From a virus, in the IMG/VR virus record IMGVR_UViG_3300029171_000004: a DNA stretch of 64,000 bases. One strand, given 5' to 3'. The position numbers were made by a program, and so were the translations under genes. How positions within the stretch are numbered: position 1 is the stretch's first letter; each line of letters starts with the position of its first letter. Under the pieces are notes generated by a model. That model searched no databases. It worked only from the letters and a program-made list of their open reading frames with translations, and was not told where the DNA came from. This document shows positions 1-64,000 of this stretch, one piece after another.

Positions 1-20
1 ATATATATAAATTGGAAGGA

Positions 21-305
21 TCACAATAAATGTCTAAATTTTTCTATTTGAGATTCTTGGCCAAAGATAAGAGTTCTGTAAACAACATCAAGATCTTTTT
101 TATTCCAATAAACTCTAGCAATTAAACAGTTTTCATCAATAACATCTGGGGGATTGTTTTCTTCATCACACTTAACAGTTGTGCCAGGCAATTCTTTTTC
201 AAGATAGCTTTTTACATAGCTTCTTAATTTAGCGTTGTTGACAGGTATGTCGCCAAGCAGTTTAGTATTAAGCGTTTTATATGTATTTGTTATTTGTGAA
301 TTCAC
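21..305 (-). CDS. hypothetical phage protein
   Basis: 94 aa ORF, GTG start just downstream of a TATATTTG motif, co-oriented with neighbours. Confidence 0.6.
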   Translation of the reverse strand: MNSQITNTYKTLNTKLLGDIPVNNAKLRSYVKSYLEKELPGTTVKCDEENNPPDVIDENCLIARVYWNKKDLDVVYRTLIFGQESQIEKFRHLL

Positions 306-310
306 AACAA

Positions 311-318
311 CAAATATA
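311..318 (-). promoter_or_regulatory. Bacteroidetes-type -7 promoter element TATATTTG
   Basis: Matches TAnnTTTG consensus, 5 nt upstream of the ORF 21..305 start. Confidence 0.5.
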
Positions 319-326
319 CTATAAAT

Positions 327-581
327 TTAGATTAAATCAAAGACAATTTTAAAGTAAGAATATTTTTCATTAAACGAAATTGTCCTTCTTTTTATTGGGT
401 GCATACAGTGACCAGAAATGAGTTTGGCGCAAGTTTGATTCAACTTTTGCCAATTTGCGCCAGTGTTATATGGTATTTCAACTTCAACCGCACTGGTTGA
501 CTTATGAAGTATAAAACTTTTTATATCTGGGAATTCAGAATCAATTATAGATTCTAGTTTTTCAAGGTTTGTTTGGTCCAT
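327..581 (-). CDS. hypothetical phage protein
   Basis: 84 aa ORF in a tightly packed minus-strand run. Confidence 0.6.
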   Translation of the reverse strand: MDQTNLEKLESIIDSEFPDIKSFILHKSTSAVEVEIPYNTGANWQKLNQTCAKLISGHCMHPIKRRTISFNEKYSYFKIVFDLI

Positions 582-735
582 TTTTTTTATTTTTAGAATA
601 TGGACAATGTCTGCACGAGTTTGAGCAACAAAATCCCCTTTTTAATAAATAGTGCTCAGTAAAGACTTTGTATTTAATGCCGTCTTTTTCTTCATAATAG
701 AAGTCAACGTTTTCAATTAAGGTTCGATTGCTCAT
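562..735 (-). CDS. DUF5522-like small Cys-rich (Zn-binding) protein, absent from ORF track
   Basis: Translated by hand: MSNRTLIENVDFYYEEKDGIKYKVFTEHYLLKRGFCCSNSCRHCPYSKNKKNGPNKP (57 aa); DFY..VFTE.YLLKRGFCC..CRHCPY signature; fills the gap between flanking genes. Confidence 0.8.
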   Translation of the reverse strand: MSNRTLIENVDFYYEEKDGIKYKVFTEHYLLKRGFCCSNSCRHCPYSKNKKNGPNKP

Positions 736-1096
736 GTTCTAATACAAAATCATAAATATACATAAGTGGGTCCTTAGAAAGAACCATTTGAATTAAATGA
801 TATTCCCAAAATGGGATGGCAACATTTTCTCTGTTGGTTAAAATTCCAGACATTGGTTTTTGAAATTCTGAAAGATTAAGCGGAACTGCGTCTTCATCAA
901 AACCTTCAAAAGTAATAAGATCTTCTGAAAAAAATGCTTTTGCAAAATTGTGATCAAAAATTAGGCTAAAATAAAGATCTTGACCTTCTACAAGCCACAC
1001 TTCGGCTGGCGTTTCTGTAAAAACATCATCACTGATATTAAAACCATTTCTTTTGGCTATAGATAACGCTTTTATAAGTATTTCACCTCGTGTCAT
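713..1096 (-). CDS. hypothetical phage protein
   Basis: 127 aa ORF preceded by TATTTATA motif. Confidence 0.7.
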   Translation of the reverse strand: MTRGEILIKALSIAKRNGFNISDDVFTETPAEVWLVEGQDLYFSLIFDHNFAKAFFSEDLITFEGFDEDAVPLNLSEFQKPMSGILTNRENVAIPFWEYHLIQMVLSKDPLMYIYDFVLEHEQSNLN

Positions 1097-1179
1097 ACTT
1101 ATAAATATATGTTGATTTTTAAATTTTGGGCACTTTGTTTTATAAAACCCTACGAGCCAAGCTATGATTGATAAAAAAA

Positions 1180-1530
1180 TTATTCACTCCACTCAATCTC
1201 AGGATCAACGTAATATCCAGGGTTTTCATAACCATCAATAGCCTTGATTAGTTGGAGTTTGCCGTCTAAAGAACCATAAGTTTCTTTGCGCATTTTTTTT
1301 CTATTGTCTTGATTAAAACCATAACTCACAATTTGGCTTGGTACCATTTCATAAACAATCTCTATAAGCATCCCCTCAGATGTTTCTATTATCTTTGTGT
1401 CTCTGAGTTTTTTGCTGTATGTTGGCATATAAGAATATGTACCAGTTGTCGTTATTCCAGCAAGACCGCCGCTAGCGACACTTATGGATGTTCCAGTTAA
1501 ATTTGTTGAAGTTATGTAACTCATAAGCAT
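1180..1530 (-). CDS. hypothetical phage protein
   Basis: 116 aa ORF, TATTTATA motif at 1562-1569 upstream. Confidence 0.65.
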   Translation of the reverse strand: MLMSYITSTNLTGTSISVASGGLAGITTTGTYSYMPTYSKKLRDTKIIETSEGMLIEIVYEMVPSQIVSYGFNQDNRKKMRKETYGSLDGKLQLIKAIDGYENPGYYVDPEIEWSE

Positions 1531-1657
1531 TTTTTGTAAACATAAAAATAACTAACAAAATTATAAATAGAAATGTTTAAAAAATGTCTCCATTGCTGCA
1601 ATTTGGACCATTATTTGCTAAATTATAAAACTAATTATATATACAAAGTAGTTTAAA

Positions 1658-1921
1658 ATGACAGATATAGAAGAAAAAGTAAAATTTATTGTAGCCTGGT
1701 ACAACAAAGAAAAAACGAAGTTCACATTTACAAAACAAGTGGCTCTTGCCAATATTTGGATAGAGATTTGTACCAAAAATGAAGAATATGAAATGGCATC
1801 TGCAATAAACAAAGAAAAGATAAAAGTAATTGCTGGCTTTTTAAATGAAAAAAGGAAGAGTAGAACTTTATTGCAAAAAATAAAATATTATATCCTTAAA
1901 CTAAAAAGAAGATTTAAATAA
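1658..1921 (+). CDS. hypothetical protein (Lys-rich)
   Basis: 87 aa ORF, A-rich start context, followed by hairpin element and terminator. Confidence 0.65.
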   Translation: MTDIEEKVKFIVAWYNKEKTKFTFTKQVALANIWIEICTKNEEYEMASAINKEKIKVIAGFLNEKRKSRTLLQKIKYYILKLKRRFK

Positions 1922-1962
1922 AAAGGCCTCAAATGACCTTAATTACGCAAGTCTTAATTAAG
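1922..1962 (+). repeat. left copy of island-flanking inverted repeat / hairpin element
   Basis: aaaggcctca-aatga-ccttaattacgcaagtct-taattaag; 10/10 and 18/18 blocks match the reverse complement of 17144-17185. Confidence 0.85.
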
Positions 1963-1981
1963 CGAATTCTTGGGCTGAAAT

Positions 1982-2012
1982 AAAAAAGGGAGCTGATTCA
2001 GCTCCCTTTTTT
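1982..2012. terminator. bidirectional intrinsic terminator
   Basis: AAAAAAGGGAGCTGA-T-TCAGCTCCCTTTTTT perfect inverted repeat with A/T tails. Confidence 0.85.
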
Positions 2013-2051
2013 ATTTCATTGATTATCAGCAAATTTGGGTTAAAAATTGAA

Positions 2052-2873
2052 ATGGAAGATATTCAAACAAAATTGGTGAATTTCGATGACTTAGACCTGC
2101 CTGCTACAGTTTACAAGTACAGAAATTGGGACGACAAATGGCATAAGACCATTATCACCGATAGGCAGGTTTATATGTCCGCACCAATGGATTTTGAGGA
2201 TAAATTAGATTGCAAAAATCACATTAGATATGATCTTTTGACTGATGATGAAATCCGATGGAAATACTATATGGAATCTAAGATGGATTCGAGTCGTGCT
2301 CATCTTCCAGAAACGGAACATCAAAAATTTGCAGAAGAGTGGTTTCAAATTAGTCCACTCCACGATCAAGAAAAAATAAAAGAACTACAAGAACAGGATT
2401 TCATTGCTTTTAATGAGAGAACTGGGATTTTGTGTTTAACAGCAAATCCAATTAGACCTGAAATGTGGGCTAAATATAGTCAAGAACACACGGGCTTTTG
2501 TGTGGGCTTCAATCCGAATATCATGTTCAAGTATTTAGGTGGTGGACAAGAAGTAATATACTGTGATCCGCTCCCAACAATAAAACCAAGGCCATGGGAC
2601 AGCTTTGAGAGTCAAATGATTAAGCAAATTTATCACAAAGAAAATAAATGGGCATTTGAAGAGGAATACAGGACTCAAACATTTAATATTAACCCATTAA
2701 AGAAAGAGCAAAGGGTAGTAACTTTACCAATTGAAGCCTATAAGGAAATTATTTTTGGTGCTAGGATCTCTAACTCTGCACGAATGGAAATAATGGGCTT
2801 CGCAAAACAACTTCTTCCTCACGTGCAATATAAACAAGCAGAGATAGTCAACGATAAGATAATTCTTAAGTAA
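2052..2873 (+). CDS. DUF2971-family protein
   Basis: YKYR, MWAKYSQEHTGFCVGF and KENKWAFEEEYR motifs; ATG 2052 preferred over upstream TTG. Confidence 0.75.
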   Translation: MEDIQTKLVNFDDLDLPATVYKYRNWDDKWHKTIITDRQVYMSAPMDFEDKLDCKNHIRYDLLTDDEIRWKYYMESKMDSSRAHLPETEHQKFAEEWFQISPLHDQEKIKELQEQDFIAFNERTGILCLTANPIRPEMWAKYSQEHTGFCVGFNPNIMFKYLGGGQEVIYCDPLPTIKPRPWDSFESQMIKQIYHKENKWAFEEEYRTQTFNINPLKKEQRVVTLPIEAYKEIIFGARISNSARMEIMGFAKQLLPHVQYKQAEIVNDKIILK

Positions 2874-2965
2874 ATTGAGAATAGACTTTAACGTTTTTGT
2901 AGATCTCATTTTGAAGTTGAGAGGCATCAATAATTTGGAAATTCGATCCAATTTCGCTACATTTT

Positions 2966-4192
2966 ATGAAAAAAATAAATATGCGATCATTTAGTGAAAT
3001 ATCAAGTTTCGACTTTCCGAAACTCCATTACCAAAAAATTCAGGACGAAATAAATTCAAACAGTAAAGACTATATTCTTAAAGTTGATGAGGAAGAATTC
3101 GTGAAATACTTGGTAAACAAGTATTCGCTTGAACCTCTGAACATAATACACGAAAGCGAAAGTGTTAGTGAGCCAAAAAAGTCCAAGGTCAAAAGACAAA
3201 ATATGTGGAGAGAAGAGTACCTTGCGGATTCCTTTACATTCACAGTTAGTTATCAATTTACTGGCTCACCTGAAATATTCAAAATACGTTCAAGTAACTG
3301 GGTTATGACCTCGAATGAAATCTTCGTTAATAGTTCAAATTCAACTGTTAGTTTTCAGTTTACCATTTATGCTCAGGATGTAGAAGAATTTAATAAGGCC
3401 AAATCAGAAGGCTATTCAAGTGCATTTACTAATCTTACCAATGCAAATAACGATGTTCAACAAGTTATAAATGGTTTTGAAGGTACGGTTAGAGCAATGT
3501 TTCAAAGAACTAAGGATTCATTTAGTAAAGAAAATGCTTTCTACACTGCAGTAAATATTAAAACCAATCCGAAAACTGCATCTGTTTTCAGTGCCCCAAC
3601 AATTAAAAAAAAGGATGTGTTTCAACCAAAAGTATCGGAAAAAAAAGAGTTCGCAGCTGAACCAACAATGTCCCAATCAATGTATGAGGAGATCTTAAGA
3701 GCAGTCTACGACTGTGGTAAAAACATGGAGAAAAAACCGTCCTTGTATATAGGTAAAGATGAGGAGGGCCTACGTGATCAATTTGTTTTCGTGCTTGAAA
3801 CAAAATACGAAGGAACAACAGCTACAGGTGAGACATTTAATCGAAATGGCAAAACAGATATAATTCTTAAGTTTGCCAAGGATGGTTCAAATCTATTTGT
3901 TGCTGAATGCAAATTGTGGCATGGTCCAAGCGAAATGCTCAAAGCCATTGACCAACTTTTAAGCTATTTAACTTGGAGGGATTCAAAAGTTGCCTTAATG
4001 CTTTTTGTACATAATCAAAACTTTACAAGTGTCTTAGATACAATTAAAGCGGACATAACAAAACATGCTCAGTATAAAAAATCTGTCGGAAATAGAGGTG
4101 AAAGTTCCTTTTCATTTATTTTTGGATTGCCACAAGACACAAATAAAGATGTTCAATTAGAAATTATGGCTTTTCACTATGATAAAAGATGA
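2966..4192 (+). CDS. protein with C-terminal PD-(D/E)xK restriction-endonuclease-like domain
   Basis: EEGLRD...GKTDIIL...LFVAECKLW...IDQLLSYL pattern (E..D..ExK). Confidence 0.65.
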   Translation: MKKINMRSFSEISSFDFPKLHYQKIQDEINSNSKDYILKVDEEEFVKYLVNKYSLEPLNIIHESESVSEPKKSKVKRQNMWREEYLADSFTFTVSYQFTGSPEIFKIRSSNWVMTSNEIFVNSSNSTVSFQFTIYAQDVEEFNKAKSEGYSSAFTNLTNANNDVQQVINGFEGTVRAMFQRTKDSFSKENAFYTAVNIKTNPKTASVFSAPTIKKKDVFQPKVSEKKEFAAEPTMSQSMYEEILRAVYDCGKNMEKKPSLYIGKDEEGLRDQFVFVLETKYEGTTATGETFNRNGKTDIILKFAKDGSNLFVAECKLWHGPSEMLKAIDQLLSYLTWRDSKVALMLFVHNQNFTSVLDTIKADITKHAQYKKSVGNRGESSFSFIFGLPQDTNKDVQLEIMAFHYDKR

Positions 4193-4196
4193 TAGT

Positions 4197-4415
4197 TTAG
4201 AGAGCCATGATAAGCTTCTCAACCTCCACCTCTAATCCTTTCGCCACCTCAACAAGATAATAAAAGCTCGGATTCACCCCTCCAGCTTCAAGTCGCTGAA
4301 TTGACTGTTGATCTTTCCCAATAGAATTGGCCAGTTCGACTTGGGTAATACCTTTCTCCTTGCGGATTTCTTGGATTCGTTTGCCCAGTTTCTTTAAAAG
4401 TATTTCCTTTTTCAT
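4197..4415 (-). CDS. XRE/Cro-C1 HTH transcriptional regulator
   Basis: LGKRIQEIRKEKGITQVELA...IQRLEAGGVNPS; ATG 4415 preferred. Confidence 0.9.
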   Translation of the reverse strand: MKKEILLKKLGKRIQEIRKEKGITQVELANSIGKDQQSIQRLEAGGVNPSFYYLVEVAKGLEVEVEKLIMAL

Positions 4416-4537
4416 TGGTATCATAAAAGAACTGGAAACAACCGAAAAGTTGTACAACGGATTTGTTGTATTTTGGAATAATCATTATTTTCGTGTTTAA
4501 AATGAAAATTATGGGAACACTTATTAAAATAAACAAG

Positions 4538-4915
4538 ATGCACTACATCGTTGTCCTGGTCAGCTTTTTAATGAGTTGTACATCGGATAAAAGCTACTTA
4601 AGCGAGGGATTTTGGTCGTATGAATACGAAACTGAACCGCTAATCTCCAAGTATGGAAATTTCGAATTTGAAACAAATGGGACTTGTCATTACTATACAA
4701 CCAATCATCAAGTTGATGGTCGTTGGGAACTGGGGGAATACGATAAAGTTTCCGATATACAAATAGTCAAAATATCTATGGACTCAGATATTAATATGGG
4801 AACTGGAAAATCTTTTGAAATGAAATTAAATCGTGAAAACAAGGCCTGTCTTTATTTTTCAAGTGGCACTGGACGTTATTATCATTTCAACGACAATAGT
4901 AAACCAATAAAATAG
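4538..4915 (+). CDS. putative lipoprotein
   Basis: MHYIVVLVSFLMSC lipobox-like signal; start reassigned to ATG 4538. Confidence 0.6.
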   Translation: MHYIVVLVSFLMSCTSDKSYLSEGFWSYEYETEPLISKYGNFEFETNGTCHYYTTNHQVDGRWELGEYDKVSDIQIVKISMDSDINMGTGKSFEMKLNRENKACLYFSSGTGRYYHFNDNSKPIK

Positions 4916-4921
4916 CAGATT

Positions 4922-5677
4922 ATGAAAGCAGTGTTATTAATATTTGCAATTGCATTCAGCTCAATATGTAAAGGTCAAAACTTCAAAACAATTGAGGCAA
5001 CATATATTAAATCTGGTGAATGGGGCGAATGGTCAGGTCTTATTTTCAAAAATGATAAGGGGGAAGAAATGCGGTTCTTAAAAACGACAAATCAGGATGT
5101 GGGAATAAGACGTTTCTGGCAGGACAGAGAAGTAACAGCCGATCCAGAGGATGTATCTGGCCAAATACATACAAACAAGAATTGTGTTGGTCAAAAATAT
5201 CTTATAAGATATGTTACGAAGACCGTTCATTACAAGGGTATGGATGAAGATGGCTCACAAGATGTGCTTGAAAATGTGATTTTAACCTTTCAACCACTTG
5301 GAGGAGACAATATAAATGGGGCTTCGAGCTATATATATCAGAATGGCGAATTGAAAGCGATAACCTTTGATACAAAAGTTTATGAGATAGACGACAGAGG
5401 CAAAAAATACAATGAGAAAATTATACAGAACAAGAACGAAATTTGTCGTGGTAAAACATGTTACAGGATTGTTTTGGAGAAAGACGGTGTCTTTTATACG
5501 CTTGTATTACCAAACATTACCGATAAGAACATTAAGGGTAAAGCCGAAAAATATGAAATTCTGAAATGGGAAACTGATTATCAGGGCCAGGGGCAATATA
5601 AAAGTCGTGGCATTACATATTTTGGAGATAGATATTTATCCGTTTTAGCAACCCTTGCATTTTCTTGGTTTCAATAG
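4922..5677 (+). CDS. secreted protein of unknown function
   Basis: MKAVLLIFAIAFSSICKGQ signal peptide ending in Q, typical of Bacteroidetes. Confidence 0.65.
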   Translation: MKAVLLIFAIAFSSICKGQNFKTIEATYIKSGEWGEWSGLIFKNDKGEEMRFLKTTNQDVGIRRFWQDREVTADPEDVSGQIHTNKNCVGQKYLIRYVTKTVHYKGMDEDGSQDVLENVILTFQPLGGDNINGASSYIYQNGELKAITFDTKVYEIDDRGKKYNEKIIQNKNEICRGKTCYRIVLEKDGVFYTLVLPNITDKNIKGKAEKYEILKWETDYQGQGQYKSRGITYFGDRYLSVLATLAFSWFQ

Positions 5678-5704
5678 CTAATCAATGATTAACTGAGGAT
5701 TAAA

Positions 5705-7120
5705 TTACGAATTACTGTGTAAAATAAGGACTGGGTTTGATTTGTCAACTGGAATATTAAAAGACACAAAGATTTCATTAATTAACCAACGTCTCCCTAG
5801 CCAATTACCTCCTTTGACCTGAAATGAGTCACTTTCATCATATTTTCCTCTTCCATCAATATCATTACCGAAGCTGTTATATAGGTGATTTACGAGCTTT
5901 TCAACTTCGCTGTAGTAAACAAAGTTCGAGTAGTTTTTTGGCGTTCTCCTGAAAACATATGAATATCCTGAGTCTATAAAACGATATATAACAAGTTGAT
6001 TAAAAAAAGTAAATAGATTGCTAGATATGATCCATTCGTGTATTTCCCCCTGATTTTCTAATGAACAATATATACTTGTGCTTTCTACCTTACTTTCGTC
6101 AAAAACGATAGACTCTTCAAGTTCATTAAGTGCGGACTTAAAAGATAATCCTTCTAAATATACAAGCATCTCGGATACAGAATAAACCTTTGTGGGTATA
6201 TTCTCTATTTCATAAGCTACTTTTGCTTTCCCCGCAGTTTTTCTATCCTCTGTCACAAAAAAATCACAGTGCGCACCATAGAAAGCATGTTTTAGGTCAT
6301 TGAGATAGTTATTATATCCATTGTCCATACTATCGGACTTGTAGCCAATCATATCCAAATTGGAAAATGCCAATAAGAATTTATCCCAATTGGATTGTTC
6401 TTCAGGTTTTTTTGGTTGACTTGCAATAATTAAGTCATTAAACTCTAAAAAGGTTTTATTTAAAGCGCTATCCTGCATGACAGCGTCAAGCTTTTGGATA
6501 ACATCCTGATCAAATGAAGAAATATGGCTTCCAATATTAAGGTTCGAGATTACAAATTTTCTTAGCTCTTTATACGTGGACGGGTCTTTTTGCATTTCCG
6601 TAACAAAATTCAACATACTTATTATTGCTTCGCCGAATGTATCACCAGAGTACATTTTTGCCATTGGAGTGTTCTCAAGCCCTGGAACTTTTAGAGGATT
6701 TTGGACATTAAGTGCGTCAATCATCATCTTTCCCGCTAAGCCAAGTTCACCTGGTTCATTCTGAAGTTCTTTGAACACAGCCATAACATCTGTGGGTTCT
6801 TCCTTGATAGTGAAATTCTGAAAATAGACTCGTGGATCAGCAATGCCAGCCACAGCATTAGGATTTTTTAGTTCGGTTGTAATCAGATTGTGCTCTGAAA
6901 GTTCAGCGATGAACTCTAAGTCAGCCTCAGTCATTTCTCGTTTCTTTAAATCATCGGCATCATACCTATGAGCTAAGTCAGACATCAACGCATCTGAAAA
7001 GGGAATAATAAAATGTTCTTTATGTTGTCTCAACTTCTGCAGCATTGCAATATCCTCAGGTCTAGAGCCTTTTTTGAGAGCGGTAATTACATTTTTATCC
7101 AAGTAAATTCTAATCATCAA
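5705..7120 (-). CDS. PIN-like domain protein
   Basis: N-terminal IYLDKNVI and later NDLKHAFYGAHCDFFVTEDRK acidic motifs typical of PIN folds. Confidence 0.6.
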   Translation of the reverse strand: MMIRIYLDKNVITALKKGSRPEDIAMLQKLRQHKEHFIIPFSDALMSDLAHRYDADDLKKREMTEADLEFIAELSEHNLITTELKNPNAVAGIADPRVYFQNFTIKEEPTDVMAVFKELQNEPGELGLAGKMMIDALNVQNPLKVPGLENTPMAKMYSGDTFGEAIISMLNFVTEMQKDPSTYKELRKFVISNLNIGSHISSFDQDVIQKLDAVMQDSALNKTFLEFNDLIIASQPKKPEEQSNWDKFLLAFSNLDMIGYKSDSMDNGYNNYLNDLKHAFYGAHCDFFVTEDRKTAGKAKVAYEIENIPTKVYSVSEMLVYLEGLSFKSALNELEESIVFDESKVESTSIYCSLENQGEIHEWIISSNLFTFFNQLVIYRFIDSGYSYVFRRTPKNYSNFVYYSEVEKLVNHLYNSFGNDIDGRGKYDESDSFQVKGGNWLGRRWLINEIFVSFNIPVDKSNPVLILHSNS

Positions 7121-8550
7121 ATTTTAACAAATAACTCTTCATTAATCTCACATCTCAACTGATCCTCATAGTATTTTACATAATTAATAATACGACCATT
7201 ATAGCCAAGATGCTTTAAAAGAAGTTTGTTCACAAGCACATTTAATCGAAGAGAGATATGGTAAACCTTTAGCTCATCAATTTTATTACCTTCTTCATCA
7301 TTACCATTTCGACCATGTAGAAAATTATTTCTATTGTCAATGGCTACAAGGTCAAGGTCGTTTAGTTCAATTCCATACATTGCAAAGGGCTTTATTAGTT
7401 TATCTCTGTTTGTTGGATTGTTGATTTTGTCTATGTTTTTTTGAAGAATTACCATTGCGTCATTGTCGCCAGTAGCATTAATAGCATCTTTATAACCTTC
7501 TAGAACAGCCACCAGATCCGTCCTAAATTTTTTAGCAAGAGCCTTATCCTTGATTGGTTTTAAACCGTCATTTTCATCAGCAATAATGTTAGTCAGTCTT
7601 TCCAACGCAACAGAATATCCCGCTGGCTGAAGAATTAATGATGCTGTATTTGCTTCAAGTAGTAAAATAATTAATGAGGCGTAATTTTTGTCAGAATAAA
7701 TCCTATTGCAAAGTTTGGAAAACAGTTCTTGTGAAAGAGGCTTCATATCATCTTTCACTCTATCAGCCAAGGATTCGTCATCTGTCCGACCATAAGGTTC
7801 TCCATAAATTGGATTATTGAGTCCTTTAAGAGTATTCCTTAATTGGAGGTACTGGATGTCTCTCATAGAACTGAAGGAAGCTTCTTCTGATGATAGGTAA
7901 AATGCTTCATTTTGATAGAATGTTGCGCAGAGCAACCCGTACCCAATCATAATGGAATGACAAATATCACTAAACTCTTCATAAGGTATTTTAACTGTAG
8001 AATCTATAAAGAAATGCCTTTCGTCATCTTGGCTTACCTCATAGATATTGAAGTCTAAGCCCATTACAGTTACTGGAGCTTTACCATAAAAGTGGTGCAT
8101 TTTTTCGTCTTTGAATTCTTCGGTCTCTACGTAAAACTGAAGTCTGTTCGATTTTCCCACACATATAACAAAGCGACGGAACATGTGTTCCAAATTCTTG
8201 TGGACTTCTGAACACAGTAACCAAATATCACCACTTACAATCATCCCGCCTTTCAATGGTTCGGTTAAGTTTTTTCGGCTAGCCCTGAATTCTCTGCTGG
8301 TCATTGTGTAATTATTGCAATAGTATGTTTGATCACCGACCTCAAGCTTCATTTCAAATGGCACATAAAAACCCTGGAATAGATCCTTAACAATCAACTC
8401 AAAACCACGCTCGCATTTACGAAGCACCCCATCATGTTTTTCGATATTATATTTATCAATAGTGACAAGAACATTCTTTACCTCTCTTAGCCAACTAATT
8501 TTTTCAAAAGTCGACTGAACAATGATATTTTCTCCTTTATCCATATGCAA
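7117..8550 (-). CDS. HEPN-domain protein (ApeA-like)
   Basis: C-terminal RNNFLHG (RxxxxH) motif in helical domain after YSVALERL; long beta-rich N-terminus. Confidence 0.65.
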   Translation of the reverse strand: MHMDKGENIIVQSTFEKISWLREVKNVLVTIDKYNIEKHDGVLRKCERGFELIVKDLFQGFYVPFEMKLEVGDQTYYCNNYTMTSREFRASRKNLTEPLKGGMIVSGDIWLLCSEVHKNLEHMFRRFVICVGKSNRLQFYVETEEFKDEKMHHFYGKAPVTVMGLDFNIYEVSQDDERHFFIDSTVKIPYEEFSDICHSIMIGYGLLCATFYQNEAFYLSSEEASFSSMRDIQYLQLRNTLKGLNNPIYGEPYGRTDDESLADRVKDDMKPLSQELFSKLCNRIYSDKNYASLIILLLEANTASLILQPAGYSVALERLTNIIADENDGLKPIKDKALAKKFRTDLVAVLEGYKDAINATGDNDAMVILQKNIDKINNPTNRDKLIKPFAMYGIELNDLDLVAIDNRNNFLHGRNGNDEEGNKIDELKVYHISLRLNVLVNKLLLKHLGYNGRIINYVKYYEDQLRCEINEELFVKI

Positions 8551-8734
8551 GCAATATATATTTATTCTAGAAAAATGTAAATACTAAATTTAAAAAATAT
8601 AATTAAAAGGAATTTTCAACTAAGTTCCACTTATGCACTAACGACCAACAAATTAATGAGGGGTTGCTACAAAATATAGCTATCATTTGCTTTCAATTTT
8701 TGTATATTCGTTTTCTCTCACCCTAGATTAATTT

Positions 8735-9031
8735 ATGGAGAAAACTTACAATTTTGGTATTGACATTGTGTATTCTAAATGCAAAGCCGTTCTTGCTAAA
8801 CTTGAAATGAAAATCGAGTCAGTGAATAGAACAACAGGCACAATAAGAGCTTCCACCCCAACATCTCTTTTATCATGGGGTGAAGAAATCACTATTAAAT
8901 TAAAAAAAGTAAGTGAAACAAAAACAAAAGTTTATGTTACCTCTGAAGCAACATCGCAACTAATAAGCTGGGGGAAAAACGAAAATAATGTGTTATCTAT
9001 AATTGAAGAACTTTCAAAACGCCTTAAATGA
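8735..9031 (+). CDS. small hypothetical protein (alpha/beta, DUF1499-like fold possible)
   Basis: 98 aa ORF, TATATTCG element upstream, coupled to next gene by ATGA. Confidence 0.55.
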   Translation: MEKTYNFGIDIVYSKCKAVLAKLEMKIESVNRTTGTIRASTPTSLLSWGEEITIKLKKVSETKTKVYVTSEATSQLISWGKNENNVLSIIEELSKRLK

Positions 9032-9351
9032 AATTATATGTAAATAGTAAGGCAACTGGTAATAAAACTTACCTAAATGTGTACGCCCCAACAAGGAATA
9101 TTCTTAAGCAGAAGCTTGGGAACGAATGGCTAACGATTTATGATGGGTATGTTTATCATGTTTCTGAAGTTTTTGCCGAGGCTGAAATGGAAATACCGAA
9201 AACTGCTTCGGGGGCTGTTATTGGGGGGTTACTCGGATTGTTAGGTGGGCCACTTGGTTTATTATTGGGAGCTGGTTTAGGTGGTGTGATTGGTAATAGT
9301 TCTGACACAGATGAAGTACGAAAAACTAACCATTTTAATAATAGTAAATAA
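9028..9351 (+). CDS. glycine-zipper membrane protein
   Basis: GAVIGGLLGLLGGPLGLLLGAGLGGVIG repeat. Confidence 0.7.
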   Translation: MKLYVNSKATGNKTYLNVYAPTRNILKQKLGNEWLTIYDGYVYHVSEVFAEAEMEIPKTASGAVIGGLLGLLGGPLGLLLGAGLGGVIGNSSDTDEVRKTNHFNNSK

Positions 9352-9917
9352 TGGGAAGTCAAGTCGTTTCTTCAAAAAAATTATCTAGGAAGCGTTTTAT
9401 TCCACTTTTTTGCATGCTAGCTATTGGCGTTATAGGTGTTTGTTGGAAGGACTCAACCATATACTCAATTAAATGTGCCATACAGTTGCTTCAACATCCT
9501 TTTAGACAAGGAATTATTTATTCCATAGGGTTAGTTATTGGTATTTCACACTTTTATTATGTGGGGCTGGATAAGGGTCATCATTTGGGTTTTATGGGTT
9601 TCTCTACTGGGGTATTTAGTTCAATTGCTAACGCCGTTGGATTTTCTTTTATGATGAACAAAGGATTAAGTTTTTCAATCGGAGTGATTGGTGACTCACT
9701 AAAGATAAAACCTTACTTTGTTGATGGAACAGATATAGATTATATCACCCTTTCTCTTGTTTCATTCCTTGTTGTATTTCTATCAGGTTATATGCTATGG
9801 AAGTTAGCAGAAGAATTTCTTTATGAAATTAAGCACCCATCTAGTGATGTAGAGGGGGTTCAGAATCCAAAGGACCAGAAATCTGCTGAAATTCCTGGAG
9901 AACAAGAGTCAAAATAA
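9351..9917 (+). CDS. multi-pass membrane protein
   Basis: Four hydrophobic stretches; TAATG coupling to previous gene. Confidence 0.6.
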   Translation: MGSQVVSSKKLSRKRFIPLFCMLAIGVIGVCWKDSTIYSIKCAIQLLQHPFRQGIIYSIGLVIGISHFYYVGLDKGHHLGFMGFSTGVFSSIANAVGFSFMMNKGLSFSIGVIGDSLKIKPYFVDGTDIDYITLSLVSFLVVFLSGYMLWKLAEEFLYEIKHPSSDVEGVQNPKDQKSAEIPGEQESK

Positions 9918-9924
9918 TATAACA

Positions 9925-11139
9925 ATGTTTATGAATGATTACCCAAGACTTCTTGAAGAATTTTGTAGGGAAGGGAATCTTCATAATTACAGATTTTCTC
10001 TCGTTAAAATTTTTGCAGCTATTGATCTTAATCCTTGTAAGATATCATGTCAGTACATTTCCCCTGCTTCCAGCATCACCTTTCTCCCAGAGGGCCCAAT
10101 TATTCGTGTTGCAATTAAAGGCCGCAAAAATCCATTACATATCATTTGGGATTTGTTGCATGAGTATGGGCATTTTGTGATTGGTCCCAATGAAACCAAT
10201 GACAAAAACAAGATGGCTGTTAACGAATACCATGCTTGGAAATTCGTGTCAAAGATGATGGCTCGGCTTCCTGAATTGGACCGTTATAAAATAGAATACG
10301 AGCAATATAAACAAGAATGCTTGTCAACTTATATTGAAAAACTCCAGTTAAATTACGATGTCGAAGCCATATTAAAAAAATATATGCCAAGTATCATTGA
10401 ACTGTTAGGAGGTCAAAGCATTTCATGGACTTCTATCAATAAGGGACTTACACAGCATATTTCTGAAATCCGTAAAGAGTTTTATGCCACTGGGAAATTA
10501 ATTTTAAAGGAGACAAGTTTTTATTCGATGATTGCTGAAAGGTTTACAGGAACTGGAAAATCAAATGCGATGTTTGACTACTACGATACATTGTTTAAGA
10601 AACTTAATACCAAACTAACATCAGAAGAAAAGCAGCCAGTTAGGCGAATTATATTGCAACTTCTCACTAATCTTAATAATAATCACATGAATTTCATTGG
10701 TGAACTGTCCGTGCTCGATAAATACATTTCCACTGGGCAATATTACTTTGTCAACATAGAAGCAAGAATCTCTTCTGATAGTAATGTTACGGCAGATATT
10801 TATTTAAAGCGTAAATTAGATGGTAGTGATTTTCTGGTTGAAGTACTCAATTTGCATTTGGAAAAAACGCAAATCAATGACTATTCAAAATTTAAATATC
10901 ACTTGGACTCAAAATTTACCCAAAAAATCAAGAGTAAGGGTATTTCCGATAAACGTGAAGTGAAAATACAGCCTGTGCTTTGGTATACGGACCACAATCA
11001 ATTTAAATGGGTTCAGGACTTTTTTTTAAAAACAGATTATGTGCATCCAGATGTACTTGACCCAATGTGCTATTGTAGTTACTTTAAGCATGATGGCTCT
11101 TATCAGCATTGGTTTGATCGTATCAAATTTATTAAATAA
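9925..11139 (+). CDS. HExxH (IrrE/ImmA-like) metallopeptidase fused to possible nuclease-like domain
   Basis: DLLHEYGH plus downstream NEYHAW; C-terminal ADIYL...FLVEV. Confidence 0.5.
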   Translation: MFMNDYPRLLEEFCREGNLHNYRFSLVKIFAAIDLNPCKISCQYISPASSITFLPEGPIIRVAIKGRKNPLHIIWDLLHEYGHFVIGPNETNDKNKMAVNEYHAWKFVSKMMARLPELDRYKIEYEQYKQECLSTYIEKLQLNYDVEAILKKYMPSIIELLGGQSISWTSINKGLTQHISEIRKEFYATGKLILKETSFYSMIAERFTGTGKSNAMFDYYDTLFKKLNTKLTSEEKQPVRRIILQLLTNLNNNHMNFIGELSVLDKYISTGQYYFVNIEARISSDSNVTADIYLKRKLDGSDFLVEVLNLHLEKTQINDYSKFKYHLDSKFTQKIKSKGISDKREVKIQPVLWYTDHNQFKWVQDFFLKTDYVHPDVLDPMCYCSYFKHDGSYQHWFDRIKFIK

Positions 11140-11153
11140 CAAAAAAATAATTT

Positions 11154-11636
11154 ATGTCACTGAAACCATTTCATTATCACTGTAGGGAAACAGTAAGTTT
11201 TGAGTACTTTAATGAAAATCGACCATGCTCTCCTGAAATAGTTGCAGAAGCTTTGCGTAAAATATATGAGGACTACTCAGATTATTATGTTTATCTGGGA
11301 ATCACGGAAAATCCGTGTGGAAGGTTCTCTGGTAATTACATGGTCAATGCTTTGCCGTTTGATATTAGACTTGAAGTACCAATAAGTCTTTATGATGCCA
11401 TTATGCTCGATGAAAGGTCTCATAGCGAAGATTACGAAAAAATGTTTGTAATCTGCTATGCAGAAAATGAAAAAGATATTCGGGATATGGAAGCTAAAGC
11501 AATCAAGTCGGGAGAGGGTATTGACTCTGACAGAACACTAAATTTAACTCTTGGTAGAAATGGTAATGTAAAACCAGGTCGGAATTTTTACTTCTTGTAT
11601 GCATGTATTACTTTAACTATTCCTCTTGAAGATTAG
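11154..11636 (+). CDS. GIY-YIG-like protein
   Basis: YYVYLGITENPCGRF and later conserved E (DMEAKAI). Confidence 0.45.
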   Translation: MSLKPFHYHCRETVSFEYFNENRPCSPEIVAEALRKIYEDYSDYYVYLGITENPCGRFSGNYMVNALPFDIRLEVPISLYDAIMLDERSHSEDYEKMFVICYAENEKDIRDMEAKAIKSGEGIDSDRTLNLTLGRNGNVKPGRNFYFLYACITLTIPLED

Positions 11637-11902
11637 GCGTAAGAGCGAAAAAGCTGCCAAGAATATTTATACATTCTTAGATTAACTTTTGGATAAGACT
11701 TTTTAATGTGTTCAAAATACTCTTTTGCTTTTTTAAGCGTGCTAAAATCATAATTTATTCTCAAAAATGATCGACTCTCTTCATCTATTACTTGTCCATA
11801 GACCCTATAAACATTAGTAATCGCAGGCTTCCTATAACACTTGTCTTCACCATTGAAAGTAAAATGGGCGTTTTCCTTATGATAGAATATTTCCTCTTCC
11901 AT
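11633..11902 (-). CDS. hypothetical phage-type protein
   Basis: 89 aa ORF with TATTTATTA motif upstream (11941-11949). Confidence 0.55.
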   Translation of the reverse strand: MEEEIFYHKENAHFTFNGEDKCYRKPAITNVYRVYGQVIDEESRSFLRINYDFSTLKKAKEYFEHIKKSYPKVNLRMYKYSWQLFRSYA

Positions 11903-12198
11903 GTTGCTCTTTTTAATAATAATAACCTTAGTCTGGGGGATAATAAATAGTTATGTTGATTATCTAAAAATTTTTATATACTGATAATCACAATGTTACG
12001 AGTGAAATTTGAGTATAAATGAAACCTTTACAACGAATATGTTGTATAAGAGTCTGTAAATGGGTTAATACCCTGTTTTACATCCCCCAAACAACCAAAC
12101 TCGCCCTGGCACTTGGCGTGAGTTCAAACGATAACAATTTTATTAACAAAAAGTTCGTCTTAAATGATGAACCGTGTTTAAAACAAAAATTATATGTC

Positions 12199-13161
12199 AT
12201 GAAAACAAATGTCAAATTAAAATGTTGGAGTTGTGGGGCCGAAATCGGCAAACAACTTGTTACTCAGTTCGAAAAATCAATAAGAGCAGATCTTGAACAA
12301 GAACTAACCAAAAAACAATCAGAACTCAACAAACAAAAAGGTGAATACAAAAAATTAACCTTGCAACTGGCTAAAGAAAAAGAACAGTTCGAACAGCGAA
12401 CAAATCTTAAAGTTAAAGAGCGGGAAAAGGTCATCGAGGATCTTAAGAAGAAACTTGACGAAGCCCGTAAACGAGCAGATACAGCCTTTACAAGCCAGCA
12501 GCTTGCTGGTGAAATACAGGAACTTACTCTTGAAAATACGTTAAGAGAACTGTACCCAGAAGATGAAATCATTCCTGTTCCTAAAGGGAAAATGGGTGCC
12601 GATTGTATTCAGGTTATCAATGTAAACGGTAAACCAATAGGTAAAGTAATTTACGAAAGCAAAAGGACAGCTTCGTTTTCATCCACCTGGATATCAAAAC
12701 TGAAAGAAGATAACTTAACGGCCAAGGCAGACATCTCCGTAATCGTCACAACAGCTTTTCCAAAGGGAATAAAAGGTCCATTTGCGATTATTGACAATAC
12801 ATGGATATGTGCTCCAGAAGCCATCAAAGATCTTTCGCTGGTATTGAGGTATGGGCTGCTTAAATTGCAAGCGCTGGCCATAACCCAGAAAAGCAAAGAC
12901 ACGAATATGGAACTCCTTTACAGGTTTCTAACCAGTGAGGAATTCAAAAATATCTTTACATCAATTCTCAGCAGTCTCCAGGGATTGCAAGAGAGTCATA
13001 GTTCCGAGAAAGTACGGATTCAGCGCATGTGGGCTGAACGAGAAAAAATTCTTGAATTACTTTTATCACAAGCGGTCTCCTTTTATGGTAACATAAGAGC
13101 AATTGCAGGAGTAGCAATACCTGAGATCCAAACTTTGGAAGCCCTCCCAAAGGCTAGTTAA
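12199..13161 (+). CDS. DUF2130-family coiled-coil protein
   Basis: CxxC, coiled coil, SQQLAGEIQELTLE, GKMGADCIQ, IYESKRTASFS motifs; ATG 12199 preferred. Confidence 0.8.
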   Translation: MKTNVKLKCWSCGAEIGKQLVTQFEKSIRADLEQELTKKQSELNKQKGEYKKLTLQLAKEKEQFEQRTNLKVKEREKVIEDLKKKLDEARKRADTAFTSQQLAGEIQELTLENTLRELYPEDEIIPVPKGKMGADCIQVINVNGKPIGKVIYESKRTASFSSTWISKLKEDNLTAKADISVIVTTAFPKGIKGPFAIIDNTWICAPEAIKDLSLVLRYGLLKLQALAITQKSKDTNMELLYRFLTSEEFKNIFTSILSSLQGLQESHSSEKVRIQRMWAEREKILELLLSQAVSFYGNIRAIAGVAIPEIQTLEALPKAS

Positions 13162-13361
13162 TACATTTCATTCTGCAGTACCAAGACGAGGAATCTAATT
13201 GATTCATGGGATTCTCATGTCTTATAGGTCAAAGTAACTTCTGAAATGAGGGGTTTGTTACTCTCATGAGATGTGGTCTGTAAGATGAAGTATTCTTAGA
13301 AGCGATGAATTGCGGGGGCAATGATTCGCTTCCTTGTCGAAGTATTCTTATCTGAATTATT

Positions 13362-13598
13362 ATGAAAGAGAAAAAACTAAAACGAGAAGATTTTGATGCG
13401 TATCTGATGAAATATTATTTCCAATTACTCTTGACACCAGGACTATATGAAAAGACTGGCGAAAAAAACGGAAGAAAATTAAGAAAGGAAATAAACTTCA
13501 GCTTCACAAACACACCAAACAGAAATAATAAAATTGTTTCGAATGATGTATGGAAAACACTCGTGTACCATCACATGAAGCGATACATATACAATTAA
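13362..13598 (+). CDS. hypothetical protein
   Basis: 78 aa ORF, A/T-rich start context. Confidence 0.5.
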   Translation: MKEKKLKREDFDAYLMKYYFQLLLTPGLYEKTGEKNGRKLRKEINFSFTNTPNRNNKIVSNDVWKTLVYHHMKRYIYN

Positions 13599-13620
13599 TA
13601 ACAAACGAAAATAATAAATC

Positions 13621-14076
13621 ATGGAAACTAAAATTTATAATCAACGACTAGTAAAGTATGCCAAACATTTGGCGAAACAAAAAACTCATCCAGAAATGGG
13701 TGAGTACAGTTATGCAATTCTCTGTGACCTCTCTGGTGAAAAGGAAGTTCAATTCGGTGTGTGTTTTCACGCATGGATATTTAATGACCTTCCTTTGCTA
13801 TTTCCAGAACAATGGTATTTCAATGATCATTTGAAAGAGCCATTCTTGATGGGATTGGACGTAGAAGAAGGTTCAATAGCAGGGATTTTTGATTTTTTCG
13901 GATTGAACCCTCAGGAATTTGCTCACTTATTTGATCTTGATGGATCACAGCAACCTCATTTATTTGGGGGAAGCTTTTTAATCGAAGACTCAACTGGAGA
14001 AGATATATCGAAAAACATCTTTCAATTCATTCAGTATAAGGCAGCACTTACACATATTAACCCAAAATCGAACTAA
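13621..14076 (+). CDS. hypothetical protein
   Basis: 151 aa ORF, aaaataataaatcATG context. Confidence 0.65.
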   Translation: METKIYNQRLVKYAKHLAKQKTHPEMGEYSYAILCDLSGEKEVQFGVCFHAWIFNDLPLLFPEQWYFNDHLKEPFLMGLDVEEGSIAGIFDFFGLNPQEFAHLFDLDGSQQPHLFGGSFLIEDSTGEDISKNIFQFIQYKAALTHINPKSN

Positions 14077-14232
14077 GATTTATTGGCGTGAGGAGTGACC
14101 CCTTAGAACTTAAAGTTAGAATTTAACAAATCGGTTAAAATATTCTTTTTCTCTGAATCTCCCTATATACAAGGGGTTTCGGGTATAGTGATAAGTAAAT
14201 ATTCTTTTTTGAAAAGCATCCCACTTAAATAA

Positions 14233-15672
14233 ATGGGAAACAAAGTGAAGGCAACAAGGTCAAATACAAAGATTTCTCCGCACGGAGGAGTGGTTCCGAT
14301 TCTTAAGAAAATTAAGGAATGCGGAATACCTCAGCTTATCCGAAAGTGTCTGGGTAAGCGTGTGGAGCAATCTAAGTATGGCTATGATGACGTATTTATT
14401 GCTTGGGTATTGACCTCACTGTGTGGTGGAACCAGACTCGACCACATATCAAAATTAAAAAAGAAATTATCTATTATTCCTGAATTAAAACTGCCAAGCC
14501 ATGATACTCTAGGAAGAGTTATGAAAAAACTTGCCACTGAAACAACTTCAAAAAGGACACTAAGTAACAGATCAAGTGTGTATAATCAGATAAATGAAAA
14601 CATTCATCTCAACAGAATGTTGGTTAAATCAACCAAGAGCTCCAAAATTCTAAATGAACAAAGATCTTATACCATGCACATTGACGCAACATTCATTTCC
14701 ACTGAATGTCGGGGTGCGGTTAGAAAGAAAAACAAAGATGGTAAAGTCGAAGTTGCTCGCATTGGATTTAATCCGATGATTTGTTTAATCAATGAACTTC
14801 CAATATTCATAAGTATGAGGGATGGATATGCGAATTCCCACTTTGAATTAAACTCCTGTTTGCGAAACAGTTTGATGTTATTAACTGAATCAAAGATAAG
14901 GGTTGGCAGAGTCATTAGTGATGCGGCTGGCTATAACAAAGAAGCTTTCGAGTACCTTCATGGTAAAGACATAAAGTTTCTTGTGAGATTTCCATTTAAT
15001 TCTAGAATGGAAACATTTAAAGCATCTCTTATCAATTGTTCTAACTGGAGGTCAGCTGAAATAAGAACAGCCAATTTTAATTGGCTTTGTGAAGTTGGAG
15101 ACATTCCATATAAAATGCATGACCACTATTCTCTAAATTATACGTCACCGACTTGGCGAGTTGTTGCAATGAGAATACCTATAAATGAATTAAATGAAGA
15201 TACCAAGTTGGTGGCGATAAATAACAAAGAAAGGCTTAAAGTGTTAGCCAATAGAGGAAAATTGAAAGAAGTAGCAAAACCTTATACAGAAGGGAAGTGG
15301 ATTAGTTCAGGTAACTATATGTATAAATTTATTATCACCAATGATTATGATAAACCTGCTGAAGAACTTATCAATGAATTTAATAAACGAGGTTATGCTG
15401 AACGTGTTATTTCGTTTATGAAACAAGATTTTGCGTGGAGACTACCACCATTTATGAACATGAATGAAAACACAGTTTTTATGATTGCTGCAGCTTTAGC
15501 AAATAATATTTTCAGAGGAATGGTTAAGCTCTTTAATCAGTTCATACCACAATTAAAGCTAAGTGCAAGATTGAGAGAATTTCAATTTGTTTTCATTGAC
15601 GTGGCTTGTGCTTATGTGGATAGAACCTATATATTTTATAATACTGATATTGAATATGAACTTTTAATATGA
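14233..15672 (+). mobile_element. IS1380-family DDE transposase
   Basis: ISPHGG, HIDATF, ISDAAGY, RGYAERVISFMKQDF motifs; DDE triad appears intact; no terminal inverted repeats recognised. Confidence 0.8.
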
Positions 15673-15679
15673 AAACATC

Positions 15680-15958
15680 ATGAATGAAAAGGAACTTGTG
15701 ACTGCTTTAATAGCAGATCACTTCAGACATATGAAACTTTTGTCTGGACTCGAAAAGTTGGGGTTCGATACCCTGGACTATTATATTGATATACCTGAAA
15801 CGATTGTTAAGGTAATGGGAATAGCAGATTCTGAAACGCCGCTGTTTCATTACATAAATGCTGTTGAGTTAAAATGTGGGAAGTCGGAAAAGTATCATGA
15901 AGTCGCTGCAGAACTTTATGAAGATCTTGTTTGGATGAGGGAGGAATTAAAAAAATGA
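15680..15958 (+). CDS. hypothetical protein
   Basis: 92 aa ORF 7 nt after the transposase stop. Confidence 0.6.
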   Translation: MNEKELVTALIADHFRHMKLLSGLEKLGFDTLDYYIDIPETIVKVMGIADSETPLFHYINAVELKCGKSEKYHEVAAELYEDLVWMREELKK

Positions 15959-15968
15959 AGAATTAATT

Positions 15969-16241
15969 TTGTTATCTTTGATTATGGACTACAAACATAC
16001 CATTGTTAATGGACATCATGTTATCATTGTTGATTATGTTGGCTTCTCCACAATTGCGGTTAGTGCTGTCTTTAAAGGAGTCTTAACCGAGAAATTTCCA
16101 GACGCAAATGACGAATTTATAATCGGTTATATGGATGATAATGAGACTTATACATTTGAGTCACCTCAGCGTATTATTATTACTCAAGAAGATTTAGATG
16201 CGGTTCCAGACGAAGATTGGGAAATGCTTCGTTGGGGTTAG
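15969..16241 (+). CDS. hypothetical protein
   Basis: Acidic ORF, likely start at internal ATG (MDYKH). Confidence 0.5.
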   Translation: MLSLIMDYKHTIVNGHHVIIVDYVGFSTIAVSAVFKGVLTEKFPDANDEFIIGYMDDNETYTFESPQRIIITQEDLDAVPDEDWEMLRWG

Positions 16242-16245
16242 GGGG

Positions 16246-16554
16246 TTACCCTCTGTCAATTGCTTTTTTACTTGCTCTTATCCTCTCTGAATCCGTTTCT
16301 AAACTATGAATGGTTGAATTAAAACTCGCTTCAGCCAAAGCATAAAGACCCTGAATATAATACTCTCGATTCATGTCGCTTCTTATAATCCAAGATAAAC
16401 CAGTTTCAGGATTATTCTTGATTGTGAAGGTATGAACTCCATTCACTATCATATTGATTTCAGTTGTAGCAGTTATTTTTGATAACATCATTGGTCGTTT
16501 TATTATAAAATACAATAACCATTGCAAAAAATCAATGGTTATTAAATAAAACAA
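16246..16554 (-). CDS. hypothetical protein
   Basis: ORF track; true start probably an internal Met. Confidence 0.4.
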   Translation of the reverse strand: MFYLITIDFLQWLLYFIIKRPMMLSKITATTEINMIVNGVHTFTIKNNPETGLSWIIRSDMNREYYIQGLYALAEASFNSTIHSLETDSERIRASKKAIDRG

Positions 16555-16560
16555 AATGAA

Positions 16561-17037
16561 TTAAGCAGCAGTTTCGTAAAAAAGCTCAAAATCAAATTCT
16601 GGAATATCTGAATAATTGATTTTATTCTTGCTTTTAACCTCAGGTTGGAAATTAACCTGATTATTATCCGCCAACAAAACAAGTCCGTTATCTTTCGGGG
16701 TTTGAATGATAACATGTATCGTGCTCATTGGGTCAAATGAAATGATTGTTCTATTTTTAATGTATTTTTCGTTAAACTGCTTCATAGATAACTTATCTAT
16801 GACTTGATATCCAATCTTATTATTGTATTTATAAACGCAGATTAAGAGTGATTTATCTAATTCTTTTCTAAGAAGTATTTGGTTAAATCGCATAAAACGA
16901 CTTCCTGTATATTCAGGTAACAGATCATGCATGGTATTCATACCATTCACATCCTTTCTAAATATTAGCCGTCCTTTCATAATATTAAAGATACGCAACA
17001 GAAGTATTAAATCATACTGAATCAACAAATTTTGCAA
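16561..17037 (-). CDS. hypothetical protein
   Basis: 158 aa ORF; likely start at MKGRL. Confidence 0.55.
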   Translation of the reverse strand: MQNLLIQYDLILLLRIFNIMKGRLIFRKDVNGMNTMHDLLPEYTGSRFMRFNQILLRKELDKSLLICVYKYNNKIGYQVIDKLSMKQFNEKYIKNRTIISFDPMSTIHVIIQTPKDNGLVLLADNNQVNFQPEVKSKNKINYSDIPEFDFELFYETAA

Positions 17038-17094
17038 ATAAATTGCGCTAAGATGAAGCGATTTGTTATTTAAATAGCTAAAAACCAGTAAATT

Positions 17095-17126
17095 AAAAAG
17101 GGAATCCGTAACTGGATTCCCTTTTT
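17095..17126. terminator. bidirectional intrinsic terminator
   Basis: AAAAAGGGAATCC-gtaact-GGATTCCCTTTTT. Confidence 0.85.
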
Positions 17127-17143
17127 GTTTTCTTTTGCCCTTT

Positions 17144-17185
17144 CCTTAACTTGAGACTTGCGTAATTAAGGCAAATGAGGCCTTT
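17144..17185 (-). repeat. right copy of island-flanking inverted repeat / hairpin element
   Basis: Minus strand reads aaaggcctca-tttg-ccttaattacgcaagtct-caagttaagg. Confidence 0.85.
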
Positions 17186-17191
17186 CTAATT

Positions 17192-17404
17192 TTAAAACAC
17201 GATGATAAACACCCAGCATATGATTGCTACAATAAGCCAACCGTCAGCTCGATATGTTCGTGTTTTTCCACGTAAATTATCTAATAGCTCCTGGGTTGAC
17301 CCTGGATATGTTATGTTCAAATATGTTGCAACAGCAAAAATCAGTGTAGATATGCAACCAAATATCCAAGCCAACACATTTAAAAAAGTCATAAATTTTT
17401 CCAT
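17192..17404 (-). CDS. small two-TM membrane protein
   Basis: MEKFMTFLNVLAWIFG...WLIVAIICWVFIIVF; start reassigned to ATG 17404 directly after nadE stop. Confidence 0.65.
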   Translation of the reverse strand: MEKFMTFLNVLAWIFGCISTLIFAVATYLNITYPGSTQELLDNLRGKTRTYRADGWLIVAIICWVFIIVF

Positions 17405-17406
17405 GA

Positions 17407-18258
17407 TTAACTGTTTTTTGGCAACTGACAAATAGGCGGCATTTCCATTTTGTGAGCATTTGCAGTATGACGTTTCCAATAAATTTTTACAACTTGTGCT
17501 TGGCGTTCAGATAGCATTTCTGGAAAAGACATATTTTCAATTTCAGGTGGTGAATGTTCATCGCAAAAATTCATAGCCCATTCAAGCTCATCATATGTTG
17601 CGCCTATTTGATCTTCATCGGTTCTACCATCATCCCAAAGACCATCTGTTGGACGTGCGTCTAAAATATCTTGGATAATTCCAAGTTCTTTTCCAAGCGC
17701 ATATACTTCTGATTTAAGAAGCTCTCCAATTGGGGAAAGGTCGATTCCACCATCACCGTATTTTGTAAAGAAGCCAACCCCGTAATCCTCCACTTTGTTT
17801 CCAGTACCACAAACAAGAAGCTTGTGAGCACCAGCAATACCATAAAGAGTTACCATTCTAAGACGAGATCTTGTGTTGGCAGATGTAAGAAAAATATCAT
17901 CTGCGCTTATGTTTTCAAAAGCGCCAGCTTTTGTGAGGAGTTCAATTTCTTTATCATAAGCCTCGGTTAAATCAATATCCAAAGATTTTACATTTGGAAA
18001 GTTTGCTTTTAACCACTCAATATGTTTTGAGCCACGATCTGCTTGGTCTGCAGCTTGATGAATTGACATTTTAACAACAAACAATGGCATTCCAGACATT
18101 GCGCATAAAGTTGAACAAACTGCTGAGTCGATTCCGCCAGAAACACCGATAATATATCCTTTTGTTTTTGCTTTAAAGCAATAAGATTGTAGCCAATCTG
18201 CAATGTGATTTTTAATAACACTATAGTTGCGAGATTTGTTTTGCGTTGTTGTTTCCAT
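17407..18258 (-). CDS. nadE: NH3-dependent NAD+ synthetase
   Basis: IGVSGGIDSAV, NTRSRLRM, GTGNKVE, FFTKYGDGG, PTDGLW, DEDQIG motifs; no glutaminase domain. Confidence 0.95.
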   Translation of the reverse strand: METTTQNKSRNYSVIKNHIADWLQSYCFKAKTKGYIIGVSGGIDSAVCSTLCAMSGMPLFVVKMSIHQAADQADRGSKHIEWLKANFPNVKSLDIDLTEAYDKEIELLTKAGAFENISADDIFLTSANTRSRLRMVTLYGIAGAHKLLVCGTGNKVEDYGVGFFTKYGDGGIDLSPIGELLKSEVYALGKELGIIQDILDARPTDGLWDDGRTDEDQIGATYDELEWAMNFCDEHSPPEIENMSFPEMLSERQAQVVKIYWKRHTANAHKMEMPPICQLPKNS

Positions 18259-18259
18259 A

Positions 18260-18862
18260 TTATTTGTATAAATTGTTTGTTTTAATGTGTTCAATTACCG
18301 ACTCTGGTAAAAGATGTTTTAGTGATCCGTTGTTTTTAATTTGCTCCCTAATGAATGTGGAAGATATTTCCAACACAGGAACATTTTGTAGTAAAGTGGT
18401 TTTTTTATCAATCCCCTTTTCTGTACAAACACCCTTGTCGTTTCCACCACGTTCATAAAGAATAAAATCATGATTATCCACAACTTCTTGTGCGTTTCTC
18501 CAAAATGGAATTTTAAAATGCGTGTCTGTTCCACATACGATAGAAAACTTTTTGTTTGGTCTTATTTCTCTTAAGTGTCTAAGTGTGTTGTTTGTAAAGG
18601 ATGGTCTGGGCATTGAAAACTCGATGTTTGATACGTGGAATTTATCGTTGTATTCTGCAGCAATTTTTGTCATTTTCAACCTTTCATTTTCATCAATCAA
18701 AATACCGCTTTTTGCTTTAGCTGGATTCATTGGGGATACAATAAACCAAATACCATCTAGACCACATTTTTCTAACGCCATTTCAGCCATTATTAAGTGA
18801 CCAATATGAATTGGGTTAAATGAACCAAGCAGCAATCCGATATGTTCTTTTTTTTCTAGCAC
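18260..18862 (-). CDS. nadD: nicotinate-nucleotide adenylyltransferase
   Basis: GSFNPIHIGH (HIGH), PSFT, ISST motifs. Confidence 0.92.
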   Translation of the reverse strand: MLEKKEHIGLLLGSFNPIHIGHLIMAEMALEKCGLDGIWFIVSPMNPAKAKSGILIDENERLKMTKIAAEYNDKFHVSNIEFSMPRPSFTNNTLRHLREIRPNKKFSIVCGTDTHFKIPFWRNAQEVVDNHDFILYERGGNDKGVCTEKGIDKKTTLLQNVPVLEISSTFIREQIKNNGSLKHLLPESVIEHIKTNNLYK

Positions 18863-19428
18863 TGCAATAAGTGTGATGCAATAATTGTTTTACCGTCCTT
18901 AATGATATTGTCATGAATCTTGCTCTTAAATTCAAGATGATCCATTTCGACAATATCAATATTTTCATGTTCACCTTCTACACCGCCACCTTTAGTAACC
19001 TTGTGTTCATTACGAACAAAAGCAACAAAGATATGTATTGTTTCACTTGAATATCCTGGGGATGGAAATGTTTCTATGTGTCGATACAACATTCTGTCTG
19101 TGATTTCATACCCCACCTCTTCTCTTACCTCTCTAATTGCTGCTTGTTGTGGGGTTTCGCCAGCATCAATTTTTCCAGCTACTGCTTCCAAAATGTAATC
19201 TTTTATTTTATCCGCAACTGGATATCTGTGTTGGCGTACAAGAATAATTTTTCTTGTTTCTTCGTTAAAAAGTAAAACGGCAACAGCGTCTGGGCGTGTT
19301 AGTTTTAACCTTGTATAGTGAGATATTTCACCTTTAGCATCAGTTTCTTGCATGAATGCTTTGTCGATTTTAAAGTGATCGTCAAAGATTCTCTGTTCTT
19401 TAAGTGTTTCAAGCTTTACTTGGTTCAT
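18856..19428 (-). CDS. Nudix hydrolase, ADP-ribose pyrophosphatase-like
   Basis: Nudix box GKIDAGETPQQAAIREVREEVG, SPGYSSE, EHENI. Confidence 0.85.
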   Translation of the reverse strand: MNQVKLETLKEQRIFDDHFKIDKAFMQETDAKGEISHYTRLKLTRPDAVAVLLFNEETRKIILVRQHRYPVADKIKDYILEAVAGKIDAGETPQQAAIREVREEVGYEITDRMLYRHIETFPSPGYSSETIHIFVAFVRNEHKVTKGGGVEGEHENIDIVEMDHLEFKSKIHDNIIKDGKTIIASHLLQC

Positions 19429-19828
19429 TTTTTTCTTTTTTTAAGTACTCGTATTTATTCCTTACCTCCAGGTCGATTGCTCTTGATTTACCCTCATCTG
19501 TAATTCTTACAAATGTGATTTTTACAGAACAAACCTCGGTTTCGTTGTCATTATAAATTTCATGTCTTTTAGCAACTAATCTAAGTCCAATAGAAGAAGT
19601 TCCGATAGATACCACCTCGCCATATATAGACACAGTGTGATTTTCTTTTACTGGGGCTTTAAACTCAACACATTCCATTTTAACAGTAACCATATCTTTG
19701 GTTCTACAAACCTGTGTTGCTTTTATGGCCGCAGCTTCATCAAGCCAGGACAACATTTTGCCTCCAAACAAATTTCCATGAACTCCAATATCGGAGGTTT
19801 TACAAATATGTTGTGTGATTAATTCCAT
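19409..19828 (-). CDS. hotdog-fold acyl-CoA thioesterase (YciA-like)
   Basis: DIGVHGNLFGGKMLSWLDEAA, FKAPV, VSIGTSSI. Confidence 0.85.
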   Translation of the reverse strand: MELITQHICKTSDIGVHGNLFGGKMLSWLDEAAAIKATQVCRTKDMVTVKMECVEFKAPVKENHTVSIYGEVVSIGTSSIGLRLVAKRHEIYNDNETEVCSVKITFVRITDEGKSRAIDLEVRNKYEYLKKEKNEPSKA

Positions 19829-19830
19829 AC

Positions 19831-20037
19831 TTATGATATCTGATATTGATTACCGAAGATTACCCCTTCTCTGAAAACTCCGTTTAGAATTTTGGTGGTC
19901 TTTTCTACTTCTTGCTCCGTGGTGTTCTCAATAGTTAAAAACATTTCTCCACGATTTTTAATTAAGAACGTCGTGTTTCCTATACGCTCGTAATTATACG
20001 GAGTTATTTCTGAAATATCTGTTATATTACCACTCAT
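19831..20037 (-). CDS. hypothetical protein
   Basis: 68 aa ORF coupled between pncB and thioesterase. Confidence 0.55.
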   Translation of the reverse strand: MSGNITDISEITPYNYERIGNTTFLIKNRGEMFLTIENTTEQEVEKTTKILNGVFREGVIFGNQYQIS

Positions 20038-21278
20038 GCGACAACTGTTTGATTGTTTTCAATTCCGAGTGTTTCTAGACACTTTCTTACCTCATCAGAC
20101 TCACCAGTGTGTTTGCCAATATCATCACTCAATTTAACTGCTGGGATCCATTCATCTGAATCAGGAATTGCTTGAGCTTCCGATAATTTAATGACGATGT
20201 TCAATGGTTTTACACCAACATCATTTGAACAGAATGTTCCGATTCCATAGGTTCTGCGAACACCTTCACCATATTTATCGCACAACTTATGGATTTCCAT
20301 GGCGGTATCAAGATTTAAAGCATTTGTGAATGCAAGAGTTTTTGTACTTGGGTCAATGTTAAACATTTTGTATTTAGCAATTGATTTCTTGATGAATTCT
20401 TCAGGGCTTCCAGAGTCATGACGTTGACCATCAAAAAGCTTAGCATACTTCACATCCAACACTTTGTAGAATTCTGAAGAGGTGTAGGTATCAGTAAGTG
20501 CTATACCGAGCTCGCCCTGGTATACATCCACCCAATGTTCAAGAGCTTTAATATTGGCCATTTTATACCCATAACGTGCAGCCATGAACATAAACCATTC
20601 ATGAGCGTGTGTGCCAAGTGGTTTTAAACCAAGAAGCATTGCTATGTAAACATTTGAAGTGCCTCTCAAAACACGTTTACTATCAAACACTTCGGTAAAA
20701 TCTTTGCAAACCTCAAGTTGATTTTCAAAACTGTAACGTCTTCTCGTGCCGAATTCCATGAGCATCATAGAATTCATAATAAAGAATTTCATCTTATCTT
20801 GATTTCTTTTTTGGCGCTCTTGTCTATCAAATGTTGGGAGGGATCCAGTTTCTTTATAATAAAGTTCACAAATCATTGCCATCAAAGGTACTTCCCAAAG
20901 AACAGTACGATACCAATAGCCCTCAATAGAGACTTCCAAAGTTCCGTCGTTGTGTAAGAACACGCCAACTTCAGATGGGTCAAATCGGTATCCAGATAAA
21001 AAATCGAGATAAACTGGTGTGAGATATCTTCCACACTCTTTTTGTAGAAATTCCTTTTCCCTTTTTTCAAGAGCCAGATTAGCCATTTTAGAAATTTCCT
21101 GGCGTAATTTTATATCAAAACCTCTGGGAAAAATTGTGGTTCCACGATTAATGAATTTATAGCGGACTTTTGCTCTTGGAAACAAGCGGCAAATTGCTTG
21201 TTGCATTGTGATTTTGTATAAATCTGTATCCAGTATGCTTTTGATAATTCCGACTTCTTGTTCCATGTTATTGTTCAT
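20034..21278 (-). CDS. pncB: nicotinate phosphoribosyltransferase
   Basis: SILDTDLYKITMQQA, EFGTRRR, GTSNV, GTHAHEW, LTDT, RHDSG, KLSDDIGK. Confidence 0.93.
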   Translation of the reverse strand: MNNNMEQEVGIIKSILDTDLYKITMQQAICRLFPRAKVRYKFINRGTTIFPRGFDIKLRQEISKMANLALEKREKEFLQKECGRYLTPVYLDFLSGYRFDPSEVGVFLHNDGTLEVSIEGYWYRTVLWEVPLMAMICELYYKETGSLPTFDRQERQKRNQDKMKFFIMNSMMLMEFGTRRRYSFENQLEVCKDFTEVFDSKRVLRGTSNVYIAMLLGLKPLGTHAHEWFMFMAARYGYKMANIKALEHWVDVYQGELGIALTDTYTSSEFYKVLDVKYAKLFDGQRHDSGSPEEFIKKSIAKYKMFNIDPSTKTLAFTNALNLDTAMEIHKLCDKYGEGVRRTYGIGTFCSNDVGVKPLNIVIKLSEAQAIPDSDEWIPAVKLSDDIGKHTGESDEVRKCLETLGIENNQTVVA

Positions 21279-21313
21279 TTATTAACTTATACGCTAAAAT
21301 ACATTAAAAGGTT

Positions 21314-21514
21314 TCAAAAACTAAAATAAAAAACGCATCTCCAAATCCCTATACCTTTATGTTTCATTGTTCTTAATTGTCTCCACATAAGCCAGTGGTT
21401 GTCCATGTGAACATAAACCTTTTTTATTTTTACCCTATACCCAAGCACAAGAACCGCATAAAATGGTTTGTTGTGTGGGCAATCTTCTATTTTAGTCCAT
21501 TTTTTTACCCACAT
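21314..21514 (-). CDS. hypothetical protein
   Basis: 66 aa ORF between co-oriented genes. Confidence 0.4.
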   Translation of the reverse strand: MWVKKWTKIEDCPHNKPFYAVLVLGYRVKIKKVYVHMDNHWLMWRQLRTMKHKGIGIWRCVFYFSF

Positions 21515-21769
21515 TTAATTCCACTTAAACGGGTTTGTTAATTCTACTTCTTTCCAAAAACCCACAAAACCAAACATTAAAATCCCAACTACAAACATAA
21601 TCACCAAAGCTATATAACTCAATGGATTGTATGGGTTTAATCTATAGGCTTTTAAAAAGCCACGACCTAACTTTGGGCTCCTGTCTTTATTTGAAACTTC
21701 TTGTAAGACAAGAAGGAATTTTAGTACTTTTTTAAGCATAAGCAAATATACAAAAAAGAATGAAACCAA
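21515..21769 (-). CDS. small membrane protein
   Basis: RLNPYNPLSY followed by TM segment; likely start MLKKV after TATATTTG at 21743-21750. Confidence 0.55.
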   Translation of the reverse strand: MVSFFFVYLLMLKKVLKFLLVLQEVSNKDRSPKLGRGFLKAYRLNPYNPLSYIALVIMFVVGILMFGFVGFWKEVELTNPFKWN

Positions 21770-21816
21770 ACAGCGTTTTTTGCGTATAACATTAAAATAA
21801 GCTATATTTATTCAAT

Positions 21817-23541
21817 ATGACAAAAGTTTATAAAATATTTCTGGATGATATCAGAGTTCCAACCGATATTTACCCTAAAGACAGCAACGAAGATTGGCTT
21901 ATAGTTAGGAATTTAACTGACTTTAAAAATGCAATTAACAAACTTGGAGCTCCAAGTTTCATTTCATTTGACAACGATTTAGGCGAAAGTAAGGAAGAGG
22001 GGAAAGATGCTGCAAAATGGATTGTCTTTGAAAAGGAGTTGGATATTACAAATACTAACTATATTGTTCATTCTGCAAATTCAAGTGGGGTGAGAGAATA
22101 TGTTTTGGGTACTTTAAACAATTGGAAAAAAGAGCTAAAAAAAAGAAGCACAGAAACAATGAATGAGCAAAATTTAAGACTTAAGGTAAGACAAATTCTT
22201 AGCGAAGCAAATGATGCGCAAAAAAATAAACTTGTTAAGATATTAAATTTTCTAGAATTTAAAAAGGATGTTATTGCTGCGGGTGGAGAAATATACGCTG
22301 TTGGTGGAATTGTTAGAGATGCTGTAATGGGTAAACCAAGCGATGATTTAGATATTGTTGTGCGTGGTGTACCATATGATGCCCTTTTTAAGATTCTTTC
22401 AAAATATGGTAAAGCCACAGATACATCTGTTGTTGATGAAAACGGAAAGAAAGATTTTGGTGCAACAAAGTTTGTGTCACACAATAAAATATTTAACAAG
22501 ATACTAAGTGATGCTGGTTTAAAAAGGGATATTGATGTGATGCTTCCAAGAAAAGACAGTAAGGATCAAAACGCAAAAGGTCACCGTGCCATAAAAAGTG
22601 ATGTGAACCCAATGTACACAATCCATGATGATTTAGATAGAAGGGATATTACAATTAACGCAATTGCCCTAGATTTAAGAGGTAATTTTATTGACAACGG
22701 TTACGCATTGCAAGATATTAAAAATGGTATAATACGTGCCGTTAGCGAGGATGCCTTTATTGAAGATCCACTGAGAATTGTTCGAGCTATAAGGTTTGCG
22801 GCCAGGTTTAATTATAACTGGGATGAAGGTACTTTGAATTTAATCAGAGATAATGTACAAATGCTTGCTGATAAAAACGAACTTCCAAGAGAAAGATTCT
22901 TGATGGAGTTTGAAAAAATGATTGGTAAAAGTGATTTGGGCCGTGCTGTTAAGCTTTTAGTTGACCTTGGGGCATACCGTGCCATATTTGGGATTGACTC
23001 TAAGATTAAAGATTTTAATCATTTTGAGAAGGCTAAAAACATTCCAGAGTTTTGTTATATGCTTTTTGAGTCTGAACCAGCTGATAGAATCATTCAACTT
23101 TCTACTCAAAATATCACTACAAAAACAGAAGATATTAAATACTTGCAAGCTTTGTGTAAATACATTGCTGAAGTAAAAGGTAGAAGTATGGATCATATTT
23201 CACACGTAAACGCTATTGCTACAATTTTCAACATATCATCAGTTATGCTTTTGGAATCATCTTACGTGGATGATAAAGATAGAATTTTAGCCAGGAAGTT
23301 TGCAAACGAGGAATTGCCAAAAACTGTTAATGATATTGGTTTAAGAAAGCAAGAATTTATTGACTTTGTGGTAAATGCAGTTGAAGGTACTGGTGCCAAC
23401 TTTGACGAGAAAAGAGATTTTCCAAAAATGGGCAAAGCTAAAAAGGTTGCTTTGCAAGCTATTTACAAGGGCGAAATAAAAAACAACCCAGAAGAAATTA
23501 AAAATTTCTTGTCAAGACACACCGAAATGTGGATGCAGTAA
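21817..23541 (+). CDS. cyclic-phosphate-processing receiver (cREC)-like domain fused to CCA-adding/poly(A) polymerase-family nucleotidyltransferase
   Basis: N-term IFLDDIR..ISFDNDLG..VHSAN; then VGGIVRD, DDLDI, DLDRRDITINAIA, EDPLRIVRAIRFAARF, ERFLMEFEK. Confidence 0.85.
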   Translation: MTKVYKIFLDDIRVPTDIYPKDSNEDWLIVRNLTDFKNAINKLGAPSFISFDNDLGESKEEGKDAAKWIVFEKELDITNTNYIVHSANSSGVREYVLGTLNNWKKELKKRSTETMNEQNLRLKVRQILSEANDAQKNKLVKILNFLEFKKDVIAAGGEIYAVGGIVRDAVMGKPSDDLDIVVRGVPYDALFKILSKYGKATDTSVVDENGKKDFGATKFVSHNKIFNKILSDAGLKRDIDVMLPRKDSKDQNAKGHRAIKSDVNPMYTIHDDLDRRDITINAIALDLRGNFIDNGYALQDIKNGIIRAVSEDAFIEDPLRIVRAIRFAARFNYNWDEGTLNLIRDNVQMLADKNELPRERFLMEFEKMIGKSDLGRAVKLLVDLGAYRAIFGIDSKIKDFNHFEKAKNIPEFCYMLFESEPADRIIQLSTQNITTKTEDIKYLQALCKYIAEVKGRSMDHISHVNAIATIFNISSVMLLESSYVDDKDRILARKFANEELPKTVNDIGLRKQEFIDFVVNAVEGTGANFDEKRDFPKMGKAKKVALQAIYKGEIKNNPEEIKNFLSRHTEMWMQ

Positions 23542-23562
23542 AAAAACTAGATATTTATTTAT

Positions 23563-23958
23563 ATGAGCGATAAGATCAGAAACATAATTAAAGAAGCACT
23601 CGAAGAGAGTGCTTTACTTTGTGAAGTAAAGATCGCTATCGACGATGAAAAGAAGCGTGGTTTTGCGCAAGCCATTGGTCAGCAATATAAAGAATCGCTA
23701 AAAGATTTAAAACCTGTTAAAATAGAAGGAAGGCTTAAGTTAGATAATGATAGTTTGTTTATAATCACTTTGTCTAATGGAGATATAATCCAGGCTTCAA
23801 AAAGTGCTAACCCAGCATATGCAAACATCATTATAAACAAAGGCGAAAAAGAGTATTTTATTAATTCACAAGAGTTGTTTACCAATAAATTTCCAGAACT
23901 AGTTAAAAAGTATTATTTGGAGTATAAAATGGCAAAGGCTGGTATTCCGTCCATGTAG
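23563..23958 (+). CDS. hypothetical late-type protein
   Basis: N-terminal IIKEALEE motif; TATTTAT upstream. Confidence 0.65.
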   Translation: MSDKIRNIIKEALEESALLCEVKIAIDDEKKRGFAQAIGQQYKESLKDLKPVKIEGRLKLDNDSLFIITLSNGDIIQASKSANPAYANIIINKGEKEYFINSQELFTNKFPELVKKYYLEYKMAKAGIPSM

Positions 23959-24374
23959 CCACCAATGGTGTTGTAATGGTACCATTCTAAGGCCATACCG
24001 TCATAACTTTCATCTTCAGATAATTCTTCTCCACTATCTTCATAACTCTTAGAAAGCTTTTGTAAATATAGTTCCTTATCTTGTAGGTAGATTGTAGATC
24101 CGTTATTAAGTATCAAGTGCCCAATTATGGTGTCTTCGTCACCAGTGGTAAACATGGCTTTACGATTCTTTTTCTTTATCGCACTCATGGCTTTTTTAGG
24201 TGAATCAAATGGAATATAATTTACACCCTTATACAGAGGTATAAAATCATTACCATACATCTCAGCATATCCCACTAATTTATCTAGGTTTTCCTTATCA
24301 AACTTGAATTCTTCGAGGTCTGGAACATCTTCCCTGATTTGTTTTTCGATTTTGTGCATATGTAAATTTACCAA
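23913..24374 (-). CDS. hypothetical protein
   Basis: 153 aa ORF; C-term DGMALEWYHYNTIG recalls a common phage family. Confidence 0.6.
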   Translation of the reverse strand: MVNLHMHKIEKQIREDVPDLEEFKFDKENLDKLVGYAEMYGNDFIPLYKGVNYIPFDSPKKAMSAIKKKNRKAMFTTGDEDTIIGHLILNNGSTIYLQDKELYLQKLSKSYEDSGEELSEDESYDGMALEWYHYNTIGGYMDGIPAFAILYSK

Positions 24375-24495
24375 AAAAGCTTAGTGTTTGCAAGTTTGTC
24401 TATAATTTTTCAATAAAAAGACAATAAATATTGGTTTTTGTTAAAAGTTCGCCTATAATTATAAAATTTTACAATATTTATTATCAAACAGTTAA

Positions 24496-24906
24496 GTGTT
24501 TATGAATCATAGAGAATTTAAATCTGCTGAAGAGTTCAAGCAATATGTCATTAGTGAAGCAACGAAATATTTGTTTTCATCTGAGACTAAAGCACCTAAG
24601 GCAACAATTAACGAGAACGTTTCCGAAGAAGCGCCATCAATTACTCCTGATGATATAAATAGACTAGCCGAAGAAATAAAGAAGATCAATAAGACCATAG
24701 ACCTTAGAAATCCACTCATTTCTGAAAGTGAAGAGAGTATTGTTGAAAGCATTATGAAAAAATCTATCAGAGAAAGAAGCGTAGATGTCGATGGTATAAA
24801 CAAGAAAAAACATCTAGACTTTCAAAACGAATCTGAAAAAAATAAATGGAATAGATTGCTCAACTACAACACTTTAAAAAGTGATGATGATGAGAGAAAA
24901 AAATAA
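24496..24906 (+). CDS. hypothetical late-type protein
   Basis: Multiple IxE motifs, TATTTATTA upstream, terminator downstream. Confidence 0.65.
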   Translation: MFMNHREFKSAEEFKQYVISEATKYLFSSETKAPKATINENVSEEAPSITPDDINRLAEEIKKINKTIDLRNPLISESEESIVESIMKKSIRERSVDVDGINKKKHLDFQNESEKNKWNRLLNYNTLKSDDDERKK

Positions 24907-24930
24907 AAACGTCAAATAAAAGCAAGTGAG

Positions 24931-24954
24931 GCCAGTTGAAAAACTGGCTTTTTT
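24931..24954 (+). terminator. intrinsic terminator
   Basis: GCCAGTT-GAAA-AACTGGC-TTTTTT. Confidence 0.8.
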
Positions 24955-24974
24955 GTTCTATTTATAAGTACATT

Positions 24975-26660
24975 ATGAACTGCATACCAAACAGAATAAA
25001 AAAGCGCCTTAAGGAAATTATTTCGCCAGACTCGGTGGATGTTTCTGATGTTTCCAAACTAAAAAATGGTCTAAACGGCAAAATTTGGGACCAAGGTGGA
25101 ATTTTAAAGCCAGAGGTTAGAGAAAAGATGATCCAAATCGGAAAAGAATTTTATAACCTTTTAAAACTTGAATATCCGATTAAGGATATATATTTCACTG
25201 GAAGCTTAGCAAACTACAATTGGACAAATCATAGCGATATAGATATTCATGTAATTTTTGACAAAACAGACGAGGATCCAAGTGAGTTGATTTCTGATTA
25301 TATTGATGCTAGGAAAGAAAATTGGTGGTATAGACACGACATTTCAATATATGGCTTTCCCACAGAATTATTTGCTAAAGAATTTGAAGACATTCATCAA
25401 TCAAAAGCTGTTTATAGCCTCCTACAAAACAGGTGGGTTAAAAAACCTTCTAAGAAAAATATAGTTATTGATTCTGAAGCTATACAGTATAAAGCTGCAG
25501 ATCTAATGAATAGAATTGACGATGTGGAAAAGATGTCAAATGATGAAAAAAGACTTTCTGCTGCAGACAATTTAAAGAAAAAAATTAAACAAATGAGAAA
25601 AGCTTCTTTAGAAGCTGGCGGTGAATATTCAACCGAAAACTTGGTATTTAAAACTCTAAGGAATAATAGGTATATCGAAAAACTAGACAATATTAAAACC
25701 GACTCTTTTGACAATACTATGAGTTTAAACGAATCAAAAACAAGAAACAAAGACGGAAGTCCAAAGTTTGGGTGTCTAATGGTATATTTTGATATTCCAA
25801 ATTGGGATAAAGTAACTGGTAAAATACTTCCAGAAGATGTATATGACGAACCAGGTTTTGGTATAGAAGATGAGCCTCACACAACAGTCTTGTATGGTTT
25901 TCATGATGAGGTACAGCTTGAGGATGTGCAAAAAATTACTAAAAAGATAGCAAAGGGGCCAATTAGCGTTGAAGTTACTGGTGTTGGAGTTTTTTCTGGA
26001 GATAAAATGCCATATGATGTTGTTAAATTTAACGTGGAATCCAAAGAGCTTGAAAGGATGAATGCTGCTGCGAAGAAATTGCCACACACTTCTTCGTTTC
26101 CTAAATATGAAGCACATATGACAATTGCATATGTAAAAAAAGGAGCTGGTGAAAAATATAAAAAAGAATTTGCCCAACCAATTAAGTGCACTGGGTATAA
26201 AATGGTTTTTTCTCTTGCGGATAAAACAAAGTACAATTGGAATTTAATTAAAAAGAATGTGTTAAAAGTTGAGAGAGATATTCCAGGAATTACTTCTGAA
26301 AAAATTGTGATTCTAAAAGACTTTATAAATTTCACATGTGCCAAGCTACAAATGAAAGAGCCAGTAACCGTAGTTATAAAAAGCGGAAGAGATGAATATA
26401 TTTCAACAACAGCAGCTTATTTACCAAATGAAAATGAAAACCATATAAGGTTTGGAGGGAGAGCTCTTGTGGATGTTTGTAGATCTATTGGCCATGAGTT
26501 AGTTCACAATAGACAACGTGAACTTGGTATGTTCAAAAAAGGGGAAGAGGTACAAAATATTGGTGGACCAATAGAAGACCAAGCAAACGCTATTGCTGGA
26601 GTATTAATAAAAGACTTTACTCACAATTATGGATATGACAAATTATATGAATTGGATTAA
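24975..26660 (+). CDS. Pol-beta nucleotidyltransferase + 2H phosphoesterase + HExxH metallopeptidase fusion
   Basis: TGSLANYNW..SDIDIH; PHTTVLYG and AHMTIAY; GHELVH; ATG 24975 after TATTTATA. Confidence 0.75.
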   Translation: MNCIPNRIKKRLKEIISPDSVDVSDVSKLKNGLNGKIWDQGGILKPEVREKMIQIGKEFYNLLKLEYPIKDIYFTGSLANYNWTNHSDIDIHVIFDKTDEDPSELISDYIDARKENWWYRHDISIYGFPTELFAKEFEDIHQSKAVYSLLQNRWVKKPSKKNIVIDSEAIQYKAADLMNRIDDVEKMSNDEKRLSAADNLKKKIKQMRKASLEAGGEYSTENLVFKTLRNNRYIEKLDNIKTDSFDNTMSLNESKTRNKDGSPKFGCLMVYFDIPNWDKVTGKILPEDVYDEPGFGIEDEPHTTVLYGFHDEVQLEDVQKITKKIAKGPISVEVTGVGVFSGDKMPYDVVKFNVESKELERMNAAAKKLPHTSSFPKYEAHMTIAYVKKGAGEKYKKEFAQPIKCTGYKMVFSLADKTKYNWNLIKKNVLKVERDIPGITSEKIVILKDFINFTCAKLQMKEPVTVVIKSGRDEYISTTAAYLPNENENHIRFGGRALVDVCRSIGHELVHNRQRELGMFKKGEEVQNIGGPIEDQANAIAGVLIKDFTHNYGYDKLYELD

Positions 26661-27084
26661 AAAAATAATTACATCAATTGCCCTTGTTTGTTCTTTGAAC
26701 ACATTTGCTCAAAACCAAATTACCATAGCACCATCCATGTATAACACCTGGGTTGAATCTAATTCAACTTGTGCGGGGTGTGGATCTTTTTATGCAATGG
26801 TTGTAAACGAGAAAGTGAGAGCTAAAGATGGGTATTATTATATGTATGTATATCTGTGGAGTAACAGCTATTATGCAAATGGGTACACTGCAAGTTCTTA
26901 TATAAAAAATATTAATTTGTTTTTTACAGATGGTGTAAAAGATTATTATGCGGTTGGTTTTCAATATGTTTTAGTACCACCAAAGTCTTTAGATTTTAAT
27001 GGGTGGTACCAGGTTGCATATTTATATCATGTATATCCAAACCAATCAATAAAAATAACTTGGTCTAACGTTAAAGCTTGGTAA
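26647..27084 (+). CDS. secreted protein
   Basis: MNWIKKIITSIALVCSLNTFAQ signal peptide; aromatic beta-rich body. Confidence 0.6.
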   Translation: MNWIKKIITSIALVCSLNTFAQNQITIAPSMYNTWVESNSTCAGCGSFYAMVVNEKVRAKDGYYYMYVYLWSNSYYANGYTASSYIKNINLFFTDGVKDYYAVGFQYVLVPPKSLDFNGWYQVAYLYHVYPNQSIKITWSNVKAW

Positions 27085-27085
27085 A

Positions 27086-27493
27086 ATGGGTGATGGTAAA
27101 GAATTAAATGTTGGAGACAAAGTTATTGGCGAAGGAACAAAAATAACACTTTCTGTTAAAACCGCCTTGTGGATAATTGGTGGCGCAATCACATTGTGTA
27201 CAACAATATTTTCAATGATGTATTTTGATGTAAAATCAGATGTTTCTGATTATAAAAAACAAATTGATAGAGATAAAGAAATGTTTGTAAAACAAGTTGA
27301 AGAAAACATTTCTAATAAACTTGAAAAACAAAGAGATAAAGATGAAGAGTTTATTAAATCCATAGAAGAAATTCGTGGAAACATAAGGCTTCTCCTGGAT
27401 AGAACTCAGGGTATAAGAACTTCTAACCCATCATCTGATGGTATTCCAACTATCGAATCTAACACTCCTGGTACCAGGCCCCCAAGTCATTAA
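27086..27493 (+). CDS. single-TM coiled-coil protein (holin-like possible)
   Basis: TM segment LWIIGGAITLCTTIFSMMY then charged coiled coil. Confidence 0.5.
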   Translation: MGDGKELNVGDKVIGEGTKITLSVKTALWIIGGAITLCTTIFSMMYFDVKSDVSDYKKQIDRDKEMFVKQVEENISNKLEKQRDKDEEFIKSIEEIRGNIRLLLDRTQGIRTSNPSSDGIPTIESNTPGTRPPSH

Positions 27494-27858
27494 TTTACGC
27501 AACTAAAACTTGCTTTTGAATCTGTGTTGGTTGTTGTTGTAGGTGATATGTATGTACTTGGTTGTATAAACACTGTTGTGTTTGGTTGCACATATGTAAT
27601 ATAAGGAGGATAAGTTAACGTGTCTGGTTGCATCCATATTTTACCACACTTTGTACATCTGGTTTGACATGCTGTTATAGAATAATCAGTATACCAAGCA
27701 TGATCACATTCTGGAATCACATATACTGGTGATGGATTTATAACTGGGGCCAACTTAAGCTCAAGTGCATTATTTGAGGAAATCAACAATTCAATTAATT
27801 CCTTCTTAGAAAGCTTTTTATACATTTTTACTTTCTCTTCGTGGGTTTGATTGCTCAT
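27490..27858 (-). CDS. hypothetical protein with Zn-ribbon
   Basis: CDHAW...CTKCG. Confidence 0.55.
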   Translation of the reverse strand: MSNQTHEEKVKMYKKLSKKELIELLISSNNALELKLAPVINPSPVYVIPECDHAWYTDYSITACQTRCTKCGKIWMQPDTLTYPPYITYVQPNTTVFIQPSTYISPTTTTNTDSKASFSCVN

Positions 27859-28268
27859 ATTTCTATGTTTAAAAGGTTGCTATGTTCATAAATATTGCCA
27901 ATTATTTTATCTGCTAAACAATAATCGTACAGATCAAAAACTTCTTCTGAACCTATTTCAGTAACGATCCATTTATCGTAAATTTCACTAAAAGAAACAA
28001 CTCCAAGTGTTTCAAAATGAATAGCTTCTGGGCCATAACCGCCGTCTGTATTTTTACCAGAAACAATATCTCCATCGTAAATTTTTTCGCCACTTTTTGT
28101 TCTTATCCCAGAAGATTCAAGCCACACTAAATCGTCATGTATTTTGTGTGTATAAAAATCAATAGAAAAGCGCTGACAAAGTGCTGATAAAACATCAACA
28201 CCTTTTAAAAATTCATTTTTTGTTTTGTTCCAAATTTTATAATCTGGAAAAATTTTACTTGGAACCAT
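27855..28268 (-). CDS. YopX-family protein
   Basis: SGIRTKSGEKIYDGDIV and C-terminal IIGNIYEHSNLL. Confidence 0.8.
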   Translation of the reverse strand: MVPSKIFPDYKIWNKTKNEFLKGVDVLSALCQRFSIDFYTHKIHDDLVWLESSGIRTKSGEKIYDGDIVSGKNTDGGYGPEAIHFETLGVVSFSEIYDKWIVTEIGSEEVFDLYDYCLADKIIGNIYEHSNLLNIEI

Positions 28269-29061
28269 TAAATATATTTATTTGTTTGTATTTGTGTTTT
28301 TCTGGTTTTATTATTCCAAATTTTGAGGCTATTTTTTTAACTTGAACCTCGATTGATTTTTTTCTGTAGTTACCATTTTCAGGTAGCCTTGAATCTACAT
28401 AAAATGTGTCATCAATAATCCACTGTTCACGTGCAGATAGAATTGTGTCGATAGTTAATTGATCAGAATCTTTAAGACCAAATTGATTCACTTCGAATAA
28501 TAATGTGCCAAAATTTTTAATCTTGAGTGAGTCTTCGAAAACACCAGCTTCTGCGTTTGTTTTTTGTGTGCGTTTTTTAAATTCGTTTGAGTCTTTAAAA
28601 ATATCTAGTTCAGCAAGTCTTCTCACATCCGATAAAATTATTTTATCCTTGTCTTTACCATCTTCTTCAAAAGCTCTATTAATCCAATAAAAAGCCCCAT
28701 TTATAGTGCGCATTTTTTCAGCATACCAAATTAAGTATGGTCTGATTAGTTTTTTTGTTTCAATGTCTTCAGAGAAAAAATCCAATTTTTCTGGATCTAA
28801 ATAAATTCTGCTTTTTTCAAAGATATCTTGAGATATTTGCTTTTTTAAATAAGTGTTCATCTCTTTTTTTACATTATCTGCAAAAGCTACTCTTTGATAA
28901 CCGTAATCGTCTACAAAAATTTTTGTGATAGTATCTTTACCAGACTTGGCGTAACCCATCAACCCAATAATTGTCTTGTTTTCTAAAACGCTAAAATTAA
29001 ACTGAGCATGTTTTCCAACGTGGATTAACTCATCAGGTATTTCAATATTTATTTCCGACAT
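28255..29061 (-). CDS. deoxynucleoside monophosphate kinase-like
   Basis: IIGLMGYAKSGKDT P-loop, AFADNVK, ILSDVR. Confidence 0.75.
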   Translation of the reverse strand: MSEINIEIPDELIHVGKHAQFNFSVLENKTIIGLMGYAKSGKDTITKIFVDDYGYQRVAFADNVKKEMNTYLKKQISQDIFEKSRIYLDPEKLDFFSEDIETKKLIRPYLIWYAEKMRTINGAFYWINRAFEEDGKDKDKIILSDVRRLAELDIFKDSNEFKKRTQKTNAEAGVFEDSLKIKNFGTLLFEVNQFGLKDSDQLTIDTILSAREQWIIDDTFYVDSRLPENGNYRKKSIEVQVKKIASKFGIIKPEKHKYKQINIFNGSK

Positions 29062-29062
29062 A

Positions 29063-30175
29063 TTACTTAATTAAACCAGTAGATAATTCAGCTTTAATAG
29101 CTGGGTGAGATTTATAACCATCCAACGAAAAATCACTATAGCTTAAAGAAGAAAAGTCATAAGTTTTACCAATCGTTTCCCAATCTATATCTCTGGTTTC
29201 AATTAGTTTTGGAAGAGCCATAGGCTCTCTTGATAATTGTTCTTTTACAGCTTCTTCGTGGTTTGAATAAATATGGACATCGCCAAATGTATGAATAAAA
29301 TCTCCAGGTATCATATTACAAATCTTTGCAAAGATATGTGTTAACAATGCATAAGAAGCAATATTAAAAGGAACACCAAGAAAAGAATCTGCGCTGCGCT
29401 GATATAATTGGCAATCGAGATAATATTTTGGGACATTCCACGCATCCATCTGATAATGAATTAATGTTTCAATAAATGGACTAATATTGCCCTTTTCTGG
29501 ATTATCACAAATTTCCATTCTTTGTTGCCAAGTTAAAGGTCTGCAATTAAATTGAAACATTGCGTGGCACCAATATAAAGCCAAATCACCCTCGTGACCA
29601 GGATCAATTGCTGTAACAATATGTCTTCTAGATTCTGGATTTTTTTGCAATGATGATAAAACTCCTGCGATTTGGTCGTGCGTCATCGGTCTTTTATTGC
29701 TACCATCTTGCTCTATTAAATCAAACTCTGTGGTCCAATATCTCCACACTTTTCCATATTGATATCCGCAGTCGCCTAATTTATAAGTTTTATCTTTAGC
29801 ATGTAATACTCCCCATTCGAGATCCCCTTCTTTTATTTTTAAAACAAAGTCATCAAAAGATAGTGGTGACTCGGTGTTTAAGCCATACTCTTTTGATTTT
29901 TTGATGTAATAATTATAAGCGTCTTCATTCCAAATATTTACACCGTTATCCACAAGATATTTTATATTTGTGTCACCACGAAGAAACCAAAGAAGTTCAA
30001 CAACAACGCCTTTAAAAAACATTTTTTTTGTTGTTAGTATCGGAAATCCATCAGATAAGTTATGTCTGAATTGATAACCGAACAAACTTTGTGTGCTAGG
30101 CATACCCGCTCTTGCCGCAGGTTTTAATGTGCCATTTTTCTTAATAGAAGATAATAACTCCAGATATTGTTTCAT
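29063..30175 (-). CDS. thyA: thymidylate synthase
   Basis: ELLWFLRG, GYQYG, SRRHIV, YWCH, YQRSADSFLGVPFNIASY, GDVHIY. Confidence 0.95.
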   Translation of the reverse strand: MKQYLELLSSIKKNGTLKPAARAGMPSTQSLFGYQFRHNLSDGFPILTTKKMFFKGVVVELLWFLRGDTNIKYLVDNGVNIWNEDAYNYYIKKSKEYGLNTESPLSFDDFVLKIKEGDLEWGVLHAKDKTYKLGDCGYQYGKVWRYWTTEFDLIEQDGSNKRPMTHDQIAGVLSSLQKNPESRRHIVTAIDPGHEGDLALYWCHAMFQFNCRPLTWQQRMEICDNPEKGNISPFIETLIHYQMDAWNVPKYYLDCQLYQRSADSFLGVPFNIASYALLTHIFAKICNMIPGDFIHTFGDVHIYSNHEEAVKEQLSREPMALPKLIETRDIDWETIGKTYDFSSLSYSDFSLDGYKSHPAIKAELSTGLIK

Positions 30176-30177
30176 AA

Positions 30178-31308
30178 TTACAGGATATCTATTTGTTTAA
30201 TTTTACAGAAAGATTCTAATTCAGAAAATTGCCTGTTTGAAAGTTGCTTTGATTCACCGTTTTCAAACAATATACTAGAGAGTTTTATTTTACCATATAG
30301 TGGTAAGAAATCAAAAGAAAGTAGGAACTTTTTCTCTTCCGATTTTGCTGAAGACCCAGTAATATCAAACACGCTAACAATTACTTTCGTGTTCATTTTA
30401 CATGCCTCAAGGTGGCCGTCAAGATTTATTTTTAGATCACTTGCGGCTTTTTTGATATCATTTTCAGAGCTTAACACTTTAATTAAAAAAGAACCAGTGT
30501 AATCTTTGGTGTTTTCTAAATATGAAAATGGCTTTGTAAATTCGCTGATTGGGTGGTATAAAAAACCTGGATTTCTTGGTTGAACTTGAACCCCCTTATT
30601 ATATAAGCCCCTCATTTGTGAAATGAGTTTTGCTGTACTGAATTCATCTAATTTTTTTGTGTCAAAAATTGATGGTGGTGGTGAAAAACCATTATTGGCT
30701 TCTAATATTGAGCGTTCTGCATTTAAATCTCTATTATTTGCTCTTTCTGTTGAAAATTTTTCACCAGGATATCTCGCTCTTAGTTTGGCTATATTGGTAG
30801 CCATGGCATCGAAAAGATCTATATCTAAGTCCCTTAAAAAGATGGCCATATACCACATAACATCACCAATTTCTTCTTTGATGTTTGTGATATCAAGTGG
30901 TGCATCTTCATATTTGCTCCTTACAACCTCTTCTAAAATTTCTCCTGCTTCGGTACATAAACCAATTGCGGCATGAAGCATATTTTCACCCTGATTATCT
31001 CTTCTGAATACAAGATGACCTGGAGCACTTGAACAAATGTCTACAGGTTTGTTGTAGAATTTTTTCTTTTTGATTGTGTCGAGGGTTTTGCAAGCTTTAA
31101 CTACTTTATCTGTAAAAAAAGCTATGTCTGGCTCTGATGTATTTTTTTGGTCGTAATAAAAAATCCCAGATAAAGTTTTTGCACTATCTTCCAGGTAAGT
31201 TTTAAGTTTTGCATCTTCATTTTGTTTCTCTTTTTCATCAAGAGCTTTAAGGGCTGTTTCCAGAACGCTTCTTACATCGGTGTTTTTGTCAAAGTTTGTC
31301 ATAAACAT
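30178..31308 (-). CDS. MazG-like NTP pyrophosphohydrolase with extra domains
   Basis: HAAIGLCTEAGEILE...EEIGDVMWY...NIAKLRARYP. Confidence 0.8.
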   Translation of the reverse strand: MFMTNFDKNTDVRSVLETALKALDEKEKQNEDAKLKTYLEDSAKTLSGIFYYDQKNTSEPDIAFFTDKVVKACKTLDTIKKKKFYNKPVDICSSAPGHLVFRRDNQGENMLHAAIGLCTEAGEILEEVVRSKYEDAPLDITNIKEEIGDVMWYMAIFLRDLDIDLFDAMATNIAKLRARYPGEKFSTERANNRDLNAERSILEANNGFSPPPSIFDTKKLDEFSTAKLISQMRGLYNKGVQVQPRNPGFLYHPISEFTKPFSYLENTKDYTGSFLIKVLSSENDIKKAASDLKINLDGHLEACKMNTKVIVSVFDITGSSAKSEEKKFLLSFDFLPLYGKIKLSSILFENGESKQLSNRQFSELESFCKIKQIDIL

Positions 31309-31320
31309 TTAAATTTACAA

Positions 31321-31328
31321 CAAATATA
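31321..31328 (-). promoter_or_regulatory. Bacteroidetes-type -7 promoter element TATATTTG
   Basis: Consensus match just upstream of the MazG/thyA/kinase operon; further copies at 21743-21750 and 62111-62118. Confidence 0.55.
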
Positions 31329-31335
31329 ACGCTTT

Positions 31336-32445
31336 TTAATAATTTAGGCAAAAATTTTTCGAATAATCTTCGTGAGTGATGATTTTTTTGTCTAGGTTTT
31401 CGGCCAACTGCAGCTTTTTCTCTATAAAAACGATGTCTTTTTTAACAGTATTAGCCCTTTCAAATTCGTCAGATTGTGCATAATTTAACATTTTACCACT
31501 CAATCTCTCTTTAAGTTCGAGCATATTGTTTTTAATATCAGACATGTCGATCACCTTTTTCTTTTCAGCTAATTCTTCTCTGCGAATCTTTTTTGACATA
31601 GCAATCATGTCATCATAATATCTATTTAAGCTTACTTCAACAATAATTCTGTGATTTGGATTAACGTGTTTCTTGACTTCGATAAGATTATATATAAATT
31701 CTTTTGTTCTCATTATTGGGTTACCTTCCTCATCTATCAAATGTTTCACATACATAAAACTTCCTTTGTGTAAGAAGTTGATTTCTTTTAAAAAATCTTT
31801 ATAAGTTTTTGTACTTTGCAACACGATGGTATTTGGGTTATTTGATTCGAGTCTAATAAAATCAGAAGTTGTTATTTTCAGAAAGTTTCTTGAATTGGAA
31901 TTTTCTTTAGAATAAAGGTCACCTATTAATTCAAGCATATCTGTTTCGCTATTAAACACGCATTGCAAAAATATGTAAAAGCTTAGCTTGATTTTTTCTC
32001 CAATTTCTGGAACCCTGTTTTTAATTTTGTATTGATCTTCGATTTTGTCTATAAAAGTTGAAAAAACTATGCTGTTATTTTGTTGCGGATCTGGTATTTC
32101 AAATCCTGGGTAATTTCCCAACTCACGCCTTAGTGACTGCAGTTCTGAGATGATGTTGAACTCAAGGGGTTTGCTGTATCTTATTCCGAGCGAAGCAACT
32201 GATTTAAGTAATTTTTCTAATTCTTGTCTAGTAGAAATTGGCGTTTTTGACTCAAAGACACATGAATCAACCTCGTTTAACCCTTTATTATCCATAGACT
32301 GAACAAGAATTTCATAATCTGGATCCATACATAAAGCTTCATCTACTTTGTTGGCACCCATAATAGAAACAAATACCAAATACTTGTTTATGTCACCTTG
32401 CGGATTTGATATTACACAAAAATCGAGTTTGTTGTTAAAAGTCAT
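31336..32445 (-). CDS. hypothetical protein with C-terminal UVR-like coiled coil
   Basis: MLNYAQSDEFERANTVKKDI resembles the UvrB/C motif. Confidence 0.6.
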   Translation of the reverse strand: MTFNNKLDFCVISNPQGDINKYLVFVSIMGANKVDEALCMDPDYEILVQSMDNKGLNEVDSCVFESKTPISTRQELEKLLKSVASLGIRYSKPLEFNIISELQSLRRELGNYPGFEIPDPQQNNSIVFSTFIDKIEDQYKIKNRVPEIGEKIKLSFYIFLQCVFNSETDMLELIGDLYSKENSNSRNFLKITTSDFIRLESNNPNTIVLQSTKTYKDFLKEINFLHKGSFMYVKHLIDEEGNPIMRTKEFIYNLIEVKKHVNPNHRIIVEVSLNRYYDDMIAMSKKIRREELAEKKKVIDMSDIKNNMLELKERLSGKMLNYAQSDEFERANTVKKDIVFIEKKLQLAENLDKKIITHEDYSKNFCLNY

Positions 32446-32512
32446 TTTATTTCTTTATTTATAAATATATTTCTAAAATATACAAAACCTAACCCTTAAA
32501 ATAAATAATAAC

Positions 32513-33142
32513 ATGAATCTTTATAGCATACAACGTGGTGAGATTTCATCAAAAGGCAAAAAAAGACAGCCAATATTGTTTCAAACATTGTTTATATCCA
32601 TTGGTTTGGTTTTGACAATATTGTTATCAAGTGCTACAATGGGTTTTATAACTCTATTGATATATTTAGTTTTTGCACTTAATTGGTCAATTAGTTTAGA
32701 ATCACAATCTAAAAGAGTGTATTTTTTACCGCAGTGTTCTTATGCGTCTCCAAATAGCGATAAAATAAATGTTGTATATGGGTTTTCACGTGGATATTAT
32801 AAGTGGAATTCGGCATTCATAGGATGGAGGGGAATAGGAAATGGTCACATAGAATTATTGGCATGTTCATATTCAAATGGTAAATTAATAACCAAAGTAA
32901 TGCTTGTGTGTAAAACTCAAAATTGGGTGTTTTTAAACATTAGAAATAAGAGCGGAAAATATGTTTTTATGGTCAGAACACATAATGGCAACTATAACAT
33001 TTCCTCAATTCCAAAACCAAAATTCATGTCAATTTACACTTTATTTAAACTATTTATAATAAACATGTACCCAAGACTTGCGAATGGCACCAAAACAACA
33101 TTCGATACAAAGTTATACGTACAAACATTGGAAAATAAATGA
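32513..33142 (+). CDS. membrane-anchored hypothetical protein
   Basis: Two N-terminal hydrophobic helices. Confidence 0.55.
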   Translation: MNLYSIQRGEISSKGKKRQPILFQTLFISIGLVLTILLSSATMGFITLLIYLVFALNWSISLESQSKRVYFLPQCSYASPNSDKINVVYGFSRGYYKWNSAFIGWRGIGNGHIELLACSYSNGKLITKVMLVCKTQNWVFLNIRNKSGKYVFMVRTHNGNYNISSIPKPKFMSIYTLFKLFIINMYPRLANGTKTTFDTKLYVQTLENK

Positions 33143-33381
33143 AAAAAGAATTGAGCGAAAAGGAGTTAAGGGAGTTTATAAAAAACTCACTAAAAGAGCT
33201 GGATGTTCTATTGCCAAAAGAAAAATCTGATTGGAAAGATGAGGTTACAAACTTACGTGCAACTCTTGTTGACTTAATGAAAAACATAGAAAACGACAAT
33301 TTTGAAGACGGTGTGAAAAAAATTGATTCTGCCGTAAAATTATTAAACAGCTGGAAGTCTAAAATAGAAAAACTTTTATAA
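33139..33381 (+). CDS. hypothetical helical protein
   Basis: 80 aa ORF, ATGA-coupled. Confidence 0.6.
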   Translation: MKKELSEKELREFIKNSLKELDVLLPKEKSDWKDEVTNLRATLVDLMKNIENDNFEDGVKKIDSAVKLLNSWKSKIEKLL

Positions 33382-33382
33382 C

Positions 33383-33595
33383 ATGAACGAAGAGTACCCT
33401 GATTTTCATGGAGATCACCCAATTAACCATTATGAAATGGTTGGGTGTAGTTGCGGAAAAAACTGTAATTGTAAAGCAAATTGTGATTGCAAAACATGCA
33501 AATGCGAAATGTGTTCAAAAACTTGTGAGTGTGATGGTAATTGCTCGTGTGGCAAAAATTGTGCCTGTGAACATGGGTGTACTTGTCTAAGTTAG
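33383..33595 (+). CDS. metallothionein-like Cys-rich peptide
   Basis: 17 Cys in residues 22-68, mostly CxC; starts 1 nt after upstream stop. Confidence 0.7.
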   Translation: MNEEYPDFHGDHPINHYEMVGCSCGKNCNCKANCDCKTCKCEMCSKTCECDGNCSCGKNCACEHGCTCLS

Positions 33596-34474
33596 TTTAT
33601 ATACTTCAAGACTTGGTCTAGCTTTTAAAATTTCAATCCAATTATTTTCTTTTAATTTACTAAAGTCGCAAATATGTAAATATTTTTCTGGTTTGTGAAT
33701 TAATAATTTTTCCCATCCAAGAGCCGTAATTTCATCTTTATCTATTTCGTATAATAAATGTGAAAAATCTGGGTTTTCAAACAGTGTTATCAACTGTATT
33801 AGGTTAAATGGATCTCCATATTTGAACTTTTCAAAATCACAGTATTTAATAAAATTTGGTCTATAACAAAACAGATCTAACCAATTAAGCGTGGTCAATG
33901 ATTCAAAAGAAAATATATCTAACATCTCTTCGTTGGTGGCTTTGAATATGTATGCGATTTGATGGCTGTTTAAAAGTGAATAATTTAGTCTTGTGATTAC
34001 TTTTCTTTGGCAATCATATGCCTTTATTATATTGAAGCATTCTATGTGATTGAAGTCGTATTTTTCTAATTCTATTTCATCCAAAAATTCTTCAACGCCA
34101 ATACAAAGCAATAGATGGGCATCATCTTTCGATAAATTTTTTAAATCAAAATCAAAATACTTTGTTAATCTTGTATAGTCAGCTTGTATGAAATACCATA
34201 TATCTTTTATTCTATATTCATATTTTTTTAAATTTATTTTTTTCAACAATTCGGGTTGTCTTGTTACAATCCTTATCGCTTGCATTTTTTCAAGTTTTTC
34301 CCATTGTACATATGGGTGCAACTCTTCATTATCACACAAATATCTATCTTCTAGATTGGGGTAATCCAATAAATTTGAGATGTGTCTCAACTCTTTTTCG
34401 CTCAGTTCGGCCCACATTGTGCAAAACAAGTCATTAATCAAACATAACAATATTGAGTTTATATCTTTTACCAT
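33587..34474 (-). CDS. helical repeat protein
   Basis: Recurring W..L...(Q/R/K)P....CDF units. Confidence 0.6.
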   Translation of the reverse strand: MVKDINSILLCLINDLFCTMWAELSEKELRHISNLLDYPNLEDRYLCDNEELHPYVQWEKLEKMQAIRIVTRQPELLKKINLKKYEYRIKDIWYFIQADYTRLTKYFDFDLKNLSKDDAHLLLCIGVEEFLDEIELEKYDFNHIECFNIIKAYDCQRKVITRLNYSLLNSHQIAYIFKATNEEMLDIFSFESLTTLNWLDLFCYRPNFIKYCDFEKFKYGDPFNLIQLITLFENPDFSHLLYEIDKDEITALGWEKLLIHKPEKYLHICDFSKLKENNWIEILKARPSLEVYKLT

Positions 34475-34527
34475 TTTGGATTTATCTGGCTTTTATTTAT
34501 ATTTAGCTTAATTAAAAATATAAAAAC

Positions 34528-34839
34528 ATGGATGCAAAAAAAATAGAATTTGACATTACAAGATTAGTAATTGAGGTTCACAATGAAATTATGCAATGGT
34601 ATAACAATGATTTTGACGGTAATTTAAAGCACAAGGCAGATGCTTTAAAAATTGTAAGCAACGACATTGTTCAACGTGCTCTGCAAACAATTGTAGAAGG
34701 TTCTGGGGCAAAAACTGATGTTGGTGTTTACAGGGGCGATGTAAAAGTTGGGGATTCTTCAATCACAAAAGATGGAGAATCTTTCGTAAAAAAAGATGAA
34801 TCTGAAATAATAAACAAGTTATTTGATAAGAATAGCTAA
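34528..34839 (+). CDS. hypothetical protein
   Basis: 103 aa ORF, A-rich start. Confidence 0.6.
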   Translation: MDAKKIEFDITRLVIEVHNEIMQWYNNDFDGNLKHKADALKIVSNDIVQRALQTIVEGSGAKTDVGVYRGDVKVGDSSITKDGESFVKKDESEIINKLFDKNS

Positions 34840-34865
34840 AATTTTATGGGCTATTTATAGAATAA

Positions 34866-35747
34866 ATGCCTATGTTTTTATCAGTTTTATCTTGGGTCAA
34901 GGATCCAAAAAATAGGGGAATACAAAAATTAATTGGAGTGGTTATTTTAGTCGCTGTGATATTAATGCAGTGTAACCAGGCCAGAGGTTTAAGGGCTGAG
35001 TTAGAGGCTCAAAAAAGTGAAACCCAGAGACAACTCAATAACGTAGAGGCAAAAAACGCTATTTTGATACAGAGCAAGATTAACGACTCTACCTTGTTGG
35101 CGGAAAAATTAGCCTTAAAATTAACTGTTGATGAGTTAAAACATGGTTATTCAGATCTATTAGTTGGTTTTGAAAAATTTAGAAAGCAAAACCCTAAAGT
35201 AATTGAAAGAATAACGGTAAACAACAACGAGACTATAACTAAAGTTCCAGTAAATGTAAAAATGGATTCTTTGGGTAATGGAAAATTTTCATTTTCAGAT
35301 AGTCTTAATATGCCAGATGGAAACTTTAGAAAGATCTCTGGGGTGGTGCCATTTAATAGTTCTAGTTTTTATAAAAAAGATTCTACTATAGCTGATATGA
35401 ATAAGCTTGGAATTTTTTCAAAAGTAACACCAGGGGCTGGAACTTTTCAGCTTGAACAAAGAATAAAGTTAAAGGTTGGATTGTTTGAGGATCCGAAAAC
35501 CAAAAAAGTGACCATAGGAGCCACTACAAGTTATCCTGGCATTACTTTTAGCCAATTAGATGGTGCAGATATAATGAGCGATGAAACATCTAGAAAAGCC
35601 ACAAAACAATTCAGAAAGACATGGGGTCTTGGATTACACATAGGATATGGGGCTACAGTTGATTTAAAGAGCAGTAAAACGCTTTTTGGTCCACAAGTAG
35701 GTGTATCTATTAATTACACACCAAAATGGTTACAATGGGGAAAATAG
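34866..35747 (+). CDS. membrane-anchored coiled-coil protein, putative spanin-like
   Basis: N-terminal TM ending ILMQC, coiled coil, C-terminal amphipathic beta-hairpin. Confidence 0.5.
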   Translation: MPMFLSVLSWVKDPKNRGIQKLIGVVILVAVILMQCNQARGLRAELEAQKSETQRQLNNVEAKNAILIQSKINDSTLLAEKLALKLTVDELKHGYSDLLVGFEKFRKQNPKVIERITVNNNETITKVPVNVKMDSLGNGKFSFSDSLNMPDGNFRKISGVVPFNSSSFYKKDSTIADMNKLGIFSKVTPGAGTFQLEQRIKLKVGLFEDPKTKKVTIGATTSYPGITFSQLDGADIMSDETSRKATKQFRKTWGLGLHIGYGATVDLKSSKTLFGPQVGVSINYTPKWLQWGK

Positions 35748-35932
35748 AGCTAATATCAGAGTATGATAAAATTATCTCTAGGCTTAAAGCTGAAGGTAAA
35801 GTAAAAGAGATAGAATGGGCTGCTGAACAACAAAAAAACTGGGAAAGAATAGTGTCTGAAATTAGAAGAGAAAGCAGGTACAAACAAGCTATGAGTGCAA
35901 TTGAAGTGAGTAAAGTAATTTTAAACGCATAA
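35726..35932 (+). CDS. hypothetical protein
   Basis: 68 aa ORF, TAATG coupling to next gene. Confidence 0.55.
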   Translation: MVTMGKIELISEYDKIISRLKAEGKVKEIEWAAEQQKNWERIVSEIRRESRYKQAMSAIEVSKVILNA

Positions 35933-36774
35933 TGGAAAAATTGACTGGACCACAACAAGAAAATACCGCTTTACACGATAGAGTGTATTATCATGGTATT
36001 TCTGGTAGAAGACTTGCAGAATTTTTAAAAAATGGAATTATTCCAGTTGCTCAACAAGCTTTTGGTGGTGAATTTTCTATCACAGATGATTATACGATAG
36101 CAAAAGCACATGCAGGTGAAAATGGTGTGGTGTTAGAAATAAGGGTTAATCCAAGAACAAATTTTGAATATGCTGATCCTTTTGCAGAAGATTATGTGCC
36201 ACATGGAGATATAAGCGATATTGGTGAATCTGAATTTATAGTAAACAACCCAGATGTTTTATATTCAATAAATGTTATGAAAGAAAATGTCAATGAAGAA
36301 AAATTAAGCGGCGGCAAAGCGGATGGAATGACCACTAAAGATATTGCAAAAAAACACGGGGTTAGTTTATCATCAATTGAAAAAGAAATAAAATTAGGGC
36401 TCCCAATTGAGTCAGAACACACTGATTCAAAAGAAAAACAAATGGAAGTTGTTCTAGATCACCTTTTTGAGGATCCTGAATATTATTCAAACAAAAAGAC
36501 TGGTTTAATTACAAAAGAAAAAGAGGCAGAAAAAAGAATGGAAAAATCTGTAAATGAAGTTGCAAAAAAAATGAAGGCGCTTGCTGGTATCGCAGAGTCT
36601 GACAAAAAATTTTTAAATAACCCAGATTTCGGCGAACAAAATCAAGTTGAAAAAAACAATACAACACCTCCAAAATTAATGGAGAACGATGACAAAAGAT
36701 TTGTAATTATTGAATTTGAGCAAGAAGAAGTTGAACCTGGTGATGATGATGATAAACTTTATAAACTAAAGTGA
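35932..36774 (+). CDS. ADP-ribosyltransferase-like domain fused to DUF5661-like domain
   Basis: YYHG...FSITDD..IAKAHA..VVLEI...ESEFIV; then IESEHT...LDHLFEDPEYYS. Confidence 0.55.
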   Translation: MEKLTGPQQENTALHDRVYYHGISGRRLAEFLKNGIIPVAQQAFGGEFSITDDYTIAKAHAGENGVVLEIRVNPRTNFEYADPFAEDYVPHGDISDIGESEFIVNNPDVLYSINVMKENVNEEKLSGGKADGMTTKDIAKKHGVSLSSIEKEIKLGLPIESEHTDSKEKQMEVVLDHLFEDPEYYSNKKTGLITKEKEAEKRMEKSVNEVAKKMKALAGIAESDKKFLNNPDFGEQNQVEKNNTTPPKLMENDDKRFVIIEFEQEEVEPGDDDDKLYKLK

Positions 36775-37512
36775 TCAGATAAAATTTGTATTCAGAAACT
36801 TTAATGTTTCTGCTTTTTCTATGTCTTTAAAGTTTGTCGCAAACAGCACAAATTCCTTTATCATTTTTTTGTACTTAGATATTGGCTCCTGATTTCCCTT
36901 TCCTTGAATTTGTATTACTTGAGAATGTTTTACGTCTAGCTCCATTGTTACGTGTGGTTCGTTTTTACCATCTCTAATTGATAATATTGCGGATGTACCA
37001 CCCCTTATCCTGGCAGCATAACTTGTGTTACTACCAACACAATGACCCATTGCTTTACCTTCATATTTTAAATCGCCACCATTTAATAAATACAAAAAGT
37101 GTGTTTTATCACTGAATCTAAATATTACTCTTTCCATATCTAAATCTGGAACACGCAAGTCCTCAATATCATATTTTAGCATCATTTGTTGGTGCCATTC
37201 TGATTGCGCTTCGTTGGCTTCCTCAAAATTATATGAAAATAAATCCGCTTTTGTAGATACGGCCCAATCTATTATCAATCTCACATCAAAAGCTAAATCA
37301 AGAACACCTATATCTTTCTTTGCTTCTTTAGCTATCCAAACATCGTATTTGTGTTTCCTTTTATCTGATTTGGATTTATCTTGGCTAACATTTACTCCAA
37401 TAAAACCAATATTATCCCCAATTGCAGATATTCGTTTTGCAATTTTTTCAGCTTCGTCACTATCGTAGTTACTAAAAAATGTCTTTATATACTCTTCTCT
37501 TTTAGTTAACAT
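36775..37512 (-). CDS. PcfJ-like domain protein
   Basis: LKYEGKAMGHCVG, ILSIRD, PHVTMEL, QIQGKGN. Confidence 0.75.
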   Translation of the reverse strand: MLTKREEYIKTFFSNYDSDEAEKIAKRISAIGDNIGFIGVNVSQDKSKSDKRKHKYDVWIAKEAKKDIGVLDLAFDVRLIIDWAVSTKADLFSYNFEEANEAQSEWHQQMMLKYDIEDLRVPDLDMERVIFRFSDKTHFLYLLNGGDLKYEGKAMGHCVGSNTSYAARIRGGTSAILSIRDGKNEPHVTMELDVKHSQVIQIQGKGNQEPISKYKKMIKEFVLFATNFKDIEKAETLKFLNTNFI

Positions 37513-37768
37513 AAATTTTAACCATTATATCTTCAGTATCTGGCACTTCAAAGGTTAAATAGCCGCCAGTGTTTACGGTGTCACTATTTAAGACGACACC
37601 CATTTTTTTATATGTTTTGGAAAAACTAAACGTATTATTTGCCTCGTTTAAAATAAAGTCTTTAACTGTGTAACACTTCATTACTGTCTTTAATTTTTGC
37701 TGGAGGAATGTGAGCTTTCTACGTCTAAATGTTTTATGGTTTATCCTGAATGTTCTCGCTATTTCCAT
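37502..37768 (-). CDS. hypothetical protein
   Basis: ORF track; likely start at internal MKCYT. Confidence 0.45.
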   Translation of the reverse strand: MEIARTFRINHKTFRRRKLTFLQQKLKTVMKCYTVKDFILNEANNTFSFSKTYKKMGVVLNSDTVNTGGYLTFEVPDTEDIMVKIYVN

Positions 37769-38210
37769 CTTTACCTTTTTCTTTTTCGAGTTTTTCTGCT
37801 AATTTCTTTTTCTTTTTTGCCATGCCAGGTTTTGGTCCACGTTTCTTTTTTCTGCCACGCTTTTTACCAGATGGTTTATCTTTTTTTTCTTCAGGTTCTT
37901 TTTTGATTTCTTCTGTAATAGTTGGTATATCTGAAACCATGTTTATAAATGCAACTGGGTCTGGTGGAGACATCGGAATAACTGGCAATATTTCTTGAGC
38001 GACTTGTGTTACTTTTATATCTAAATCTTCAATTTCAGAAGTTTTAATAAGATTCTTGCGTTCATACAAAATCATAGACTTTGTGTTGGTGTCAAAATCA
38101 CACCATGTAGATTCATCTGCGTTTAACACCACCCTTATTTCTTGATTATCTTGTTTCAAAAAAAAGTCAAGCTTGATATTTGAGATATTTTCTACTTTGA
38201 GTTTTTTCAT
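37734..38210 (-). CDS. hypothetical protein with basic low-complexity tail
   Basis: KKRGRKKKRGPKPG AT-hook-like tail. Confidence 0.6.
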   Translation of the reverse strand: MKKLKVENISNIKLDFFLKQDNQEIRVVLNADESTWCDFDTNTKSMILYERKNLIKTSEIEDLDIKVTQVAQEILPVIPMSPPDPVAFINMVSDIPTITEEIKKEPEEKKDKPSGKKRGRKKKRGPKPGMAKKKKKLAEKLEKEKGKDGNSENIQDKP

Positions 38211-38261
38211 CAGTTTTGATTTTTACAAAATATATCAATAATACATATAAAAAACAAATAA

Positions 38262-38288
38262 AAAATCCACCTTGTTGGGGTGGATTTT
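38262..38288. terminator. intrinsic terminator
   Basis: AAAATCCACC-loop-GGTGGATTTT with T tracts on both sides. Confidence 0.8.
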
Positions 38289-38302
38289 ATTTTTTAGAAC
38301 CC

Positions 38303-39997
38303 TTATTTAAGTTTAAAGTTTGGGTTCAATATTAATTGACCTGAGTTCAAATCTTTAATGTATGCTTTGCTTTCGTTAAGGTAATCTTCCTCAAAAACTT
38401 TAAACATTGCGTTAGATAATGAGTTTGGTTTTGGAACCATAATAACACTCTTTCCATCCACTTGTTCGTCTGCGCTTACATCAACTCGTGTTCTAAACTT
38501 ATTTTCTTCTTCGTTAATATTTTCTTTAATTTCATTAACAGTTGGAACAAACGTTTCATCTTCAATTACGCTTTCAGCTTTTCTAATCGTTTCAGACGAT
38601 TCAAAAAGAGCAAGTTTTTTCCATCTATTCTCTTGTTGTTCTTTTGTTCTCTGTTCGGTAATAACATATCTTTTGTTAATACCTTTTTCTTCGTTCTCTT
38701 TCAAAGACGCAAATTTCTTTTTAATTAATGATTCAGTAAGCATTGTTTCATCTGTTCCTTTTGATACGCTTTCGTTGGTTTTTTTAATGTTTTCAGCATG
38801 CTGTCCCATTACGAAATTTTTGTCCATACCTTTAGGAACATAACCAGAACCAGGAATGAGCTCTACTGTTGACCAGAAGGTATCGCCTTCCTTCATTTCT
38901 TTTTTAATTTGAGGTTTTGATTGTTTGTTTTTTGCGTAGTTCGTTTCTTCAAATTTCTTTTTGTTTGCTTTTTCTTTTTCTGTACCAATATTTAAATCTC
39001 CACCTGGTTTAAAAGCGTATGGAGTAGCAAAAGCTCCACCTGCAGCGTTTCCACCAGAAGCAGTTATTTCTTGTATCGCAAGTTCTTTTTCAAGTTCTTC
39101 AAAAAAGGTTTTCTTCTCAGAAGGCTTTAGTTCATTAACTGCAACACATCCAAATTTTTTTAATTTGTTTTTCGCAGCTGTTTTAACATCGCCATCTTCT
39201 AACTCATCCAAATCATCGAAAAGGAGTTTTCCTGGGCTATTAGCAGCTATCACTTCTGGGCTATTGGCTTTTACACCATCAGAATCTTTTTCTTTACCTT
39301 CATTGATGTAATTATCCATAGCATTGATAAGTTCTTCATCAGAAGCTGTCATTAAGTTTTTTAAATTGTAGTTTTTCATAGAGTTTTCAACCATTGAGTT
39401 TGTGCTTTTTTCAGTCCCATCTTCAACACCAAGTTTCGTTTTGGTGATGTGAGCAACTTCTTTTTCAGCATAAGTTGTAAATAACTTGTTAAGTTGTGCT
39501 TTAAATTGTTCAACAGAGTCAATTACAAAGCTTTCTTTTTGATTTAACATGTGATAACCCTCTTTTGAACCATGTCCTCTAAAAGAGCCAGATTCTGAAG
39601 TTTTATATGTCATTTCAATTGTTTTGTTCTTGGCATCCCACTCTATATTTACTTCAGAAATAGTTTTCTTTCCGCCAAAATAGATGATTTTTTCAAAGTA
39701 ACTATTTGTAGTTTGATTTGAAGATAATCTAACATTGAAGTGGTTTAATTCTGTGCCAGCACCCATAGTAGTTCCATCGGCATATTCGCCAGCTACCTTA
39801 TCGGATTTCTTATACCCTAATTTTTCAAAAGCTTTTATAGTGGTTTTAATAGCAGCCTCTTGAATTGCTTCGAAAACGTCTGTTTTAAACTTTTGTTGTT
39901 CACTAAAGCTCTCTGTTTGACGTGGGTACCCTTCTGGGTATGCTTTTTCTTTGTCGGCCATACGTGGAGTTTTATAATAAATATCCAGAAAAAACAT
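38303..39997 (-). CDS. large acidic late-type protein, candidate internal head protein
   Basis: Many (I/L)xE motifs, EITASGG..GGAFATPYAF; TATTTATTA precedes internal MADKE start. Confidence 0.6.
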   Translation of the reverse strand: MFFLDIYYKTPRMADKEKAYPEGYPRQTESFSEQQKFKTDVFEAIQEAAIKTTIKAFEKLGYKKSDKVAGEYADGTTMGAGTELNHFNVRLSSNQTTNSYFEKIIYFGGKKTISEVNIEWDAKNKTIEMTYKTSESGSFRGHGSKEGYHMLNQKESFVIDSVEQFKAQLNKLFTTYAEKEVAHITKTKLGVEDGTEKSTNSMVENSMKNYNLKNLMTASDEELINAMDNYINEGKEKDSDGVKANSPEVIAANSPGKLLFDDLDELEDGDVKTAAKNKLKKFGCVAVNELKPSEKKTFFEELEKELAIQEITASGGNAAGGAFATPYAFKPGGDLNIGTEKEKANKKKFEETNYAKNKQSKPQIKKEMKEGDTFWSTVELIPGSGYVPKGMDKNFVMGQHAENIKKTNESVSKGTDETMLTESLIKKKFASLKENEEKGINKRYVITEQRTKEQQENRWKKLALFESSETIRKAESVIEDETFVPTVNEIKENINEEENKFRTRVDVSADEQVDGKSVIMVPKPNSLSNAMFKVFEEDYLNESKAYIKDLNSGQLILNPNFKLK

Positions 39998-40005
39998 ATA
40001 ATAAC

Positions 40006-40032
40006 AAAAAATCTCACCATATGGTGAGATTT
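40006..40032. terminator. intrinsic terminator
   Basis: AAATCTCACCAT/ATGGTGAGATTT palindrome with A tract. Confidence 0.75.
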
Positions 40033-40034
40033 CT

Positions 40035-40343
40035 TTAGTCTATTAAGCCTCTTTTTTTCCAAATTTGCCAAGTCTCTGGATCAATACCCTGTAACCCTGG
40101 ATTATCGTGATAAATAACGTTTTCAAACATATAGCCAGAAAATCTTTTGCTAGTAATTATTTTTTTTGTTGGTCTAAGCATTGTGGTGTGATCCATTGTA
40201 AGCTCATTCATGTTTGTCACCTCGTGGTTTTCGGTTCTATAAACTTTGGTTGCAAAAAGCCAAAATTTATAGTTCCACACAGTGTTTAACACGTAGAATC
40301 TTAGGCTTGAATGTTTCCACCATTTTTTAAACATATGAACCAA
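40035..40343 (-). CDS. hypothetical protein
   Basis: ORF in packed minus-strand run. Confidence 0.5.
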   Translation of the reverse strand: MVHMFKKWWKHSSLRFYVLNTVWNYKFWLFATKVYRTENHEVTNMNELTMDHTTMLRPTKKIITSKRFSGYMFENVIYHDNPGLQGIDPETWQIWKKRGLID

Positions 40344-40566
40344 TTGTTATCGGCATTATTATGAAATAAATAATAAACGCAGAAAAACTGACTAATGATA
40401 CGACAATAAAGTAAAACTTAAAATTAAACTTTAGTCTTTCCCAAAGGGAAAGCATGTCATATCCCTCTGTTTTTTTAACAGCGCTAAAGTCTTTAAATAC
40501 TTCTCTGGTTAAAAAACCAGCTACCAAAAGTAAGAACCCTAATATTATTTTAAGCAGTATCACCAT
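40327..40566 (-). CDS. small two-TM membrane protein
   Basis: Two hydrophobic helices. Confidence 0.6.
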   Translation of the reverse strand: MVILLKIILGFLLLVAGFLTREVFKDFSAVKKTEGYDMLSLWERLKFNFKFYFIVVSLVSFSAFIIYFIIMPITIGSYV

Positions 40567-40825
40567 CAGATTGTTTGTTTTGTTGATCCCCTTCGTTTTC
40601 TGGTAAATTTTGAACTTTCATGGCTAACATTTGCATCTTTAAACTAAGTGCTTGTTGGTAGTTTTGATTTGCTATTGCCAGGTCCGATATTTTAGATGCA
40701 AGCTTTTTAGCGGCCTCATTTTCGTAAACCACATTTGAAGACAGTATAGAGTTAACATCGTACATGATAACATCCACTTTTGCTTTAAGCACTGAAATAG
40801 CTGCGTCTAAAATATCTACATTCAT
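40550..40825 (-). CDS. hypothetical coiled-coil protein
   Basis: 91 aa ORF. Confidence 0.6.
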   Translation of the reverse strand: MNVDILDAAISVLKAKVDVIMYDVNSILSSNVVYENEAAKKLASKISDLAIANQNYQQALSLKMQMLAMKVQNLPENEGDQQNKQSDGDTA

Positions 40826-40827
40826 AT

Positions 40828-41433
40828 TTATGCGTTTTCTGCTTTAGCGTTCTTCTTAGCTTCTCGTTTTGCTTTAGCATCTTCCTTTTTTTGCCTTTTT
40901 TCTTCAGCGGCTTGTTCGGCTAATTGCTCTGCGCTTTTAGAAACTACTTGCGAAGTTCTTAAAACCTCAAGCGCACCAAAACAATCTAAACTATCCTGGT
41001 ACTCCCTAACGTCTGTTGGGCGTTTTTTAGCTTCAATTTCAGCCATATCTTTACCTGGGGCCAATTTAATTCCGCAAAGAACTTTATCTAGTTGAATTGC
41101 TTTTGTTTTAGTATCTAGGTTTCTCCAAACTGGATAGCTAATACAAACGAAATAATCAAAACTATTGTCGTTGTCAGTTTCAAGTGGATCTCTATCTTGT
41201 AGCTTTCCAATAATATATACGCCGCCCTCTTTTAAAAGTTTTGGGAGATAATAAAATTTAATTCTTTCTGGCTCTATCTCTGAGTTGTGAGGGGTATGCT
41301 TTTTAATGAATTTAGCATATGGTCTCAATTCATCATCTGCTGGTTGACGCTCCCATTTAGCGGCTGCATCAAAATTGGGCGTGGTAATTTTGGATAATTC
41401 TGAAAATACTGAATCATTAAATGTTGTACTCAT
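40828..41433 (-). CDS. phage metallopeptidase-like protein lacking HExxH
   Basis: FDYFVCISYPVWRNL..KAIQLDKVLC...DVREYQD. Confidence 0.45.
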   Translation of the reverse strand: MSTTFNDSVFSELSKITTPNFDAAAKWERQPADDELRPYAKFIKKHTPHNSEIEPERIKFYYLPKLLKEGGVYIIGKLQDRDPLETDNDNSFDYFVCISYPVWRNLDTKTKAIQLDKVLCGIKLAPGKDMAEIEAKKRPTDVREYQDSLDCFGALEVLRTSQVVSKSAEQLAEQAAEEKRQKKEDAKAKREAKKNAKAENA

Positions 41434-41493
41434 TTGTCTAGTTTTTTAAAATGTTGATGTAAAGATAAAGATCAAAAGTGTAAAAATCAAATT

Positions 41494-42018
41494 TTACCTA
41501 TGAATTCTTTGATTGTTGGTGTCTAGTACATTTTTAGCAAAAATACCCATACCCTTGTTTTTACCAGCTCCGCCAGCTTTTCTTAAATTATCTTTTGTGC
41601 TTTGGTTTTCTCTGTGGAATCTTTCAAGTTCGCTTTTAACCCATTGGTTTCCAGCTTCAGCGCCACGTAAATTCCAAGCTTGCATAATATGCTTTTCTTC
41701 GTCAGTTTTTGGACCACCTTGTTGTTTTATTCTAGTAACTGCAGCCGCATTTGTACTAAAAAAAGTGGCCAACTTTTTCATCTGATCTACGTTTTGACTT
41801 TTTTTATCAGCAAGTTCTACTGCTTTTTCTTTTCCAGAACCTTGATTAGTGTTTTCTATAGCGTAATCAGAAACATTAAGTTGGGCCAGTGCTTCTTGTG
41901 CTTTTTTGGCAACATTATCTGGGGGCGAAAAACTTTTGTTATAGTTATACTCACCAACCTCAGAGATTATAGCCCTAAGCCTCTCTAAAATTTCTTCTTT
42001 TAGAAGCTTTTTTTCCAT
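41494..42018 (-). CDS. conserved phage head-associated-type protein
   Basis: PPDNVAKKAQEAL..GKEKAVELA..AWNLRGAEAGNQW; N-terminal LKEE/ISE motifs. Confidence 0.55.
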   Translation of the reverse strand: MEKKLLKEEILERLRAIISEVGEYNYNKSFSPPDNVAKKAQEALAQLNVSDYAIENTNQGSGKEKAVELADKKSQNVDQMKKLATFFSTNAAAVTRIKQQGGPKTDEEKHIMQAWNLRGAEAGNQWVKSELERFHRENQSTKDNLRKAGGAGKNKGMGIFAKNVLDTNNQRIHR

Positions 42019-42020
42019 TG

Positions 42021-42476
42021 TTATTTAGACATCATTTTTAAAACCACTGTTTTTATATCCAAAGCTGCTTTAGCTGGAAAACCTAAAGTTTGTAGGTGCC
42101 AATTAACTTCATCATAAAAACCCATGTCTTTAACAGGGGCACCAGACTTTAAAGTTCTTGTAATGGCCAACTCTACGGCTTCATCTGGCTGTAAGGGTTG
42201 TCTAATGGTTTGGTGTGCCATTGCTGGATTACCATACATATCATTTGCAATTGTACTCACGGTTCTCACATTTCCTTGGCCCATTTCAAAAGGCATAGAG
42301 TTTTGTACATAACCTTCTTTGAAGTCTGCGTTTAATTTGCCGCCAGCCAACTCGCTTAGGCGCTTGTATTCTTTAGAAAGATCAGTTTCATTTTTTGAAT
42401 CGTCTTTCTTTTTGAAAATTTCGTCTTTCTTTTTAAAGAACTCAACAAGTTCTTTCATTCTGTTTTTTTGCTCCAT
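42021..42476 (-). CDS. hypothetical late-type protein
   Basis: 151 aa ORF with RLSELAGG motif. Confidence 0.6.
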   Translation of the reverse strand: MEQKNRMKELVEFFKKKDEIFKKKDDSKNETDLSKEYKRLSELAGGKLNADFKEGYVQNSMPFEMGQGNVRTVSTIANDMYGNPAMAHQTIRQPLQPDEAVELAITRTLKSGAPVKDMGFYDEVNWHLQTLGFPAKAALDIKTVVLKMMSK

Positions 42477-42478
42477 TT

Positions 42479-42943
42479 TTACCAGGTTATAAATCCACCG
42501 CCGTAACCGCCAGTGAAAAATTTGTTAGACTTAAGTTTTTGAGACCTTCCAAGTTTTTCTAGATCCCACGTGTTATTTGCACCAACCATTTGATTTGTTG
42601 TATTTTTTGGCATATCAGTACTCGGCATTATATTACCTTCATCATCAATAATTTCTTTAACAACTGGGGCCTCTGTTTCTTTTGAATTGAGTATAAATTC
42701 AGTCGTAAACGCCTTAAACATATCTGGGTGTTTATTGATATTATTAAGAAACCACTTTTTAAACTGTGAATAATCAGCTGTAAGAACCACTTCTTTGTTA
42801 TATGTGGTTTGGAATGTAATTTTTATCTTATCTGCAGATTTATCAATCTCAACATCGTTTACTTTGTCAATGGTATCATTATCCAAGTGTAAATGATTCT
42901 CAGATTCACTTAATATGCTTAAATACCAATCCTTTAATCTCAT
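42479..42943 (-). CDS. hypothetical late-type protein
   Basis: ILSESE motif; TATTTATTA upstream. Confidence 0.65.
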   Translation of the reverse strand: MRLKDWYLSILSESENHLHLDNDTIDKVNDVEIDKSADKIKITFQTTYNKEVVLTADYSQFKKWFLNNINKHPDMFKAFTTEFILNSKETEAPVVKEIIDDEGNIMPSTDMPKNTTNQMVGANNTWDLEKLGRSQKLKSNKFFTGGYGGGFITW

Positions 42944-42981
42944 ATGCTAATTTTATAATAAATAGCATACAAAATTATATA

Positions 42982-43362
42982 TCACAGCTTTTTAAGCCAG
43001 TTTTGGACCAGGTTTGGGTTTATAGTAAAGCCTTCAATTTTATCTTCATTTAAACTATAAATTTTAGATTGAGACTTTGGTATTGTCCCAAGAGGGGCAT
43101 TCTTTTTTTGTGCAACAACCCTAGATTCACCATCTATGAATGTGTGAAACAAGGAACATTCATCTTCAAATACTACAATCGCCCTATTTCTTTCTACAAA
43201 ATTTTTACCTTTTTCTTTATAAGAGTTGGTGTTTAGTTTTTGTAATTTCCTATCCTTAAGATCATAATAATTTATCAATTCACCTTCGTTGTTGATTTCT
43301 GAAAAGGTAATTAAATGATCTTCTTTGTCGTATAAAAAAATGCTTTTACAATTTTGATTCAT
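42982..43362 (-). CDS. hypothetical protein
   Basis: 126 aa ORF. Confidence 0.6.
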   Translation of the reverse strand: MNQNCKSIFLYDKEDHLITFSEINNEGELINYYDLKDRKLQKLNTNSYKEKGKNFVERNRAIVVFEDECSLFHTFIDGESRVVAQKKNAPLGTIPKSQSKIYSLNEDKIEGFTINPNLVQNWLKKL

Positions 43363-45394
43363 GGGTTAAATCGTCTCCTGAAAGTTTAATGTCGCCAATT
43401 GGTCTGTAAGAAATATCTTTGATAGACATCCATCTCATTAGCTCTTTTTTAAATCTGTCTTTTTTTCTAGGCATACCATCACCAAGTTCGTTTGCAAAAC
43501 CTTTTACTTGACTAAATTCAAGTCCTGTGCGCTTATCGTAATCAAAACCTATTGTGTATCTTGGTGGCTCATCATCTCCTCTTTCTGGAGATTTATCGTA
43601 TACTTGTGCCATTAAATAATAACCCTGGGCCACATGACTTGCATAAGCCGCACCGCTATGTTTCATTTCAATACCTTCGTTTATAATCATTCCTGGTGTA
43701 GAAAGAAGTTTAAATTCTAGTGGGCCATCATAATTAGAGCGATCTTCAATAAATTTAAATTTAGATACGAAATCCATGATAGAACCATTTTTTTCCTCGT
43801 CTTTTAAAACGGAAAAATACTTTACAAGATTATCGTGGTATTTAACTAACTCTTCAAAAGTCTTTATTTTGTTAAAGTCTACTTTTGGGTCGAAGTTTAA
43901 AACAACCATCATCATTAAAGTATCGTCATATGTAATGAAGTCAAATTTTTTCACATGAGAATAATCCATCCTTACAATTCCGTCCATGATTTTACAATAT
44001 TTTTTGGATTCAACTTTTGTAAAATCTAAAATTAAATCTAAGAGTCTCTTCAAATCTTTTAAGCTAGTTTTATTTCTAAAATAAATTGGATCTATTACGT
44101 TTACCAGAAATTCCAATTCATATTCTTGTAATAATTGTATTAACCCATTTTTGTCTACATGTTTAAAAAATTTAATGATTTTTTTATACTCTGAAAAACT
44201 TTTTATTTGTTTAAATATAAACTTAGATACAGTGCCGTCGCTTATTGCTTCTTGAACCTTGTATTCACCTTTGTCACGCTTAACTTTCCCCTCTTTATAA
44301 TCTGTATTAGGATTAATAACCCTGATGTTTTTTGTAATTTCTTCATCCAGGTCAGTTACTTCAACATTTTCTCCTTGATCATCGTATTTAATTCTCGTAT
44401 TTGATCTAAATTCAAAGTTGTGTACATCTTTATTGTCTTCATTAACTTCTTCATTAAGCTTCTTAATGTAATTTTGTACAAGGAAGTTAAATATCTTAAT
44501 TGGAGATGTTACGTCGTTTTCTCTTAAAACAGAAGAACTAGGTATATTACACTCTAGCATGATATCGTACAAAAAAACAGAACCCTTTGTCATTGCAACA
44601 GTTGAAAGGTTGGAATATTTAATAATACCAAAGAATATGGAGACTATTTTTTTAATTACATCTACACCAGAATCAGTAGCTTTGCCATGAAGTGTACTTA
44701 ATAGCTCCTGTATTATATTAATATTTTTTGAATCAATAACAAAGTTTGACAATCTATTAACAAATGCATGCATATCAAAAAGATTGACAACTTTACTTGT
44801 TTGAAATGTGAAAAACTTGTTTACGATTGAAATGATTTCATCAAGATCGAATTCTTGTTCTGGGTTGTCGAAACTTTTGTAATATAATTTTCTTGTTTCC
44901 TTTTCAAATCTCAACATGCTATCTACTTCATTAAACTCTACATATGTTAAAGAATCAAGGTTTGGGCTTATTACAGAATAAATAAGATACAACGAACTTT
45001 CGTTTTCTAAAAAAGAATATCCAGAAATAAAATTTTCTTTATCTAATATTAGTGTTTCCTTGTTGTTAACGGTATTAAGGTTTTTACTACAACTGGGGCA
45101 TACAACATCATCACCGAAACTAATCTTAACATCTTTAAAAATATTTTGAAGCTCTGATGCCATATCTTGATCTGTTTCGATTCCAGCGAGTGTTTTGTTT
45201 GTTTCAGCCAATTCACTTCTAGTTTCTTCGCTTTGGGCCTTTTTATTAAAAACCTCGCCGCATGAACAATAATATACATCACCTTGAGTGGTTCCAAAGT
45301 TTACAAAAGAATATTTGGAAATATATTTATCTATGTTTAAAATCATAATTTTAGTTTGTTGTGTAAAAAGTATTAAATAAAAGTGAAAAAACAA
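43346..45394 (-). CDS. large protein with N-terminal Zn-ribbon and C-terminal PcfJ-like domain
   Basis: CSCG/CPSC; IINEGIEMKHSGAAY..YTIGF..FSQVKGFAN. Confidence 0.65.
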   Translation of the reverse strand: MFFHFYLILFTQQTKIMILNIDKYISKYSFVNFGTTQGDVYYCSCGEVFNKKAQSEETRSELAETNKTLAGIETDQDMASELQNIFKDVKISFGDDVVCPSCSKNLNTVNNKETLILDKENFISGYSFLENESSLYLIYSVISPNLDSLTYVEFNEVDSMLRFEKETRKLYYKSFDNPEQEFDLDEIISIVNKFFTFQTSKVVNLFDMHAFVNRLSNFVIDSKNINIIQELLSTLHGKATDSGVDVIKKIVSIFFGIIKYSNLSTVAMTKGSVFLYDIMLECNIPSSSVLRENDVTSPIKIFNFLVQNYIKKLNEEVNEDNKDVHNFEFRSNTRIKYDDQGENVEVTDLDEEITKNIRVINPNTDYKEGKVKRDKGEYKVQEAISDGTVSKFIFKQIKSFSEYKKIIKFFKHVDKNGLIQLLQEYELEFLVNVIDPIYFRNKTSLKDLKRLLDLILDFTKVESKKYCKIMDGIVRMDYSHVKKFDFITYDDTLMMMVVLNFDPKVDFNKIKTFEELVKYHDNLVKYFSVLKDEEKNGSIMDFVSKFKFIEDRSNYDGPLEFKLLSTPGMIINEGIEMKHSGAAYASHVAQGYYLMAQVYDKSPERGDDEPPRYTIGFDYDKRTGLEFSQVKGFANELGDGMPRKKDRFKKELMRWMSIKDISYRPIGDIKLSGDDLTHESKL

Positions 45395-45429
45395 ACAGTA
45401 AGCTCGTTTAATACCTTGTATAAAACAAA

Positions 45430-45457
45430 AAAGCCAAAATATTTCTATTTTGGCTTT
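45430..45457. terminator. intrinsic terminator
   Basis: AAAGCCAAAAT-atttct-ATTTTGGCTTT. Confidence 0.75.
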
Positions 45458-45476
45458 GAAAGTTTAGTGAGTTAAT

Positions 45477-46139
45477 TTATAGCATTTTAGCAATTTTCTT
45501 TGCTTCTTCGTTGATGAATTTCAACATCTCTTGTTTGTTTTTAAAAGATTCTGGAAGTTGTATAGCTTTTGCTATTTTTTCTTTAGTTTCTTTTTCGTTT
45601 TTTGCCTCTTCTGAGAATTTAGAACTTGGTTGTCCAGTGCTGTCTTTTGCACCAGCTTCTACATAAGTTTTTGCACCCTCGTCTTTAGTTTCATCCATTG
45701 AATTCATTTCAACTTTTTCGTTCTTCTCTTCAAAAGGAGTAGAAGAATCTGTTGAAGGTTGGTCATCTTTTGAGGTAAAGTCGGCATTTTTCATACCTTC
45801 AACTGAGTCACCTTTTTTAGTAGATGAACCAGCTTCAACTTTTACAGCTGCCGCCACTTTTTCATCACTACCACCCTTAGAAGGTTGTTGGTTCATATCA
45901 ACGTCCACAGTGTCCTCTGTTTTTTCAATATTTTCAGAACCAGCGTCTGGAGCCTTTGTTTTTGACTCAAACGAGCCGTTTTCCTTAGATTTAACCTTAG
46001 CACCGTCGTTTCCAATTAGCTTGTCCATGCTATTCATGTCAACCTCCATGGGGTCTCCAGCGTTAAGCATCTTCATAGCTTCGGAAATAATATATTGTTT
46101 AAAAGCATCTAGGGACATTTTTTGAACTTTTTTTTCCAT
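45477..46139 (-). CDS. acidic low-complexity late-type protein, candidate scaffold/internal protein
   Basis: IISEA, LPES, FINEEA motifs; internal VD(V/M)NxM repeats; TATTTATA upstream. Confidence 0.6.
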   Translation of the reverse strand: MEKKVQKMSLDAFKQYIISEAMKMLNAGDPMEVDMNSMDKLIGNDGAKVKSKENGSFESKTKAPDAGSENIEKTEDTVDVDMNQQPSKGGSDEKVAAAVKVEAGSSTKKGDSVEGMKNADFTSKDDQPSTDSSTPFEEKNEKVEMNSMDETKDEGAKTYVEAGAKDSTGQPSSKFSEEAKNEKETKEKIAKAIQLPESFKNKQEMLKFINEEAKKIAKML

Positions 46140-46201
46140 AATTTCTGATTTTTATTTATAAATACTAAAAAATTTCTTAAATTTGAGCCTAGACGAATAA
46201 A

Positions 46202-46717
46202 ATTTTAAAATTGAACAATCGTATAAACGCACAAATCAAGGCGAGTCAAGTAAGGCTCGTTGGCTTACCAGAGGGGCACACTGATGGTCTTTACACCTTG
46301 CAAGATGCCCTAAACTTAGCAAAAAACCTAGGACTGGACTTAATAGAAATTTCTGACAAAAACATACCTCCAGTGTGTAAAATAATGGATTTCTCTAAAT
46401 TCAAATTTGACCAGGCTAAAAAAGAGCGAGAAAAGCAGAAAAATCAAAAAACTTCTGTCACCAAAGAAATTAGGCTTAGTCAAAACATTGGTGAACACGA
46501 CATGGAATTTAAAAAAAGACACGCAGAAGAATTTCTCAAAAGAGGAGATAAGGTTAAAGTGGTTCTATTTTTTAAAGGAAGGGGTATAACATTTAAGGAT
46601 CAAGGTCAAATTGTTTTGCTTAAATTTGCAGAACTCCTTAAAGATACTGGCGTACCAGAAAGTATGCCAAAACTAGAGGGCAAACAAATGCACTTTATCA
46701 TTAAACCAAAAAAATAA
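46202..46717 (+). CDS. infC: translation initiation factor IF-3
   Basis: RINAQI..VRLVG..DLIEIS..PPVCKIMDFSKFKF..KEIRLS..HAEEFLKRGDKVKV..FKGR; no in-frame ATG, start ATT 46202 or TTG 46211. Confidence 0.95.
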   Translation: MLKLNNRINAQIKASQVRLVGLPEGHTDGLYTLQDALNLAKNLGLDLIEISDKNIPPVCKIMDFSKFKFDQAKKEREKQKNQKTSVTKEIRLSQNIGEHDMEFKKRHAEEFLKRGDKVKVVLFFKGRGITFKDQGQIVLLKFAELLKDTGVPESMPKLEGKQMHFIIKPKK

Positions 46718-47202
46718 TGAAAGAATACGATTTAAGTCTCAAAATATCTCCATCAGATAAAGAGTTTAAAAAATTAATAGGCGATGAAGCTTACGAGAAA
46801 AAAAAGGCAGAAATTCTAGCTCGTGACAAATATATGTGTTGTGGTTGTGATCGTCAACCAATGAATGGAAAAGGCTTGTTAATGCATGTAGAAAAAATAA
46901 ACGAAGAAAACCCAATAGAATCAGAATGTTCAACTCTATGCCTTGCGTGTCATGCCACCCAACACATAGATGTAGCAATAAAAAACGGTTGGGTGGAAAT
47001 AGTGAATTCTTTATTTTCTCAAAGAAGACTTATATCTGAATGTAGAACGAATAATTTCACAAATGTGGCCTCGCATGATAATACAAGAATCTTAAAAACA
47101 AAACCAGAAGAATATCTACAAAAAATACTAGATGGAACTGTGAATCCAAATACAAAGGCCAAAGTAATTTTTACTTCGGCCTTTGAGTGGGGTGACTTAT
47201 AA
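46717..47202 (+). CDS. HNH-like Zn-binding protein (IcmJ/DotN-like architecture)
   Basis: ILARDKYMCCGC...TLCLACH. Confidence 0.6.
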   Translation: MKEYDLSLKISPSDKEFKKLIGDEAYEKKKAEILARDKYMCCGCDRQPMNGKGLLMHVEKINEENPIESECSTLCLACHATQHIDVAIKNGWVEIVNSLFSQRRLISECRTNNFTNVASHDNTRILKTKPEEYLQKILDGTVNPNTKAKVIFTSAFEWGDL

Positions 47203-47204
47203 TA

Positions 47205-47999
47205 TTATTTTTTCTTAATTGTTACTGGTGTAAGTTTGTAAAGTTTTCCATCGGCAGTTTTAATAACTCCTTGTTCTTTGTTATAATATTCAAAGAATAC
47301 TTTACTTTTTTGTTGTTCGGAATATTCATTAAGAACATTTCTAATGGTTTTTTCAGCTATACCCTTAGCAATGGTTTCCATCATTATTTGAATAGCCTGC
47401 ATGTTCATTCCGCCAAAGCCTTGGCTAGCTGGAACAAACTCTTCTTGTGTGTGTTGAGTTTCTTGAACAGCCCTTCTTTTGTTTTGAAGTGCTGCTTGTG
47501 GATTAAAAGTCGGCATGTATTTCATCCCAGACATTTCGCCAGTGTTTGGATCTATATCCATTCTAATATCCGCTGGACTTTGTAATTGACCGCTAGGACT
47601 CATTCTAGCTGGTCCAGTGTCTCCGCCAGAAAACATCCTCTCCAAAGCATCTAACTCACTAGAGTCAGCTTGGGGGGTAGAAAAACTAGCTAATTCTTGT
47701 TTAAACTCAGGTTTAACCTCTTCCTTGTGTGAATTAGGGCTTGATTTTTTGGATGGCTCAGGAAGGGCCTGAAATTGTCCTGGGGCGTTTTTACCAGTAG
47801 CCTGGATGTACTTACTAAACTCATCCCTTGCGGCACCCCTTTTTAAAGCTGCGAGTTTTTGGGCCATATTTGAATTTTGAGCGCCGACAACAGATTCTGT
47901 GATGGTTTGGCCAGCGTTCTTTACACCCATCTTTTCAAGCATCTCTTTTCTCCTTCTCAAGATGGCGTTTTTTTGATCTTCTGAAACATATTCTTCCAT
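47205..47999 (-). CDS. hypothetical late-type protein
   Basis: 264 aa ORF, ITES/LNE motifs, TATTTATTA upstream. Confidence 0.65.
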   Translation of the reverse strand: MEEYVSEDQKNAILRRRKEMLEKMGVKNAGQTITESVVGAQNSNMAQKLAALKRGAARDEFSKYIQATGKNAPGQFQALPEPSKKSSPNSHKEEVKPEFKQELASFSTPQADSSELDALERMFSGGDTGPARMSPSGQLQSPADIRMDIDPNTGEMSGMKYMPTFNPQAALQNKRRAVQETQHTQEEFVPASQGFGGMNMQAIQIMMETIAKGIAEKTIRNVLNEYSEQQKSKVFFEYYNKEQGVIKTADGKLYKLTPVTIKKK

Positions 48000-48029
48000 G
48001 TGGTTATTTTTAAGTTTTATTAATAAATA

Positions 48030-48533
48030 TTAGTCAAAATCCTCTTCGCTAAAATTTTCAGCTTCATCCAGAGAGACCTTGGTCGGTTTTTCATCAAAAA
48101 AAGCTTCGTCTTCAGTGGTTGCACTTTTTTTAACACGCAACAAATCTTCTTCAGTCATTATTTTTACTTTTGAAATAATGAAGTCATGAAGAAAATTAAA
48201 TCTCATCATAATTGGCTGACCACTAATATTTTTTTTATCTTTTGTAGCCGTTTCGTCTACAACTTTTTTGGCAATAATATCTTGTAACATTTGAAATTCT
48301 TTTTCAAGCATATCAGCCCTAAGTGTTAACACGTGCTTTTCTCTATTGAATTTTCTGAATTTGATATTGGCGCTTATCTTTTCAAAAACCATTGTTTTTA
48401 AATCAATATAACTCTCCTGTTCTATTTCAGAATATGAAACATGATCTCCATAAACCTCTTCGAACTTGTTCATGGATCCATTAAATCTAATATCAATTAG
48501 AATTGGTATTGTATTGGTTCTGCTTTTAGACAT
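48030..48533 (-). CDS. hypothetical protein
   Basis: 167 aa ORF. Confidence 0.6.
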   Translation of the reverse strand: MSKSRTNTIPILIDIRFNGSMNKFEEVYGDHVSYSEIEQESYIDLKTMVFEKISANIKFRKFNREKHVLTLRADMLEKEFQMLQDIIAKKVVDETATKDKKNISGQPIMMRFNFLHDFIISKVKIMTEEDLLRVKKSATTEDEAFFDEKPTKVSLDEAENFSEEDFD

Positions 48534-48828
48534 ATTTTAAAATTATAGCTTCTTGAGAATTAACATCCCACCAAACGTAAAATTTTTTATCTCGTTTTGG
48601 ATTAGAAAAAAAATATTTCTCTATCTCATCGTTAATCTTAATTTTTTTAAGTCTGGTAATATACTTTTCTTTTTCTTGCAAAATAAATTCATCTTGTGAA
48701 TTTATTTCTAGTACATCCTTTGCAATTTTTCGATTTTCTGATTGTAAAAATGCAATAATCTCATTTTTAAACATTTTTTGATTGTCTACTATTTGCTTAT
48801 AGGTATACATGTTTGAAATATAAAGCAA
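48526..48828 (-). CDS. hypothetical protein
   Basis: ORF track; start uncertain. Confidence 0.55.
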   Translation of the reverse strand: MLYISNMYTYKQIVDNQKMFKNEIIAFLQSENRKIAKDVLEINSQDEFILQEKEKYITRLKKIKINDEIEKYFFSNPKRDKKFYVWWDVNSQEAIILKYV

Positions 48829-48865
48829 GTAATAAACAAAGTAAATGATTTTTTAAAAAAGAGAA

Positions 48866-49618
48866 TTACATTCCCATTGTTCCTGAATCAACTGCTCCGC
48901 TTGGGCCAGCGCCACCAGCTGAGGACATTGTTCCAGCCCCTCCACCTGGAGGTGTCGATGGATTAAATGAAGGGTTTGCAGTTTGCTCATTATCTTTTCC
49001 TTCTTCTGGGGCTGTTGGTAAATTCAACATTTCTCTCCATTTTTTTTGCCAATCATTATAGTGATTTGCCATGGCTTCAAACATTAATTTGTTGTTATCA
49101 GCAAGTTTAATGTTTTGAGCATTTAATTTGAAGCCGTTTAGTAAAGAATATGACCAAACTATTTTACCATTTTCGCCAAGATTAATTGTGCCAGAGGCTT
49201 TGGCTTCTACCCCGTCTGGTCTTTTAACAGCAACAATAGAATAACCATTGTTTTGTTTATCAAATACAACAGAGGCACCTGGAATGTCTTTTAATATTTG
49301 TTGAAAGCTGTTCTCAAATTGTTTAATTTCAGAAGTGGTAATCTTTAAATTATTTGATGTGTTCTCCTGTATTCTAATTGGCGATTTTTTCTTTGTTTCT
49401 TTTGGGGCGTGACCACCATGAAAAAGAGTAACATCAATATCATCATCAGATAAACCGCTAGATTTTAAATCAGCATTTGCGCTTGATAGAGCCGTTTTTT
49501 GTTTTAACTCTTTTAAATTATCAAACGCTACTGATTGTATTGTTTTTTTAATTAATTGTTGTAAATCTGTGATATTCATTTTTAAATTTGTTTTATGTAT
49601 GTACTTGATTTTTGCCAC
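48866..49618 (-). CDS. hypothetical late-type protein
   Basis: Likely start MNITD; Gly/Pro-rich tail. Confidence 0.6.
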   Translation of the reverse strand: MAKIKYIHKTNLKMNITDLQQLIKKTIQSVAFDNLKELKQKTALSSANADLKSSGLSDDDIDVTLFHGGHAPKETKKKSPIRIQENTSNNLKITTSEIKQFENSFQQILKDIPGASVVFDKQNNGYSIVAVKRPDGVEAKASGTINLGENGKIVWSYSLLNGFKLNAQNIKLADNNKLMFEAMANHYNDWQKKWREMLNLPTAPEEGKDNEQTANPSFNPSTPPGGGAGTMSSAGGAGPSGAVDSGTMGM

Positions 49619-49800
49619 ATAAACTTATGCAGGTTTACGATCATAGAGCGGACTATTTCTCTGACTTGTGCATCATCGGTTTTCTTTTTTTGTTTTTCAA
49701 TAATACCTTCAATATCATGTCTAAGATCTTTTAGCTCCTGCTTCATTGTGTCTTTTATCAAAGACTTCAATCTTGTTTCGTTCCATTCTTCTGCTGCCAT
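49582..49800 (-). CDS. hypothetical protein
   Basis: 72 aa helical ORF between endolysin and next gene. Confidence 0.55.
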   Translation of the reverse strand: MAAEEWNETRLKSLIKDTMKQELKDLRHDIEGIIEKQKKKTDDAQVREIVRSMIVNLHKFMWQKSSTYIKQI

Positions 49801-49805
49801 TGGTA

Positions 49806-50699
49806 TTATGGATTAAATTTTTTAGCAAGTCTATTCGCAATTTCCAACAGTTCTGGTGTTGGTGGAAAATCTGTTTTATCTTTTCTCACATTAGTGTGCA
49901 TCCATAGACCAGGCATTTTTTTATCAATAAGTTCTTGATTAAACTCAAACCAATTGTTATCAAAAGAAGTTTGAATTTGGATGTTATAAGTTGTTATAAG
50001 ATACTCTAAAAGTCTTTCTAAGGATTCTAGTTGTTCCGTTGTAAGTTTATGAAAATAAGAGAAGCCTCTAAATGGTTTGTCTAAAGTGTATACCTGATCT
50101 GCAGAAATTTCTCTGTTTACATAAGTATAAAATTTATCACCTTTTTTGGTTATTGGCCCCCAGTTGCAAATTTCAATTCCAATTGATGCTTTATCTAAAG
50201 CCCCATTTGTACCTTTAACGCCAAGATGAAAACCCCAATAGTCTGGGTGAAAACATTCAAAAATCTGACCTGATTCACCATCTATAACATATGCTGTAGC
50301 CACTCTTGTTTCATCAGCACCCCAACCTTTGATAACGTTAGTTGCATTTGGACCACCTGCGGTGTAATGAATAAAGATTTTGTTTTTTGGTGTGCTTTGT
50401 TTTAAGTATTGTGTTGCATCCAACAATACATTTTTATTGATTTTTAATTCTCCGTAATCTTTTGGAACTGGATTAGATTTTTCTTCTTTCGCAGTTCTTT
50501 TTTGAGAAGCCTTTAGTGCTTCTAATGTATTTGGTCCACATACACCATCTGCTTCAAGGCCCATTTTTTTCTGAAATGCTTGTAGTGATCTAACTGATTT
50601 TGGTCCAAAGGTACCGTCGACTATTAGGTCATACCCCAATAGTGATAGAAGTTTTTGAACTTCAGTCACTTCCAATCCAGTATCTCCTAGTTTTACCAT
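49806..50699 (-). CDS. endolysin: peptidoglycan-binding domain + N-acetylmuramoyl-L-alanine amidase (Amidase_2)
   Basis: VDGTFGPKS..FQKKMGLEADGVCGPNT; IFIHYTAG, SIGIEI, MHTNVRKDKTD. Confidence 0.9.
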   Translation of the reverse strand: MVKLGDTGLEVTEVQKLLSLLGYDLIVDGTFGPKSVRSLQAFQKKMGLEADGVCGPNTLEALKASQKRTAKEEKSNPVPKDYGELKINKNVLLDATQYLKQSTPKNKIFIHYTAGGPNATNVIKGWGADETRVATAYVIDGESGQIFECFHPDYWGFHLGVKGTNGALDKASIGIEICNWGPITKKGDKFYTYVNREISADQVYTLDKPFRGFSYFHKLTTEQLESLERLLEYLITTYNIQIQTSFDNNWFEFNQELIDKKMPGLWMHTNVRKDKTDFPPTPELLEIANRLAKKFNP

Positions 50700-50791
50700 A
50701 ATGTTTTAGCTATAAATAGCTTAGAAAAGCACTTTTTTCTTATAAAATTGAAACTTTTTGAAACTATTTCCGTATAATAAGATAAATCGCT

Positions 50792-51199
50792 ATGAAAATG
50801 AAAGCATTGTTAAAAGACATCGCAGAAGCATTTGTAACCACTTTTTCAAGTGTTAAAACAAAAGAAGTGGTACACGAGTCAAAAGACGTAAATTTTACTG
50901 AATCACTGTTAAAAATGGAAGAGTCTTATGACGCAACTTCAATTAACAAGGTTTTATTTATGATATTGCATTGGTTGTTTTTGATTGTGGCTGTTTTTTA
51001 TCTCGGAAATCATTTGGTTGCGGCCTCTTCATTTGTTTTATCATCTTTATTTTTTACATTGTCTCACAACAGAAAAGTGTCACAGGCCGCAAAAGCTCAT
51101 TTTATAAAATTTGTTCTCAGCTCAATCAGAGAACTAGACAAAACAAAAATCCCTGGCTATCAAATTAGAAAACCAGGGATTTATGAAGATAATATCTAA
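50792..51199 (+). CDS. membrane protein
   Basis: Two central hydrophobic helices. Confidence 0.55.
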   Translation: MKMKALLKDIAEAFVTTFSSVKTKEVVHESKDVNFTESLLKMEESYDATSINKVLFMILHWLFLIVAVFYLGNHLVAASSFVLSSLFFTLSHNRKVSQAAKAHFIKFVLSSIRELDKTKIPGYQIRKPGIYEDNI

Positions 51200-51202
51200 A
51201 AG

Positions 51203-51673
51203 TTATTTTGACTCTTCGCTAATATTTCCTGTAGAAATAGAGCTTTTTTCAAATTTACCAGTTGCAGGATCAAGCTTAGTGTTTACCATATTTCCGCCAT
51301 TTTTAACGTATTCTGCTTTCCAAAGGTTTTTATATGCTTGAAGCAATGCTTGAAAAGCCTCTTTTCTTTGAGCAGGATCTTGTAAATTTTTTCCCTGAAT
51401 TGCGCTTTGTGCCCATTGACCAAGAATTTCTGGTTTTTGCATATAAGCAGAAACTACATTAACTAGTGCTCTTGAATAATTTGGTTGAGCGAGCATTTCA
51501 TCTGCTTTTTTAGCCCAATCAGTACTAAACCAACCCTCTTGCATTTCACCGTCTTCCATTTCTTGAAGTTGCTTTAATATGCTATCTCTTTCAGATTCAA
51601 GCATCATCTTCTTTTTTAGACGAATAGCTTCCTCTTTTATGATTTGTTGTAGTTTTGATTCTTCGATTTTCAT
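51203..51673 (-). CDS. hypothetical late-type protein
   Basis: MKIEESKLQQIIKEEA, MLESE motifs; TATTTATTA upstream. Confidence 0.65.
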   Translation of the reverse strand: MKIEESKLQQIIKEEAIRLKKKMMLESERDSILKQLQEMEDGEMQEGWFSTDWAKKADEMLAQPNYSRALVNVVSAYMQKPEILGQWAQSAIQGKNLQDPAQRKEAFQALLQAYKNLWKAEYVKNGGNMVNTKLDPATGKFEKSSISTGNISEESK

Positions 51674-51738
51674 GACGTTTAATAGTTAAATGTTACTAAT
51701 AAATATGAAAAAATTTGTTTTTTCTCTAATCTATTTGA

Positions 51739-53682
51739 TTATTTATCCATTAAACGCTTAAATAGGCTCTGCATAATATTTTGGTCGGCTTTTTTTACAT
51801 CTTTTTTAATGGATTGCCCATCCAAAACACGGCCCACAATCTTTGATTTTTCATCAAGTAGCTCCAAAATATCCTCATCAAGAGTATCTAAGCAGTATGG
51901 CGTAATAATTTGTATATTGTCATGTGTGGTAGAAGCTCTGTGAATTCTATCCTCAGCTTGTTCCATATCGCTAGGTGTCCAGGCAAATCCCATAAATATA
52001 AACCTTGATGCCGCTGTTAAAGTAATACCTACACCAGATGCAATGATCATACCAGAGAATACCTTGATGTTTTTATCTTTCTGAAACCTATCAACAGATT
52101 CTTGTTTGTCCACTTCATTCATGGAGCCAGTGTGAAGTACAGCTACGTCTTTAAAGTGTTCATATATTTGATTGGCGATGTCTTGAAAATCGGACATTAT
52201 AACAACCTTTTCGCCAGATTCTATAATATCTTGTATGTATTCGACAACTCTTTTAAGCCTACATTTAGCTGTAAACATTTTTAGTTTGTTGACCATAACC
52301 AAGTAGGAGTCTTTCACTTCCTCACCATCAATCATTTTTACACACTCTTCAAGAATTTTGTTGTATTCTTTGTATTCAGTGTCATCTAACTCAATTGGAA
52401 TATTTGTGTAGGTCTTAGGTGGAAGATCCTTTAAAATGTCTTTTTTTAGTCTTCTAAGGAAAAATCTTGACATTCTTTCATACAATTCTTCTAAGTTTGA
52501 TGCTCCGTCATATTTCCAACCAAAAGTATCTTGAAAACCTGCGCAATACCTAACACCAAATTCGTGTTGGTTATTCCATTCTTCTGGGTATAAAAAATTA
52601 AGTCCGACAAAGAATTCTTTGGGCCTACTTTTAATAGCTGTACCAGATAACAACAATTTTCTTGGGGCATATTTAAAAGCTTCTCTAATTATTTTTGTCC
52701 AACCAGTCTTCTTTTCTTTAATCCTGTGAAACTCATCAATCACAATAAGATCATAGTCTAAAGGATTTAATTGGTGTCCGAATTTATCTTCTGAAAATTG
52801 GTGTCCCACAATTTTACTTTTAAAAGAGTTTGAATTTTTACAAACTGGACACTCTTTGTGTTTTTGAATGTTGTCTATAATTTCGTGACCACAAATTCTG
52901 CTGCCCTTTCCTTCTGCTATTATACTGCCCTTGCAAACGTGCTTATATTGGATATCAACATATGTCTCTAAAGCTTCATAATTTATAATGTGAAATAAAG
53001 ATTCTTCTTTTGTGTATGCGGTGTGTGTGCTATTTTTCTTTGGTTTGTATTTGTATATAAAAGCTTTATCTTTTGTAAATTCAAGTGTTTCGTTTTTCCA
53101 ACCAAACTTAAGAGAAGAAGGGCATATCACAAGCGTCTTGTATCTGTGTTTGGCGGCATAAACTAGTGCAGAAAGTGTTTTACCAACTCCAGGTTGATCT
53201 CCGAGTATTGCTTTACCATTATTAATTTCAAAAAAAGCAACAGCTTGTCTTTGATAAGAGTGCGGTTGTCTTTTCATAAATGGTAACGGTTCATCTGAAA
53301 CTTGTATTTGATCCGCTTTTAACTTTAAAACTTGTGCAAGTCTATTTTGCCTTTGAATAAATTCTTGTCTAAGTTTATTGATGTCTTCTTCTAAAACGTT
53401 TTTAAAGTGAAATTTTATATCATTGTCTAAAAAAAATGAGATCACCTGACCCATTGCAACCTCACGAATTAATCGAACCCAAACATCTTTTGGTTTACCG
53501 CTATCCATATCAACTATACTGTCCACTCTAACACCCCTGTGTTCCCTTGGAAGTGTTTTTATAAACTCGGTAAGCATAGGATTATAGTCATATCTAAGCT
53601 CGTAGTTTGTCTTAAGCTTAGTTATTTCTACTTGAAATTCCTTCTTAGTTTTTAAACTTGCGGTTTTTTCTTTTTTAGCCAT
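51739..53682 (-). CDS. SNF2/SMARCAL1-like SF2 helicase
   Basis: GDQPGVGKT, IDEFH, LSGTA, FFLRRLKKD, SGVGITLT, QAEDRIHR. Confidence 0.9.
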   Translation of the reverse strand: MAKKEKTASLKTKKEFQVEITKLKTNYELRYDYNPMLTEFIKTLPREHRGVRVDSIVDMDSGKPKDVWVRLIREVAMGQVISFFLDNDIKFHFKNVLEEDINKLRQEFIQRQNRLAQVLKLKADQIQVSDEPLPFMKRQPHSYQRQAVAFFEINNGKAILGDQPGVGKTLSALVYAAKHRYKTLVICPSSLKFGWKNETLEFTKDKAFIYKYKPKKNSTHTAYTKEESLFHIINYEALETYVDIQYKHVCKGSIIAEGKGSRICGHEIIDNIQKHKECPVCKNSNSFKSKIVGHQFSEDKFGHQLNPLDYDLIVIDEFHRIKEKKTGWTKIIREAFKYAPRKLLLSGTAIKSRPKEFFVGLNFLYPEEWNNQHEFGVRYCAGFQDTFGWKYDGASNLEELYERMSRFFLRRLKKDILKDLPPKTYTNIPIELDDTEYKEYNKILEECVKMIDGEEVKDSYLVMVNKLKMFTAKCRLKRVVEYIQDIIESGEKVVIMSDFQDIANQIYEHFKDVAVLHTGSMNEVDKQESVDRFQKDKNIKVFSGMIIASGVGITLTAASRFIFMGFAWTPSDMEQAEDRIHRASTTHDNIQIITPYCLDTLDEDILELLDEKSKIVGRVLDGQSIKKDVKKADQNIMQSLFKRLMDK

Positions 53683-54082
53683 TGTGTCTTTCGGCTCTCT
53701 TAGCCTCAATTTTTCTTATTCGTATTTCTTCTTTTTCTAATCTTTGTTTTTCAGCTTCAATGGATTTAAAAAGTTTTGATTCTTCGAATGGTATATCTTG
53801 ATTTGTTCTTCTTTGTATTTCGTCACGAATAATGTCAGATAATAATTTTATATCATTCATTGCTTTTCTAACATCAACCCTTGCTGCTTTTACATCAAGA
53901 ATAAGATCTTCAGTTCTTTTTTTTATTTCATCAGCTTTCTTAATTAGTTTTAAGAGCATGTCCAACTCATTAAAATTTTTAAGTTCCTCTAACTCTTTTA
54001 AGTTCATATGATTACTTTTGATTATTTGAAATAAAACCCTTAAGGCCTTCCAACATTTCTGGGGTAAGCTTTGAGGCTGCAT
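53675..54082 (-). CDS. coiled-coil protein
   Basis: Likely start MNLKE; helical, R.DVRK.M..IK motif. Confidence 0.55.
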   Translation of the reverse strand: MQPQSLPQKCWKALRVLFQIIKSNHMNLKELEELKNFNELDMLLKLIKKADEIKKRTEDLILDVKAARVDVRKAMNDIKLLSDIIRDEIQRRTNQDIPFEESKLFKSIEAEKQRLEKEEIRIRKIEAKRAERHNG

Positions 54083-54407
54083 TCTTTTGTTCTTGATTTC
54101 TTCTGGTGATTATTTCTGTAACAGAAATACCTTCTTTTGCTGCATGATATGAGTCCACGGCAAATCTATCGTCTGTATAAAATTCAGGATCTAAACGGAC
54201 AAAAAGTTTTCCCTCCATTTTAATACCAACACCATTTTCTGATGATTCATTAACTTCAAGCCAAAAGAATCCCACCAAATCTTGTTCGTCGGTTAATTCT
54301 TGTAGGGCCTGTTTTGGGTCTGTAACTGGGGTGTGCTTGTTTTCTTGTATTTTAACACAAGCGGTATTGATATAGTTGACTACTTCTTCTTTTTTGTAAT
54401 ATGCCAT
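54012..54407 (-). CDS. hypothetical protein
   Basis: 131 aa ORF. Confidence 0.6.
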   Translation of the reverse strand: MAYYKKEEVVNYINTACVKIQENKHTPVTDPKQALQELTDEQDLVGFFWLEVNESSENGVGIKMEGKLFVRLDPEFYTDDRFAVDSYHAAKEGISVTEIITRRNQEQKNAASKLTPEMLEGLKGFISNNQK

Positions 54408-54466
54408 GATGCTTATAAATTTTATAAAATATAAGCATATGAGGCGAAAAAATCAAATAATATAAT

Positions 54467-55384
54467 CTATGACTTTCTGTGCTCTTTAAGAAGGATTTTA
54501 TCTTGTCTTTTGGTGGAATCACAATATGGGTGATTACCACCTTTAAGTGGGCAAAATATGCAACCACGCACACTAGAAATTTGTTTTATTTTTGGAAAAT
54601 ATTTGTCAATGTGTATAGATTTTACAGCATGAGCAAGTTTTTGAAGGGATTTTTTAATTTCTTCATTTGTGGAATTAACATCTACCCTTTGAATATTGCC
54701 TGGAAAAGATTTTGGATCCTTTTTGTTTCTCAATCTGTTTAAAACAACATATCCACACTCGATATCATCCATAGACACATTGTTTTTTCTTCCCCAGAAA
54801 AATTTGTAGAATCTCATCTGTGCTAGAAATATTTCATCTTGCATTTTTTTGCTTATATCCCAATCTGTACCAGATGTTTTCCAATCAAAAATTTTATATT
54901 TTTTGGTGATTTTGTGTCTTACAACCAAGTCAATAAAACCCTTAAAATAAAAATGGGAATATAGGTTTTCATATAATGGCTCCTCTATTGCAACAATTTC
55001 ATAATCTCTAAATATATTTTCAAGATCCAAGGTTCTTAGAATATTTTCCCCTTGATCTAAAAAATTGACAAAATCGTTTTTGTAATCCTGGGTATCTATC
55101 ATATTTTCCTTCATGGATTTTGTAAATGTATTCCTGAAGAACGAAACCCTCTCTTCAATATCAAGGTTGTTTTTTAAAACAATCTCTATTGAAGCATGTA
55201 TAGCATTACCAAAATATAAATGAATTGATGGTGGTTGTGTTAAAATAGCTAGATGTTTTTCCAGCAAATGTCTATGTCCACATTGATAAAACAAAGAAAA
55301 TTCACTATAACTGATATGAATTTTCTTGCCTTCGACAATTAGCTCTGGAACCTTTAAATCTTCTGTGTTTGGTGGTAATAACAT
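54467..55384 (-). CDS. PD-(D/E)xK exonuclease (RecB/Cas4-like)
   Basis: ISYSEF..QCGH, FGNAIH, KGFIDLV, FDWKTS, CIFCP. Confidence 0.85.
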   Translation of the reverse strand: MLLPPNTEDLKVPELIVEGKKIHISYSEFSLFYQCGHRHLLEKHLAILTQPPSIHLYFGNAIHASIEIVLKNNLDIEERVSFFRNTFTKSMKENMIDTQDYKNDFVNFLDQGENILRTLDLENIFRDYEIVAIEEPLYENLYSHFYFKGFIDLVVRHKITKKYKIFDWKTSGTDWDISKKMQDEIFLAQMRFYKFFWGRKNNVSMDDIECGYVVLNRLRNKKDPKSFPGNIQRVDVNSTNEEIKKSLQKLAHAVKSIHIDKYFPKIKQISSVRGCIFCPLKGGNHPYCDSTKRQDKILLKEHRKS

Positions 55385-55451
55385 AAATATATACGTAAAT
55401 GTAGTGCAAAAAAATGACAAAGAAAAGCTTTTTACTCAATATTTATAGTAA

Positions 55452-56234
55452 ATGATTTTATCAGAAGAATATAAGAGGCGTTTATCTGAGTTGTCTGGAA
55501 TAAACCCAGACAATATCCAGACTTTGGAAGAAGCCTCTGTTATGCAAGATCCATACGCCGCTTCAAAAAGCAGGGTAAAATTCGATATGGAGCTTATGAA
55601 GCAAGCCATTGAGGGTGGCATAGAAATTGGGTTAGTTTTTCAAAGCAATAATGAAAAGTACAAAATGCCAATTTGGAAAACTAGAATTGTTTGGCCTTTT
55701 GCTATGGGGGTAGACAAAAAGGGTAATCTGGTTATTCGAGGCGTTCATGTCGATGGACAATCAGAAAAAAAGGCGCTGGAAAAAAACCCTAGACAAGGTA
55801 GTGCACAAGCTAAAGATGAATGGAGATTGTTTAAAGTATCAAATATAAAGTCGATGTTTTTTACAGGTGGCTATTTTCAGGGACCTCCAACTGGAATACA
55901 GGGAGCCTTTAACCCAAACGATTCTGCTATGTCAAAAATAATTGCTGTGTTTGACAAGAAGAAGGCGGTTAATTATCAAAAAAACCTACAAAAAGACGTG
56001 CCAGTATCAAACACGCCAGTTGACAATCAAAAACCAACACAAAAACCAGTAAAACCTGCAACTAAACCGCAGACAACACAAAAACAGCCAAGCATTAAAC
56101 CACAAACAAATCAGGATTTGAAAGACAAGGCAAATGCGAGAAAGTTAAAAGATAAAGTTGATGCTATCGACTCGATTGTGAAGAAGTTGAAAGAATCTTT
56201 TCAGAACGCTTCTTTAAAGAGGTTAGAATCATAG
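55452..56234 (+). CDS. WYL-like domain protein with Gln/Pro/Thr tail
   Basis: RIVWPFAMG..NLVIRG..WRLFKVSNIKS; TATTTATA upstream. Confidence 0.55.
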   Translation: MILSEEYKRRLSELSGINPDNIQTLEEASVMQDPYAASKSRVKFDMELMKQAIEGGIEIGLVFQSNNEKYKMPIWKTRIVWPFAMGVDKKGNLVIRGVHVDGQSEKKALEKNPRQGSAQAKDEWRLFKVSNIKSMFFTGGYFQGPPTGIQGAFNPNDSAMSKIIAVFDKKKAVNYQKNLQKDVPVSNTPVDNQKPTQKPVKPATKPQTTQKQPSIKPQTNQDLKDKANARKLKDKVDAIDSIVKKLKESFQNASLKRLES

Positions 56235-56733
56235 AACAACCGACGTAAGATTTTTTTAAGTCGTGTTTTTCCATAATAGTTTTATCTTTGATGTATAGGT
56301 TAAAAAACAATGTTCGTTTTATCTCAAAAACTAATTTTTCTTCATGAAACCCCTGAAGTAAATATCCAGATTTAGAAGATTTCCACTTAATTTTTCCGAA
56401 ACTTCTTTCTAACTCAGAAACAGCTTTTTCTAGTTTTTCTTTTTCCAATCGTTTTTGTTCAATATCACGAAGTTTTCTTTTTATTTTTTCTTGAGCTTCG
56501 TTAATTTTTATTTGATTTAATATTTTAAGTTTCTCTTGTCTCTCAGTTTCGTGTCTAAGCCTTTCTTTTTCTTCATTATCTTTGTCTGTTTCCTCTTGTA
56601 TGGCCACAATTGTACTTATAGCATTTTGAGCGTCGGTTTTTGACGGTGGTCTTCCACGCTTTCTTTTGGGCGTGTTTGCTGGTTGTATTCCCTGCACTTG
56701 TGGTGTAGATGGTATTGATGGGATAATGCTCAT
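56164..56733 (-). CDS. hypothetical protein with AT-hook-like motif
   Basis: KRKRGRPPSK, coiled coil. Confidence 0.6.
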   Translation of the reverse strand: MSIIPSIPSTPQVQGIQPANTPKRKRGRPPSKTDAQNAISTIVAIQEETDKDNEEKERLRHETERQEKLKILNQIKINEAQEKIKRKLRDIEQKRLEKEKLEKAVSELERSFGKIKWKSSKSGYLLQGFHEEKLVFEIKRTLFFNLYIKDKTIMEKHDLKKSYVGCSMILTSLKKRSEKILSTSSQSSR

Positions 56734-59700
56734 AAAATGTTGATTGATGTGATGCCAGCCTTAGGGTTCTTATCTAACGCCTCTTGGGTAAGGCCAGTTT
56801 TCACCTTAGTTACTTCTATTATGTTGTCAGCAAAATCTTTAATCTCGCTTCTATGTGTTATCACAATCACGTTTTTGTGTTTATTCTTTAAATAGTTTAA
56901 AATGTTAATAATTTCAAATGTGAGCTCATCATCCAGGGTTCCAAAACCCTCATCAATGATGCATAAAGAAGGTTTTGTGAGGCTACTAATATAGTGTAGT
57001 GAATCTTTGATTGCGATGGTGGACACAAATTTTTGGGCCCCAGACGCAAATGAAAGTGGCAACATATCAGATTTGTCATCGTTGAAATAAAACGTTTCTA
57101 CGATGTCTCCGTTTTCTAAAATAGAAAGTTCCAATCTAAAATCTACGGCTTGTTGCAAAATAGTATTGATTCTGTGGTTAATCAAAGGTAGTTTTTTCCT
57201 AATAATCAGAGCTGGAATACCATCCCTATGCATAGCTTGTAGGTATATAGAATACTTTCTAAATTTCTTTTCGTACTCACTTATATCTATTAGTTTCTGC
57301 TTGTAATTTTCAATGTTATTTTCAATAACCTTTAATTCTCCAAACAAAATTGTTGCTTGCTTGTCCATGTTGTATACAGTAATCTTGTAAGCTTTGGATA
57401 GTTCTGCTTTTTCATCAATTCGTTCTTGAATATCGGCATTCTTTTCTTTTTTAGATTCGTTGTCTTTAATTTTAGACACCATATCTTCATATTTTTTAAG
57501 CTGCGACTTAAAATCATCCAACTTGTTTTTGGCTATTGTTAAAGCATTTGATTTATTGTCTACATCAGTATTGTGTTTAATTATATCAGCAGATTTTAAA
57601 ACAATTTCAAGTTTCTCTTTTAAAGATTTTATTTTATCCAACCTATTCTCAATGCCCTGTTTTATATTGACAAGCTTATCAATATTGTTTTGATATGTTG
57701 TGTTGTGAGTTTGGTTTTCCTTGTTTTTTTTGATTCTATCTTTTTTGTGTAATAACAATTCTTTAGATATTCGAATATCCTCCAAACACTCTTCTTCTTT
57801 GTGTGGATCAGCTTTTTGCTGTACACTTCCACAGGTGGGGCAATTCTTTCCCTTGTAGGTTATTAACTGACCTTCTAAAGTTGTAATTTTTGCCCCAAGC
57901 TCTTCAATGCTTTTTTCATATTGATAAATAACATTGTCACTTTCAACTGGAAGTATTTGTTTAGAATTAATCCAAGACTCAAGCTCTAACTTATTTGTTT
58001 CTTCTCTTTTTAAAGCTGCTTGTTCTGAAGAAATTTGAGATGTGATTTGACTCTCAGATAAAGAGCCATCAAACGGAAGTTCCTTTTTAAAGTTTTTAGA
58101 CAACCAATCGTTCAGCTCATCTATTTCTTTAACTTTTATTTCTATGTCTGATTTACACTGATTTATTTTATAAGTAACAGTGCCTATATCTTGTATCTCA
58201 ACAGGTTCAAGTTTCTCAAGTTTCTTTGTAAGGTTTAAAATTTCAACATCTACATTTTCTTTGTTTTGCGTTGCTTTGTTTTTTTCCGCAACACAATCTT
58301 CGTAATTTTTGTTTTTGGAATCTCTGTCAATTGTAAGAGCTCTTATTTTGTCTTCTATAGCTGGTTTGTCACCTAATTCTTTCTGTTTTTTCTTTACTTC
58401 GTTGAACTCTTCTTTCCTATATTCGTACCTATCTTTGTAGGCCTCTAATCCCATATACTTGCTTACAAGATTGTTTTTTGGTTGTTGAGACATGCTGAGA
58501 TAATCATCTTTTCCGCCTTGTGTTTGCAAAGATGTTTTAGTAAAATCATCAAATGTTCCGATTGCGTTTTCAATTAATTTTCCAACTTCATTTTTTTCAG
58601 CTGTAGCAGAATCAGATTTTTCGTTTTCCCATTTTTCGTTTTCTAAGTTTCCCTCTTCGTCATATTCCATCTCAAGAGACTTGTATGAAATACCATAACT
58701 ATTAGATGTGCCGCCATCTTTTTTTACAGTGGTTTTCACAGTTCTTTCGATGAGGTATTTTTTACCATCAATTGTGATCCAAAGTTTTACATAACCCTTG
58801 TTTGAATCTGTGTAAATATTTACCACATATTTTGGAGAATTCATATCTCCTCCCAAAATTTCTTTAAATAATCCCCAAACGAGAACTTTAATTAAATTGG
58901 ATTTACCGTTATAATTCTTGCCAAAGATTCCAGTAAGACCACCAAGTAAATCGAAGTCAATAGTAATTGGTTTTATGGGTAAAGAAAAAATATTGCTTAC
59001 TTCCATTTTATTTAATTCCCATCTAAAACTATCATGTCTTATTTCATTAAGTTCTAACTCGGCATTTGTGTCTCTGTGTAGTTTTAAAATATCAGCCAAT
59101 TCTTCATCTGTGCAATTGTAGTCTCCTGTAGATAAAAATTCTTTCAAATATTCTTCACTTTCTTTAATATCTTCACTTTCATCTTCGGTGATTACAATTT
59201 CTTTTGGCATAGCTTCAAACTGTACCTTTACAACTTCGCAACCATATTTATCCTTTACAAGACGACCAATTTGATTTTCTTTTTCTTGAGAAAAGTTTTC
59301 TTCATAATCCTCCCAAATAATGTATACCTTAGTTTTCTTTTTATTGCTACTGAATTTTATATGTTCAATTCTTTCTTCAAATTTTTCACCCTTGGCAATA
59401 TTTAATTTTGCAAAACCATAATCATTTGGCACAAACTTTCTTTCGTGGGTTTTATTTTCTACATCCCATAACAGATAACCCTTATCTACAGACTCACCAT
59501 AATTCTGTTGAATTAAGGAACCACAATAAGCCATAGATTCATCCTCACGAAATGTTTGATATTCGTGGATGTCACCCATCATAACAATATCAAAATTGTT
59601 AAATATGGTTGGCTTCCAGTGGGTATCAGTTTGTATGATTAACCCATTGTCTCCTCTCGCTCCGTTTATTTGACCATGAAATAAAGCTACATAATTTACA

Positions 59701-60194
59701 CCTGGTTGTTTTTCTTCTAATGTAAGAATTTTGTTATCTTTCATCGAGAATACACCATATACAAAGTTGTCCGCAATTTTATAAAAACCACTATCTGGAT
59801 AATAATAAATTGCTTTTTTATTATAATCTATTGTGTCTTTATTTTCTGAATTTATAATGTATGCGCTTTTATTCTCGTGTGTTTCTATAAGATTGGTAAG
59901 GTTAAAAATTGGGCTAATAGAGTCACCTTGTTCCAACTGCTGTAAATTCATGTCGTGGTTACCAAGAATAACATCCGTTGGAGCAACTCTTGATAGACCG
60001 ATAAGTAACTCTGAAATAAGATTAAATGATCCTGGTGAAATATTAATCTTGTGGTGACTAATATCACCAGCTACAACAATCCTGTCAGGCTTAATCTTAT
60101 GTAAGTCTTCGATCAGTTTTTTAAATACAGCTCTGTATTCATCATGTCTTGATCCAAATCTAACTTGTATATCTGCTAAGTGCGCAATTTTCAT
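56730..60194 (-). CDS. SbcD(Mre11)-SbcC(Rad50) fusion nuclease-ATPase
   Basis: AHLADIQ, VAGDI, LGNHD, GDIH; GKNYNGKS, CPTC hook, ASGAQ, IIDEGFGTLD, ITHR in one ORF. Confidence 0.9.
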   Translation of the reverse strand: MKIAHLADIQVRFGSRHDEYRAVFKKLIEDLHKIKPDRIVVAGDISHHKINISPGSFNLISELLIGLSRVAPTDVILGNHDMNLQQLEQGDSISPIFNLTNLIETHENKSAYIINSENKDTIDYNKKAIYYYPDSGFYKIADNFVYGVFSMKDNKILTLEEKQPGVNYVALFHGQINGARGDNGLIIQTDTHWKPTIFNNFDIVMMGDIHEYQTFREDESMAYCGSLIQQNYGESVDKGYLLWDVENKTHERKFVPNDYGFAKLNIAKGEKFEERIEHIKFSSNKKKTKVYIIWEDYEENFSQEKENQIGRLVKDKYGCEVVKVQFEAMPKEIVITEDESEDIKESEEYLKEFLSTGDYNCTDEELADILKLHRDTNAELELNEIRHDSFRWELNKMEVSNIFSLPIKPITIDFDLLGGLTGIFGKNYNGKSNLIKVLVWGLFKEILGGDMNSPKYVVNIYTDSNKGYVKLWITIDGKKYLIERTVKTTVKKDGGTSNSYGISYKSLEMEYDEEGNLENEKWENEKSDSATAEKNEVGKLIENAIGTFDDFTKTSLQTQGGKDDYLSMSQQPKNNLVSKYMGLEAYKDRYEYRKEEFNEVKKKQKELGDKPAIEDKIRALTIDRDSKNKNYEDCVAEKNKATQNKENVDVEILNLTKKLEKLEPVEIQDIGTVTYKINQCKSDIEIKVKEIDELNDWLSKNFKKELPFDGSLSESQITSQISSEQAALKREETNKLELESWINSKQILPVESDNVIYQYEKSIEELGAKITTLEGQLITYKGKNCPTCGSVQQKADPHKEEECLEDIRISKELLLHKKDRIKKNKENQTHNTTYQNNIDKLVNIKQGIENRLDKIKSLKEKLEIVLKSADIIKHNTDVDNKSNALTIAKNKLDDFKSQLKKYEDMVSKIKDNESKKEKNADIQERIDEKAELSKAYKITVYNMDKQATILFGELKVIENNIENYKQKLIDISEYEKKFRKYSIYLQAMHRDGIPALIIRKKLPLINHRINTILQQAVDFRLELSILENGDIVETFYFNDDKSDMLPLSFASGAQKFVSTIAIKDSLHYISSLTKPSLCIIDEGFGTLDDELTFEIINILNYLKNKHKNVIVITHRSEIKDFADNIIEVTKVKTGLTQEALDKNPKAGITSINIL

Positions 60195-60202
60195 GTGTGG
60201 TA

Positions 60203-60505
60203 TTAATCTTTAATTTGTTGATTCAATAATAATTTTAAGCGAGAGTTTTCTTCAACCAATTCTTTGATTCTTTTTGTTGGTTCTGCAGCAGCTCCAGCGC
60301 CAGCCCAAATAGAGACAATTTGATGTTCTTTTCCATCTTCTGGATGAATAAAAGCTATGTGTGTCATCATGTGTCTATCTTCGTGTGAAACTTTTAAGAT
60401 TAATTCAAATAAATCAGCCAACATTTTAAATGTATGCTGTTGAAATACTTTTGGGTTTTTATAAGCGAAATACCCTATTTTTATAGCGTTTAAAATTCTT
60501 TTCAT
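60203..60505 (-). CDS. hypothetical protein
   Basis: 100 aa ORF. Confidence 0.6.
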   Translation of the reverse strand: MKRILNAIKIGYFAYKNPKVFQQHTFKMLADLFELILKVSHEDRHMMTHIAFIHPEDGKEHQIVSIWAGAGAAAEPTKRIKELVEENSRLKLLLNQQIKD

Positions 60506-60515
60506 GTGTGTTGTA

Positions 60516-60839
60516 TTAATTGGTAAACATCATTTTGACTTCATTGTTAAATTCTGGATAATCATCAAAGAATAAATTTAACAATTTGTGGAATTCGTTT
60601 TCTATGTTTTCGTGTTTAGAAAAATGTACATAGGCACCTCCACCACAAAAACTATCGCACATATAAGGCCTCCAAATTTTTGAGTGAAACGATGCGTTAT
60701 CATATCCGTGTTGCCTACAATAATCTTGGAAATCAGTTGTGTCAATAATTACATGAGGGCTAATGCCTTTGTTTTTAAGCGATGCATAGTTTTCTGGACT
60801 CATATTTTTAGTTTTTAGATATTTTGGGACCAAATCCAT
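60516..60839 (-). CDS. hypothetical protein
   Basis: 107 aa ORF. Confidence 0.55.
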   Translation of the reverse strand: MDLVPKYLKTKNMSPENYASLKNKGISPHVIIDTTDFQDYCRQHGYDNASFHSKIWRPYMCDSFCGGGAYVHFSKHENIENEFHKLLNLFFDDYPEFNNEVKMMFTN

Positions 60840-61122
60840 TAACCCCTAAAATATATTTAATAAATTGTTCTTGTATAGCTTTATAATTTTCTTCGAACCA
60901 TTTGGATGATTTTGGGTCGTGATTCCAAAACATAAAATTTTCAGTATCTCTTTCTGTTTTTTCCATTTTTGAAACATTTACATCATCTTCAACTTCTTTA
61001 CTCATAGGAACACTAGGCCCTAATTGTACCACCCCATCTTTATTTTTGTATGTATAAAATAATAAAAAATAAGTAAAATCTGTAGCGTTTTTTGCTAATT
61101 GGTATAACTCTTTTGTTGTCAT
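60808..61122 (-). CDS. hypothetical protein
   Basis: 104 aa ORF, 1 nt after primase stop. Confidence 0.6.
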   Translation of the reverse strand: MTTKELYQLAKNATDFTYFLLFYTYKNKDGVVQLGPSVPMSKEVEDDVNVSKMEKTERDTENFMFWNHDPKSSKWFEENYKAIQEQFIKYILGVNGFGPKISKN

Positions 61123-61123
61123 T

Positions 61124-62104
61124 TTATTCGTTTAATATTTTGTTAATTTCAAAAAGAGCATCTACTCTTTTTGGATGTCTCAATATTTCGTTGATTTTTT
61201 CTTGGCCATCGTCTTCAAATGTTTTCGACAAATCATTCTTTCCTCTCATGTCAATAAAATAAACATTTAAACCAAGGGAATTGAGTTGTTTATAAAAATC
61301 AACACCATCTTTAAATGCGTCGGGATCAAGACAAATAATTACCGTTGAATTGTTTTCTAATAATTTTTGTATCAATAAAGGTGATGGGGATTTACCCAAA
61401 AGCGGAATTGAGTTTGGCACCCTATAAGAATCAAATACGCCTTCAACCAAATATACTGGAAGATCCCAGTTGATAAAATATTCGTTATAAATTATGTCAT
61501 GAACATGGGGGGTATCTGGTTTCCAATATGGTCGTTTAGCATCTTTTAAGTATGCCCTGGCTTCATAATAATTTGTTAAACCAGCAGCATTTAAAGAAGG
61601 CATGATTATTCTAAATTTTCTAGGGCCACTTTCAGTATAACCTATTTTATATTTATCAATTTGAGCTAAGCTGATTTTTCTTGTAATTGTTGTATAGTCC
61701 CAGGCTAATTTCCAAAGTTTGGTTTTCTTTTGCTGAGACAATGGCATGTACCCCTCAGGTAATTCACATGTGATAGACGTATAGTCTATCTCTGGTCGCT
61801 TGAATGATTTAAAACTTGCCTGTTCATATTTTGGCAGCAAAAGTTTCAAACGCTCAAGATCTTCTCTGGAGCCGTAATTTTCGACTAAAGAGTACACAAA
61901 ACCACTATACTTACATTTCCAACACTTAAATACTTTAGAATCAGAACGATAAGCTAGGTTAAATTTATGATCTCCTTTACATTTTGGACTAGGGCAGTTA
62001 AACTCCCACTGTAATCTTGTTTCTGCCCCGCTGGAGTGGCGGGGAGATCCAAGAAAATTTTGGATGATGTTGGTGATTAAAAAATTATCTTTTGCGCTAG
62101 CCAT
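61124..62104 (-). CDS. DNA primase (Zn finger + TOPRIM)
   Basis: CPSPKC..CWKC; YLVEGVFDS; ICLDPDA. Confidence 0.85.
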   Translation of the reverse strand: MASAKDNFLITNIIQNFLGSPRHSSGAETRLQWEFNCPSPKCKGDHKFNLAYRSDSKVFKCWKCKYSGFVYSLVENYGSREDLERLKLLLPKYEQASFKSFKRPEIDYTSITCELPEGYMPLSQQKKTKLWKLAWDYTTITRKISLAQIDKYKIGYTESGPRKFRIIMPSLNAAGLTNYYEARAYLKDAKRPYWKPDTPHVHDIIYNEYFINWDLPVYLVEGVFDSYRVPNSIPLLGKSPSPLLIQKLLENNSTVIICLDPDAFKDGVDFYKQLNSLGLNVYFIDMRGKNDLSKTFEDDGQEKINEILRHPKRVDALFEINKILNE

Positions 62105-62155
62105 ACCATGCAAATATAGCTAAAAATCACAACTTTAGCAATAAAAGCTAGACAT

Positions 62156-62356
62156 TTATTCCTGTGGATATGAAACAAAATAATCTGGGTGTTCTCTACG
62201 AAGAATTCGTTGTCCCATAAGGCGCTGCAGAACATGAATTGCGTCTACCCAATCTTGGCGATCAGAAGGGTGTGTAATTGGTAATTTTACATACTCATTA
62301 TGTGTATAAGTTATTAATTCCATCACTATTTTTTCTTCATCTGTAAACGACTTCAT
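62156..62356 (-). CDS. hypothetical protein
   Basis: 66 aa ORF, ATGA-coupled to RuvC-like gene. Confidence 0.6.
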   Translation of the reverse strand: MKSFTDEEKIVMELITYTHNEYVKLPITHPSDRQDWVDAIHVLQRLMGQRILRREHPDYFVSYPQE

Positions 62357-62922
62357 TGCTGTGCTGTTGTTGTTAAGTTTTTTTGTTTATCAATTGTAAT
62401 AAGCATACATAACCCAATTACATAGCTGTCGCATACATCGTAATTTTCATCGAGAAGTTTTCTAGATTTAGGACCGTATTTCCAATCAATCAACGGTTCC
62501 AATTCTTTTACTTTGTTCCAAACTTCATGTTTAATTGAGCCTTCTTTTTCAACCTTCATCGTTGGGAACGCTTCTTTTCTAGCATGATTTACATTGAAAT
62601 AAATTGGCTGTATTTTAAATTCCAAATAAAGGTATGAACTAATCATTCCATTAAAAAAGTTCAAAAGTGCAATTGTTGTTGCTGATGAAAATTTACCCAT
62701 AAACTTTTTAAGGGGCTCTTCAATCGCTATATAAGAAACATTATATTCTTTTAAAAAAGAAATTGCTTTTTTAAACTCTTCTAGCTTTTCAAAAATTGTT
62801 AACTTATCTCCGAATTTTACATAGCTTGCAGTCTCCAATTTACCATCTTCTCTAAATAAAGAATATCCGATGCAGCTAGTCGAAATGTCTAAACCTAAAA
62901 TATGCTTTGTCTTATTTTCCAT
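62353..62922 (-). CDS. RuvC-like Holliday junction resolvase
   Basis: ILGLDISTSCIGY, IAIEEP, DVCDSYVIG. Confidence 0.8.
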   Translation of the reverse strand: MENKTKHILGLDISTSCIGYSLFREDGKLETASYVKFGDKLTIFEKLEEFKKAISFLKEYNVSYIAIEEPLKKFMGKFSSATTIALLNFFNGMISSYLYLEFKIQPIYFNVNHARKEAFPTMKVEKEGSIKHEVWNKVKELEPLIDWKYGPKSRKLLDENYDVCDSYVIGLCMLITIDKQKNLTTTAQQ

Positions 62923-63055
62923 TTTTTTGTTTTGAATAATATATCGAAACAAAATGAAAAAATCAAATTTTCTATTTTTATATAAAATAAAAAAGCCCGT
63001 GGTAAAACCAAGGACTTATTTAAAAAATTTATTTAACTATATGATTATCAATAAT

Positions 63056-63949
63056 TTAGACTTCAATATCAATATTAAACGTGATCAAGTTCGTGAAATT
63101 CTTTTCCACTGGTTCACTCAATTTAGCAACAGCGATCAATTCACTTTTTCTATTATATAGAGCTATCTCTGTAATCCAGATTGAGTCGAAGTTGTTTGTT
63201 TGTGCGTTAAACTCCTGAGCGTTTTTCACAGCATCCCAAGTTGGGTTGTTTGTAAAATAAAACTCACCAGGTAAACCCATACAAATTACAGATGTTTTGT
63301 AGCTTATGCTAATATCTGTAAATGTTGTTTGAGATTTTGAGGTGTCTGTAAAATAAATATCAGTTGTAGCTGATGTGCTTCCTGTGTTTGGTAAGTTTGT
63401 ATAAAGAGTAATACCTTGTGTCCAAGGCATGTTGTCTACAATAGATGGGTGCGTCAAAATCATGTAACCCTTATCTAAACAAGCAATACCGCAAGGTATA
63501 TCATAATTGTATCCCTGATTTGTGTTGTTTGGATAAGAAGAGGTCACTGGAGTAGCATATGTAATAGCGCTTGTTGGCCTTCTGTCGGTATTAATGTCGT
63601 AAAAAATATCAAGATCAGAATATGGAACTGCTGGTGGTCTCAAAGAAAAAGAAGATGTGTTCCATGTAGTGTTTGCGCTTTTAGAAATTGTACCACTGTT
63701 TGTTGTACCAGTATATGGTAAATTTAATTCATCACAAAACAAAAATGCAATATTATGTCCCAAGAACACGTTGCTTTCTTTTTTTTGTAAAGTTGAGTAT
63801 GTACTGGAAACAATTGTTTTAGAACTCATTGATGAGTTGAAAACCTGTGTTTGCGGTACTTTTATTGTAATGCTTCTGCCGTCGATAATTTCATTATAAC
63901 TATCTTTTTCAATAGGCATAATAACAATTCTATCAACATTAATTTGCAA
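63056..63949 (-). CDS. tail/baseplate-type structural protein, probably 5'-truncated at window edge
   Basis: Thr/Asn-rich, C-terminal ITEIALYN..ELIAVAKLSEPVEK. Confidence 0.6.
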   Translation of the reverse strand: MQINVDRIVIMPIEKDSYNEIIDGRSITIKVPQTQVFNSSMSSKTIVSSTYSTLQKKESNVFLGHNIAFLFCDELNLPYTGTTNSGTISKSANTTWNTSSFSLRPPAVPYSDLDIFYDINTDRRPTSAITYATPVTSSYPNNTNQGYNYDIPCGIACLDKGYMILTHPSIVDNMPWTQGITLYTNLPNTGSTSATTDIYFTDTSKSQTTFTDISISYKTSVICMGLPGEFYFTNNPTWDAVKNAQEFNAQTNNFDSIWITEIALYNRKSELIAVAKLSEPVEKNFTNLITFNIDIEV

Positions 63950-64000
63950 TAATTCTGGATTCGCTAAAGCTAATGTGCTACCACTAGATAAATCAGAATA

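Follow-up and report, generated by a model that had tools for sequence, protein, structure and literature searches.

Genes and repeats at the locus

The window analyzed here is a 64-kb stretch of viral DNA, in which two convergent phage genes are separated by an accessory island of 15,235 bp with about 20 ORFs. On the left flank, an ORF of 87 aa (1658-1921, plus strand) has homologues in two related phage contigs, L002 (11125-11388, minus strand) and L001 (1634-1903, minus strand), where it is convergent to the two-transmembrane gene or to nadE. On the right flank, a 70-aa two-transmembrane ORF (17192-17404, minus strand) lies downstream of nadE (17407-18294), and its homologue in L002 is also found after nadE. 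Within the island, PADLOC identified two candidate defense genes on the plus strand, PDC-S31 (2019-2873, E 2.2e-95; Pfam DUF2971) and PDC-S54 (2966-4192, E 2e-106). They are followed on the minus strand by an HTH_3 (Xre-type) regulator (4197-4457; PF01381, E 7.7e-13) and by two overlapping genes of 471 and 477 aa (5705-8550), the upstream member of which has a weak ApeA-like HEPN match (PF18739, E 0.0021) under the curated cut-off. Three further genes lie on the plus strand: a DUF2130 gene (12019-13161; Pfam E 1.3e-46), a 151-aa gene (13621-14076) and, just downstream of the latter, a transposase gene (14233-15672). The 151-aa gene gave no lead in Pfam or Atlas.

A preliminary description of this DNA had reported two inverted copies of a unit of about 41 bp at the island borders, sharing CCTTAATTACGCAAGTCT and AAAGGCCTCA, each placed after a stop codon and ahead of a terminator. 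We observed both copies in this arrangement: they follow the TAA of the 87-aa gene (1919-1921) and the minus-strand stop codon of the two-transmembrane gene (17192-17194), and strong terminator hairpins come next, with arms at 1976-1996/1998-2018 and 17090-17107/17114-17131. The unit itself had to be divided, since element sequence is limited to the stretch from CCTTAATT inward, while AAAGGCCTCA and the adjoining CAAATGA are flanking phage DNA. In the 64-kb window, CCTTAATTACGCAAGTCT has exactly two matches, in inverted orientation (1937-1954, plus strand; 17154-17171, minus strand), and two matches were obtained in 0 of 100 shuffles. These left and right terminal inverted repeats are identical at 18 of 18 positions, and an imperfect similarity of the left end to the right end runs on to about 1966, with the AATTAAG palindrome partner included. 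Immediately outside both repeats we found a direct 7-bp duplication, CAAATGA (1930-1936 and 17172-17178, plus strand). A palindrome, CCTTAATT/AATTAAGG, is present at the element ends. Both ends share a subterminal layout of about 100 bp, consisting of the palindrome, an A-rich tract, a terminator and a TTTAATTTAYTG motif, and the same layout was seen in other copies of the element.

The second shared sequence, AAAGGCCTCA, lies just outside each CCTTAATTACGCAAGTCT and is not element sequence; it represents the two arms of a single bidirectional phage terminator that was cut by the insertion. The left arm (A-tract and GGCCT, 1920-1929, plus strand) and the right arm GGCCTTTCTA (17179-17188, plus strand) correspond to a hairpin that is intact in relatives. 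The stop codon of the 87-aa gene overlaps the A-tract of the split terminator, and a folding energy of -15.2 kcal/mol was obtained for the reconstructed empty site. Because the arms AAAGGCCTC and GAGGCCTTT are mutually reverse complementary, they mimic part of an inverted repeat.

Empty and filled sites in related phages

The preliminary description had proposed to compare relatives for empty alleles. Such alleles were found in contigs L002 and L001 and in contigs of runs X3, X7 and X8, with breakpoints at the element borders. In L002 and L001, whose NadE is 76-78% identical, the convergent genes have only an intact terminator hairpin between them (AAAAAGGCCTCAAATAGAGGCCTTTTT in L002, AAAAAGGCCCTAATTTAGGGCCTTTTTT in L001) and the island is absent; CCTTAATTACGCAAGTCT was not found in either contig, even at 3 mismatches. 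The contigs of X3, X7 and X8, three runs of three other studies, have flanks at least 99% identical to those of the window and also lack the island. They join position 1929 to position 17172 and omit 15,242 bp, with 7 letters that fit either side. The omitted length corresponds to the element (15,235 bp) and a single duplication copy, as expected for an empty site made of the flanks and the other copy. The filled form is present in runs X1 and X2 of the source study; for the runs, the evidence for filled and empty alleles consists of assembled contigs. The relatives and the near-identical phages thus break exactly at the repeats, and the two copies do delimit a mobile accessory island on either side, in agreement with the earlier view of them as its borders. 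With the element came the candidate defense genes, which the near-identical phages from other samples do not have.

An IS1380-related transposase

The preliminary description had stated that no recombinase is encoded in the window. This did not hold, as the gene at 14233-15672 (plus strand) encodes a full-length, intact DDE transposase of 479 aa (PF13701, 59.4 bits for a cut-off of 34.7), with its 3' end toward the right end of the element. Its best NCBIfam match is IS1380 (NF033539; E 1.4e-40, 139.2 bits, under the trusted cut-off of 180). It is about 23% identical to the named Bacteroides IS1380 members ISBf12, IS942 and IS612B, and its nearest annotated relatives are IS1380-like transposases. 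Across 14 transposase homologues, no variation was seen at residues D151, D230 and E390 or in the signature Y(2)R(3)E(6)K; by analogy with the IS4-type motif, the three acidic residues probably form the catalytic triad. An inverted-repeat scan revealed no nested IS repeat pair around the transposase.

Searches of the 2.9 million IMG/VR contigs, by the protein alone or by an alignment of 14 sequences, gave no relatives of the transposase. INPHARED contained one distant match only, at 23% identity. From these database searches, this transposase clade appears to be otherwise unseen in phages.

Taken together, the terminal inverted repeats, the target duplication, the empty site and the encoded transposase with an intact motif, all the features of a DDE transposon, were found at this locus. 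On this sequence evidence, we are confident that a DDE transposon of 15,235 bp (1937-17171) is joined to the phage genome at the two border copies. In kind, the element is an ordinary transposon, bounded by inverted repeats and a target duplication. A donor copy of the exact element outside the phage was searched for and none was found.

Terminators inside the element ends

Both ends of the element carry an inward-facing intrinsic terminator. The left one (1976-2018, plus strand) is a 21-nt perfect inverted repeat with a folding energy of -32.5 kcal/mol (z -5.3), and the right one (17090-17131, minus strand) is an inverted repeat with -30.4 kcal/mol (z -4.0). We infer that these terminators act in vivo, the left one now ending the transcript of the 87-aa gene and the right one that of the two-transmembrane gene. 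Among non-redundant ends of the family described below, an inward terminator was present in 42 of 76, called per sequence by perfect-stem detection, and the stem sequences vary between copies. A consensus structure sought by RNAalifold on 30 ends was not informative, as the variable stems are not brought into register by MAFFT.

A family of related elements in Bacteroidota

The 18-bp repeat also bounds elements in Bacteroidota. Exact matches to CCTTAATTACGCAAGTCT were observed at 34 loci in genomes and 59 in metagenomes, nearly all from Bacteroidota; about eight of the matches were left out because they lie in a conserved coding sequence of no relation to the element (one of these loci carries the label Thaumarchaeota). 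IMG/VR contains no exact match to the 18-mer, and megablast of both junction regions against the INPHARED phages gave no matches. Transposase homologues with 37-68% identity adjoin the repeat in at least 13 loci, in every case with their 3' end facing it, and in 14 of 15 loci a terminal inverted repeat lies 0.2-2 kb past the transposase 3' end. Family copies range from 0.8 to 24.7 kb, the smallest with a full transposase being 3.3 kb (L121). One copy, of 12.5 kb, is found in Wandonia haliotis JCM 16083 (contig 03, 764140-776662). The DUF2130 gene often accompanies the transposase, with homologues of 42-52% identity in six loci (L152, L084, L167, L087, L109 and L154). The 151-aa gene is kept just 5' of the transposase in several copies, with tblastn matches in L121, L084 and L083.

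The same element ends occur at many differing target sites in other genomes. Duplications of 7-8 bp were found at 11 of 14 paired family ends, and removal of the element restored a perfect hairpin (A-tract, stem, 4-nt loop and T-tract) in nine of these. Moreover, a terminator 5' arm abuts 43 of the 76 non-redundant family ends, compared to 3.6% of random positions. These comparisons of insertion sites show a family-wide preference for terminator loops. Targeting probably works by recognition of a hairpin or palindrome, and part of the terminator enrichment could reflect the survival of harmless insertions instead of enzymatic targeting.

Alternative explanations for the border copies

We considered three other readings of the border copies. 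The first is that they are a conserved structured 3' UTR RNA, a stability or processing element, which flanks the island by chance. This suggestion, already made in the preliminary description, is consistent with the position of both copies right after stop codons and ahead of terminators. In a context of 97-104 nt, both also fold with an inner CCUUAAUU/AAUUAAG stem and an outer stem, and G-U pairs are often preserved where family members vary in the 3' half. However, no Rfam match reached the gathering score in the window, and sub-threshold matches (E up to 10) fell only on the terminators. The GNRA-capped hairpin proposed earlier proved weak: when folded alone, the 47-48-nt segments did not exceed shuffles in stability (z -0.30 and +0.17), and the left copy has another minimum-energy fold. 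In addition, the motif elsewhere always lies at an insertion border, irrespective of the upstream gene, and the AAAGGCCTCA part, half of the common sequence, is accounted for by the arms of one pre-existing terminator. We consider this reading very unlikely, although a transposon end may have an RNA role besides its role as DNA.

The second reading, also raised earlier as a site-specific recombination or cassette-capture site, holds that the copies are att- or attC-like sites for a tyrosine or serine recombinase encoded elsewhere, and that conservative recombination moves or inverts the island. At both borders, short inverted arms enclose a spacer, which would fit such sites, as would the occurrence of empty alleles. 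Conservative recombination makes no target duplication, whereas a direct 7-bp duplication flanks the repeats here, and the same ends are joined to many unrelated target sequences elsewhere. The repeats behave as terminal inverted repeats of a DDE transposon, whose transposase gene lies within it and accompanies the repeat in other genomes; no integrase family, tyrosine or serine recombinase match was obtained among the island proteins scanned. This explanation is highly improbable. Equally hard to credit is an ISEcp1/ISPme1-style transposition unit, in which an IS1380-type IS mobilizes adjacent host DNA via a surrogate end: IS1380-family members do so (PMC9330008), the transposase is IS1380-related and the element is much bigger than an IS, but the two ends are identical at 18 of 18 positions with a common subterminal layout of about 100 bp, and the cargo precedes the transposase instead of following its 3' end.

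Comparison with known systems

Repeats of the IS1380 family start with CC, and the target duplications of the family are 4-5 bp long. The element described here resembles members of this family (IS1247, ISEcp1, ISPme1, ISBf12, IS942 and IS612B) by its Pfam DDE_Tnp_1_4 transposase and by repeats that start with CC. It differs from them by a 7-bp duplication, here and across the clade, compared to 5 bp for IS1247 (PMC3281130, Table 2). Carriage of passenger DNA has been described for the IS1380 family (PMC9330008). In contrast to the simple IS of this family, which has one ORF in about 1.6-2 kb, the present element spans 15,235 bp and holds its cargo between two authentic ends, upstream of the transposase; unlike in ISEcp1 and ISPme1 units, there is no cargo past the IS 3' end and no weak surrogate repeat. 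Insertion into a terminator loop and built-in terminators at both ends also set it apart. In the literature searched, the coverage of which stopped short of ISfinder and TnCentral, we found no report of terminator targeting by IS1380-type elements, of terminators at their ends or of two-ended cargo in this family.

A related targeting behavior has been described for IS1272, an IS1182-family element of staphylococci with inverted-repeat-targeting transposition, one new copy of which inserted on a prophage (Wan et al., 2017, PMC5678879). Transposition of IS1272 produces no target duplication; the IS is proposed to take the place of the inverted repeat, and the target arms come to flank the IS, where they can be mistaken for its own terminal repeats (PMC5678879). 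The present element shares with IS1272 an inverted-repeat or hairpin target and the same confusion of target arms with element repeats. In contrast to IS1272, it has true 18-bp repeats and a 7-bp duplication, and it gave no IS1182 match, its best family being IS1380.

Intergenic hairpins and terminators serve as safe-haven targets for other mobile elements as well. IS1397 and ISKpn1 target REP/BIME loops, IS231A targets GGG(N)5CCC, group IIC introns insert after terminators and Tn7 inserts in the glmS terminator. The present element is like them in its target and different in enzyme and chemistry. To our knowledge, none of these elements supplies replacement terminators at both ends, and we know of none among them with a cargo of 10-20 kb and an IS1380-type transposase.

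Proposed mechanism and significance

We propose that the IS1380-related transposase (14233-15672) would recognize the 18-bp terminal inverted repeats CCTTAATTACGCAAGTCT and would join them to cuts with a 7-bp stagger that span the apical loop of a bidirectional intrinsic terminator. The enzyme responsible is most probably the element's own. The target terminator would have lain between two convergent genes, that of 87 aa and the 70-aa membrane gene that follows nadE. Gap repair would have doubled CAAATGA, and the split arms AAAGGCCTC and GAGGCCTTT would have been left outside the two ends. For the flanking genes, the element's own inward terminators, about 45 nt inside each end, would stand in for the destroyed one, and they would also protect the element from read-through.

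The clade is apparently unnamed; it appears to target terminator loops, and the copy described here is a presence/absence polymorphism in a large phage. A broader reading, which we regard as plausible rather than probable, is that these cargo transposons of Bacteroidota (0.8-25 kb) form a deep-branching clade, related to IS1380 and undescribed so far, whose members insert specifically across the apical loops of intrinsic terminators with a 7-bp stagger and carry a replacement terminator inside each end. Insertion would then be nearly cost-free, because one terminator is swapped for two. Since phages use such terminators too, host transposons could bring defense-type cargo into virulent phages, and the copy described here would be a recent polymorphism at the population level.

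For annotation, these results are a warning that a palindromic target, once split, can pass for part of an element's repeat. The exact ends of the island date its 15-kb defense-style content to a single recent transposition, so that it is not ancestral to the phage, and the natural occurrence of one phage with and without the element in independent metagenomes is direct evidence that a bacterial cargo transposon entered a phage genome. Overall, a family that prefers terminator loops and carries terminators in its own ends suggests a general strategy of insertion at low cost. A DDE transposase directed by structure would be useful for biochemistry and possibly for targeted insertion tools.

Ends of the insertion in the window

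The preliminary description placed two inverted copies of a ~41 bp hairpin element (1922-1962, plus strand, and 17144-17185, minus strand) at the borders of an accessory island, and their sequences were confirmed in the window. We found exactly two occurrences of the 18-bp repeat CCTTAATTACGCAAGTCT in the 64 kb, at 1937-1954 (+) and 17154-17171 (-), for a chance expectation of ~0.08 matches with 3 mismatches allowed; two matches were obtained in 0 of 100 shuffles. Both copies are directly preceded by AAAGGCCTCA. As described, they lie after stop codons and ahead of terminators: the left copy follows the 87-aa gene of the left flank (TAA, 1919-1921) and the right copy a 70-aa two-transmembrane gene located after nadE (stop codon 17192-17194, minus strand), with strong intrinsic terminators behind them (arms 1976-1996/1998-2018 and 17090-17107/17114-17131, respectively).

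The left junction reads AAAGGCCT-CAAATGA followed by CCTTAATT, and the right junction AATTAAGG followed by CAAATGA-GGCCTTT. The 7 bp CAAATGA are a direct duplication of the target, and the insert itself comprises only CCTTAATT and what lies inward of it. Both copies show AAAGGCCTCA because it forms the two arms of one earlier phage terminator, and such arms are by their nature reverse complements of each other. Deletion of 1937-17171 together with one CAAATGA yielded a terminator with a 9-bp stem and a 4-nt loop (-15.2 kcal/mol when folded). The GNRA-capped hairpin proposed for the copies proved weak: compared with shuffles, the 47-48-nt segments folded alone gave z = -0.30 and +0.17, and the left segment had a different best fold. 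Rfam returned only generic terminator look-alikes and no family matching either copy. The copies combine the ends of a transposon with the arms of a split phage terminator, and represent neither the recombination site nor the dedicated structured RNA previously considered.

In the left copy, base pairing is possible between the terminator arm GGCCU (1925-1929) and a G-rich patch within the element (1971-1975), and on the minus strand of the right copy the arm at 17181-17178 can pair with the patch at 17139-17136. The patch is GGGCU or AGGC, and the pairing encloses a CCUUAAUU/AAUUAAG stem in both copies. An (A/G)GGT patch occupies the same position in other copies of the family, and this pairing may be due to chance.

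Empty sites in related phages and sequencing runs

NadE (76% identity) and the gene at 1180-1530 both matched the IMG/VR contig IMGVR_UViG_3300033119_002206 (L002). On this contig, the two-transmembrane gene after nadE converges with the 87-aa gene across only 27 bp, and this spacer (11100-11126) is a bidirectional terminator, AAAAAGGCCTCAAATAGAGGCCTTTTT. On a second related phage contig (L001, NadE 78%), nadE is followed by AAAAAGGCCCTAATTTAGGGCCTTTTTT and then by a convergent 89-aa homologue. The hairpin intact in these two phages is split by the insert in the window.

Contigs, rather than reads, of four runs were compared against positions 1000-18500. In X3, X7 and X8, each from a different study, there were contigs whose identity to the flanks was 99% or more, including a 25.7-kb contig of X3 with 1 mismatch over 930 nt and 5 over 1,329 nt of flanks. 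In these contigs, 1929 was joined directly to 17172 with 7 ambiguous letters, and the 15,242 bp skipped correspond to one duplication and the 15,235 bp of the element. Contigs of X1 and X2, which probably come from the source study, carried the filled form, and neither run showed an empty-site contig. The right junction was also present in an independent Logan assembly of SRR4039779. A near-identical island turned up only in the study of X1 and X2. Sequencing-run look-ups detected ~45% of the words of 1600-2300 in numerous freshwater and aquatic runs, corresponding to the phage half alone. The island has repeat ends, a 7-bp duplication and a precise empty site, and the idea that the copies border a mobile island holds, since relatives and near-identical contigs are empty exactly there.

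The Logan contigs of X1 break inside the island at 7568-7642, one of them starting with 30 nt on the opposite strand; rather than a biological junction, the break is probably an artefact of assembly at a local inverted repeat. In X23 (activated sludge), contigs were ~92-95% identical to 12044-14342 alone (the DUF2130 gene, the 151-aa gene and the transposase start), in a different context. They represent a close relative of the core of the element with different cargo.

The transposase and its link to the repeat

No recombinase had been recognized in the window; this was an error, as a DDE transposase is encoded at 14233-15672 (PF13701, 59.4 bits for a cut-off of 34.7). The protein is full length and retains the family-invariant D151, D230 and E390 as well as a Y(2)R(3)E(6)K motif, assigned by analogy with IS4-type enzymes. 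The best NCBIfam family was IS1380 (E 1.4e-40; 139 bits, under the 180-bit cut-off), and the nearest annotated relatives, ISBf12, IS942 and IS612B, share ~23% identity with it. The transposase represents a deep and apparently unnamed branch.

IMG/VR contained no exact copy of the 18-mer, which was found at 34 loci in species-representative genomes and 59 metagenome loci, almost all carriers being Bacteroidota (including Fluviicola, Vicingus, Wandonia haliotis and many Bacteroidia MAGs). At least 13 non-redundant loci among them encode transposase homologues (37-68% identity). An inward-facing repeat lies 0.2-2 kb past the transposase 3' end in 14 of 15 cases (1.5 kb in the window), which fixes the position of the transposase at one end of the element, downstream of the cargo. 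Transposase and repeat are co-inherited, and genes for a DUF2130 protein and a 151-aa protein are frequent companions of the transposase. No relative of the transposase clade was found in 2.9 million IMG/VR contigs, and INPHARED phages gave one match only (23% identity).

About eight 18-mer matches (L104, L122, L129, L134, L136, L144, L151 and L169, reading GCCGCTCAAA, CCTTAATTACGCAAGTCT, TCTCGCTC) were set aside as an unrelated conserved GC-rich sequence that looks protein-coding and has no transposon features; L104 is labelled Thaumarchaeota. One copy of 6.7 kb, flanked by an 8-bp duplication, lies in a terminator on contig CAJCJB010000074.1 (23891-30612; L111 7891 and L087 6612). This contig is labelled Candidatus Saccharibacteria, every other carrier being Bacteroidota, and reflects either mis-binning or cross-phylum transfer.

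Targets and end architecture of the family

Ends could be paired in 14 cases, either inside one locus or between loci on one contig, and delimit elements of 0.8 to 24.7 kb. Duplications of 7 bp were present in 11 of the 14 (two appear as 8 bp). After in silico removal of the element and one duplication, a perfect A-tract/GC-stem/4-nt-loop/T-tract hairpin was rebuilt in nine pairs, the duplication lying symmetrically about the loop. Of 76 non-redundant ends, 43 border a sequence that a crude test accepts as a terminator 5' arm, compared to 3.6% of 20,000 positions drawn at random from these loci; the test misses some obvious cases, including the right end of the element in the window. Terminator loops are the predominant target, and terminators also lie within both ends: a perfect-stem, T-tailed hairpin was present inside 42 of the 76 ends, its stem starting at a median of 45 nt from the tip. 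These stems vary between copies (GGAGTCC, GGGTCAG, GGGAACC, GGAGGTC, GGCGCTG and others), which points to selection for structure.

The common order at the ends is the 18-bp repeat, (C)AATTAAGG, a G-rich patch, an A-rich tract, the terminator and TTTTTAATTTAYTGATTATCA. The 3' half of the CCTTAATT/AATTAAGG palindrome is missing in a subfamily (L089, L095, L103, L109, L113 and L142), the 5' half being fixed by the search. The spacing from A-tract to repeat is constant, at 11-14 nt. A motif, TTTTTAATTTA(T/C)TGATTATCA, occurs just after the inward terminators at most ends (alignment A2, columns 82-103; 2007-2030 and 17075-17096 in the window) and may be an inward Bacteroidota-type promoter or a second transposase-binding site.

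Three short forms carry the same repeat: L099 2356-3146 (791 bp) and L088 4835-6769 (1,935 bp), both without a transposase match, and L159 2824-4280 (1,457 bp), which retains only the C-terminal part of the transposase (residues 346-479). They are likely to be MITE-like derivatives of the family or products of deletion within it.

Cargo and phage background

The window looks like a portion of a large phage genome. It encodes NAD salvage genes (NadE, cytidylyltransferase-like, Nudix and NAPRTase), thymidylate synthase, a cREC-CCA enzyme, an SNF2 helicase, a PD-(D/E)XK nuclease, an amidase endolysin, and SbcC-like, primase and MazG proteins; a tRNA search of the window found none. NadE (17407-18294) has 283 aa according to the gene caller and 295 aa in the longest ORF, from a TTG. 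The interval between the copies contains host-like genes, the transposase among them. The cargo comprises the PADLOC candidates PDC-S31 (2019-2873, E 2e-95; DUF2971) and PDC-S54 (2966-4192, E 2e-106), an Xre-type HTH regulator (4197-4457) and two overlapping genes (5705-8550), one with a weak ApeA-like HEPN match. No family was assigned to the rest of the cargo.

Proposed mechanism and relation to known systems

We propose that the IS1380-related enzyme would bind the 18-bp ends and integrate them at cuts 7 bp apart across the hairpin apex, the target possibly being recognised as a palindrome or an extruded hairpin. Part of the terminator enrichment probably reflects survival bias towards intergenic insertions that do no harm, but this bias does not explain the constant A-tract-to-repeat spacing. 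The inward terminators, which in the window lie ~60 nt past the stop codon of each flanking gene, may stand in for the destroyed one and could also stop read-through into the element.

The closest behavioural precedent that we verified is IS1272 (IS1182 family), which targets inverted repeats and is thereby bordered by target arms that resemble its own repeats (PMC5678879). However, IS1272 inserts without duplication (PMC5678879), in contrast to the 7-bp duplication of the window element. The element is related to the IS1380 family, but it falls short of the trusted HMM score, departs from a simple-IS structure, and its 7-bp duplication differs from the 5 bp of IS1247 (PMC3281130, Table 2). 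An ISEcp1/ISPme1-style transposition unit (PMC9330008) was ruled out, both ends being authentic and the cargo upstream. Overall, the element is an ordinary DDE transposon in kind, its target specificity is testable and possibly new, and the insertion documents a rare case of a cargo transposon jumping into a phage.

Follow-up and report, generated by a model that had tools for sequence, protein, structure and literature searches.

Background

Several systems by which phages rebuild NAD+ have been described. NARP1 combines Adps with Namat, NARP2 combines Nampt with Nmnat (for instance NadV and NatV of the Vibrio phage KVP40), and NARP3 is the name given to a PnuC-like transporter associated with a bifunctional NadR-like enzyme (PMC13464706); they show that resynthesis of NAD+ by a phage can overcome NADase defences (10.1101/2024.02.11.579819, PMC13464706). 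[quoted passage not shown]

Here, I describe such a locus in a stretch of viral DNA of 64,000 nucleotides (IMG/VR record IMGVR_UViG_3300029171_000004), referred to as the window. With good confidence, it is a phage-borne Preiss-Handler NAD+ salvage operon set in a jumbo-phage backbone, the host probably belonging to the Bacteroidota. A preliminary description had presented it as a new, third route to NAD+; Preiss-Handler clusters of jumbo phages having already been published in 2023-2024, this claim to novelty has to be given up: real and conserved as it is, the operon belongs to a cluster type already reported.

Results and discussion

Operon layout and boundaries

Seven ORFs follow each other without gaps on the minus strand, between positions 17192 and 21278 of the window, with overlapping starts and stops; in the 5' to 3' direction they encode PncB, a 68-aa ORF, a YciA-like hotdog thioesterase, a YffH/AdpP-type Nudix hydrolase, NadD, an NH3-type NadE and a 70-aa ORF with two membrane helices. 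The gene for PncB overlaps the 68-aa ORF by 4 nt, the hotdog gene overlaps the Nudix gene by 20 nt (an overlap kept in relatives) and the latter overlaps nadD by 7 nt, while spacers of 2, 1 and 2 nt lie, respectively, between the 68-aa ORF and the hotdog gene, between nadD and nadE, and between nadE and the membrane ORF. Both the coordinates and the family HMM scores agree with the earlier view of four enzymes in one tightly coupled minus-strand run; as for its gene list, the four enzymes stand, and the thioesterase and the small ORFs had been overlooked.

Directly 5' of pncB, on the minus strand (21279..21316), there is a conserved promoter-like block, GAAAC ... TAnnTT(T/A)GCGTATAA ... TAATAA, which is presumably the pncB promoter; 6 of the 7 relatives have it in front of pncB despite their differing flanks, and its positions 21287-21301 match TANNTTTGCGTATAA with one mismatch. 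At the opposite end, a terminator scan detected a terminator-like palindromic hairpin (17094..17127, no strand assigned) with a 15-pair stem and T/A runs on both sides, the probable end of the operon; similarity to relatives ceases just 3' of it, where a 15-kb insertion specific to the window starts. No RNA runs with the locus were found.

The NAD+ enzymes

PncB (nicotinate phosphoribosyltransferase, 414 aa, minus strand, 20034..21278) contains both NAPRTase domains, PF17767 (NAPRTase_N) and PF04095, and scores above the cut-offs of the full-length curated equivalog TIGR01514 (390.9 bits, cut-off 269.6) and of NF003704 (416.9 bits, cut-off 379). HMM comparison, suggested in the preliminary description as a means of separating PncB from NadV, hence assigns the phosphoribosyltransferase to PncB. 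Identity as NadV/Nampt or Namat was considered and rejected, for no Nampt model was hit at E<=0.01 and no Nampt structure was matched, all six PDB matches at E<=1e-5 being NAPRTases (top 2im5, 344.8 bits). The motifs GTxxHE (G222, T223, H226 and E227) and FGTRRR are invariant across 8 phage PncB sequences; the histidine of GTxxHE is conserved in the ATP-coupled (autophosphorylating) NAPRTases. In a tree built with FastTree only, the window PncB falls within a viral-only group (support 82), and its closest cellular counterparts, from Bacteroidota, reach 53% identity.

NadD (nicotinate-mononucleotide adenylyltransferase, 200 aa, GTG start, minus strand, 18260..18862) likewise exceeds the cut-offs of its models, TIGR00482 (152.7 bits, cut-off 112.5) and NF000840 (151.7 bits), and its top PDB matches are NaMN-preferring NadD enzymes; the motifs GSFNPIHIGH (GSFNPxHxGH) and ISSTFIR (ISSTxxR) are kept in 7 relatives. 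NadE, an NH3-dependent NAD+ synthetase of 283 aa (minus strand, 17407..18258), scores 165.6 bits against TIGR00552 (cut-off 63.7) and consists of a single PF02540 domain without glutaminase domain, its SGGIDS P-loop (GVSGGIDSAV) being conserved among relatives. Its more likely start is the ATG at 18258 rather than the TTG at 18294, because the alignment of relatives begins at the former. Its nearest kin are the NadE of cyanophages, a pelagiphage and huge phages (44-52% identity with the first two), and the best structural match is 3fiu (129 bits; other NH3-dependent NAD synthetase entries, at most 88 bits), an NMN synthetase from Francisella (PMC12143786). With HMM E-values as low as 1e-125 in this set of genes, chance matches are excluded.

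The accompanying genes

The Nudix protein (190 aa, minus strand, 18856..19428) belongs to the NDP-sugar pyrophosphatases of the YffH/AdpP family (TIGR00052, 95 bits, cut-off 79.6). Its Nudix box GX5EX7REUXEEXGU is intact (GKIDAGETPQQAAIREVREEVGY) and, like the motif SPGYS(S/T)E, conserved in 7 relatives; the best PDB matches are NudK, which ranks first, and ADPR pyrophosphatases. The protein is probably an ADP-ribose pyrophosphatase. The family itself mixes ADPRases with the GDP-mannose pyrophosphatase NudK.

The hotdog-fold protein (139 aa, minus strand, 19409..19828; PF03061, hotdog/4HBT, E 7.6e-12) resembles YciA/Acot7-like acyl-CoA thioesterases, with PDB matches to 3d6l (E 5e-14) and to HI0827 YciA. 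Its motif HGNLFGG..M..LD is conserved across 6 relatives and its dN/dS is ~0.07-0.17 (dS being saturated); the gene is missing in the relative L169. The 68-aa ORF (minus strand, 19831..20037), which has no match in Pfam or NCBIfam, occupies a variable slot: it is not found in L001/L009, an unrelated 56-aa ORF takes its place in L173, and a GIY-YIG homing endonuclease does so in L012 and L013. The 70-aa ORF (minus strand, 17192..17404), for which two membrane helices are predicted, begins 2 nt past the nadE stop, a spacing from which co-transcription with nadE is predicted, and is kept in L001/L009, L173, L169 and L012.

A conserved part of a probable jumbo-phage backbone

The window comes from a freshwater phage, probably a jumbo phage, and the cluster sits in its conserved backbone. 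Gene content includes a helicase, a primase, an SbcCD-like protein, thymidylate synthase, MazG and an endolysin, most ORFs have no Pfam match and there are no tRNAs. The nearest relatives are IMG/VR viral contigs, one of which shows a weak, below cut-off tail-sheath-like match. Four contigs of relatives (153, 142, 81 and 85 kb) have CheckV completeness of 52%, 65%, 24% and 25%, pointing to genomes of ~220-340 kb, while L173 lies on a 307-kb contig and the longest contig with the exact NadE of the window measures 67.8 kb. The PncB-Nudix-NadD-NadE core recurs, with catalytic motifs intact, in six related contigs (L001/L009, L172, L173, L169, L012 and L013), in the same backbone position and adjoining the divergent gene of a cREC-CCA enzyme; the cluster genes are under purifying selection (dN/dS ~0.04-0.27, dS being saturated). 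Some window neighbours resemble counter-defence or RNA-repair genes: one encodes the cREC-CCA enzyme, another a nucleotidyltransferase-2H protein that matches Acb1 weakly.

To place the cluster in a wider frame, 80 viral pncB loci were compared by tblastn with the 80 closest cellular ones, over 8 kb around PncB. NadE lies within this distance in 57/80 viral vs 1/80 cellular loci, the Nudix gene in 28/80 vs none of 80 and a PncA-like gene in 32/80 vs 6/80, bearing in mind that the viral loci are not mutually independent and that IMG/VR may contain host DNA; for NadD the counts are 29/80 vs 2/80, tblastn being less sensitive to short divergent NadD sequences. The co-occurrence of the genes across phages, which had been put forward as a check, is thus borne out, the core enzymes clustering near PncB in viral loci and almost never in cellular ones, and the NadE counts indicate an operon assembled in phages rather than captured from a host. 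That the region might instead be a bacterial chromosome or a newly captured host operon, as the preliminary description had allowed, is hardly credible. It is true that the cellular PncBs most similar to that of the window (up to 53% identity) are from Bacteroidota and that the four enzymes belong to common bacterial housekeeping families. However, among the 80 closest cellular pncB loci, neither nadD nor nadE is encoded within 8 kb in 77 cases, leaving 3/80 with either, and the Nudix and hotdog genes are both missing from all 80; the flanking genes are of phage type, and GIY-YIG homing endonucleases are carried by the relatives, which are IMG/VR viral contigs. Moreover, the cluster is a mosaic, since NadE is nearest to that of cyanophages, a pelagiphage and huge phages.

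The proposed pathway

From these data I infer the enzymatic activities, the Nudix substrate, the expression timing and any effect on defence. PncB would convert nicotinate and PRPP (with ATP) into NaMN, NadD would adenylylate NaMN to NaAD, and the single-domain NadE would use ammonia to turn NaAD into NAD+. The co-translated YffH/AdpP Nudix would most likely split ADP-ribose into AMP and ribose-5-phosphate, thereby clearing ADPR and supplying PRPP synthesis by the host. Nicotinamidase and PRPP synthase would come from the host or from genome parts beyond the window: a search of the window found neither pncA nor prs, as previously stated, and pncA, prs and an NAD-dependent ligase were not found in the window and the contigs of relatives (24-65% complete). 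As a net effect, NAD+ would be kept up in the infected cell without dependence on host gene expression, one likely benefit being to make up for NAD+ loss, that caused by NADase defence included.

The sequence of steps could also follow Francisella, with PncB making NaMN, NadE turning NaMN into NMN in the manner of an NMN synthetase, and the NadD-like enzyme adenylylating NMN; the sequence motifs of NadE are ambiguous between NaAD and NaMN as substrate. Such an order, in keeping with the lead of 3fiu over other solved homologues of NadE (129 vs at most 88 bits) and with the excess of NadE over NadD near PncB in viral loci (57/80 > 29/80), is nonetheless quite improbable: the NadD count may suffer from the weakness of tblastn mentioned above, NadD exceeds the threshold set for TIGR00482, an equivalog of NaMN type, and its top structural matches prefer NaMN. 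Furthermore, the NadE segment GTGNKVED, which aligns with GTDNACEW of 3fiu, is presumably closer to that of short archaeal-type NAD synthetases, and Tyr27 and Gln133 of 3fiu, which I take to be the residues blocking the AMP pocket, align with Ala and Gly. It is also unlikely that the Nudix protein serves ends other than ADPR recycling, such as hydrolysis of another NDP-sugar (e.g. GDP-mannose), trimming of NAD(H) or NaAD, or removal of NAD caps or ADPR-derived signals. Its place in the NAD operon and the 20-nt overlap are conserved, with seven homologues, and it has two presumed ADPRase hallmarks, the SPGxxxE motif and a proline located 15-17 residues past the Nudix box, even though NudK, a GDP-mannose pyrophosphatase, is the first PDB match and the same family includes a methanol dehydrogenase activator. 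Phage Nudix proteins have indeed been proposed to break down ADPR-derived signals (PMC9503650), yet NadM-Nudix fusions with an ADPRase Nudix domain, cited in PMC3376133, offer a precedent for recycling.

Whether the Preiss-Handler operon is, beyond salvage, a dedicated counter-defence module is a further matter. In this NARP-like, deamidated reconstitution, selection would have acted on the ability to rebuild NAD+ from the two products that SIR2/TIR NADases release, with nicotinamide passing through PncA, PncB, NadD and NadE, and ADPR through Nudix, R5P, Prs and PRPP. The idea is tenable while falling somewhat short of probable. Besides the NARP precedents, it draws on the Nudix and PncA-like genes, far commoner near PncB in viral than in cellular loci, and, by guilt by association, on the neighbouring cREC-CCA enzyme and the protein with only a weak match to Acb1. 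It also draws on two megaphage-like contigs of ~710 kb, L171 and L174. Their NadE shares 60% identity with that of the window, and their PncA-like, PncB, NadD, NadE, Nudix and bona fide Prs genes lie within ~13 kb; owing to the added nicotinamidase-like gene and Prs, the logic leading from nicotinamide and ADPR to NAD+ is complete there. On the other hand, the lineage of the window is without pncA and prs in the available DNA, the route is costly, requiring PRPP and three steps that consume ATP, and a literature search found no Preiss-Handler cluster assayed against any defence system. Rather more tentatively, the PncB-Nudix-NadD-NadE core might represent a fourth, deamidated NAD+ reconstitution pathway, one that jumbo and mega phages use to counter NADase defences, recycling both cleavage products, with the hotdog thioesterase and the membrane protein as functional accessories. 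If so, nicotinamide would pass through a PncA supplied by the host here and by the phage itself in L171 and L174, Nudix and Prs would lead from ADP-ribose to PRPP, and the conserved thioesterase and small membrane protein of the lineage would not be passengers.

Comparison with known systems

The NAD-jumbo phages (e.g. Kuafu_71, PMC11662467) are alike in being, as is probable here, jumbo or huge phages with probable Bacteroidota hosts, in having pncB, nadD and nadE as one biosynthetic unit, all three being encoded and clustered on phage DNA here too, and in the accompanying proposal of autonomous NAD+ synthesis that possibly counters NAD+ depletion. They differ in coming from the gut, whereas the present lineage is from freshwater. 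No pncA was seen in the latter, and its operon adds the small membrane ORF, the hotdog thioesterase and the YffH/AdpP Nudix; PMC11662467 nowhere uses the word 'Nudix'. Two cultured jumbo phages offer further parallels: Sinorhizobium phage Phosso has NadE, PncB, a MutT-like Nudix, an NMN adenylyltransferase and a nicotinamidase-like 'hydrolase' within ~6 kb, and Agrobacterium phage Atu_ph07 has an annotated ADPR pyrophosphatase ~3 kb from PncB, but their PncBs are 28-29% identical to that of the window, and gene order and the Nudix and adenylyltransferase subfamilies are other.

With NARP2 the operon shares the use of a phage phosphoribosyltransferase and adenylyltransferase to lead from a pyridine base and PRPP to NAD+. 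It is not a member, however, having PncB and a NadD-type enzyme instead of Nampt and Nmnat; its route is deamidated, requiring NadE and nicotinamidase, and its Nudix is a separate gene, unlike the fused Nudix domain carried by NadM-type phage adenylyltransferases (PMC9503650). The likeness to NARP1 is conceptual, in the re-use of ADP-ribose plus a pyridine base, but ADPR would here go to AMP and R5P instead of being pyrophosphorylated; membership is rejected, no Prs-like Adps being present in the window or the contigs of relatives and the phosphoribosyltransferase being a canonical NAPRTase. NARP3, too, is a phage operon that restores NAD+, but through import of nicotinamide riboside; PnuC and NadR had no Pfam or NCBIfam match in the window ORFs scanned (the accessory island at 2019-15672 in part), the NadR model scoring at best 22.8 bits (cut-off 341), so that the locus is not assigned to NARP3 either. 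Finally, bacterial Preiss-Handler salvage (PncA-PncB-NadD-NadE) relies on the same enzyme families, with catalytic motifs intact, yet its genes are almost never adjacent in the 80 closest cellular genomes, whereas in the phage they form a translationally coupled operon.

Organisation of the operon

Seven genes form a single unbroken run on the minus strand of the window (17192-21278). In transcription order they are PncB (20034-21278), a 68-aa ORF (orf68; 19831-20037), a hotdog-fold thioesterase (19409-19828), a Nudix hydrolase (18856-19428), NadD (18260-18862), NadE (17407-18258, with ATG 18258 as the likelier start and TTG 18294 as the alternative) and a 70-aa ORF predicted to have two membrane helices (17192-17404); a terminator-like hairpin of 15 pairs (17094-17127) follows. 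The run is compact (4.1 kb): spacers at the gene junctions do not exceed 2 nt, and at three of the junctions neighbouring genes overlap, by 4, 20 and 7 nt. The preliminary description, which had placed PncB, Nudix, NadD and NadE at 17407-21278, was correct in its coordinates and in the four enzymes, but overlooked the thioesterase and the small ORFs.

Upstream of pncB, the block GAAAC ... TTTGCGTATAA is conserved across relatives between divergent flanks, and probably marks the promoter. Copies resembling TTTGCGTATAA are found at 21287-21301 (-), before pncB, and at 21775-21789 (+), before the CCA enzyme gene; the block may be a promoter element common to these two divergent genes. In the window, the Bacteroidota-type -7 motif TAnnTTTG shows no enrichment (93 matches vs 105 expected), and the block before pncB is the only one conserved across relatives. 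Two small ORFs also lie upstream of pncB, at 21314-21514 (-; 66 aa) and 21515-21769 (-; 84 aa, membrane-like), and are probably real genes since they are 85-86% identical to ORFs of the related viral contig L172.

Divergent from the operon, a cREC receiver domain is fused to a CCA-adding/poly(A) polymerase-type enzyme (21817-23541, +); a second fusion joins a nucleotidyltransferase to a 2H phosphoesterase (24936-26660, +) with a weak match to Acb1 (anti-CBASS). Both genes are kept beside the operon in relatives. On the other side, the operon of four relatives (L172, L173, L169 and L009) continues into DNA homologous to window 87-1924; therefore the ~15 kb at 1925-17190, which directly follow the terminator, are an insertion specific to this phage, whose contents include a transposase-like gene (14233-15672) and a DUF2130 protein.

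The window also encodes a helicase, a primase, an SbcCD-like nuclease, thymidylate synthase, MazG and an endolysin; in a Pfam search the majority of the remaining ORFs had no family match, and no tRNAs were found. Its closest DNA relatives are IMG/VR viral contigs, whose genomes would measure ~220-340 kb by arithmetic from their lengths and CheckV completeness. One relative has a tail-sheath-like ORF (match below cut-off), and neither Terminase_6N nor Terminase_6C was found in the four relatives' contigs (24-65% complete). Across 11 studies, near-identical DNA was detected in metagenomes of aquatic and freshwater origin; the operon locus appeared in no RNA run, with only small shares in wastewater libraries.

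Identity of the enzymes

The phosphoribosyltransferase is PncB and not NadV, as the preliminary description had proposed: it scores 390.9 bits against the equivalog TIGR01514 (cut-off 269.6), Nampt/NadV models give no match, and the six solved homologues reaching E<=1e-5 are without exception nicotinate phosphoribosyltransferases (top 2im5, 345 bits). NadD (152.7 vs cut-off 112.5, TIGR00482) has the HxGH and ISSTxxR motifs, and NadE (165.6 vs cut-off 63.7, TIGR00552) has the SGGxDS loop and lacks a glutaminase domain, therefore ammonia should be its nitrogen donor. The Nudix protein, its Nudix box intact, matches the YffH/AdpP family (95 vs cut-off 79.6, TIGR00052), and its solved relatives comprise NudK (GDP-mannose pyrophosphatase), several ADP-ribose pyrophosphatases and a methanol dehydrogenase activator; it is therefore an NDP-sugar pyrophosphatase, for which ADP-ribose is the best guess of substrate from context. 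The hotdog protein resembles, in sequence, acyl-CoA thioesterases of the YciA/Acot7 type.

Some NadE homologues in this phage family (P0062, P0074, P0047; L169:8001-9068, L173:10001-11098) are longer, 355-365 aa, with an N-terminal extension of ~75 aa carrying the motif ..VRKQxYE(E/D)A...R(D/E)LE.., which, read by eye only, looks UVR-like. The possibility that they are fusions with the membrane ORF was rejected, the additional part being N-terminal.

Conservation and phage origin

In L001/L009 (PncB 83% identical to that of the window), L172, L173, L169, L012 and L013, the same cluster recurs at an unchanged place in the backbone, again divergent from the cREC-CCA gene. The PncB-Nudix-NadD-NadE core is kept in 6/6 of these related contigs, and the hotdog gene is missing from L169 only. 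Every catalytic motif of the operon enzymes is conserved. The operon is under purifying selection, with pairwise dN/dS of ~0.04-0.27 across all its genes, the hotdog, Nudix and membrane ORFs included, values that are rough because dS is saturated.

The slot after pncB varies among relatives: it may be empty, or hold unrelated small ORFs or GIY-YIG homing endonucleases. Free-standing genes of the latter kind lie before or after pncB at L013:11343-12053, L012:11288-12001, L013:9265-9954 and L001:7255-7941; in the window these slots are taken by two small ORFs or by the 68-aa ORF. In L012 and L013, the 236-aa ORFs that separate pncB from the hotdog gene were considered as nicotinamidases but proved to be such endonucleases. 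In L013, ~1.2 kb downstream of the NAD cluster, a SLOG-domain protein related to YspA/cpYpsA is encoded (L013:16122-16676), a family predicted to bind NAD/ADPR-derived nucleotides.

PncB relatives are encoded on ~400 IMG/VR contigs. Within 8 kb of PncB, the best 80 of these viral loci have NadE in 57/80, NadD in 29/80, Nudix in 28/80 and a nicotinamidase-like gene in 32/80, whereas the 80 closest cellular loci (mostly Bacteroidota, PncB identity <=53%) have them in 1/80, 2/80, 0/80 and 6/80, respectively; counts are used rather than P-values because the viral set includes near-duplicates. Nudix is a recurrent member of phage PncB clusters. In a FastTree phylogeny the window PncB falls inside a group of 25, all of them viral (support 82), and across the tree the viral/cellular label needs 7 changes, vs ~50 when shuffled. 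The window NadE shares 44-52% identity with the NadEs of T4-like cyanophages, a 642-kb huge phage and pelagiphage HTVC008M, vs 27-33% with those of other PncB-bearing phages; its history is therefore unlike that of PncB, and the operon is a mosaic assembled in phages, not a host operon. In P-TIM68, S-SSM7, Bellamy, Sf-FS3 and HTVC008M, nadE adjoins methyltransferase genes and PncB was not found in the records; the viral NadE clade common to the window and to the marine T4-like cyanophages and pelagiphage may serve more than one role.

Proposed function

The phage NAD+ salvage operon is genuine and well conserved. To judge from family membership and motif conservation, it would work as a Preiss-Handler module, in which PncB would turn nicotinate into NaMN, NadD would turn NaMN into NaAD, and NadE, with ammonia, would convert NaAD into NAD+. 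An alternative order, NaMN to NMN to NAD+ with NadE acting as an NMN synthetase, is considered unlikely but is suggested by the Francisella NMN synthetase 3fiu, to which NadE is closer than to any other solved structure (129 bits vs <=88 for others). Alongside the Preiss-Handler order, the Nudix enzyme would split ADP-ribose into AMP and ribose-5-phosphate, and the combined effect would be to keep up NAD+ in the infected cell.

Depleting NAD+ is one of the main ways in which bacteria resist phages, and a counter-defence role of the operon is plausible, although somewhat less likely than not. As the preliminary description had anticipated, neither nicotinamidase nor PRPP synthase was found in the window; nor were pncA, prs or a NAD-dependent ligase found in the four relatives' IMG/VR contigs (24-65% complete). 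In this lineage two pathway steps must be borrowed.

Comparison with known phage NAD+ pathways

Three phage pathways restoring NAD+ have been shown by experiment, all without nicotinate (10.1101/2024.02.11.579819, PMC13464706), among them NARP3, which consists of PnuC and NadR (PMC13464706). The third, nicotinate route put forward in the preliminary description is not new. In 2024, 174 'NAD-jumbo phages' were reported, some with complete Preiss-Handler clusters, such as Kuafu_71, with pncB, nadD and nadE clustered and Bacteroidota as hosts of its clade, and counter-defence against NAD+ depletion was proposed for them, pending experiment (PMC11662467). A huge phage with four enzymes leading from nicotinamide to NAD+ was described in 2023 (PMC10747093), and the same counter-defence was suggested for phage X1 in 2026 (PMC13384950). 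With cluster type and hypothesis both in print, the operon adds little as a discovery. In the literature, no paper was found that tests the deamidated route against a defence system, or that discusses a Nudix gene co-clustered with phage Preiss-Handler genes. Should this route rescue phages too, rebuilding NAD+ would be a far commoner form of counter-defence than now apparent, given the ~400 contigs with a PncB relative and the presence of NadE near most of the 80 examined; the 4.1-kb operon lends itself to testing such rescue.

Fuller gene sets occur on two megaphage-like contigs of ~710 kb, L171 and L174, whose NadE is 60% identical to that of the window. Within ~13 kb (L171:3933-16814, L174:6253-18137) they encode PncB, NadD, an isochorismatase-family protein whose sole NCBIfam match is nicotinamidase, NadE, a MutT-like Nudix and a genuine class I PRPP synthase (Prs; 328-336 bits vs cut-off 297). 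SmpB and PspC genes lie beside these clusters, as does an RNase P protein gene in L174. Phosso, a cultured jumbo phage, carries a similar set, so that the full logic proposed in the preliminary description does exist on phage genomes.

What the first reader, a model, noticed from the sequence alone, without database searches (positions are those of the whole stretch)
21817..23541. cREC domain fused to a CCA-adding-type enzyme: candidate tRNA end-repair protein
Seen: receiver-like LDDIR/SFDNDLG/HSAN domain in frame with a class II nucleotidyltransferase, with an ILSEA linker motif. Established: cyclic-phosphate-processing receiver domains are predicted partners of RNA repair systems, and CCA enzymes restore tRNA ends. 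Inference: heals and re-tails tRNAs cut by host anticodon/acceptor nucleases. It lies close to the 2H fusion gene, suggesting an RNA-repair neighbourhood.
Basis: partly seen in the sequence, partly recalled or inferred. Interest (0 to 1): 0.6.

Follow-up and report, generated by a model that had tools for sequence, protein, structure and literature searches.

The report
Phage cREC–CCA tRNA-end repair fusion
A large uncultured phage joins an uncharacterised receiver-like domain, predicted to remove phosphates, to a complete tRNA CCA-tail-building enzyme; relatives keep the same pairing, so the protein probably cleans and rebuilds damaged tRNA ends, though this is untested.

Summary
ORF 21817-23541 (+) encodes a 574-aa protein with an N-terminal cREC domain (PF20274, E 7e-17) and a complete class II tRNA nucleotidyltransferase. 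All catalytic motifs of both halves are intact.

The fusion is real and recurrent. Independent datasets hold 93-99.8% identical 573/574-aa copies, and about 19 protein clusters carry it.

- Most type-1 relatives (about 460 aa) start there.
- In the closest locus a LAGLIDADG homing endonuclease gene sits between a separate cREC gene and the CCA gene.
- In another syntenic phage the same cREC precedes a very different CCA enzyme (31% identity).
- A complete 519-kb phage has one cREC and one CCA enzyme, and they are fused.

So the pairing is selected but covalent linkage is optional.

The best reading is a two-step tRNA 3'-end repair enzyme. cREC removes a blocking 2',3'-cyclic or 3' phosphate, and the CCA domain rebuilds the tail. 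This is a functional analogue of the HD domain of E. coli Cca. cREC activity is untested anywhere, and no RNA ligase is nearby, so repair of anticodon cuts is unsupported.

The scan has not noted cREC-CCA before. It has noted HAD-CCA and HD-CCA fusions in other phages. I rate this a new variant of a known kind, of moderate interest.

The parts
21817..23541 (+). Whole cREC-CCA fusion gene (574 codons plus stop)
   Evidence: near-identical fused copies in independent datasets
21817..22155 (+). cREC domain, residues 1-113. The family's conserved residues are all present: D10, D11, R13, R31, G44, P46, F51, D52, D54, L55, G62, H85, S86, N88
   Evidence: Pfam PF20274; conservation across 106 cREC sequences; AlphaFold model pLDDT 93; receiver-domain fold by Foldseek and VIA-align (Spo0A Z 9.6, rmsd 2.7, 92 aligned)
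21970..21978 (+). D52-N-D54 at the end of strand 3, the proposed catalytic Asp pair. D54 is the only invariant column of the cREC alignment
   Evidence: the catalytic role is inferred
22159..22161 (+). Met115 codon, the junction. It is the start codon of the unfused and split relatives
   Evidence: 459/460-aa forms at 92-95% identity begin here; the L001 CCA ORF starts at the equivalent ATG directly after a homing endonuclease gene
22090..22248 (+). Long helical linker, residues 92-144. It includes the conserved LRxxVRxIL helix that holds 'ILSEA'
   Evidence: full-length model with low pLDDT at 117-129; the helix is conserved in unfused enzymes
22291..22737 (+). Nucleotidyltransferase head domain with GGIVRD (163-168), DLD (177-179) and RRD (275-277)
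   Evidence: Pfam PF01743; these residues are invariant in 84 relatives; PDB alignment to 1miv
22762..22989 (+). Neck: motif D EDPLR (316-320), the nucleotide template, and the PF12627 region (336-391) with motif E (ERF 359-361)
22990..23538 (+). Helical body and tail (tRNA-binding part) of the CCA enzyme. There is no HD domain
   Evidence: the full-length model matches whole CCA-adding enzymes (1miv E 5e-15, TM by target 0.72); NCBIfam NF009814 aligns to profile position 394 of 396
23563..23958 (+). Conserved 131-aa gene directly downstream. It has no known family and belongs to the conserved block
   Evidence: 68-76% identical and in the same position in L001, L002 and L005; no Pfam or PHROG match

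Best explanation
The gene encodes a bifunctional tRNA 3'-end repair enzyme. The C-terminal 460 residues are a complete class II tRNA nucleotidyltransferase that adds or completes CCA; this part also probably finishes phage tRNAs whose genes lack CCA. The N-terminal cREC domain is a truncated receiver fold with four strands. It keeps the acidic pair after strand 1, a D-x-D after strand 3 and an H-S-x-N after strand 4. I infer that it is a phosphoesterase that works through an aspartyl-phosphate intermediate, like HAD phosphatases and receiver domains. It would remove a 2',3'-cyclic phosphate, a 3'-phosphate or another phosphoryl block from a clipped or modified tRNA acceptor end. That would expose the 3'-OH that the CCA domain needs. 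A flexible helical tether of about 50 residues would let both active sites reach the same RNA end. Shown here: domain identity, intact motifs, the folds, and the recurrent and exchangeable cREC-CCA pairing. Inferred: cREC catalysis, its substrate, and the order of the two steps.
For: Both domains are intact. The cREC fold is receiver-like at high model confidence. The full model matches whole CCA-adding enzymes best, and NCBIfam ranks CCA models (133 bits) well above PcnB (66 bits). The pairing is selected. Of long proteins carrying this cREC subfamily, 15 of 19 are CCA fusions. More distant cRECs are also fused to CCA (P0144, P0153). All CCA-fused cRECs form one clade. That clade is joined to two CCA lineages that share only about 31% identity. 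Three type-1 proteins have their nearest cREC in type-2 fusions, by 8-14 identity points. At one syntenic locus, related phages show four states: cREC fused to CCA type 1 (window); cREC, a homing endonuclease and CCA type 1 as separate genes (L001, L002); cREC overlapping CCA type 2 (L005); and CCA type 1 alone (L003). In a complete 518,809-bp phage the only cREC and the only PF01743 gene are one fused ORF. There is a functional precedent: E. coli Cca carries an HD domain that removes 2',3'-cyclic phosphate so that damaged tRNA ends can be repaired (PMC6961547, citing Yakunin et al. 2004), and this phage enzyme has no HD domain. cREC was predicted to process cyclic phosphates at RNA ends (PMC7824862).
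Against: No cREC protein has been assayed (PMC9503650) or solved; a cREC profile finds no PDB relative by sequence. Most type-1 relatives, and near-identical 460-aa forms, lack a fused cREC, and L003 has no cREC at the locus, so the CCA enzyme works without it. No tRNA gene, RNA ligase or polynucleotide kinase was seen near the gene. The domain orientation in the model is not reliable, because only 8 fused sequences were in its alignment. The gene sits beside an NAD+ salvage and Nudix operon, which fits the other published prediction for cREC, namely processing of ADP-ribose derivatives.
Confidence: 0.55

Rival explanations
1. Two independent jobs in one polypeptide. The CCA domain only matures phage tRNAs whose genes lack CCA. 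The cREC domain acts on NAD+-derived small molecules (ADPr>p, cADPR-type signals) as part of the adjacent NAD+/Nudix system or as an anti-signalling enzyme. The fusion would then reflect co-expression only.
For: The gene is transcribed divergently from a pncB-thioesterase-Nudix-nadD cluster. The cREC authors tie the domain to NAD+/ADPr processing and report Nudix-cREC fusions (PMC7824862, PMC9503650). In the 519-kb phage with the fusion, 43 of 45 tRNA genes checked lack an encoded CCA, so plain maturation is enough to explain a CCA enzyme.
Against: The cREC follows the CCA enzyme, not the NAD genes. It is joined to two unrelated CCA lineages, and it sits at the CCA gene in the 519-kb phage, where the neighbours are MazG and a UPF0227 esterase rather than an NAD operon. 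L003 keeps the phosphoribosyltransferase gene next to CCA but has no cREC. tRNA 3'-trailer processing gives 3'-OH ends, so maturation alone gives no reason for the pairing (established knowledge).
Confidence: 0.2
2. cREC is not an enzyme here. It is a regulatory or sensing receiver module: it would accept a phosphoryl group or bind a phosphorylated RNA end or nucleotide, and switch or recruit the CCA enzyme.
For: The fold and acidic pocket are those of phospho-accepting receiver domains. Fusion of an N-terminal receiver to an enzymatic output is the classical response-regulator layout.
Against: The model lacks strand 5 and helix 5, and so lacks the usual output face and the conserved Lys. The extra near-invariant R13, R31, H85, N88 and the invariant Asp two residues after D52 look catalytic or substrate-binding. 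The authors report that cREC is never linked to histidine kinases (PMC7824862). Stand-alone and split forms work in trans.
Confidence: 0.1
3. The C-terminal part is not a CCA-adding enzyme. It would be a poly(A) polymerase, or an A-only or CC-only adding enzyme, acting on other RNAs.
For: All NCBIfam matches fall below the equivalog cut-offs (best 133 bits against 290). PcnB and A-adding models also match weakly. Specificity within class II enzymes is not readable from the motifs.
Against: CCA models score highest. The best structural matches are full CCA-adding enzymes. Motif D EDxxR and the flexible region between motifs A and B are present. The complete 519-kb phage has a single PF01743 gene alongside 55 tRNA matches.
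Confidence: 0.05

Closest known systems
E. coli-type multifunctional Cca (class II CCA-adding enzyme with a C-terminal HD phosphohydrolase domain; Yakunin et al. 2004, as cited in PMC6961547)
   Same: One polypeptide combines a CCA-adding enzyme with a domain able (there shown, here predicted) to remove a 2',3'-cyclic or terminal phosphate from the tRNA 3' end, so that CCA can be rebuilt.
   Different: The healing domain here is an N-terminal receiver-fold cREC, not a C-terminal metal-dependent HD domain, and the two folds are unrelated. The phage enzyme scores below the NF008137 cut-off (107 bits against 451) and has no HD domain.
cREC domain family (PF20274; Iyer et al. 2021, Viruses 13:63, PMC7824862) and its reported Nudix-cREC fusions and links to RNA ligase and sirtuin genes (PMC9503650)
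   Same: Same domain with the same conserved residues, also in a jumbo-phage setting and near NAD+/Nudix genes.
   Different: The partner is a CCA-adding enzyme. I found no mention of this partner in the text of the two papers that describe cREC. Figure 6c and the supplements could not be read.
Bacillus stearothermophilus and Thermotoga CCA-adding enzymes (PDB 1miv, 3h38, 5hc9)
   Same: Head-neck-body-tail fold and motifs A-E.
   Different: About 20% identity. The phage enzyme has a longer insert between motifs A and B, an N-terminal helix, and the cREC domain.
T4 Pnkp 3'-phosphatase (HAD-type DxDxT) with Rnl1; eukaryotic ANGEL2 with TRNT1 (my own knowledge)
   Same: End-healing first (removal of 2',3'>p or 3'-P through an Asp nucleophile, or by a phosphatase), then end-rebuilding. 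The D-x-D of cREC resembles the HAD nucleophile and general-acid pair.
   Different: Those are separate proteins of other folds. T4 repairs anticodon-loop breaks by ligation, not acceptor ends.

Membership tests
Class II tRNA nucleotidyltransferase / poly(A) polymerase superfamily (PF01743) | Motif A GGxVRD with the two catalytic carboxylates DxD | tested here: met
   GGIVRD 163-168 and DLD 177-179; invariant in 84 relatives
Class II tRNA nucleotidyltransferase / poly(A) polymerase superfamily (PF01743) | Motif B RRD, motif D EDxxR (nucleotide template), motif E | tested here: met
   RRD 275-277, EDPLR 316-320, ERF 359-361
Class II tRNA nucleotidyltransferase / poly(A) polymerase superfamily (PF01743) | Head-neck-body-tail architecture | tested here: met
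   Model pLDDT 88.6; 1miv E 4.9e-15, TM by target 0.72, about 450 columns aligned
CCA-adding enzyme proper (adds C, C, A) | Score above an NCBIfam equivalog cut-off for a CCA tRNA nucleotidyltransferase | tested here: not met
   Best match is NF009814, 133 bits against a cut-off of 290. This is a divergent phage clade, so the exact activity is not assigned by the model.
CCA-adding enzyme proper (adds C, C, A) | Addition of CCA to tRNA, with stop after A76 | not testable with these tools
   Needs an enzyme assay
PcnB poly(A) polymerase | Score above the TIGR01942 / NF008634 cut-offs | tested here: not met
   66 bits against 306, and 57 against 702; lower than the CCA models
cREC (PF20274) | Pfam gathering score | tested here: met
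   62.4 bits against 27, E 6.8e-17
cREC (PF20274) | Conserved acidic residues (the pair after strand 1, the Asp residues after strand 3) and the HSxN motif | tested here: met
   D10, D11, D52, D54, H85, S86 and N88 are present; these are the near-invariant columns of 106 cREC sequences
cREC (PF20274) | Receiver-like Rossmannoid fold | tested here: met
   pLDDT 93; Foldseek hits CheY, DivK and KdpE at probability 1.0; VIA-align Spo0A Z 9.6, and nearly all of the top 50 are receiver domains
cREC (PF20274) | Cyclic-phosphate or phosphoester hydrolysis | not testable with these tools
   Predicted only; PMC9503650 states that it is experimentally uncharacterised
E. coli-type multifunctional Cca | C-terminal HD phosphohydrolase domain | tested here: not met
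   No HD family in the Pfam scan; NF008137 aligns only to profile positions 66-207. It may work like this enzyme but is not a member.

The most novel reading that the evidence does not exclude
The cREC-CCA module is a phage counter-defence against immune effectors that chemically block the tRNA acceptor end. The clearest candidates are toxSAS/CapRel-type enzymes, which pyrophosphorylate the 3'-CCA end (bioRxiv 10.1101/2021.04.30.441581; PMC9712102). Nucleases that clip CCA and leave a cyclic phosphate are another. The CCA domain would supply acceptor-end recognition and cREC would strip the (pyro)phosphate. cREC would then be the first receiver-fold RNA-end phosphatase.
Probability: 0.1. Interest if true: 0.8.

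Novelty: new variant of a known kind. Interest (0 to 1): 0.5.

Why it matters
cREC is a widespread phage domain: 1,116 representative clusters match at E <= 0.001, and it is reported in up to 18% of jumbo phages (PMC9503650). Its chemistry has never been tested.

A fusion to a CCA-adding enzyme names a concrete macromolecular substrate, the tRNA 3' end. That turns a contextual prediction into a simple assay.

It also adds a third, structurally unrelated healing domain to the theme of a phosphoesterase joined to a CCA enzyme. The HD domain of E. coli Cca is the first. Earlier unchecked notes of this scan report HAD-CCA fusions as well. Convergence of this kind suggests that phosphate-blocked acceptor ends are a common problem during infection, and it points to host defences that act on tRNA tails.

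The locus is also a clear example of cassette exchange around homing endonuclease genes.

Tried and rejected
I therefore could not inspect the contigs of the 459/460-aa near-identical forms or of the unfused members of the fused subclade.
- No whole genome is held for the window.

**Searches that found little or nothing**
- Megablast of the region against isolate phages found nothing.
- Scans of viral contigs and metagenome contigs with a cREC alignment returned only seven loci. Four of these came from the viral-contig scan and were places already known.
- The window holds no tRNA gene.
- The sigma-70 and terminator scan was uninformative. The upstream motif shared with L001 occurs only once in the window.
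- A cREC profile against PDB sequences gave only chance hits.
- The Atlas search of the unknown C-terminal part of P0129 gave only weak kinase-like leads (score 0.84).
- No supplementary files of PMC7824862 are held.

**Leads that I rejected**
- Felix-O1-like phages such as phiEa21-4 gave tblastn matches starting at query residue 75. That looked like an upstream cREC, but it is only an extension in the CCA gene's own frame. The upstream gene 80 has no Pfam family.
- Alignment A4, which mixed stand-alone cRECs with fused proteins, was misaligned, so I did not use it.

Full report
**Observation.** The window is AT-rich (GC 30-37% per 2-kb window) and, according to earlier notes of this scan, is a fragment of a freshwater jumbo phage. 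ORF 21817-23541 (+) starts with ATG and encodes 574 residues.
- Pfam finds cREC_REC (PF20274) at residues 5-93 (E 6.8e-17, 62 bits, cut-off 27). It finds the class II nucleotidyltransferase head (PF01743) at 159-307 and the RNA-binding neck (PF12627) at 336-391.
- PHROGs gives 'tRNA nucleotidyltransferase' (1e-45), plus an unknown-function family for the N-terminus.
- The fusion is not an artefact. A >=90% identity cluster contains 573/574-aa copies from NCBI, JGI, ENA and Logan assemblies, one of them 99.8% identical over the CCA part on a 185,658-bp contig.

**The CCA half.** Sequence alignment to solved enzymes and to 83 relatives shows all class II motifs. These are GGIVRD 163-168, DLD 177-179, RRD 275-277, EDPLR 316-320 and ERF 359-361, and the key residues are invariant across the family.
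- A full-length AlphaFold model (pLDDT 88.6) matches complete CCA-adding enzymes best: 1miv, E 4.9e-15, TM by target 0.72, about 450 columns. A-adding enzymes, CC-adding enzymes and poly(A) polymerases rank lower.
- NCBIfam ranks a Bacillus-type CCA model first (133 bits) and PcnB far lower (66 bits). All matches are below the equivalog cut-offs.
- This is therefore a divergent phage clade, and its exact nucleotide specificity must be measured.
- There is no HD domain.

**The cREC half.** An exhaustive HMMER search finds 1,116 representative clusters at E <= 0.001. Most are stand-alone proteins of 100-135 aa.
- In an alignment of 106 of them, the only invariant column is D54. The near-invariant columns are D10, D11, R13, R31, G44, P46, F51, D52, L55, G62, H85, S86 and N88. 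The window protein has all of them.
- The domain model is confident (pLDDT 93). It has four strands and a long C-terminal helix.
- Foldseek (CheY, DivK and KdpE, probability 1.0) and an independent all-against-all structural search (Spo0A Z 9.6, rmsd 2.7, 92 residues; nearly all of the top 50 are receiver domains) both give the receiver fold.
- The acidic pair follows strand 1, D52-x-D54 follows strand 3 and S86 follows strand 4. These are the positions of the receiver active site.
- Strand 5, helix 5 and the conserved Lys are missing.
- No solved structure is related by sequence.
- The domain was defined computationally and predicted to process cyclic phosphates on RNA ends or ADP-ribose derivatives (PMC7824862). 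It was still experimentally uncharacterised in 2022 (PMC9503650).
- My inference is that D-x-D at the phospho-acceptor position mimics the HAD nucleophile and general-acid pair. That would fit a phosphatase that uses an aspartyl-phosphate intermediate.

**Is the fusion conserved, and do relatives split at MNEQN?** Both are true.
- Among the 120 best of 864 homologs of the whole protein, seven clusters are fused (555-591 aa, 60-95% identity). More than 100 are about 460-aa enzymes that cover residues from about 105-118 to the end.
- Within the window protein's own >=90% cluster there are 459/460-aa forms that begin MNEQ, MDEQ or MKEN, exactly at Met115.
- In the closest locus with context (L001, CCA part 79% identical, from a 152,940-bp viral contig), three genes lie in a row. 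They are a separate 128-aa cREC gene (E 2.8e-19), a 286-aa LAGLIDADG homing endonuclease gene, and a 460-aa CCA gene that starts two bases after the endonuclease stop.
- L003, a more distant syntenic phage, has the CCA gene with no cREC.

**Evidence that the pairing is selected.**
- A search restricted to the cREC part found 19 long proteins with this cREC subfamily. Fifteen are CCA fusions.
- More distant cRECs (43-48% identity) are also fused to CCA enzymes (P0144 and P0153).
- A tree of the CCA part shows two very distant lineages. Type 1 is the window's type. In it, fused forms are confined to one 26-row subclade, where they interleave with unfused forms. All nine type-2 rows are fused, but they were found through the cREC search, so that sample is biased.
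- In the cREC tree, all CCA-fused cRECs fall in one clade of 32 rows (support 95), with type-1 and type-2 partners interleaved. This tree rests on 113 columns and FastTree, so its detail is weak.
- Plain pairwise identities say the same. P0007, P0009 and P0010 (type 1) have their nearest cREC in the type-2 fusions P0131, P0126 and P0132 (76-82%), against at most 74% within type 1.
- The clearest case is L005. Its flanking genes are 66-81% identical to those of the window and its cREC is 73% identical. Its CCA body is type 2 and only 31% identical. The CCA cassette has therefore been exchanged at a fixed locus while the cREC partner was kept.
- In L001 the adjacent cREC belongs to another cREC lineage (56% identity, outside the clade).
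- The complete 518,809-bp phage with terminal repeats (G003) has exactly one cREC match and one PF01743 match, in a single open frame.

**Mechanism.** Template-independent CCA addition needs a free 3'-OH. Metal-independent RNases and spontaneous transesterification leave 2',3'-cyclic phosphate. E. coli Cca carries an HD domain that removes it, so that damaged tails can be repaired (PMC6961547, citing Yakunin et al. 2004).
- The phage enzyme lacks HD and has cREC instead. The most economical reading is therefore a non-homologous replacement of the healing domain: cREC heals and the CCA domain rebuilds.
- The CCA domain probably also matures phage tRNAs. In the 519-kb phage, 43 of 45 tRNA genes checked lack an encoded CCA. 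Maturation yields 3'-OH ends, though, and so does not explain the cREC.
- Split and stand-alone arrangements show that the two parts can work in trans.
None was found among the neighbours examined. G003 has RNA-ligase-family genes, but they lie far from the fusion.

**Rivals.**
- cREC may act on NAD-derived molecules. This is suggested by the divergent pncB/Nudix/nadD cluster and by the published Nudix-cREC fusions. It is weakened because cREC tracks the CCA gene rather than the NAD genes.
- cREC may be a regulatory receiver. This is weakened by the truncated fold and by the extra conserved Arg, His and Asn residues.
- The enzyme may not be a CCA adder. This is weakened.
- A more novel reading, which the evidence does not exclude, is removal of the 3'-pyrophosphate that toxSAS/CapRel defence enzymes place on tRNA CCA ends (bioRxiv 10.1101/2021.04.30.441581; PMC9712102).

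**Novelty.**
- The text of the two papers that define and survey cREC does not mention a CCA partner. A full-text search for cREC together with CCA-adding found no other relevant paper.
- The contextual-network figure and the supplements could not be read, and the architecture is visible in precomputed Pfam annotations. The claim to novelty is therefore modest.
- I rate it a new variant of the known 'CCA-adding enzyme plus phosphoesterase' kind.
- This scan has no earlier cREC-CCA note. It does have unchecked notes of HAD-CCA and HD-CCA fusions in other phages, which suggests a convergent theme.

Noticed in passing
L001 6742-9404 (same in L002 1715-4355): A 286-aa LAGLIDADG homing endonuclease gene (7159-8019) sits exactly between a separate cREC gene and the CCA gene, at the point where the window protein is fused. 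A GIY-YIG endonuclease gene lies nearby (L001 5972-6658, minus strand; also L003 6755-7444, minus strand). In L002 the CCA gene is in two frames (2995-3984 and 3978-4355).
   Followed up: partly
L005 364-2781: The cREC ORF (364-708) overlaps by 14 nt the start of a type-2 CCA ORF. That ORF stops just after motif D (695-1291). An HNH/Vsr-like homing endonuclease gene follows (1340-2209), and then the C-terminal half of the CCA enzyme (2185-2781). The CCA gene is split by a mobile endonuclease or by an intron; I did not resolve which.
   Followed up: partly
window 21314-27493 versus L005 1-6743: The flanking genes are 66-81% identical between the two phages, but the CCA body is only 31% identical (type 1 versus type 2). 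The enzyme cassette has been swapped at a fixed locus, plausibly through homing-endonuclease-driven recombination.
   Followed up: yes
window 23563-23958 (+) and 23913-24374 (-): A conserved 131-aa gene with no known family lies directly downstream of the CCA gene in the window, L001, L002 and L005. It converges on, and overlaps by 46 nt, a conserved 153-aa gene on the other strand.
   Followed up: partly
G003 (518,809-bp viral contig), tRNA arrays at about 344-347 kb and 419-431 kb (loci L014-L043): 55 tRNA matches. Of 45 distinct genes checked, 43 lack an encoded CCA. Most have the discriminator base followed by a single C and then an A-rich spacer.
   Followed up: partly
L004 6857-7730 (G003); protein P0163: A MazG-like pyrophosphohydrolase gene and a UPF0227 (alpha/beta-hydrolase esterase) gene lie just upstream of the cREC-CCA fusion. 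UPF0227 is itself fused to cREC in P0163 (279 aa). This is a second recurring cREC partner, of unknown role.
   Followed up: no
protein P0217 (1649 aa, from the cREC search): A polyvalent protein with an ATP-dependent ligase, a LigD-type primase-polymerase and a C-terminal cREC (1455-1541). cREC may stand in for the 3'-phosphoesterase module of LigD, which would fit an end-healing role.
   Followed up: no
proteins P0123, P0125, P0128, P0129, P0146: Close relatives of this cREC are fused to C-terminal regions of 200-640 aa that have no Pfam or PHROG family. For P0129 there is only a weak kinase-like lead from the protein atlas (score 0.84).
   Followed up: partly
window 21780-21816 and L001 about 6700-6741: A shared AT-rich upstream element (GCGTATAA...TTAAAATA.GCTATATTTATT) precedes the cREC start in both phages. 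It occurs only once in the window. It may be a promoter.
   Followed up: partly

Follow-up and report, generated by a model that had tools for sequence, protein, structure and literature searches.

Few enzymes are known to be delivered into the host from the virion, namely IPI* and Alt of T4 and the vRNAP of N4. The internal head proteins and Alt of T4 are led by a capsid-targeting sequence (CTS), cleaved by gp21 and injected, and we know of no polyproteins described among the T4 internal proteins. In T4, a 10-residue N-terminal CTS brings internal proteins, and foreign proteins fused to it, into heads; the determinants of its processing are residues 8 and 10, and the cut follows a glutamate (PMC9026906). 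Polyvalent proteins, in which unrelated enzymes are joined in one chain, have the zincin-like MPTase as their commonest hub domain, and zincin and 2H domains are typical of those that phages inject (PMC5512222). The minimal MPTase core consists of a helix, three strands, a helix bearing HExxH and a helix bearing a Glu; the same survey lists 2H as a phage-type polyvalent module and proposes virion delivery followed by proteolytic release (PMC5512222).

The window analysed here, a stretch of 64,000 nt, comes from a large uncultured phage and carries a gene in which nucleotide-adding, cyclic-phosphate-cutting and zinc-protease-like domains are fused. The gene (24975-26660) encodes a protein of 561 aa with three domains (Table 1) and lies in a single uninterrupted frame, 24936-26660, in the ORF list of the window. 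The ATG at 24975 was taken as the real start because homologues begin there (MN/MK...). The promoter-like motif upstream of it, CTATTTATA, has 6 occurrences in the window where 1.2 would be expected, and TATTTAT is a common element ahead of gene starts in the window. A first-pass annotation had read the protein as a triple fusion of a nucleotidyltransferase (NTase), a 2H phosphoesterase and a zincin. This is borne out by Pfam and PHROG for the first two domains and by the predicted structure for all three, and we regard the three-domain assignment as near certain. The motifs given in that annotation are all present, each within a few bases of its claimed place.

Table 1. Features of the fused gene and its upstream region (nucleotide positions in the window, residues in the 561 aa protein).
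Feature	Residues	Nucleotides	Strand	Basis or remark
Terminator-like hairpin and T run		24928..24951	+	5' of the promoter-like motif
Promoter-like motif CTATTTATA		24958..24966	+	8 nt 5' of the ATG
N-terminal leader, ends L12-K13-E14	1-14	24975..25016	+	low pLDDT, conserved hydrophobic-x-E
Pol-beta-superfamily NTase, ends in invariant L251-x-E253	15-253	25017..25733	+	Pfam, PHROG, domain model
GS in TGSLANYNW	75-83	25197-25223	+	NTase motif
DxD in SDIDIH	87-92	25233-25250	+	NTase motif
E131	131		+	third acid of the NTase
Flexible linker with SLNES	249-262	25719..25760	+	pLDDT <50 at 249-259
SLNES	250-254	25722-25736	+	linker
2H phosphoesterase	263-424	25761..26246	+	VIA-align, Foldseek, profile matches, invariant HxT
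PHTTVLYG	301-308	25875-25898	+	first HxT
AHMTIAY	380-386	26112-26132	+	second HxT
Zincin-fold metallohydrolase-like domain	425-561	26247..26657	+	VIA-align, predicted fold, motif
GHELVH	506-511	26490-26507	+	HExxH

Relatives were sought among 5.8 billion clustered proteins; 491 were found, and the best 120 were listed. About 60 of these best 120 of 491 are full-length, with sizes of 549-674 aa, 37-79% identity and at least 90% query coverage. They were recovered from numerous samples, their contigs reaching 540 kb, and one is an identical copy of other origin. Could the fusion nevertheless be an assembly or gene-calling artefact joining separate genes? The NTase and 2H are indeed separate, distant genes in cultured phages, but against this stand the roughly 60 independent full-length homologues, the frame, which is uninterrupted across the window, and the identical copy from a second source. 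The high-scoring short matches that were inspected start within the NTase or the 2H, as truncated fusions would. Such an artefact has next to no chance of being the explanation, and the homologue search together with an alignment of the family (A1) refutes it in practice. Split genes in relatives, which the first-pass annotation had named as the sign of an artefact, are absent in close relatives, the NTase and 2H being separate in distant cultured phages.

Two forms are distinguished in A1. The long one consists of NTase, 2H and HExxH domain, and in the short one, of 392-416 aa, the NTase runs straight into the HExxH domain, with no 2H. Longer relatives have DUF3008 and/or DUF5661 placed between NTase and 2H. 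The insertion point lies at the linker, residues 249-262, and in relatives it is empty or filled with 2H, with DUF3008, or with DUF3008 plus DUF5661. NTase and zincin thus form a constant frame with one insertion site, at which 2H is an optional cassette. The NTase has a gene of its own in cultured phages (S-CRM01-group cyanomyoviruses, Cr30, Maribacter phage Molly, Lak megaphages), and the nearest relatives of the 2H likewise stand alone. No separate 2H gene was found in the phages with the short form, which is uninformative since these records are just 24-65% complete. The AlphaFold model built on A1 had a mean pLDDT of 84, falling off at residues 1-11 and 249-259, and a pTM of 0.42; such a pTM in spite of the high pLDDT of the domains suggests beads on a string, without confident mutual packing. 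As the catalytic residues are invariant in each domain, all three look active, as far as can be judged from sequence.

Our search of the literature found no published description of this NTase-2H-zincin architecture. Like the polyvalent proteins (PMC5512222), it combines unrelated enzymes and a minimal zincin within a single chain; unlike them, it is small (561 aa), lacks MuF, portal, ArdC-N and SNF2 modules, and is encoded in a metabolic cluster. Pfam MPTase-PolyVal gives no match in the zincin of the window, and among family members it matches 2 of 26, below threshold (E 0.021). A multi-enzyme chain and a phage origin are found here as in polyvalent proteins, the delivery side consisting solely of the detection of a stand-alone orthologue in virions (see below). 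The architecture fits the polyvalent-protein concept as a small variant of its own, whose NTase family is unstudied and whose zincin family is unannotated.

The NTase is made of a core (residues ~28-160) and a three-helix bundle (~164-250). Its catalytic residues are borne by predicted strands 69-75, 89-95 and 128-135, and G76, S77, D88, D90 and E131 show no variation across 32 homologues, so that the hG[GS], the DxD and the later third carboxylate of the Pol-beta superfamily are all there. Pfam NTP_transf_2 matches residues 63-109 (26 bits, cut-off 21, E 1.3e-5), and phrog_36119, whose function is not annotated, residues 29-251 (E 4.3e-45). The stand-alone NTases of phrog_36119 (S-CREM2 gp156, S-CRM01 g125, S-B68, Cr30, Molly gp26, Lak) have the same core and helical bundle, are 31-42% identical to the window protein over residues 29-258 and share an N-terminal [LI]xE with it, but stop where the window protein runs on into the linker and have no zincin gene next to them. 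The genes downstream of the Molly and S-B68 NTases were considered as split-off zincins and rejected (hhalign probability <1%).

Modelled alone, the NTase domain reached a pLDDT of 87.7. The top Foldseek match of this model was CdnE (6wt9, E 3.6e-4, TM 0.22, rmsd 15.8), and further weak matches were AAD(9), CdnD (E 9.3e-4), ANT and TENT5. VIA-align was swamped by matches to helical bundles, and the core alone matched the minimal NTase 2rff (Z 6.4). Profiles of the NTase and of the zincin found nothing significant among PDB sequences; a match to UFL1 (E 0.003) in the PDB profile search was judged to be chance, as UFL1 is without HExxH. In Pfam, the window protein matched no CD-NTase family. We conclude that the NTase is a separate, divergent family inside the Pol-beta superfamily, from which the substrate is not inferable.

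For the middle domain, Acb1 and the LigT/ThpR-type 2',3'-cyclic phosphodiesterases are the closest described enzymes. They have the same 2H fold and two HxT motifs, with an identity of just 14-18%, whereas the 2H of the window is embedded between two other enzymes. Within H302-T-T304 and H381-M-T383, the residues H302, T304, H381 and T383 are invariant in the 24 of 24 members that carry 2H. VIA-align of residues 264-424 gave Z scores of 13.0 for Usb1, 12.0 for Acb1 (7t27), 11.7 for the phage BCSR5 enzyme and 11.1-11.6 for LigT-type enzymes; Z values of 10-13 to many 2H structures, with the two motifs, place the domain in the 2H superfamily. Foldseek matches went down to E 5.6e-6. The 2H profile matched Acb1 of BCSR5 (9q2g, E 8e-5) and PH0099 (E 3.8e-4) in the PDB; we found no paper on the BCSR5 enzyme. 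In PHROGs, phrog_755, annotated as 'RNA ligase', covers residues 298-399 (E 8e-11). The Pfam families 2_5_RNA_ligase2, Acb1 and LigT match residues 299-404 just under their curated cut-offs in the window protein. For PF13563 the score is 25.3 bits against a cut-off of 27, several relatives reaching 35-52 bits, and for Acb1 (PF23474) it is 22.5 against 27, some relatives reaching 27.7-28.6; by Pfam the window protein itself is left outside the Acb1 family. The first-pass annotation had likened this domain to Acb1: a 2H fold near that of phage Acb1 stands, but LigT-type enzymes are about equally near.

In the zincin domain, a helix (441-458) is followed by strands 465-469, 480-482 and 488-492, by helix 498-516, on which HExxH lies, and by helix 532-552, which bears E534; this predicted arrangement has the features of the zincin-like MPTase superfamily fold. 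H507, E508, H511, Q514, E534, A537 and N538 do not vary among the 32 fused and the 25 stand-alone members. VIA-align of residues 425-555 gave the YbeY-family protein 1oz9 (Z 10.3), lugdulysin (M30, 9.6) and Wss1 (9.0), and also M78 (IrrE, Z 7.2) and catalytic domains of aminopeptidase N (Z ~8-9). YbeY proteins have the motif H-x3-H-x5-H, without a catalytic Glu, and Wss1/SprT use a third His. The window protein reads H507-E-L-V-H511-N-R-Q-R-E, with no third His at +6 as in the YbeY motif. Although YbeY, Wss1/SprT and M78 are among its best structural matches, it has HExxH plus a Glu and the invariant Q514, and the position of this Glu, ~23 residues after HExxH, is gluzincin-like and points to the peptidase type.

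A profile search of 1.84 billion representatives returned 2142 matches to the zincin family, 620 of them below 1e-10. Judged by these matches, the family is large and almost unannotated: in Pfam, M78, Tox-MPTase3/4, MPTase-PolyVal and DUF6782 all stayed below threshold, PHROGs hardly recognise the domain, and from cultured phages, with just 2 weak tblastn matches, it is almost absent. The weaker matches listed are mostly stand-alone proteins of ~135 aa, and the nearest Atlas clusters are viral. Some members terminate large multi-enzyme proteins, together with an M23 peptidase, with PAP2, or with SOD and zeta-toxin.

We then come to the segments between the domains. The window protein has four [LI]xE sites, which is not a significant depletion (6.6 expected), and the pair conserved family-wide is formed by the leader and the linker from NTase to cassette. 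At leader position 12-14, all 31 homologues have hydrophobic-x-E, in 22 of them as [LI]xE, the more distant clade having F-x-E as its N-terminal motif; at L251-x-E253, LxE is found in 32 of 32. Both conserved xE motifs fall in low-confidence segments of the AlphaFold model. In T4-like phages the stand-alone NTases, too, have an [LI]xE, located at residues 5-14, and stand-alone NTases end in ...[S/G]L plus one residue, 1-2 residues short of E253. Longer relatives have [LI]xE at the cassette borders too, and no conserved site was found among homologues between the 2H and zincin domains. LxE is a motif of three residues, and its conservation could be structural.

A prohead protease of the T4 gp21 type (S77) is encoded in the records of 4 of 5 relatives (E 1e-27 to 1e-33), namely that of the 79%-identical relative and all 3 that are at least 90% complete; it was seen in these relatives and not in the 64-kb window. 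The product of gp156 of cyanophage S-CREM2 (126012-126725) is a stand-alone orthologue of the NTase (E 2e-35). In CsCl-purified virions of S-CREM2, ORF156 was detected with 6 unique peptides (PMC10665884). The same virions also yielded its neighbours ORF154 and ORF155, an NMNAT-like enzyme among them, and the authors caution that abundant proteins may be carried along when virions are purified (PMC10665884). The likeness to the T4 internal proteins and Alt consists of a short leader ending in (L/I)xE, an S77 protease in the lineage and an enzyme orthologue in virions, but the window protein has no sequence relationship with IPI-III or Alt, and the inter-domain LxE would make it a polyprotein. 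Delivery from the capsid with a cut after LNE had been suggested at first pass; it receives indirect support from LxE in all 32 homologues, the conserved hydrophobic-x-E of the leader, the S77 protease of relatives and the S-CREM2 virion orthologue.

Our preferred explanation, held tentatively and with nearly an even chance of being right, draws on the beads-on-a-string model, the varying middle cassette, the conserved motifs, the S77 protease of relatives, the S-CREM2 orthologue in virions, the analogy with T4, the zincin and 2H domains of injected polyvalent proteins and the zincin members in large multi-enzyme proteins. The protein would be a modular enzyme precursor in the manner of a polyvalent protein; it would be loaded into the head and processed by the prohead protease, and its pieces would enter the host along with the DNA. 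The leader ending in LKE would act like the T4 capsid-targeting sequence and would be removed by the T4 gp21-type (S77) prohead protease of the lineage. The same protease would also cut after E253, leaving a 2H-zincin piece and a free NTase as large as those that stand alone in other phages. Once injected, the 2H would open 2',3'-cyclic, 2'-5' or cyclic-oligonucleotide phosphodiesters, its targets being immune signals of the host or RNA ends that have been damaged. A protein or RNA of the host would be nucleotidylated by the NTase, comparable to the modification of host RNA polymerase by T4 Alt, and the zincin would cleave a host protein or finish the processing.

The neighbourhood of the gene is a metabolic one. 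Upstream lie an NAPRTase gene (NAD salvage cluster) and, three genes off, a cREC-CCA-adding enzyme; downstream are a dNMP kinase, thymidylate synthase and MazG. The order of neighbours is kept in relatives of both architectures. A CCA-adding enzyme lies within ~2-4 kb in 10 of 12 fused loci (L012 to L024, L023 being omitted from the count as an NTase-only match), and this linkage is seen neither at the stand-alone NTases nor at L028, a divergent fused locus. Since it is confined to one syntenic lineage, we read it as inherited synteny, hence as weak evidence for a shared pathway. The gene sits among genes of nucleotide, NAD and tRNA metabolism, away from head genes, an observation that counts against packaging.

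The main rival to packaging is RNA-end repair. The protein would then be a cytoplasmic, unprocessed enzyme that repairs RNA or tRNA 3' ends as a partner of the neighbouring cREC-CCA-adding enzyme. Its 2H would open the 2',3'-cyclic phosphates that host RNases leave behind, its NTase would extend the ends again and its zincin would act on RNA as YbeY does. We hold this to be unlikely. The proximity of the cREC-CCA-adding enzyme in 10 of the 12 fused loci speaks for it, but may be inherited gene order. cREC and 2H are both predicted to process cyclic phosphates in phage RNA repair, and in phage Molly a stand-alone 2H gene lies ~4 kb from an RNA-repair HAD phosphatase; yet the ORFs scanned yielded neither RNA ligase nor polynucleotide kinase nor Tpt1, and many relatives do without 2H. 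Structurally the zincin is nearest to a YbeY-family protein (Z 10.3), but its HExxH...E motif is of the peptidase type and differs from the H-x3-H-x5-H of YbeY. Repair of RNA ends also leaves the conserved linker motifs and the virion detection of the orthologue unexplained.

Two further readings concern what the domains do to each other or to a common signal. In a self-processing polyvalent protein, it would be the zincin that cuts the chain, either ahead of packaging or once injected, freeing NTase and 2H. Exactly such a role has been proposed by Iyer et al. for zincin-like MPTase domains (PMC5512222), the HExxH...E site is intact, and within this clade NTase and zincin invariably occur together. 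However, the weaker matches listed for the zincin family are mostly stand-alones of ~135 aa, with nothing to process, the conserved junction motif suits the logo of the S77 protease, and there is no conserved site between 2H and zincin. A function of the zincin domain as processing protease is not supported, and this scheme is quite improbable. The first-pass annotation had also paired a writer with an eraser of cyclic nucleotides: a CD-NTase-like synthase and an Acb1-type nuclease would rewire CBASS-type signalling. The top Foldseek matches of the NTase are CD-NTases (CdnE and CdnD), and the best PDB profile match of the 2H is phage Acb1. But with TM ~0.2-0.27 and rmsd 13-16 A the aminoglycoside NTases and TENT5 are nearly equal to them, VIA-align sees the minimal NTase core alone, the NTase is ~100 residues shorter than CD-NTases, and the 2H is under the Pfam cut-off for Acb1 and equally near to LigT-type enzymes. 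The pairing is not supported, the NTase matching CD-NTases weakly and no better than aminoglycoside NTases or TENT5, and we consider it very unlikely.

Returning to the head-loaded precursor, a bolder version of it is possible, if on the unlikely side: T4-like and jumbo phages would use the NTase-[cassette]-zincin protein as a chassis for cargo. One capsid-targeting leader would bring the string of enzymes into the prohead, the S77 protease would cut it at LxE junctions, and the injected enzymes would disarm host immunity within the opening seconds of infection. They would be an NTase acting as effector, an eraser that can be exchanged (2H, for instance) and a zincin as small protease.

What is new here is the constant NTase-zincin frame with its optional 2H, the large zincin family, and the conserved leader and LxE motifs; the fusion is common among related giant phages. 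Should the packaging model fail, a well-conserved multi-enzyme protein beside genes of tRNA and NAD maintenance remains. In jumbo phages whose hosts are uncultured, the 2H cassette is also a candidate for erasing immune signals. A widespread class of virion-delivered enzymes would be gained if the model is true, along with a function for phrog_36119 and for a zincin family of >2000 sequence clusters, both unannotated now. It would also mean that phages build small polyproteins on a single capsid-targeting leader, a natural counterpart of the engineered CTS packaging of T4.

The window encodes a large helicase, an SbcC-like nuclease subunit and, in addition, a transposase-like gene (see table), which confirms that it covers the part of a large phage genome devoted to replication and metabolism. 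Upstream of the NTase-2H-zincin gene, a cREC (cyclic-phosphate-processing receiver) domain and a CCA-adding enzyme are encoded by a single ORF. In the 79%-related contigs, these two are split into separate genes, with a LAGLIDADG-like ORF placed between them (3944-6567 on one such contig, L001).

Features of the window and their coordinates
Feature	Position	Details
CTATTTATA site	1562-1570	
Transposase-like gene	14233-15672	
cREC domain and CCA-adding enzyme	21817-23541	single ORF
CTATTTATA site	24958-24966	
First small gene	26629-27084	signal-peptide-like N-terminus; 32-nt overlap with the NTase-2H-zincin ORF
Second small gene	27086-27493	predicted membrane helix and coiled coil
CTATTTATA site	33050-33058	
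CTATTTATA site	34851-34859	
DUF5661 gene	35932-36774	separate gene
PcfJ-like gene	36775-37512	adjoins the DUF5661 gene
CTATTTATA site	50711-50719	
Large helicase	51739-53709	
SbcC-like nuclease subunit	56730-60194	

Six copies of the motif CTATTTATA were found in the window, compared to 1.2 expected. A shorter form, TATTTAT, precedes many start codons of the window at a distance of 8 to 25 nt, and is placed ahead of four successive genes between 21817 and 24975. These motifs probably represent a promoter element of the phage, the leaders being very short.

Of the two small genes that come after the NTase-2H-zincin ORF, at least one is retained downstream in 11 of the 12 fused loci (L012 to L024, excluding L023). 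The small domain encoded by the separate DUF5661 gene is the same as a cassette present in the longer relatives of the protein. Three relatives of 516 aa (P0104, P0112 and P0113) carry an additional N-terminal module of about 100 aa, as well as a second LxE ahead of the NTase. The module begins with MKTYKYKEFKFIIE, a start which we take to resemble the T4 capsid-targeting sequence, and which we treat as a lead only.

On the contig of a short-form relative, in which the NTase is directly joined to the zincin, the NTase-zincin gene is followed, some 1 kb further downstream, by a gene of the Acb3 family (PF25187; L005, 10442-11245). Such a gene order may reflect a counter-defence neighbourhood.
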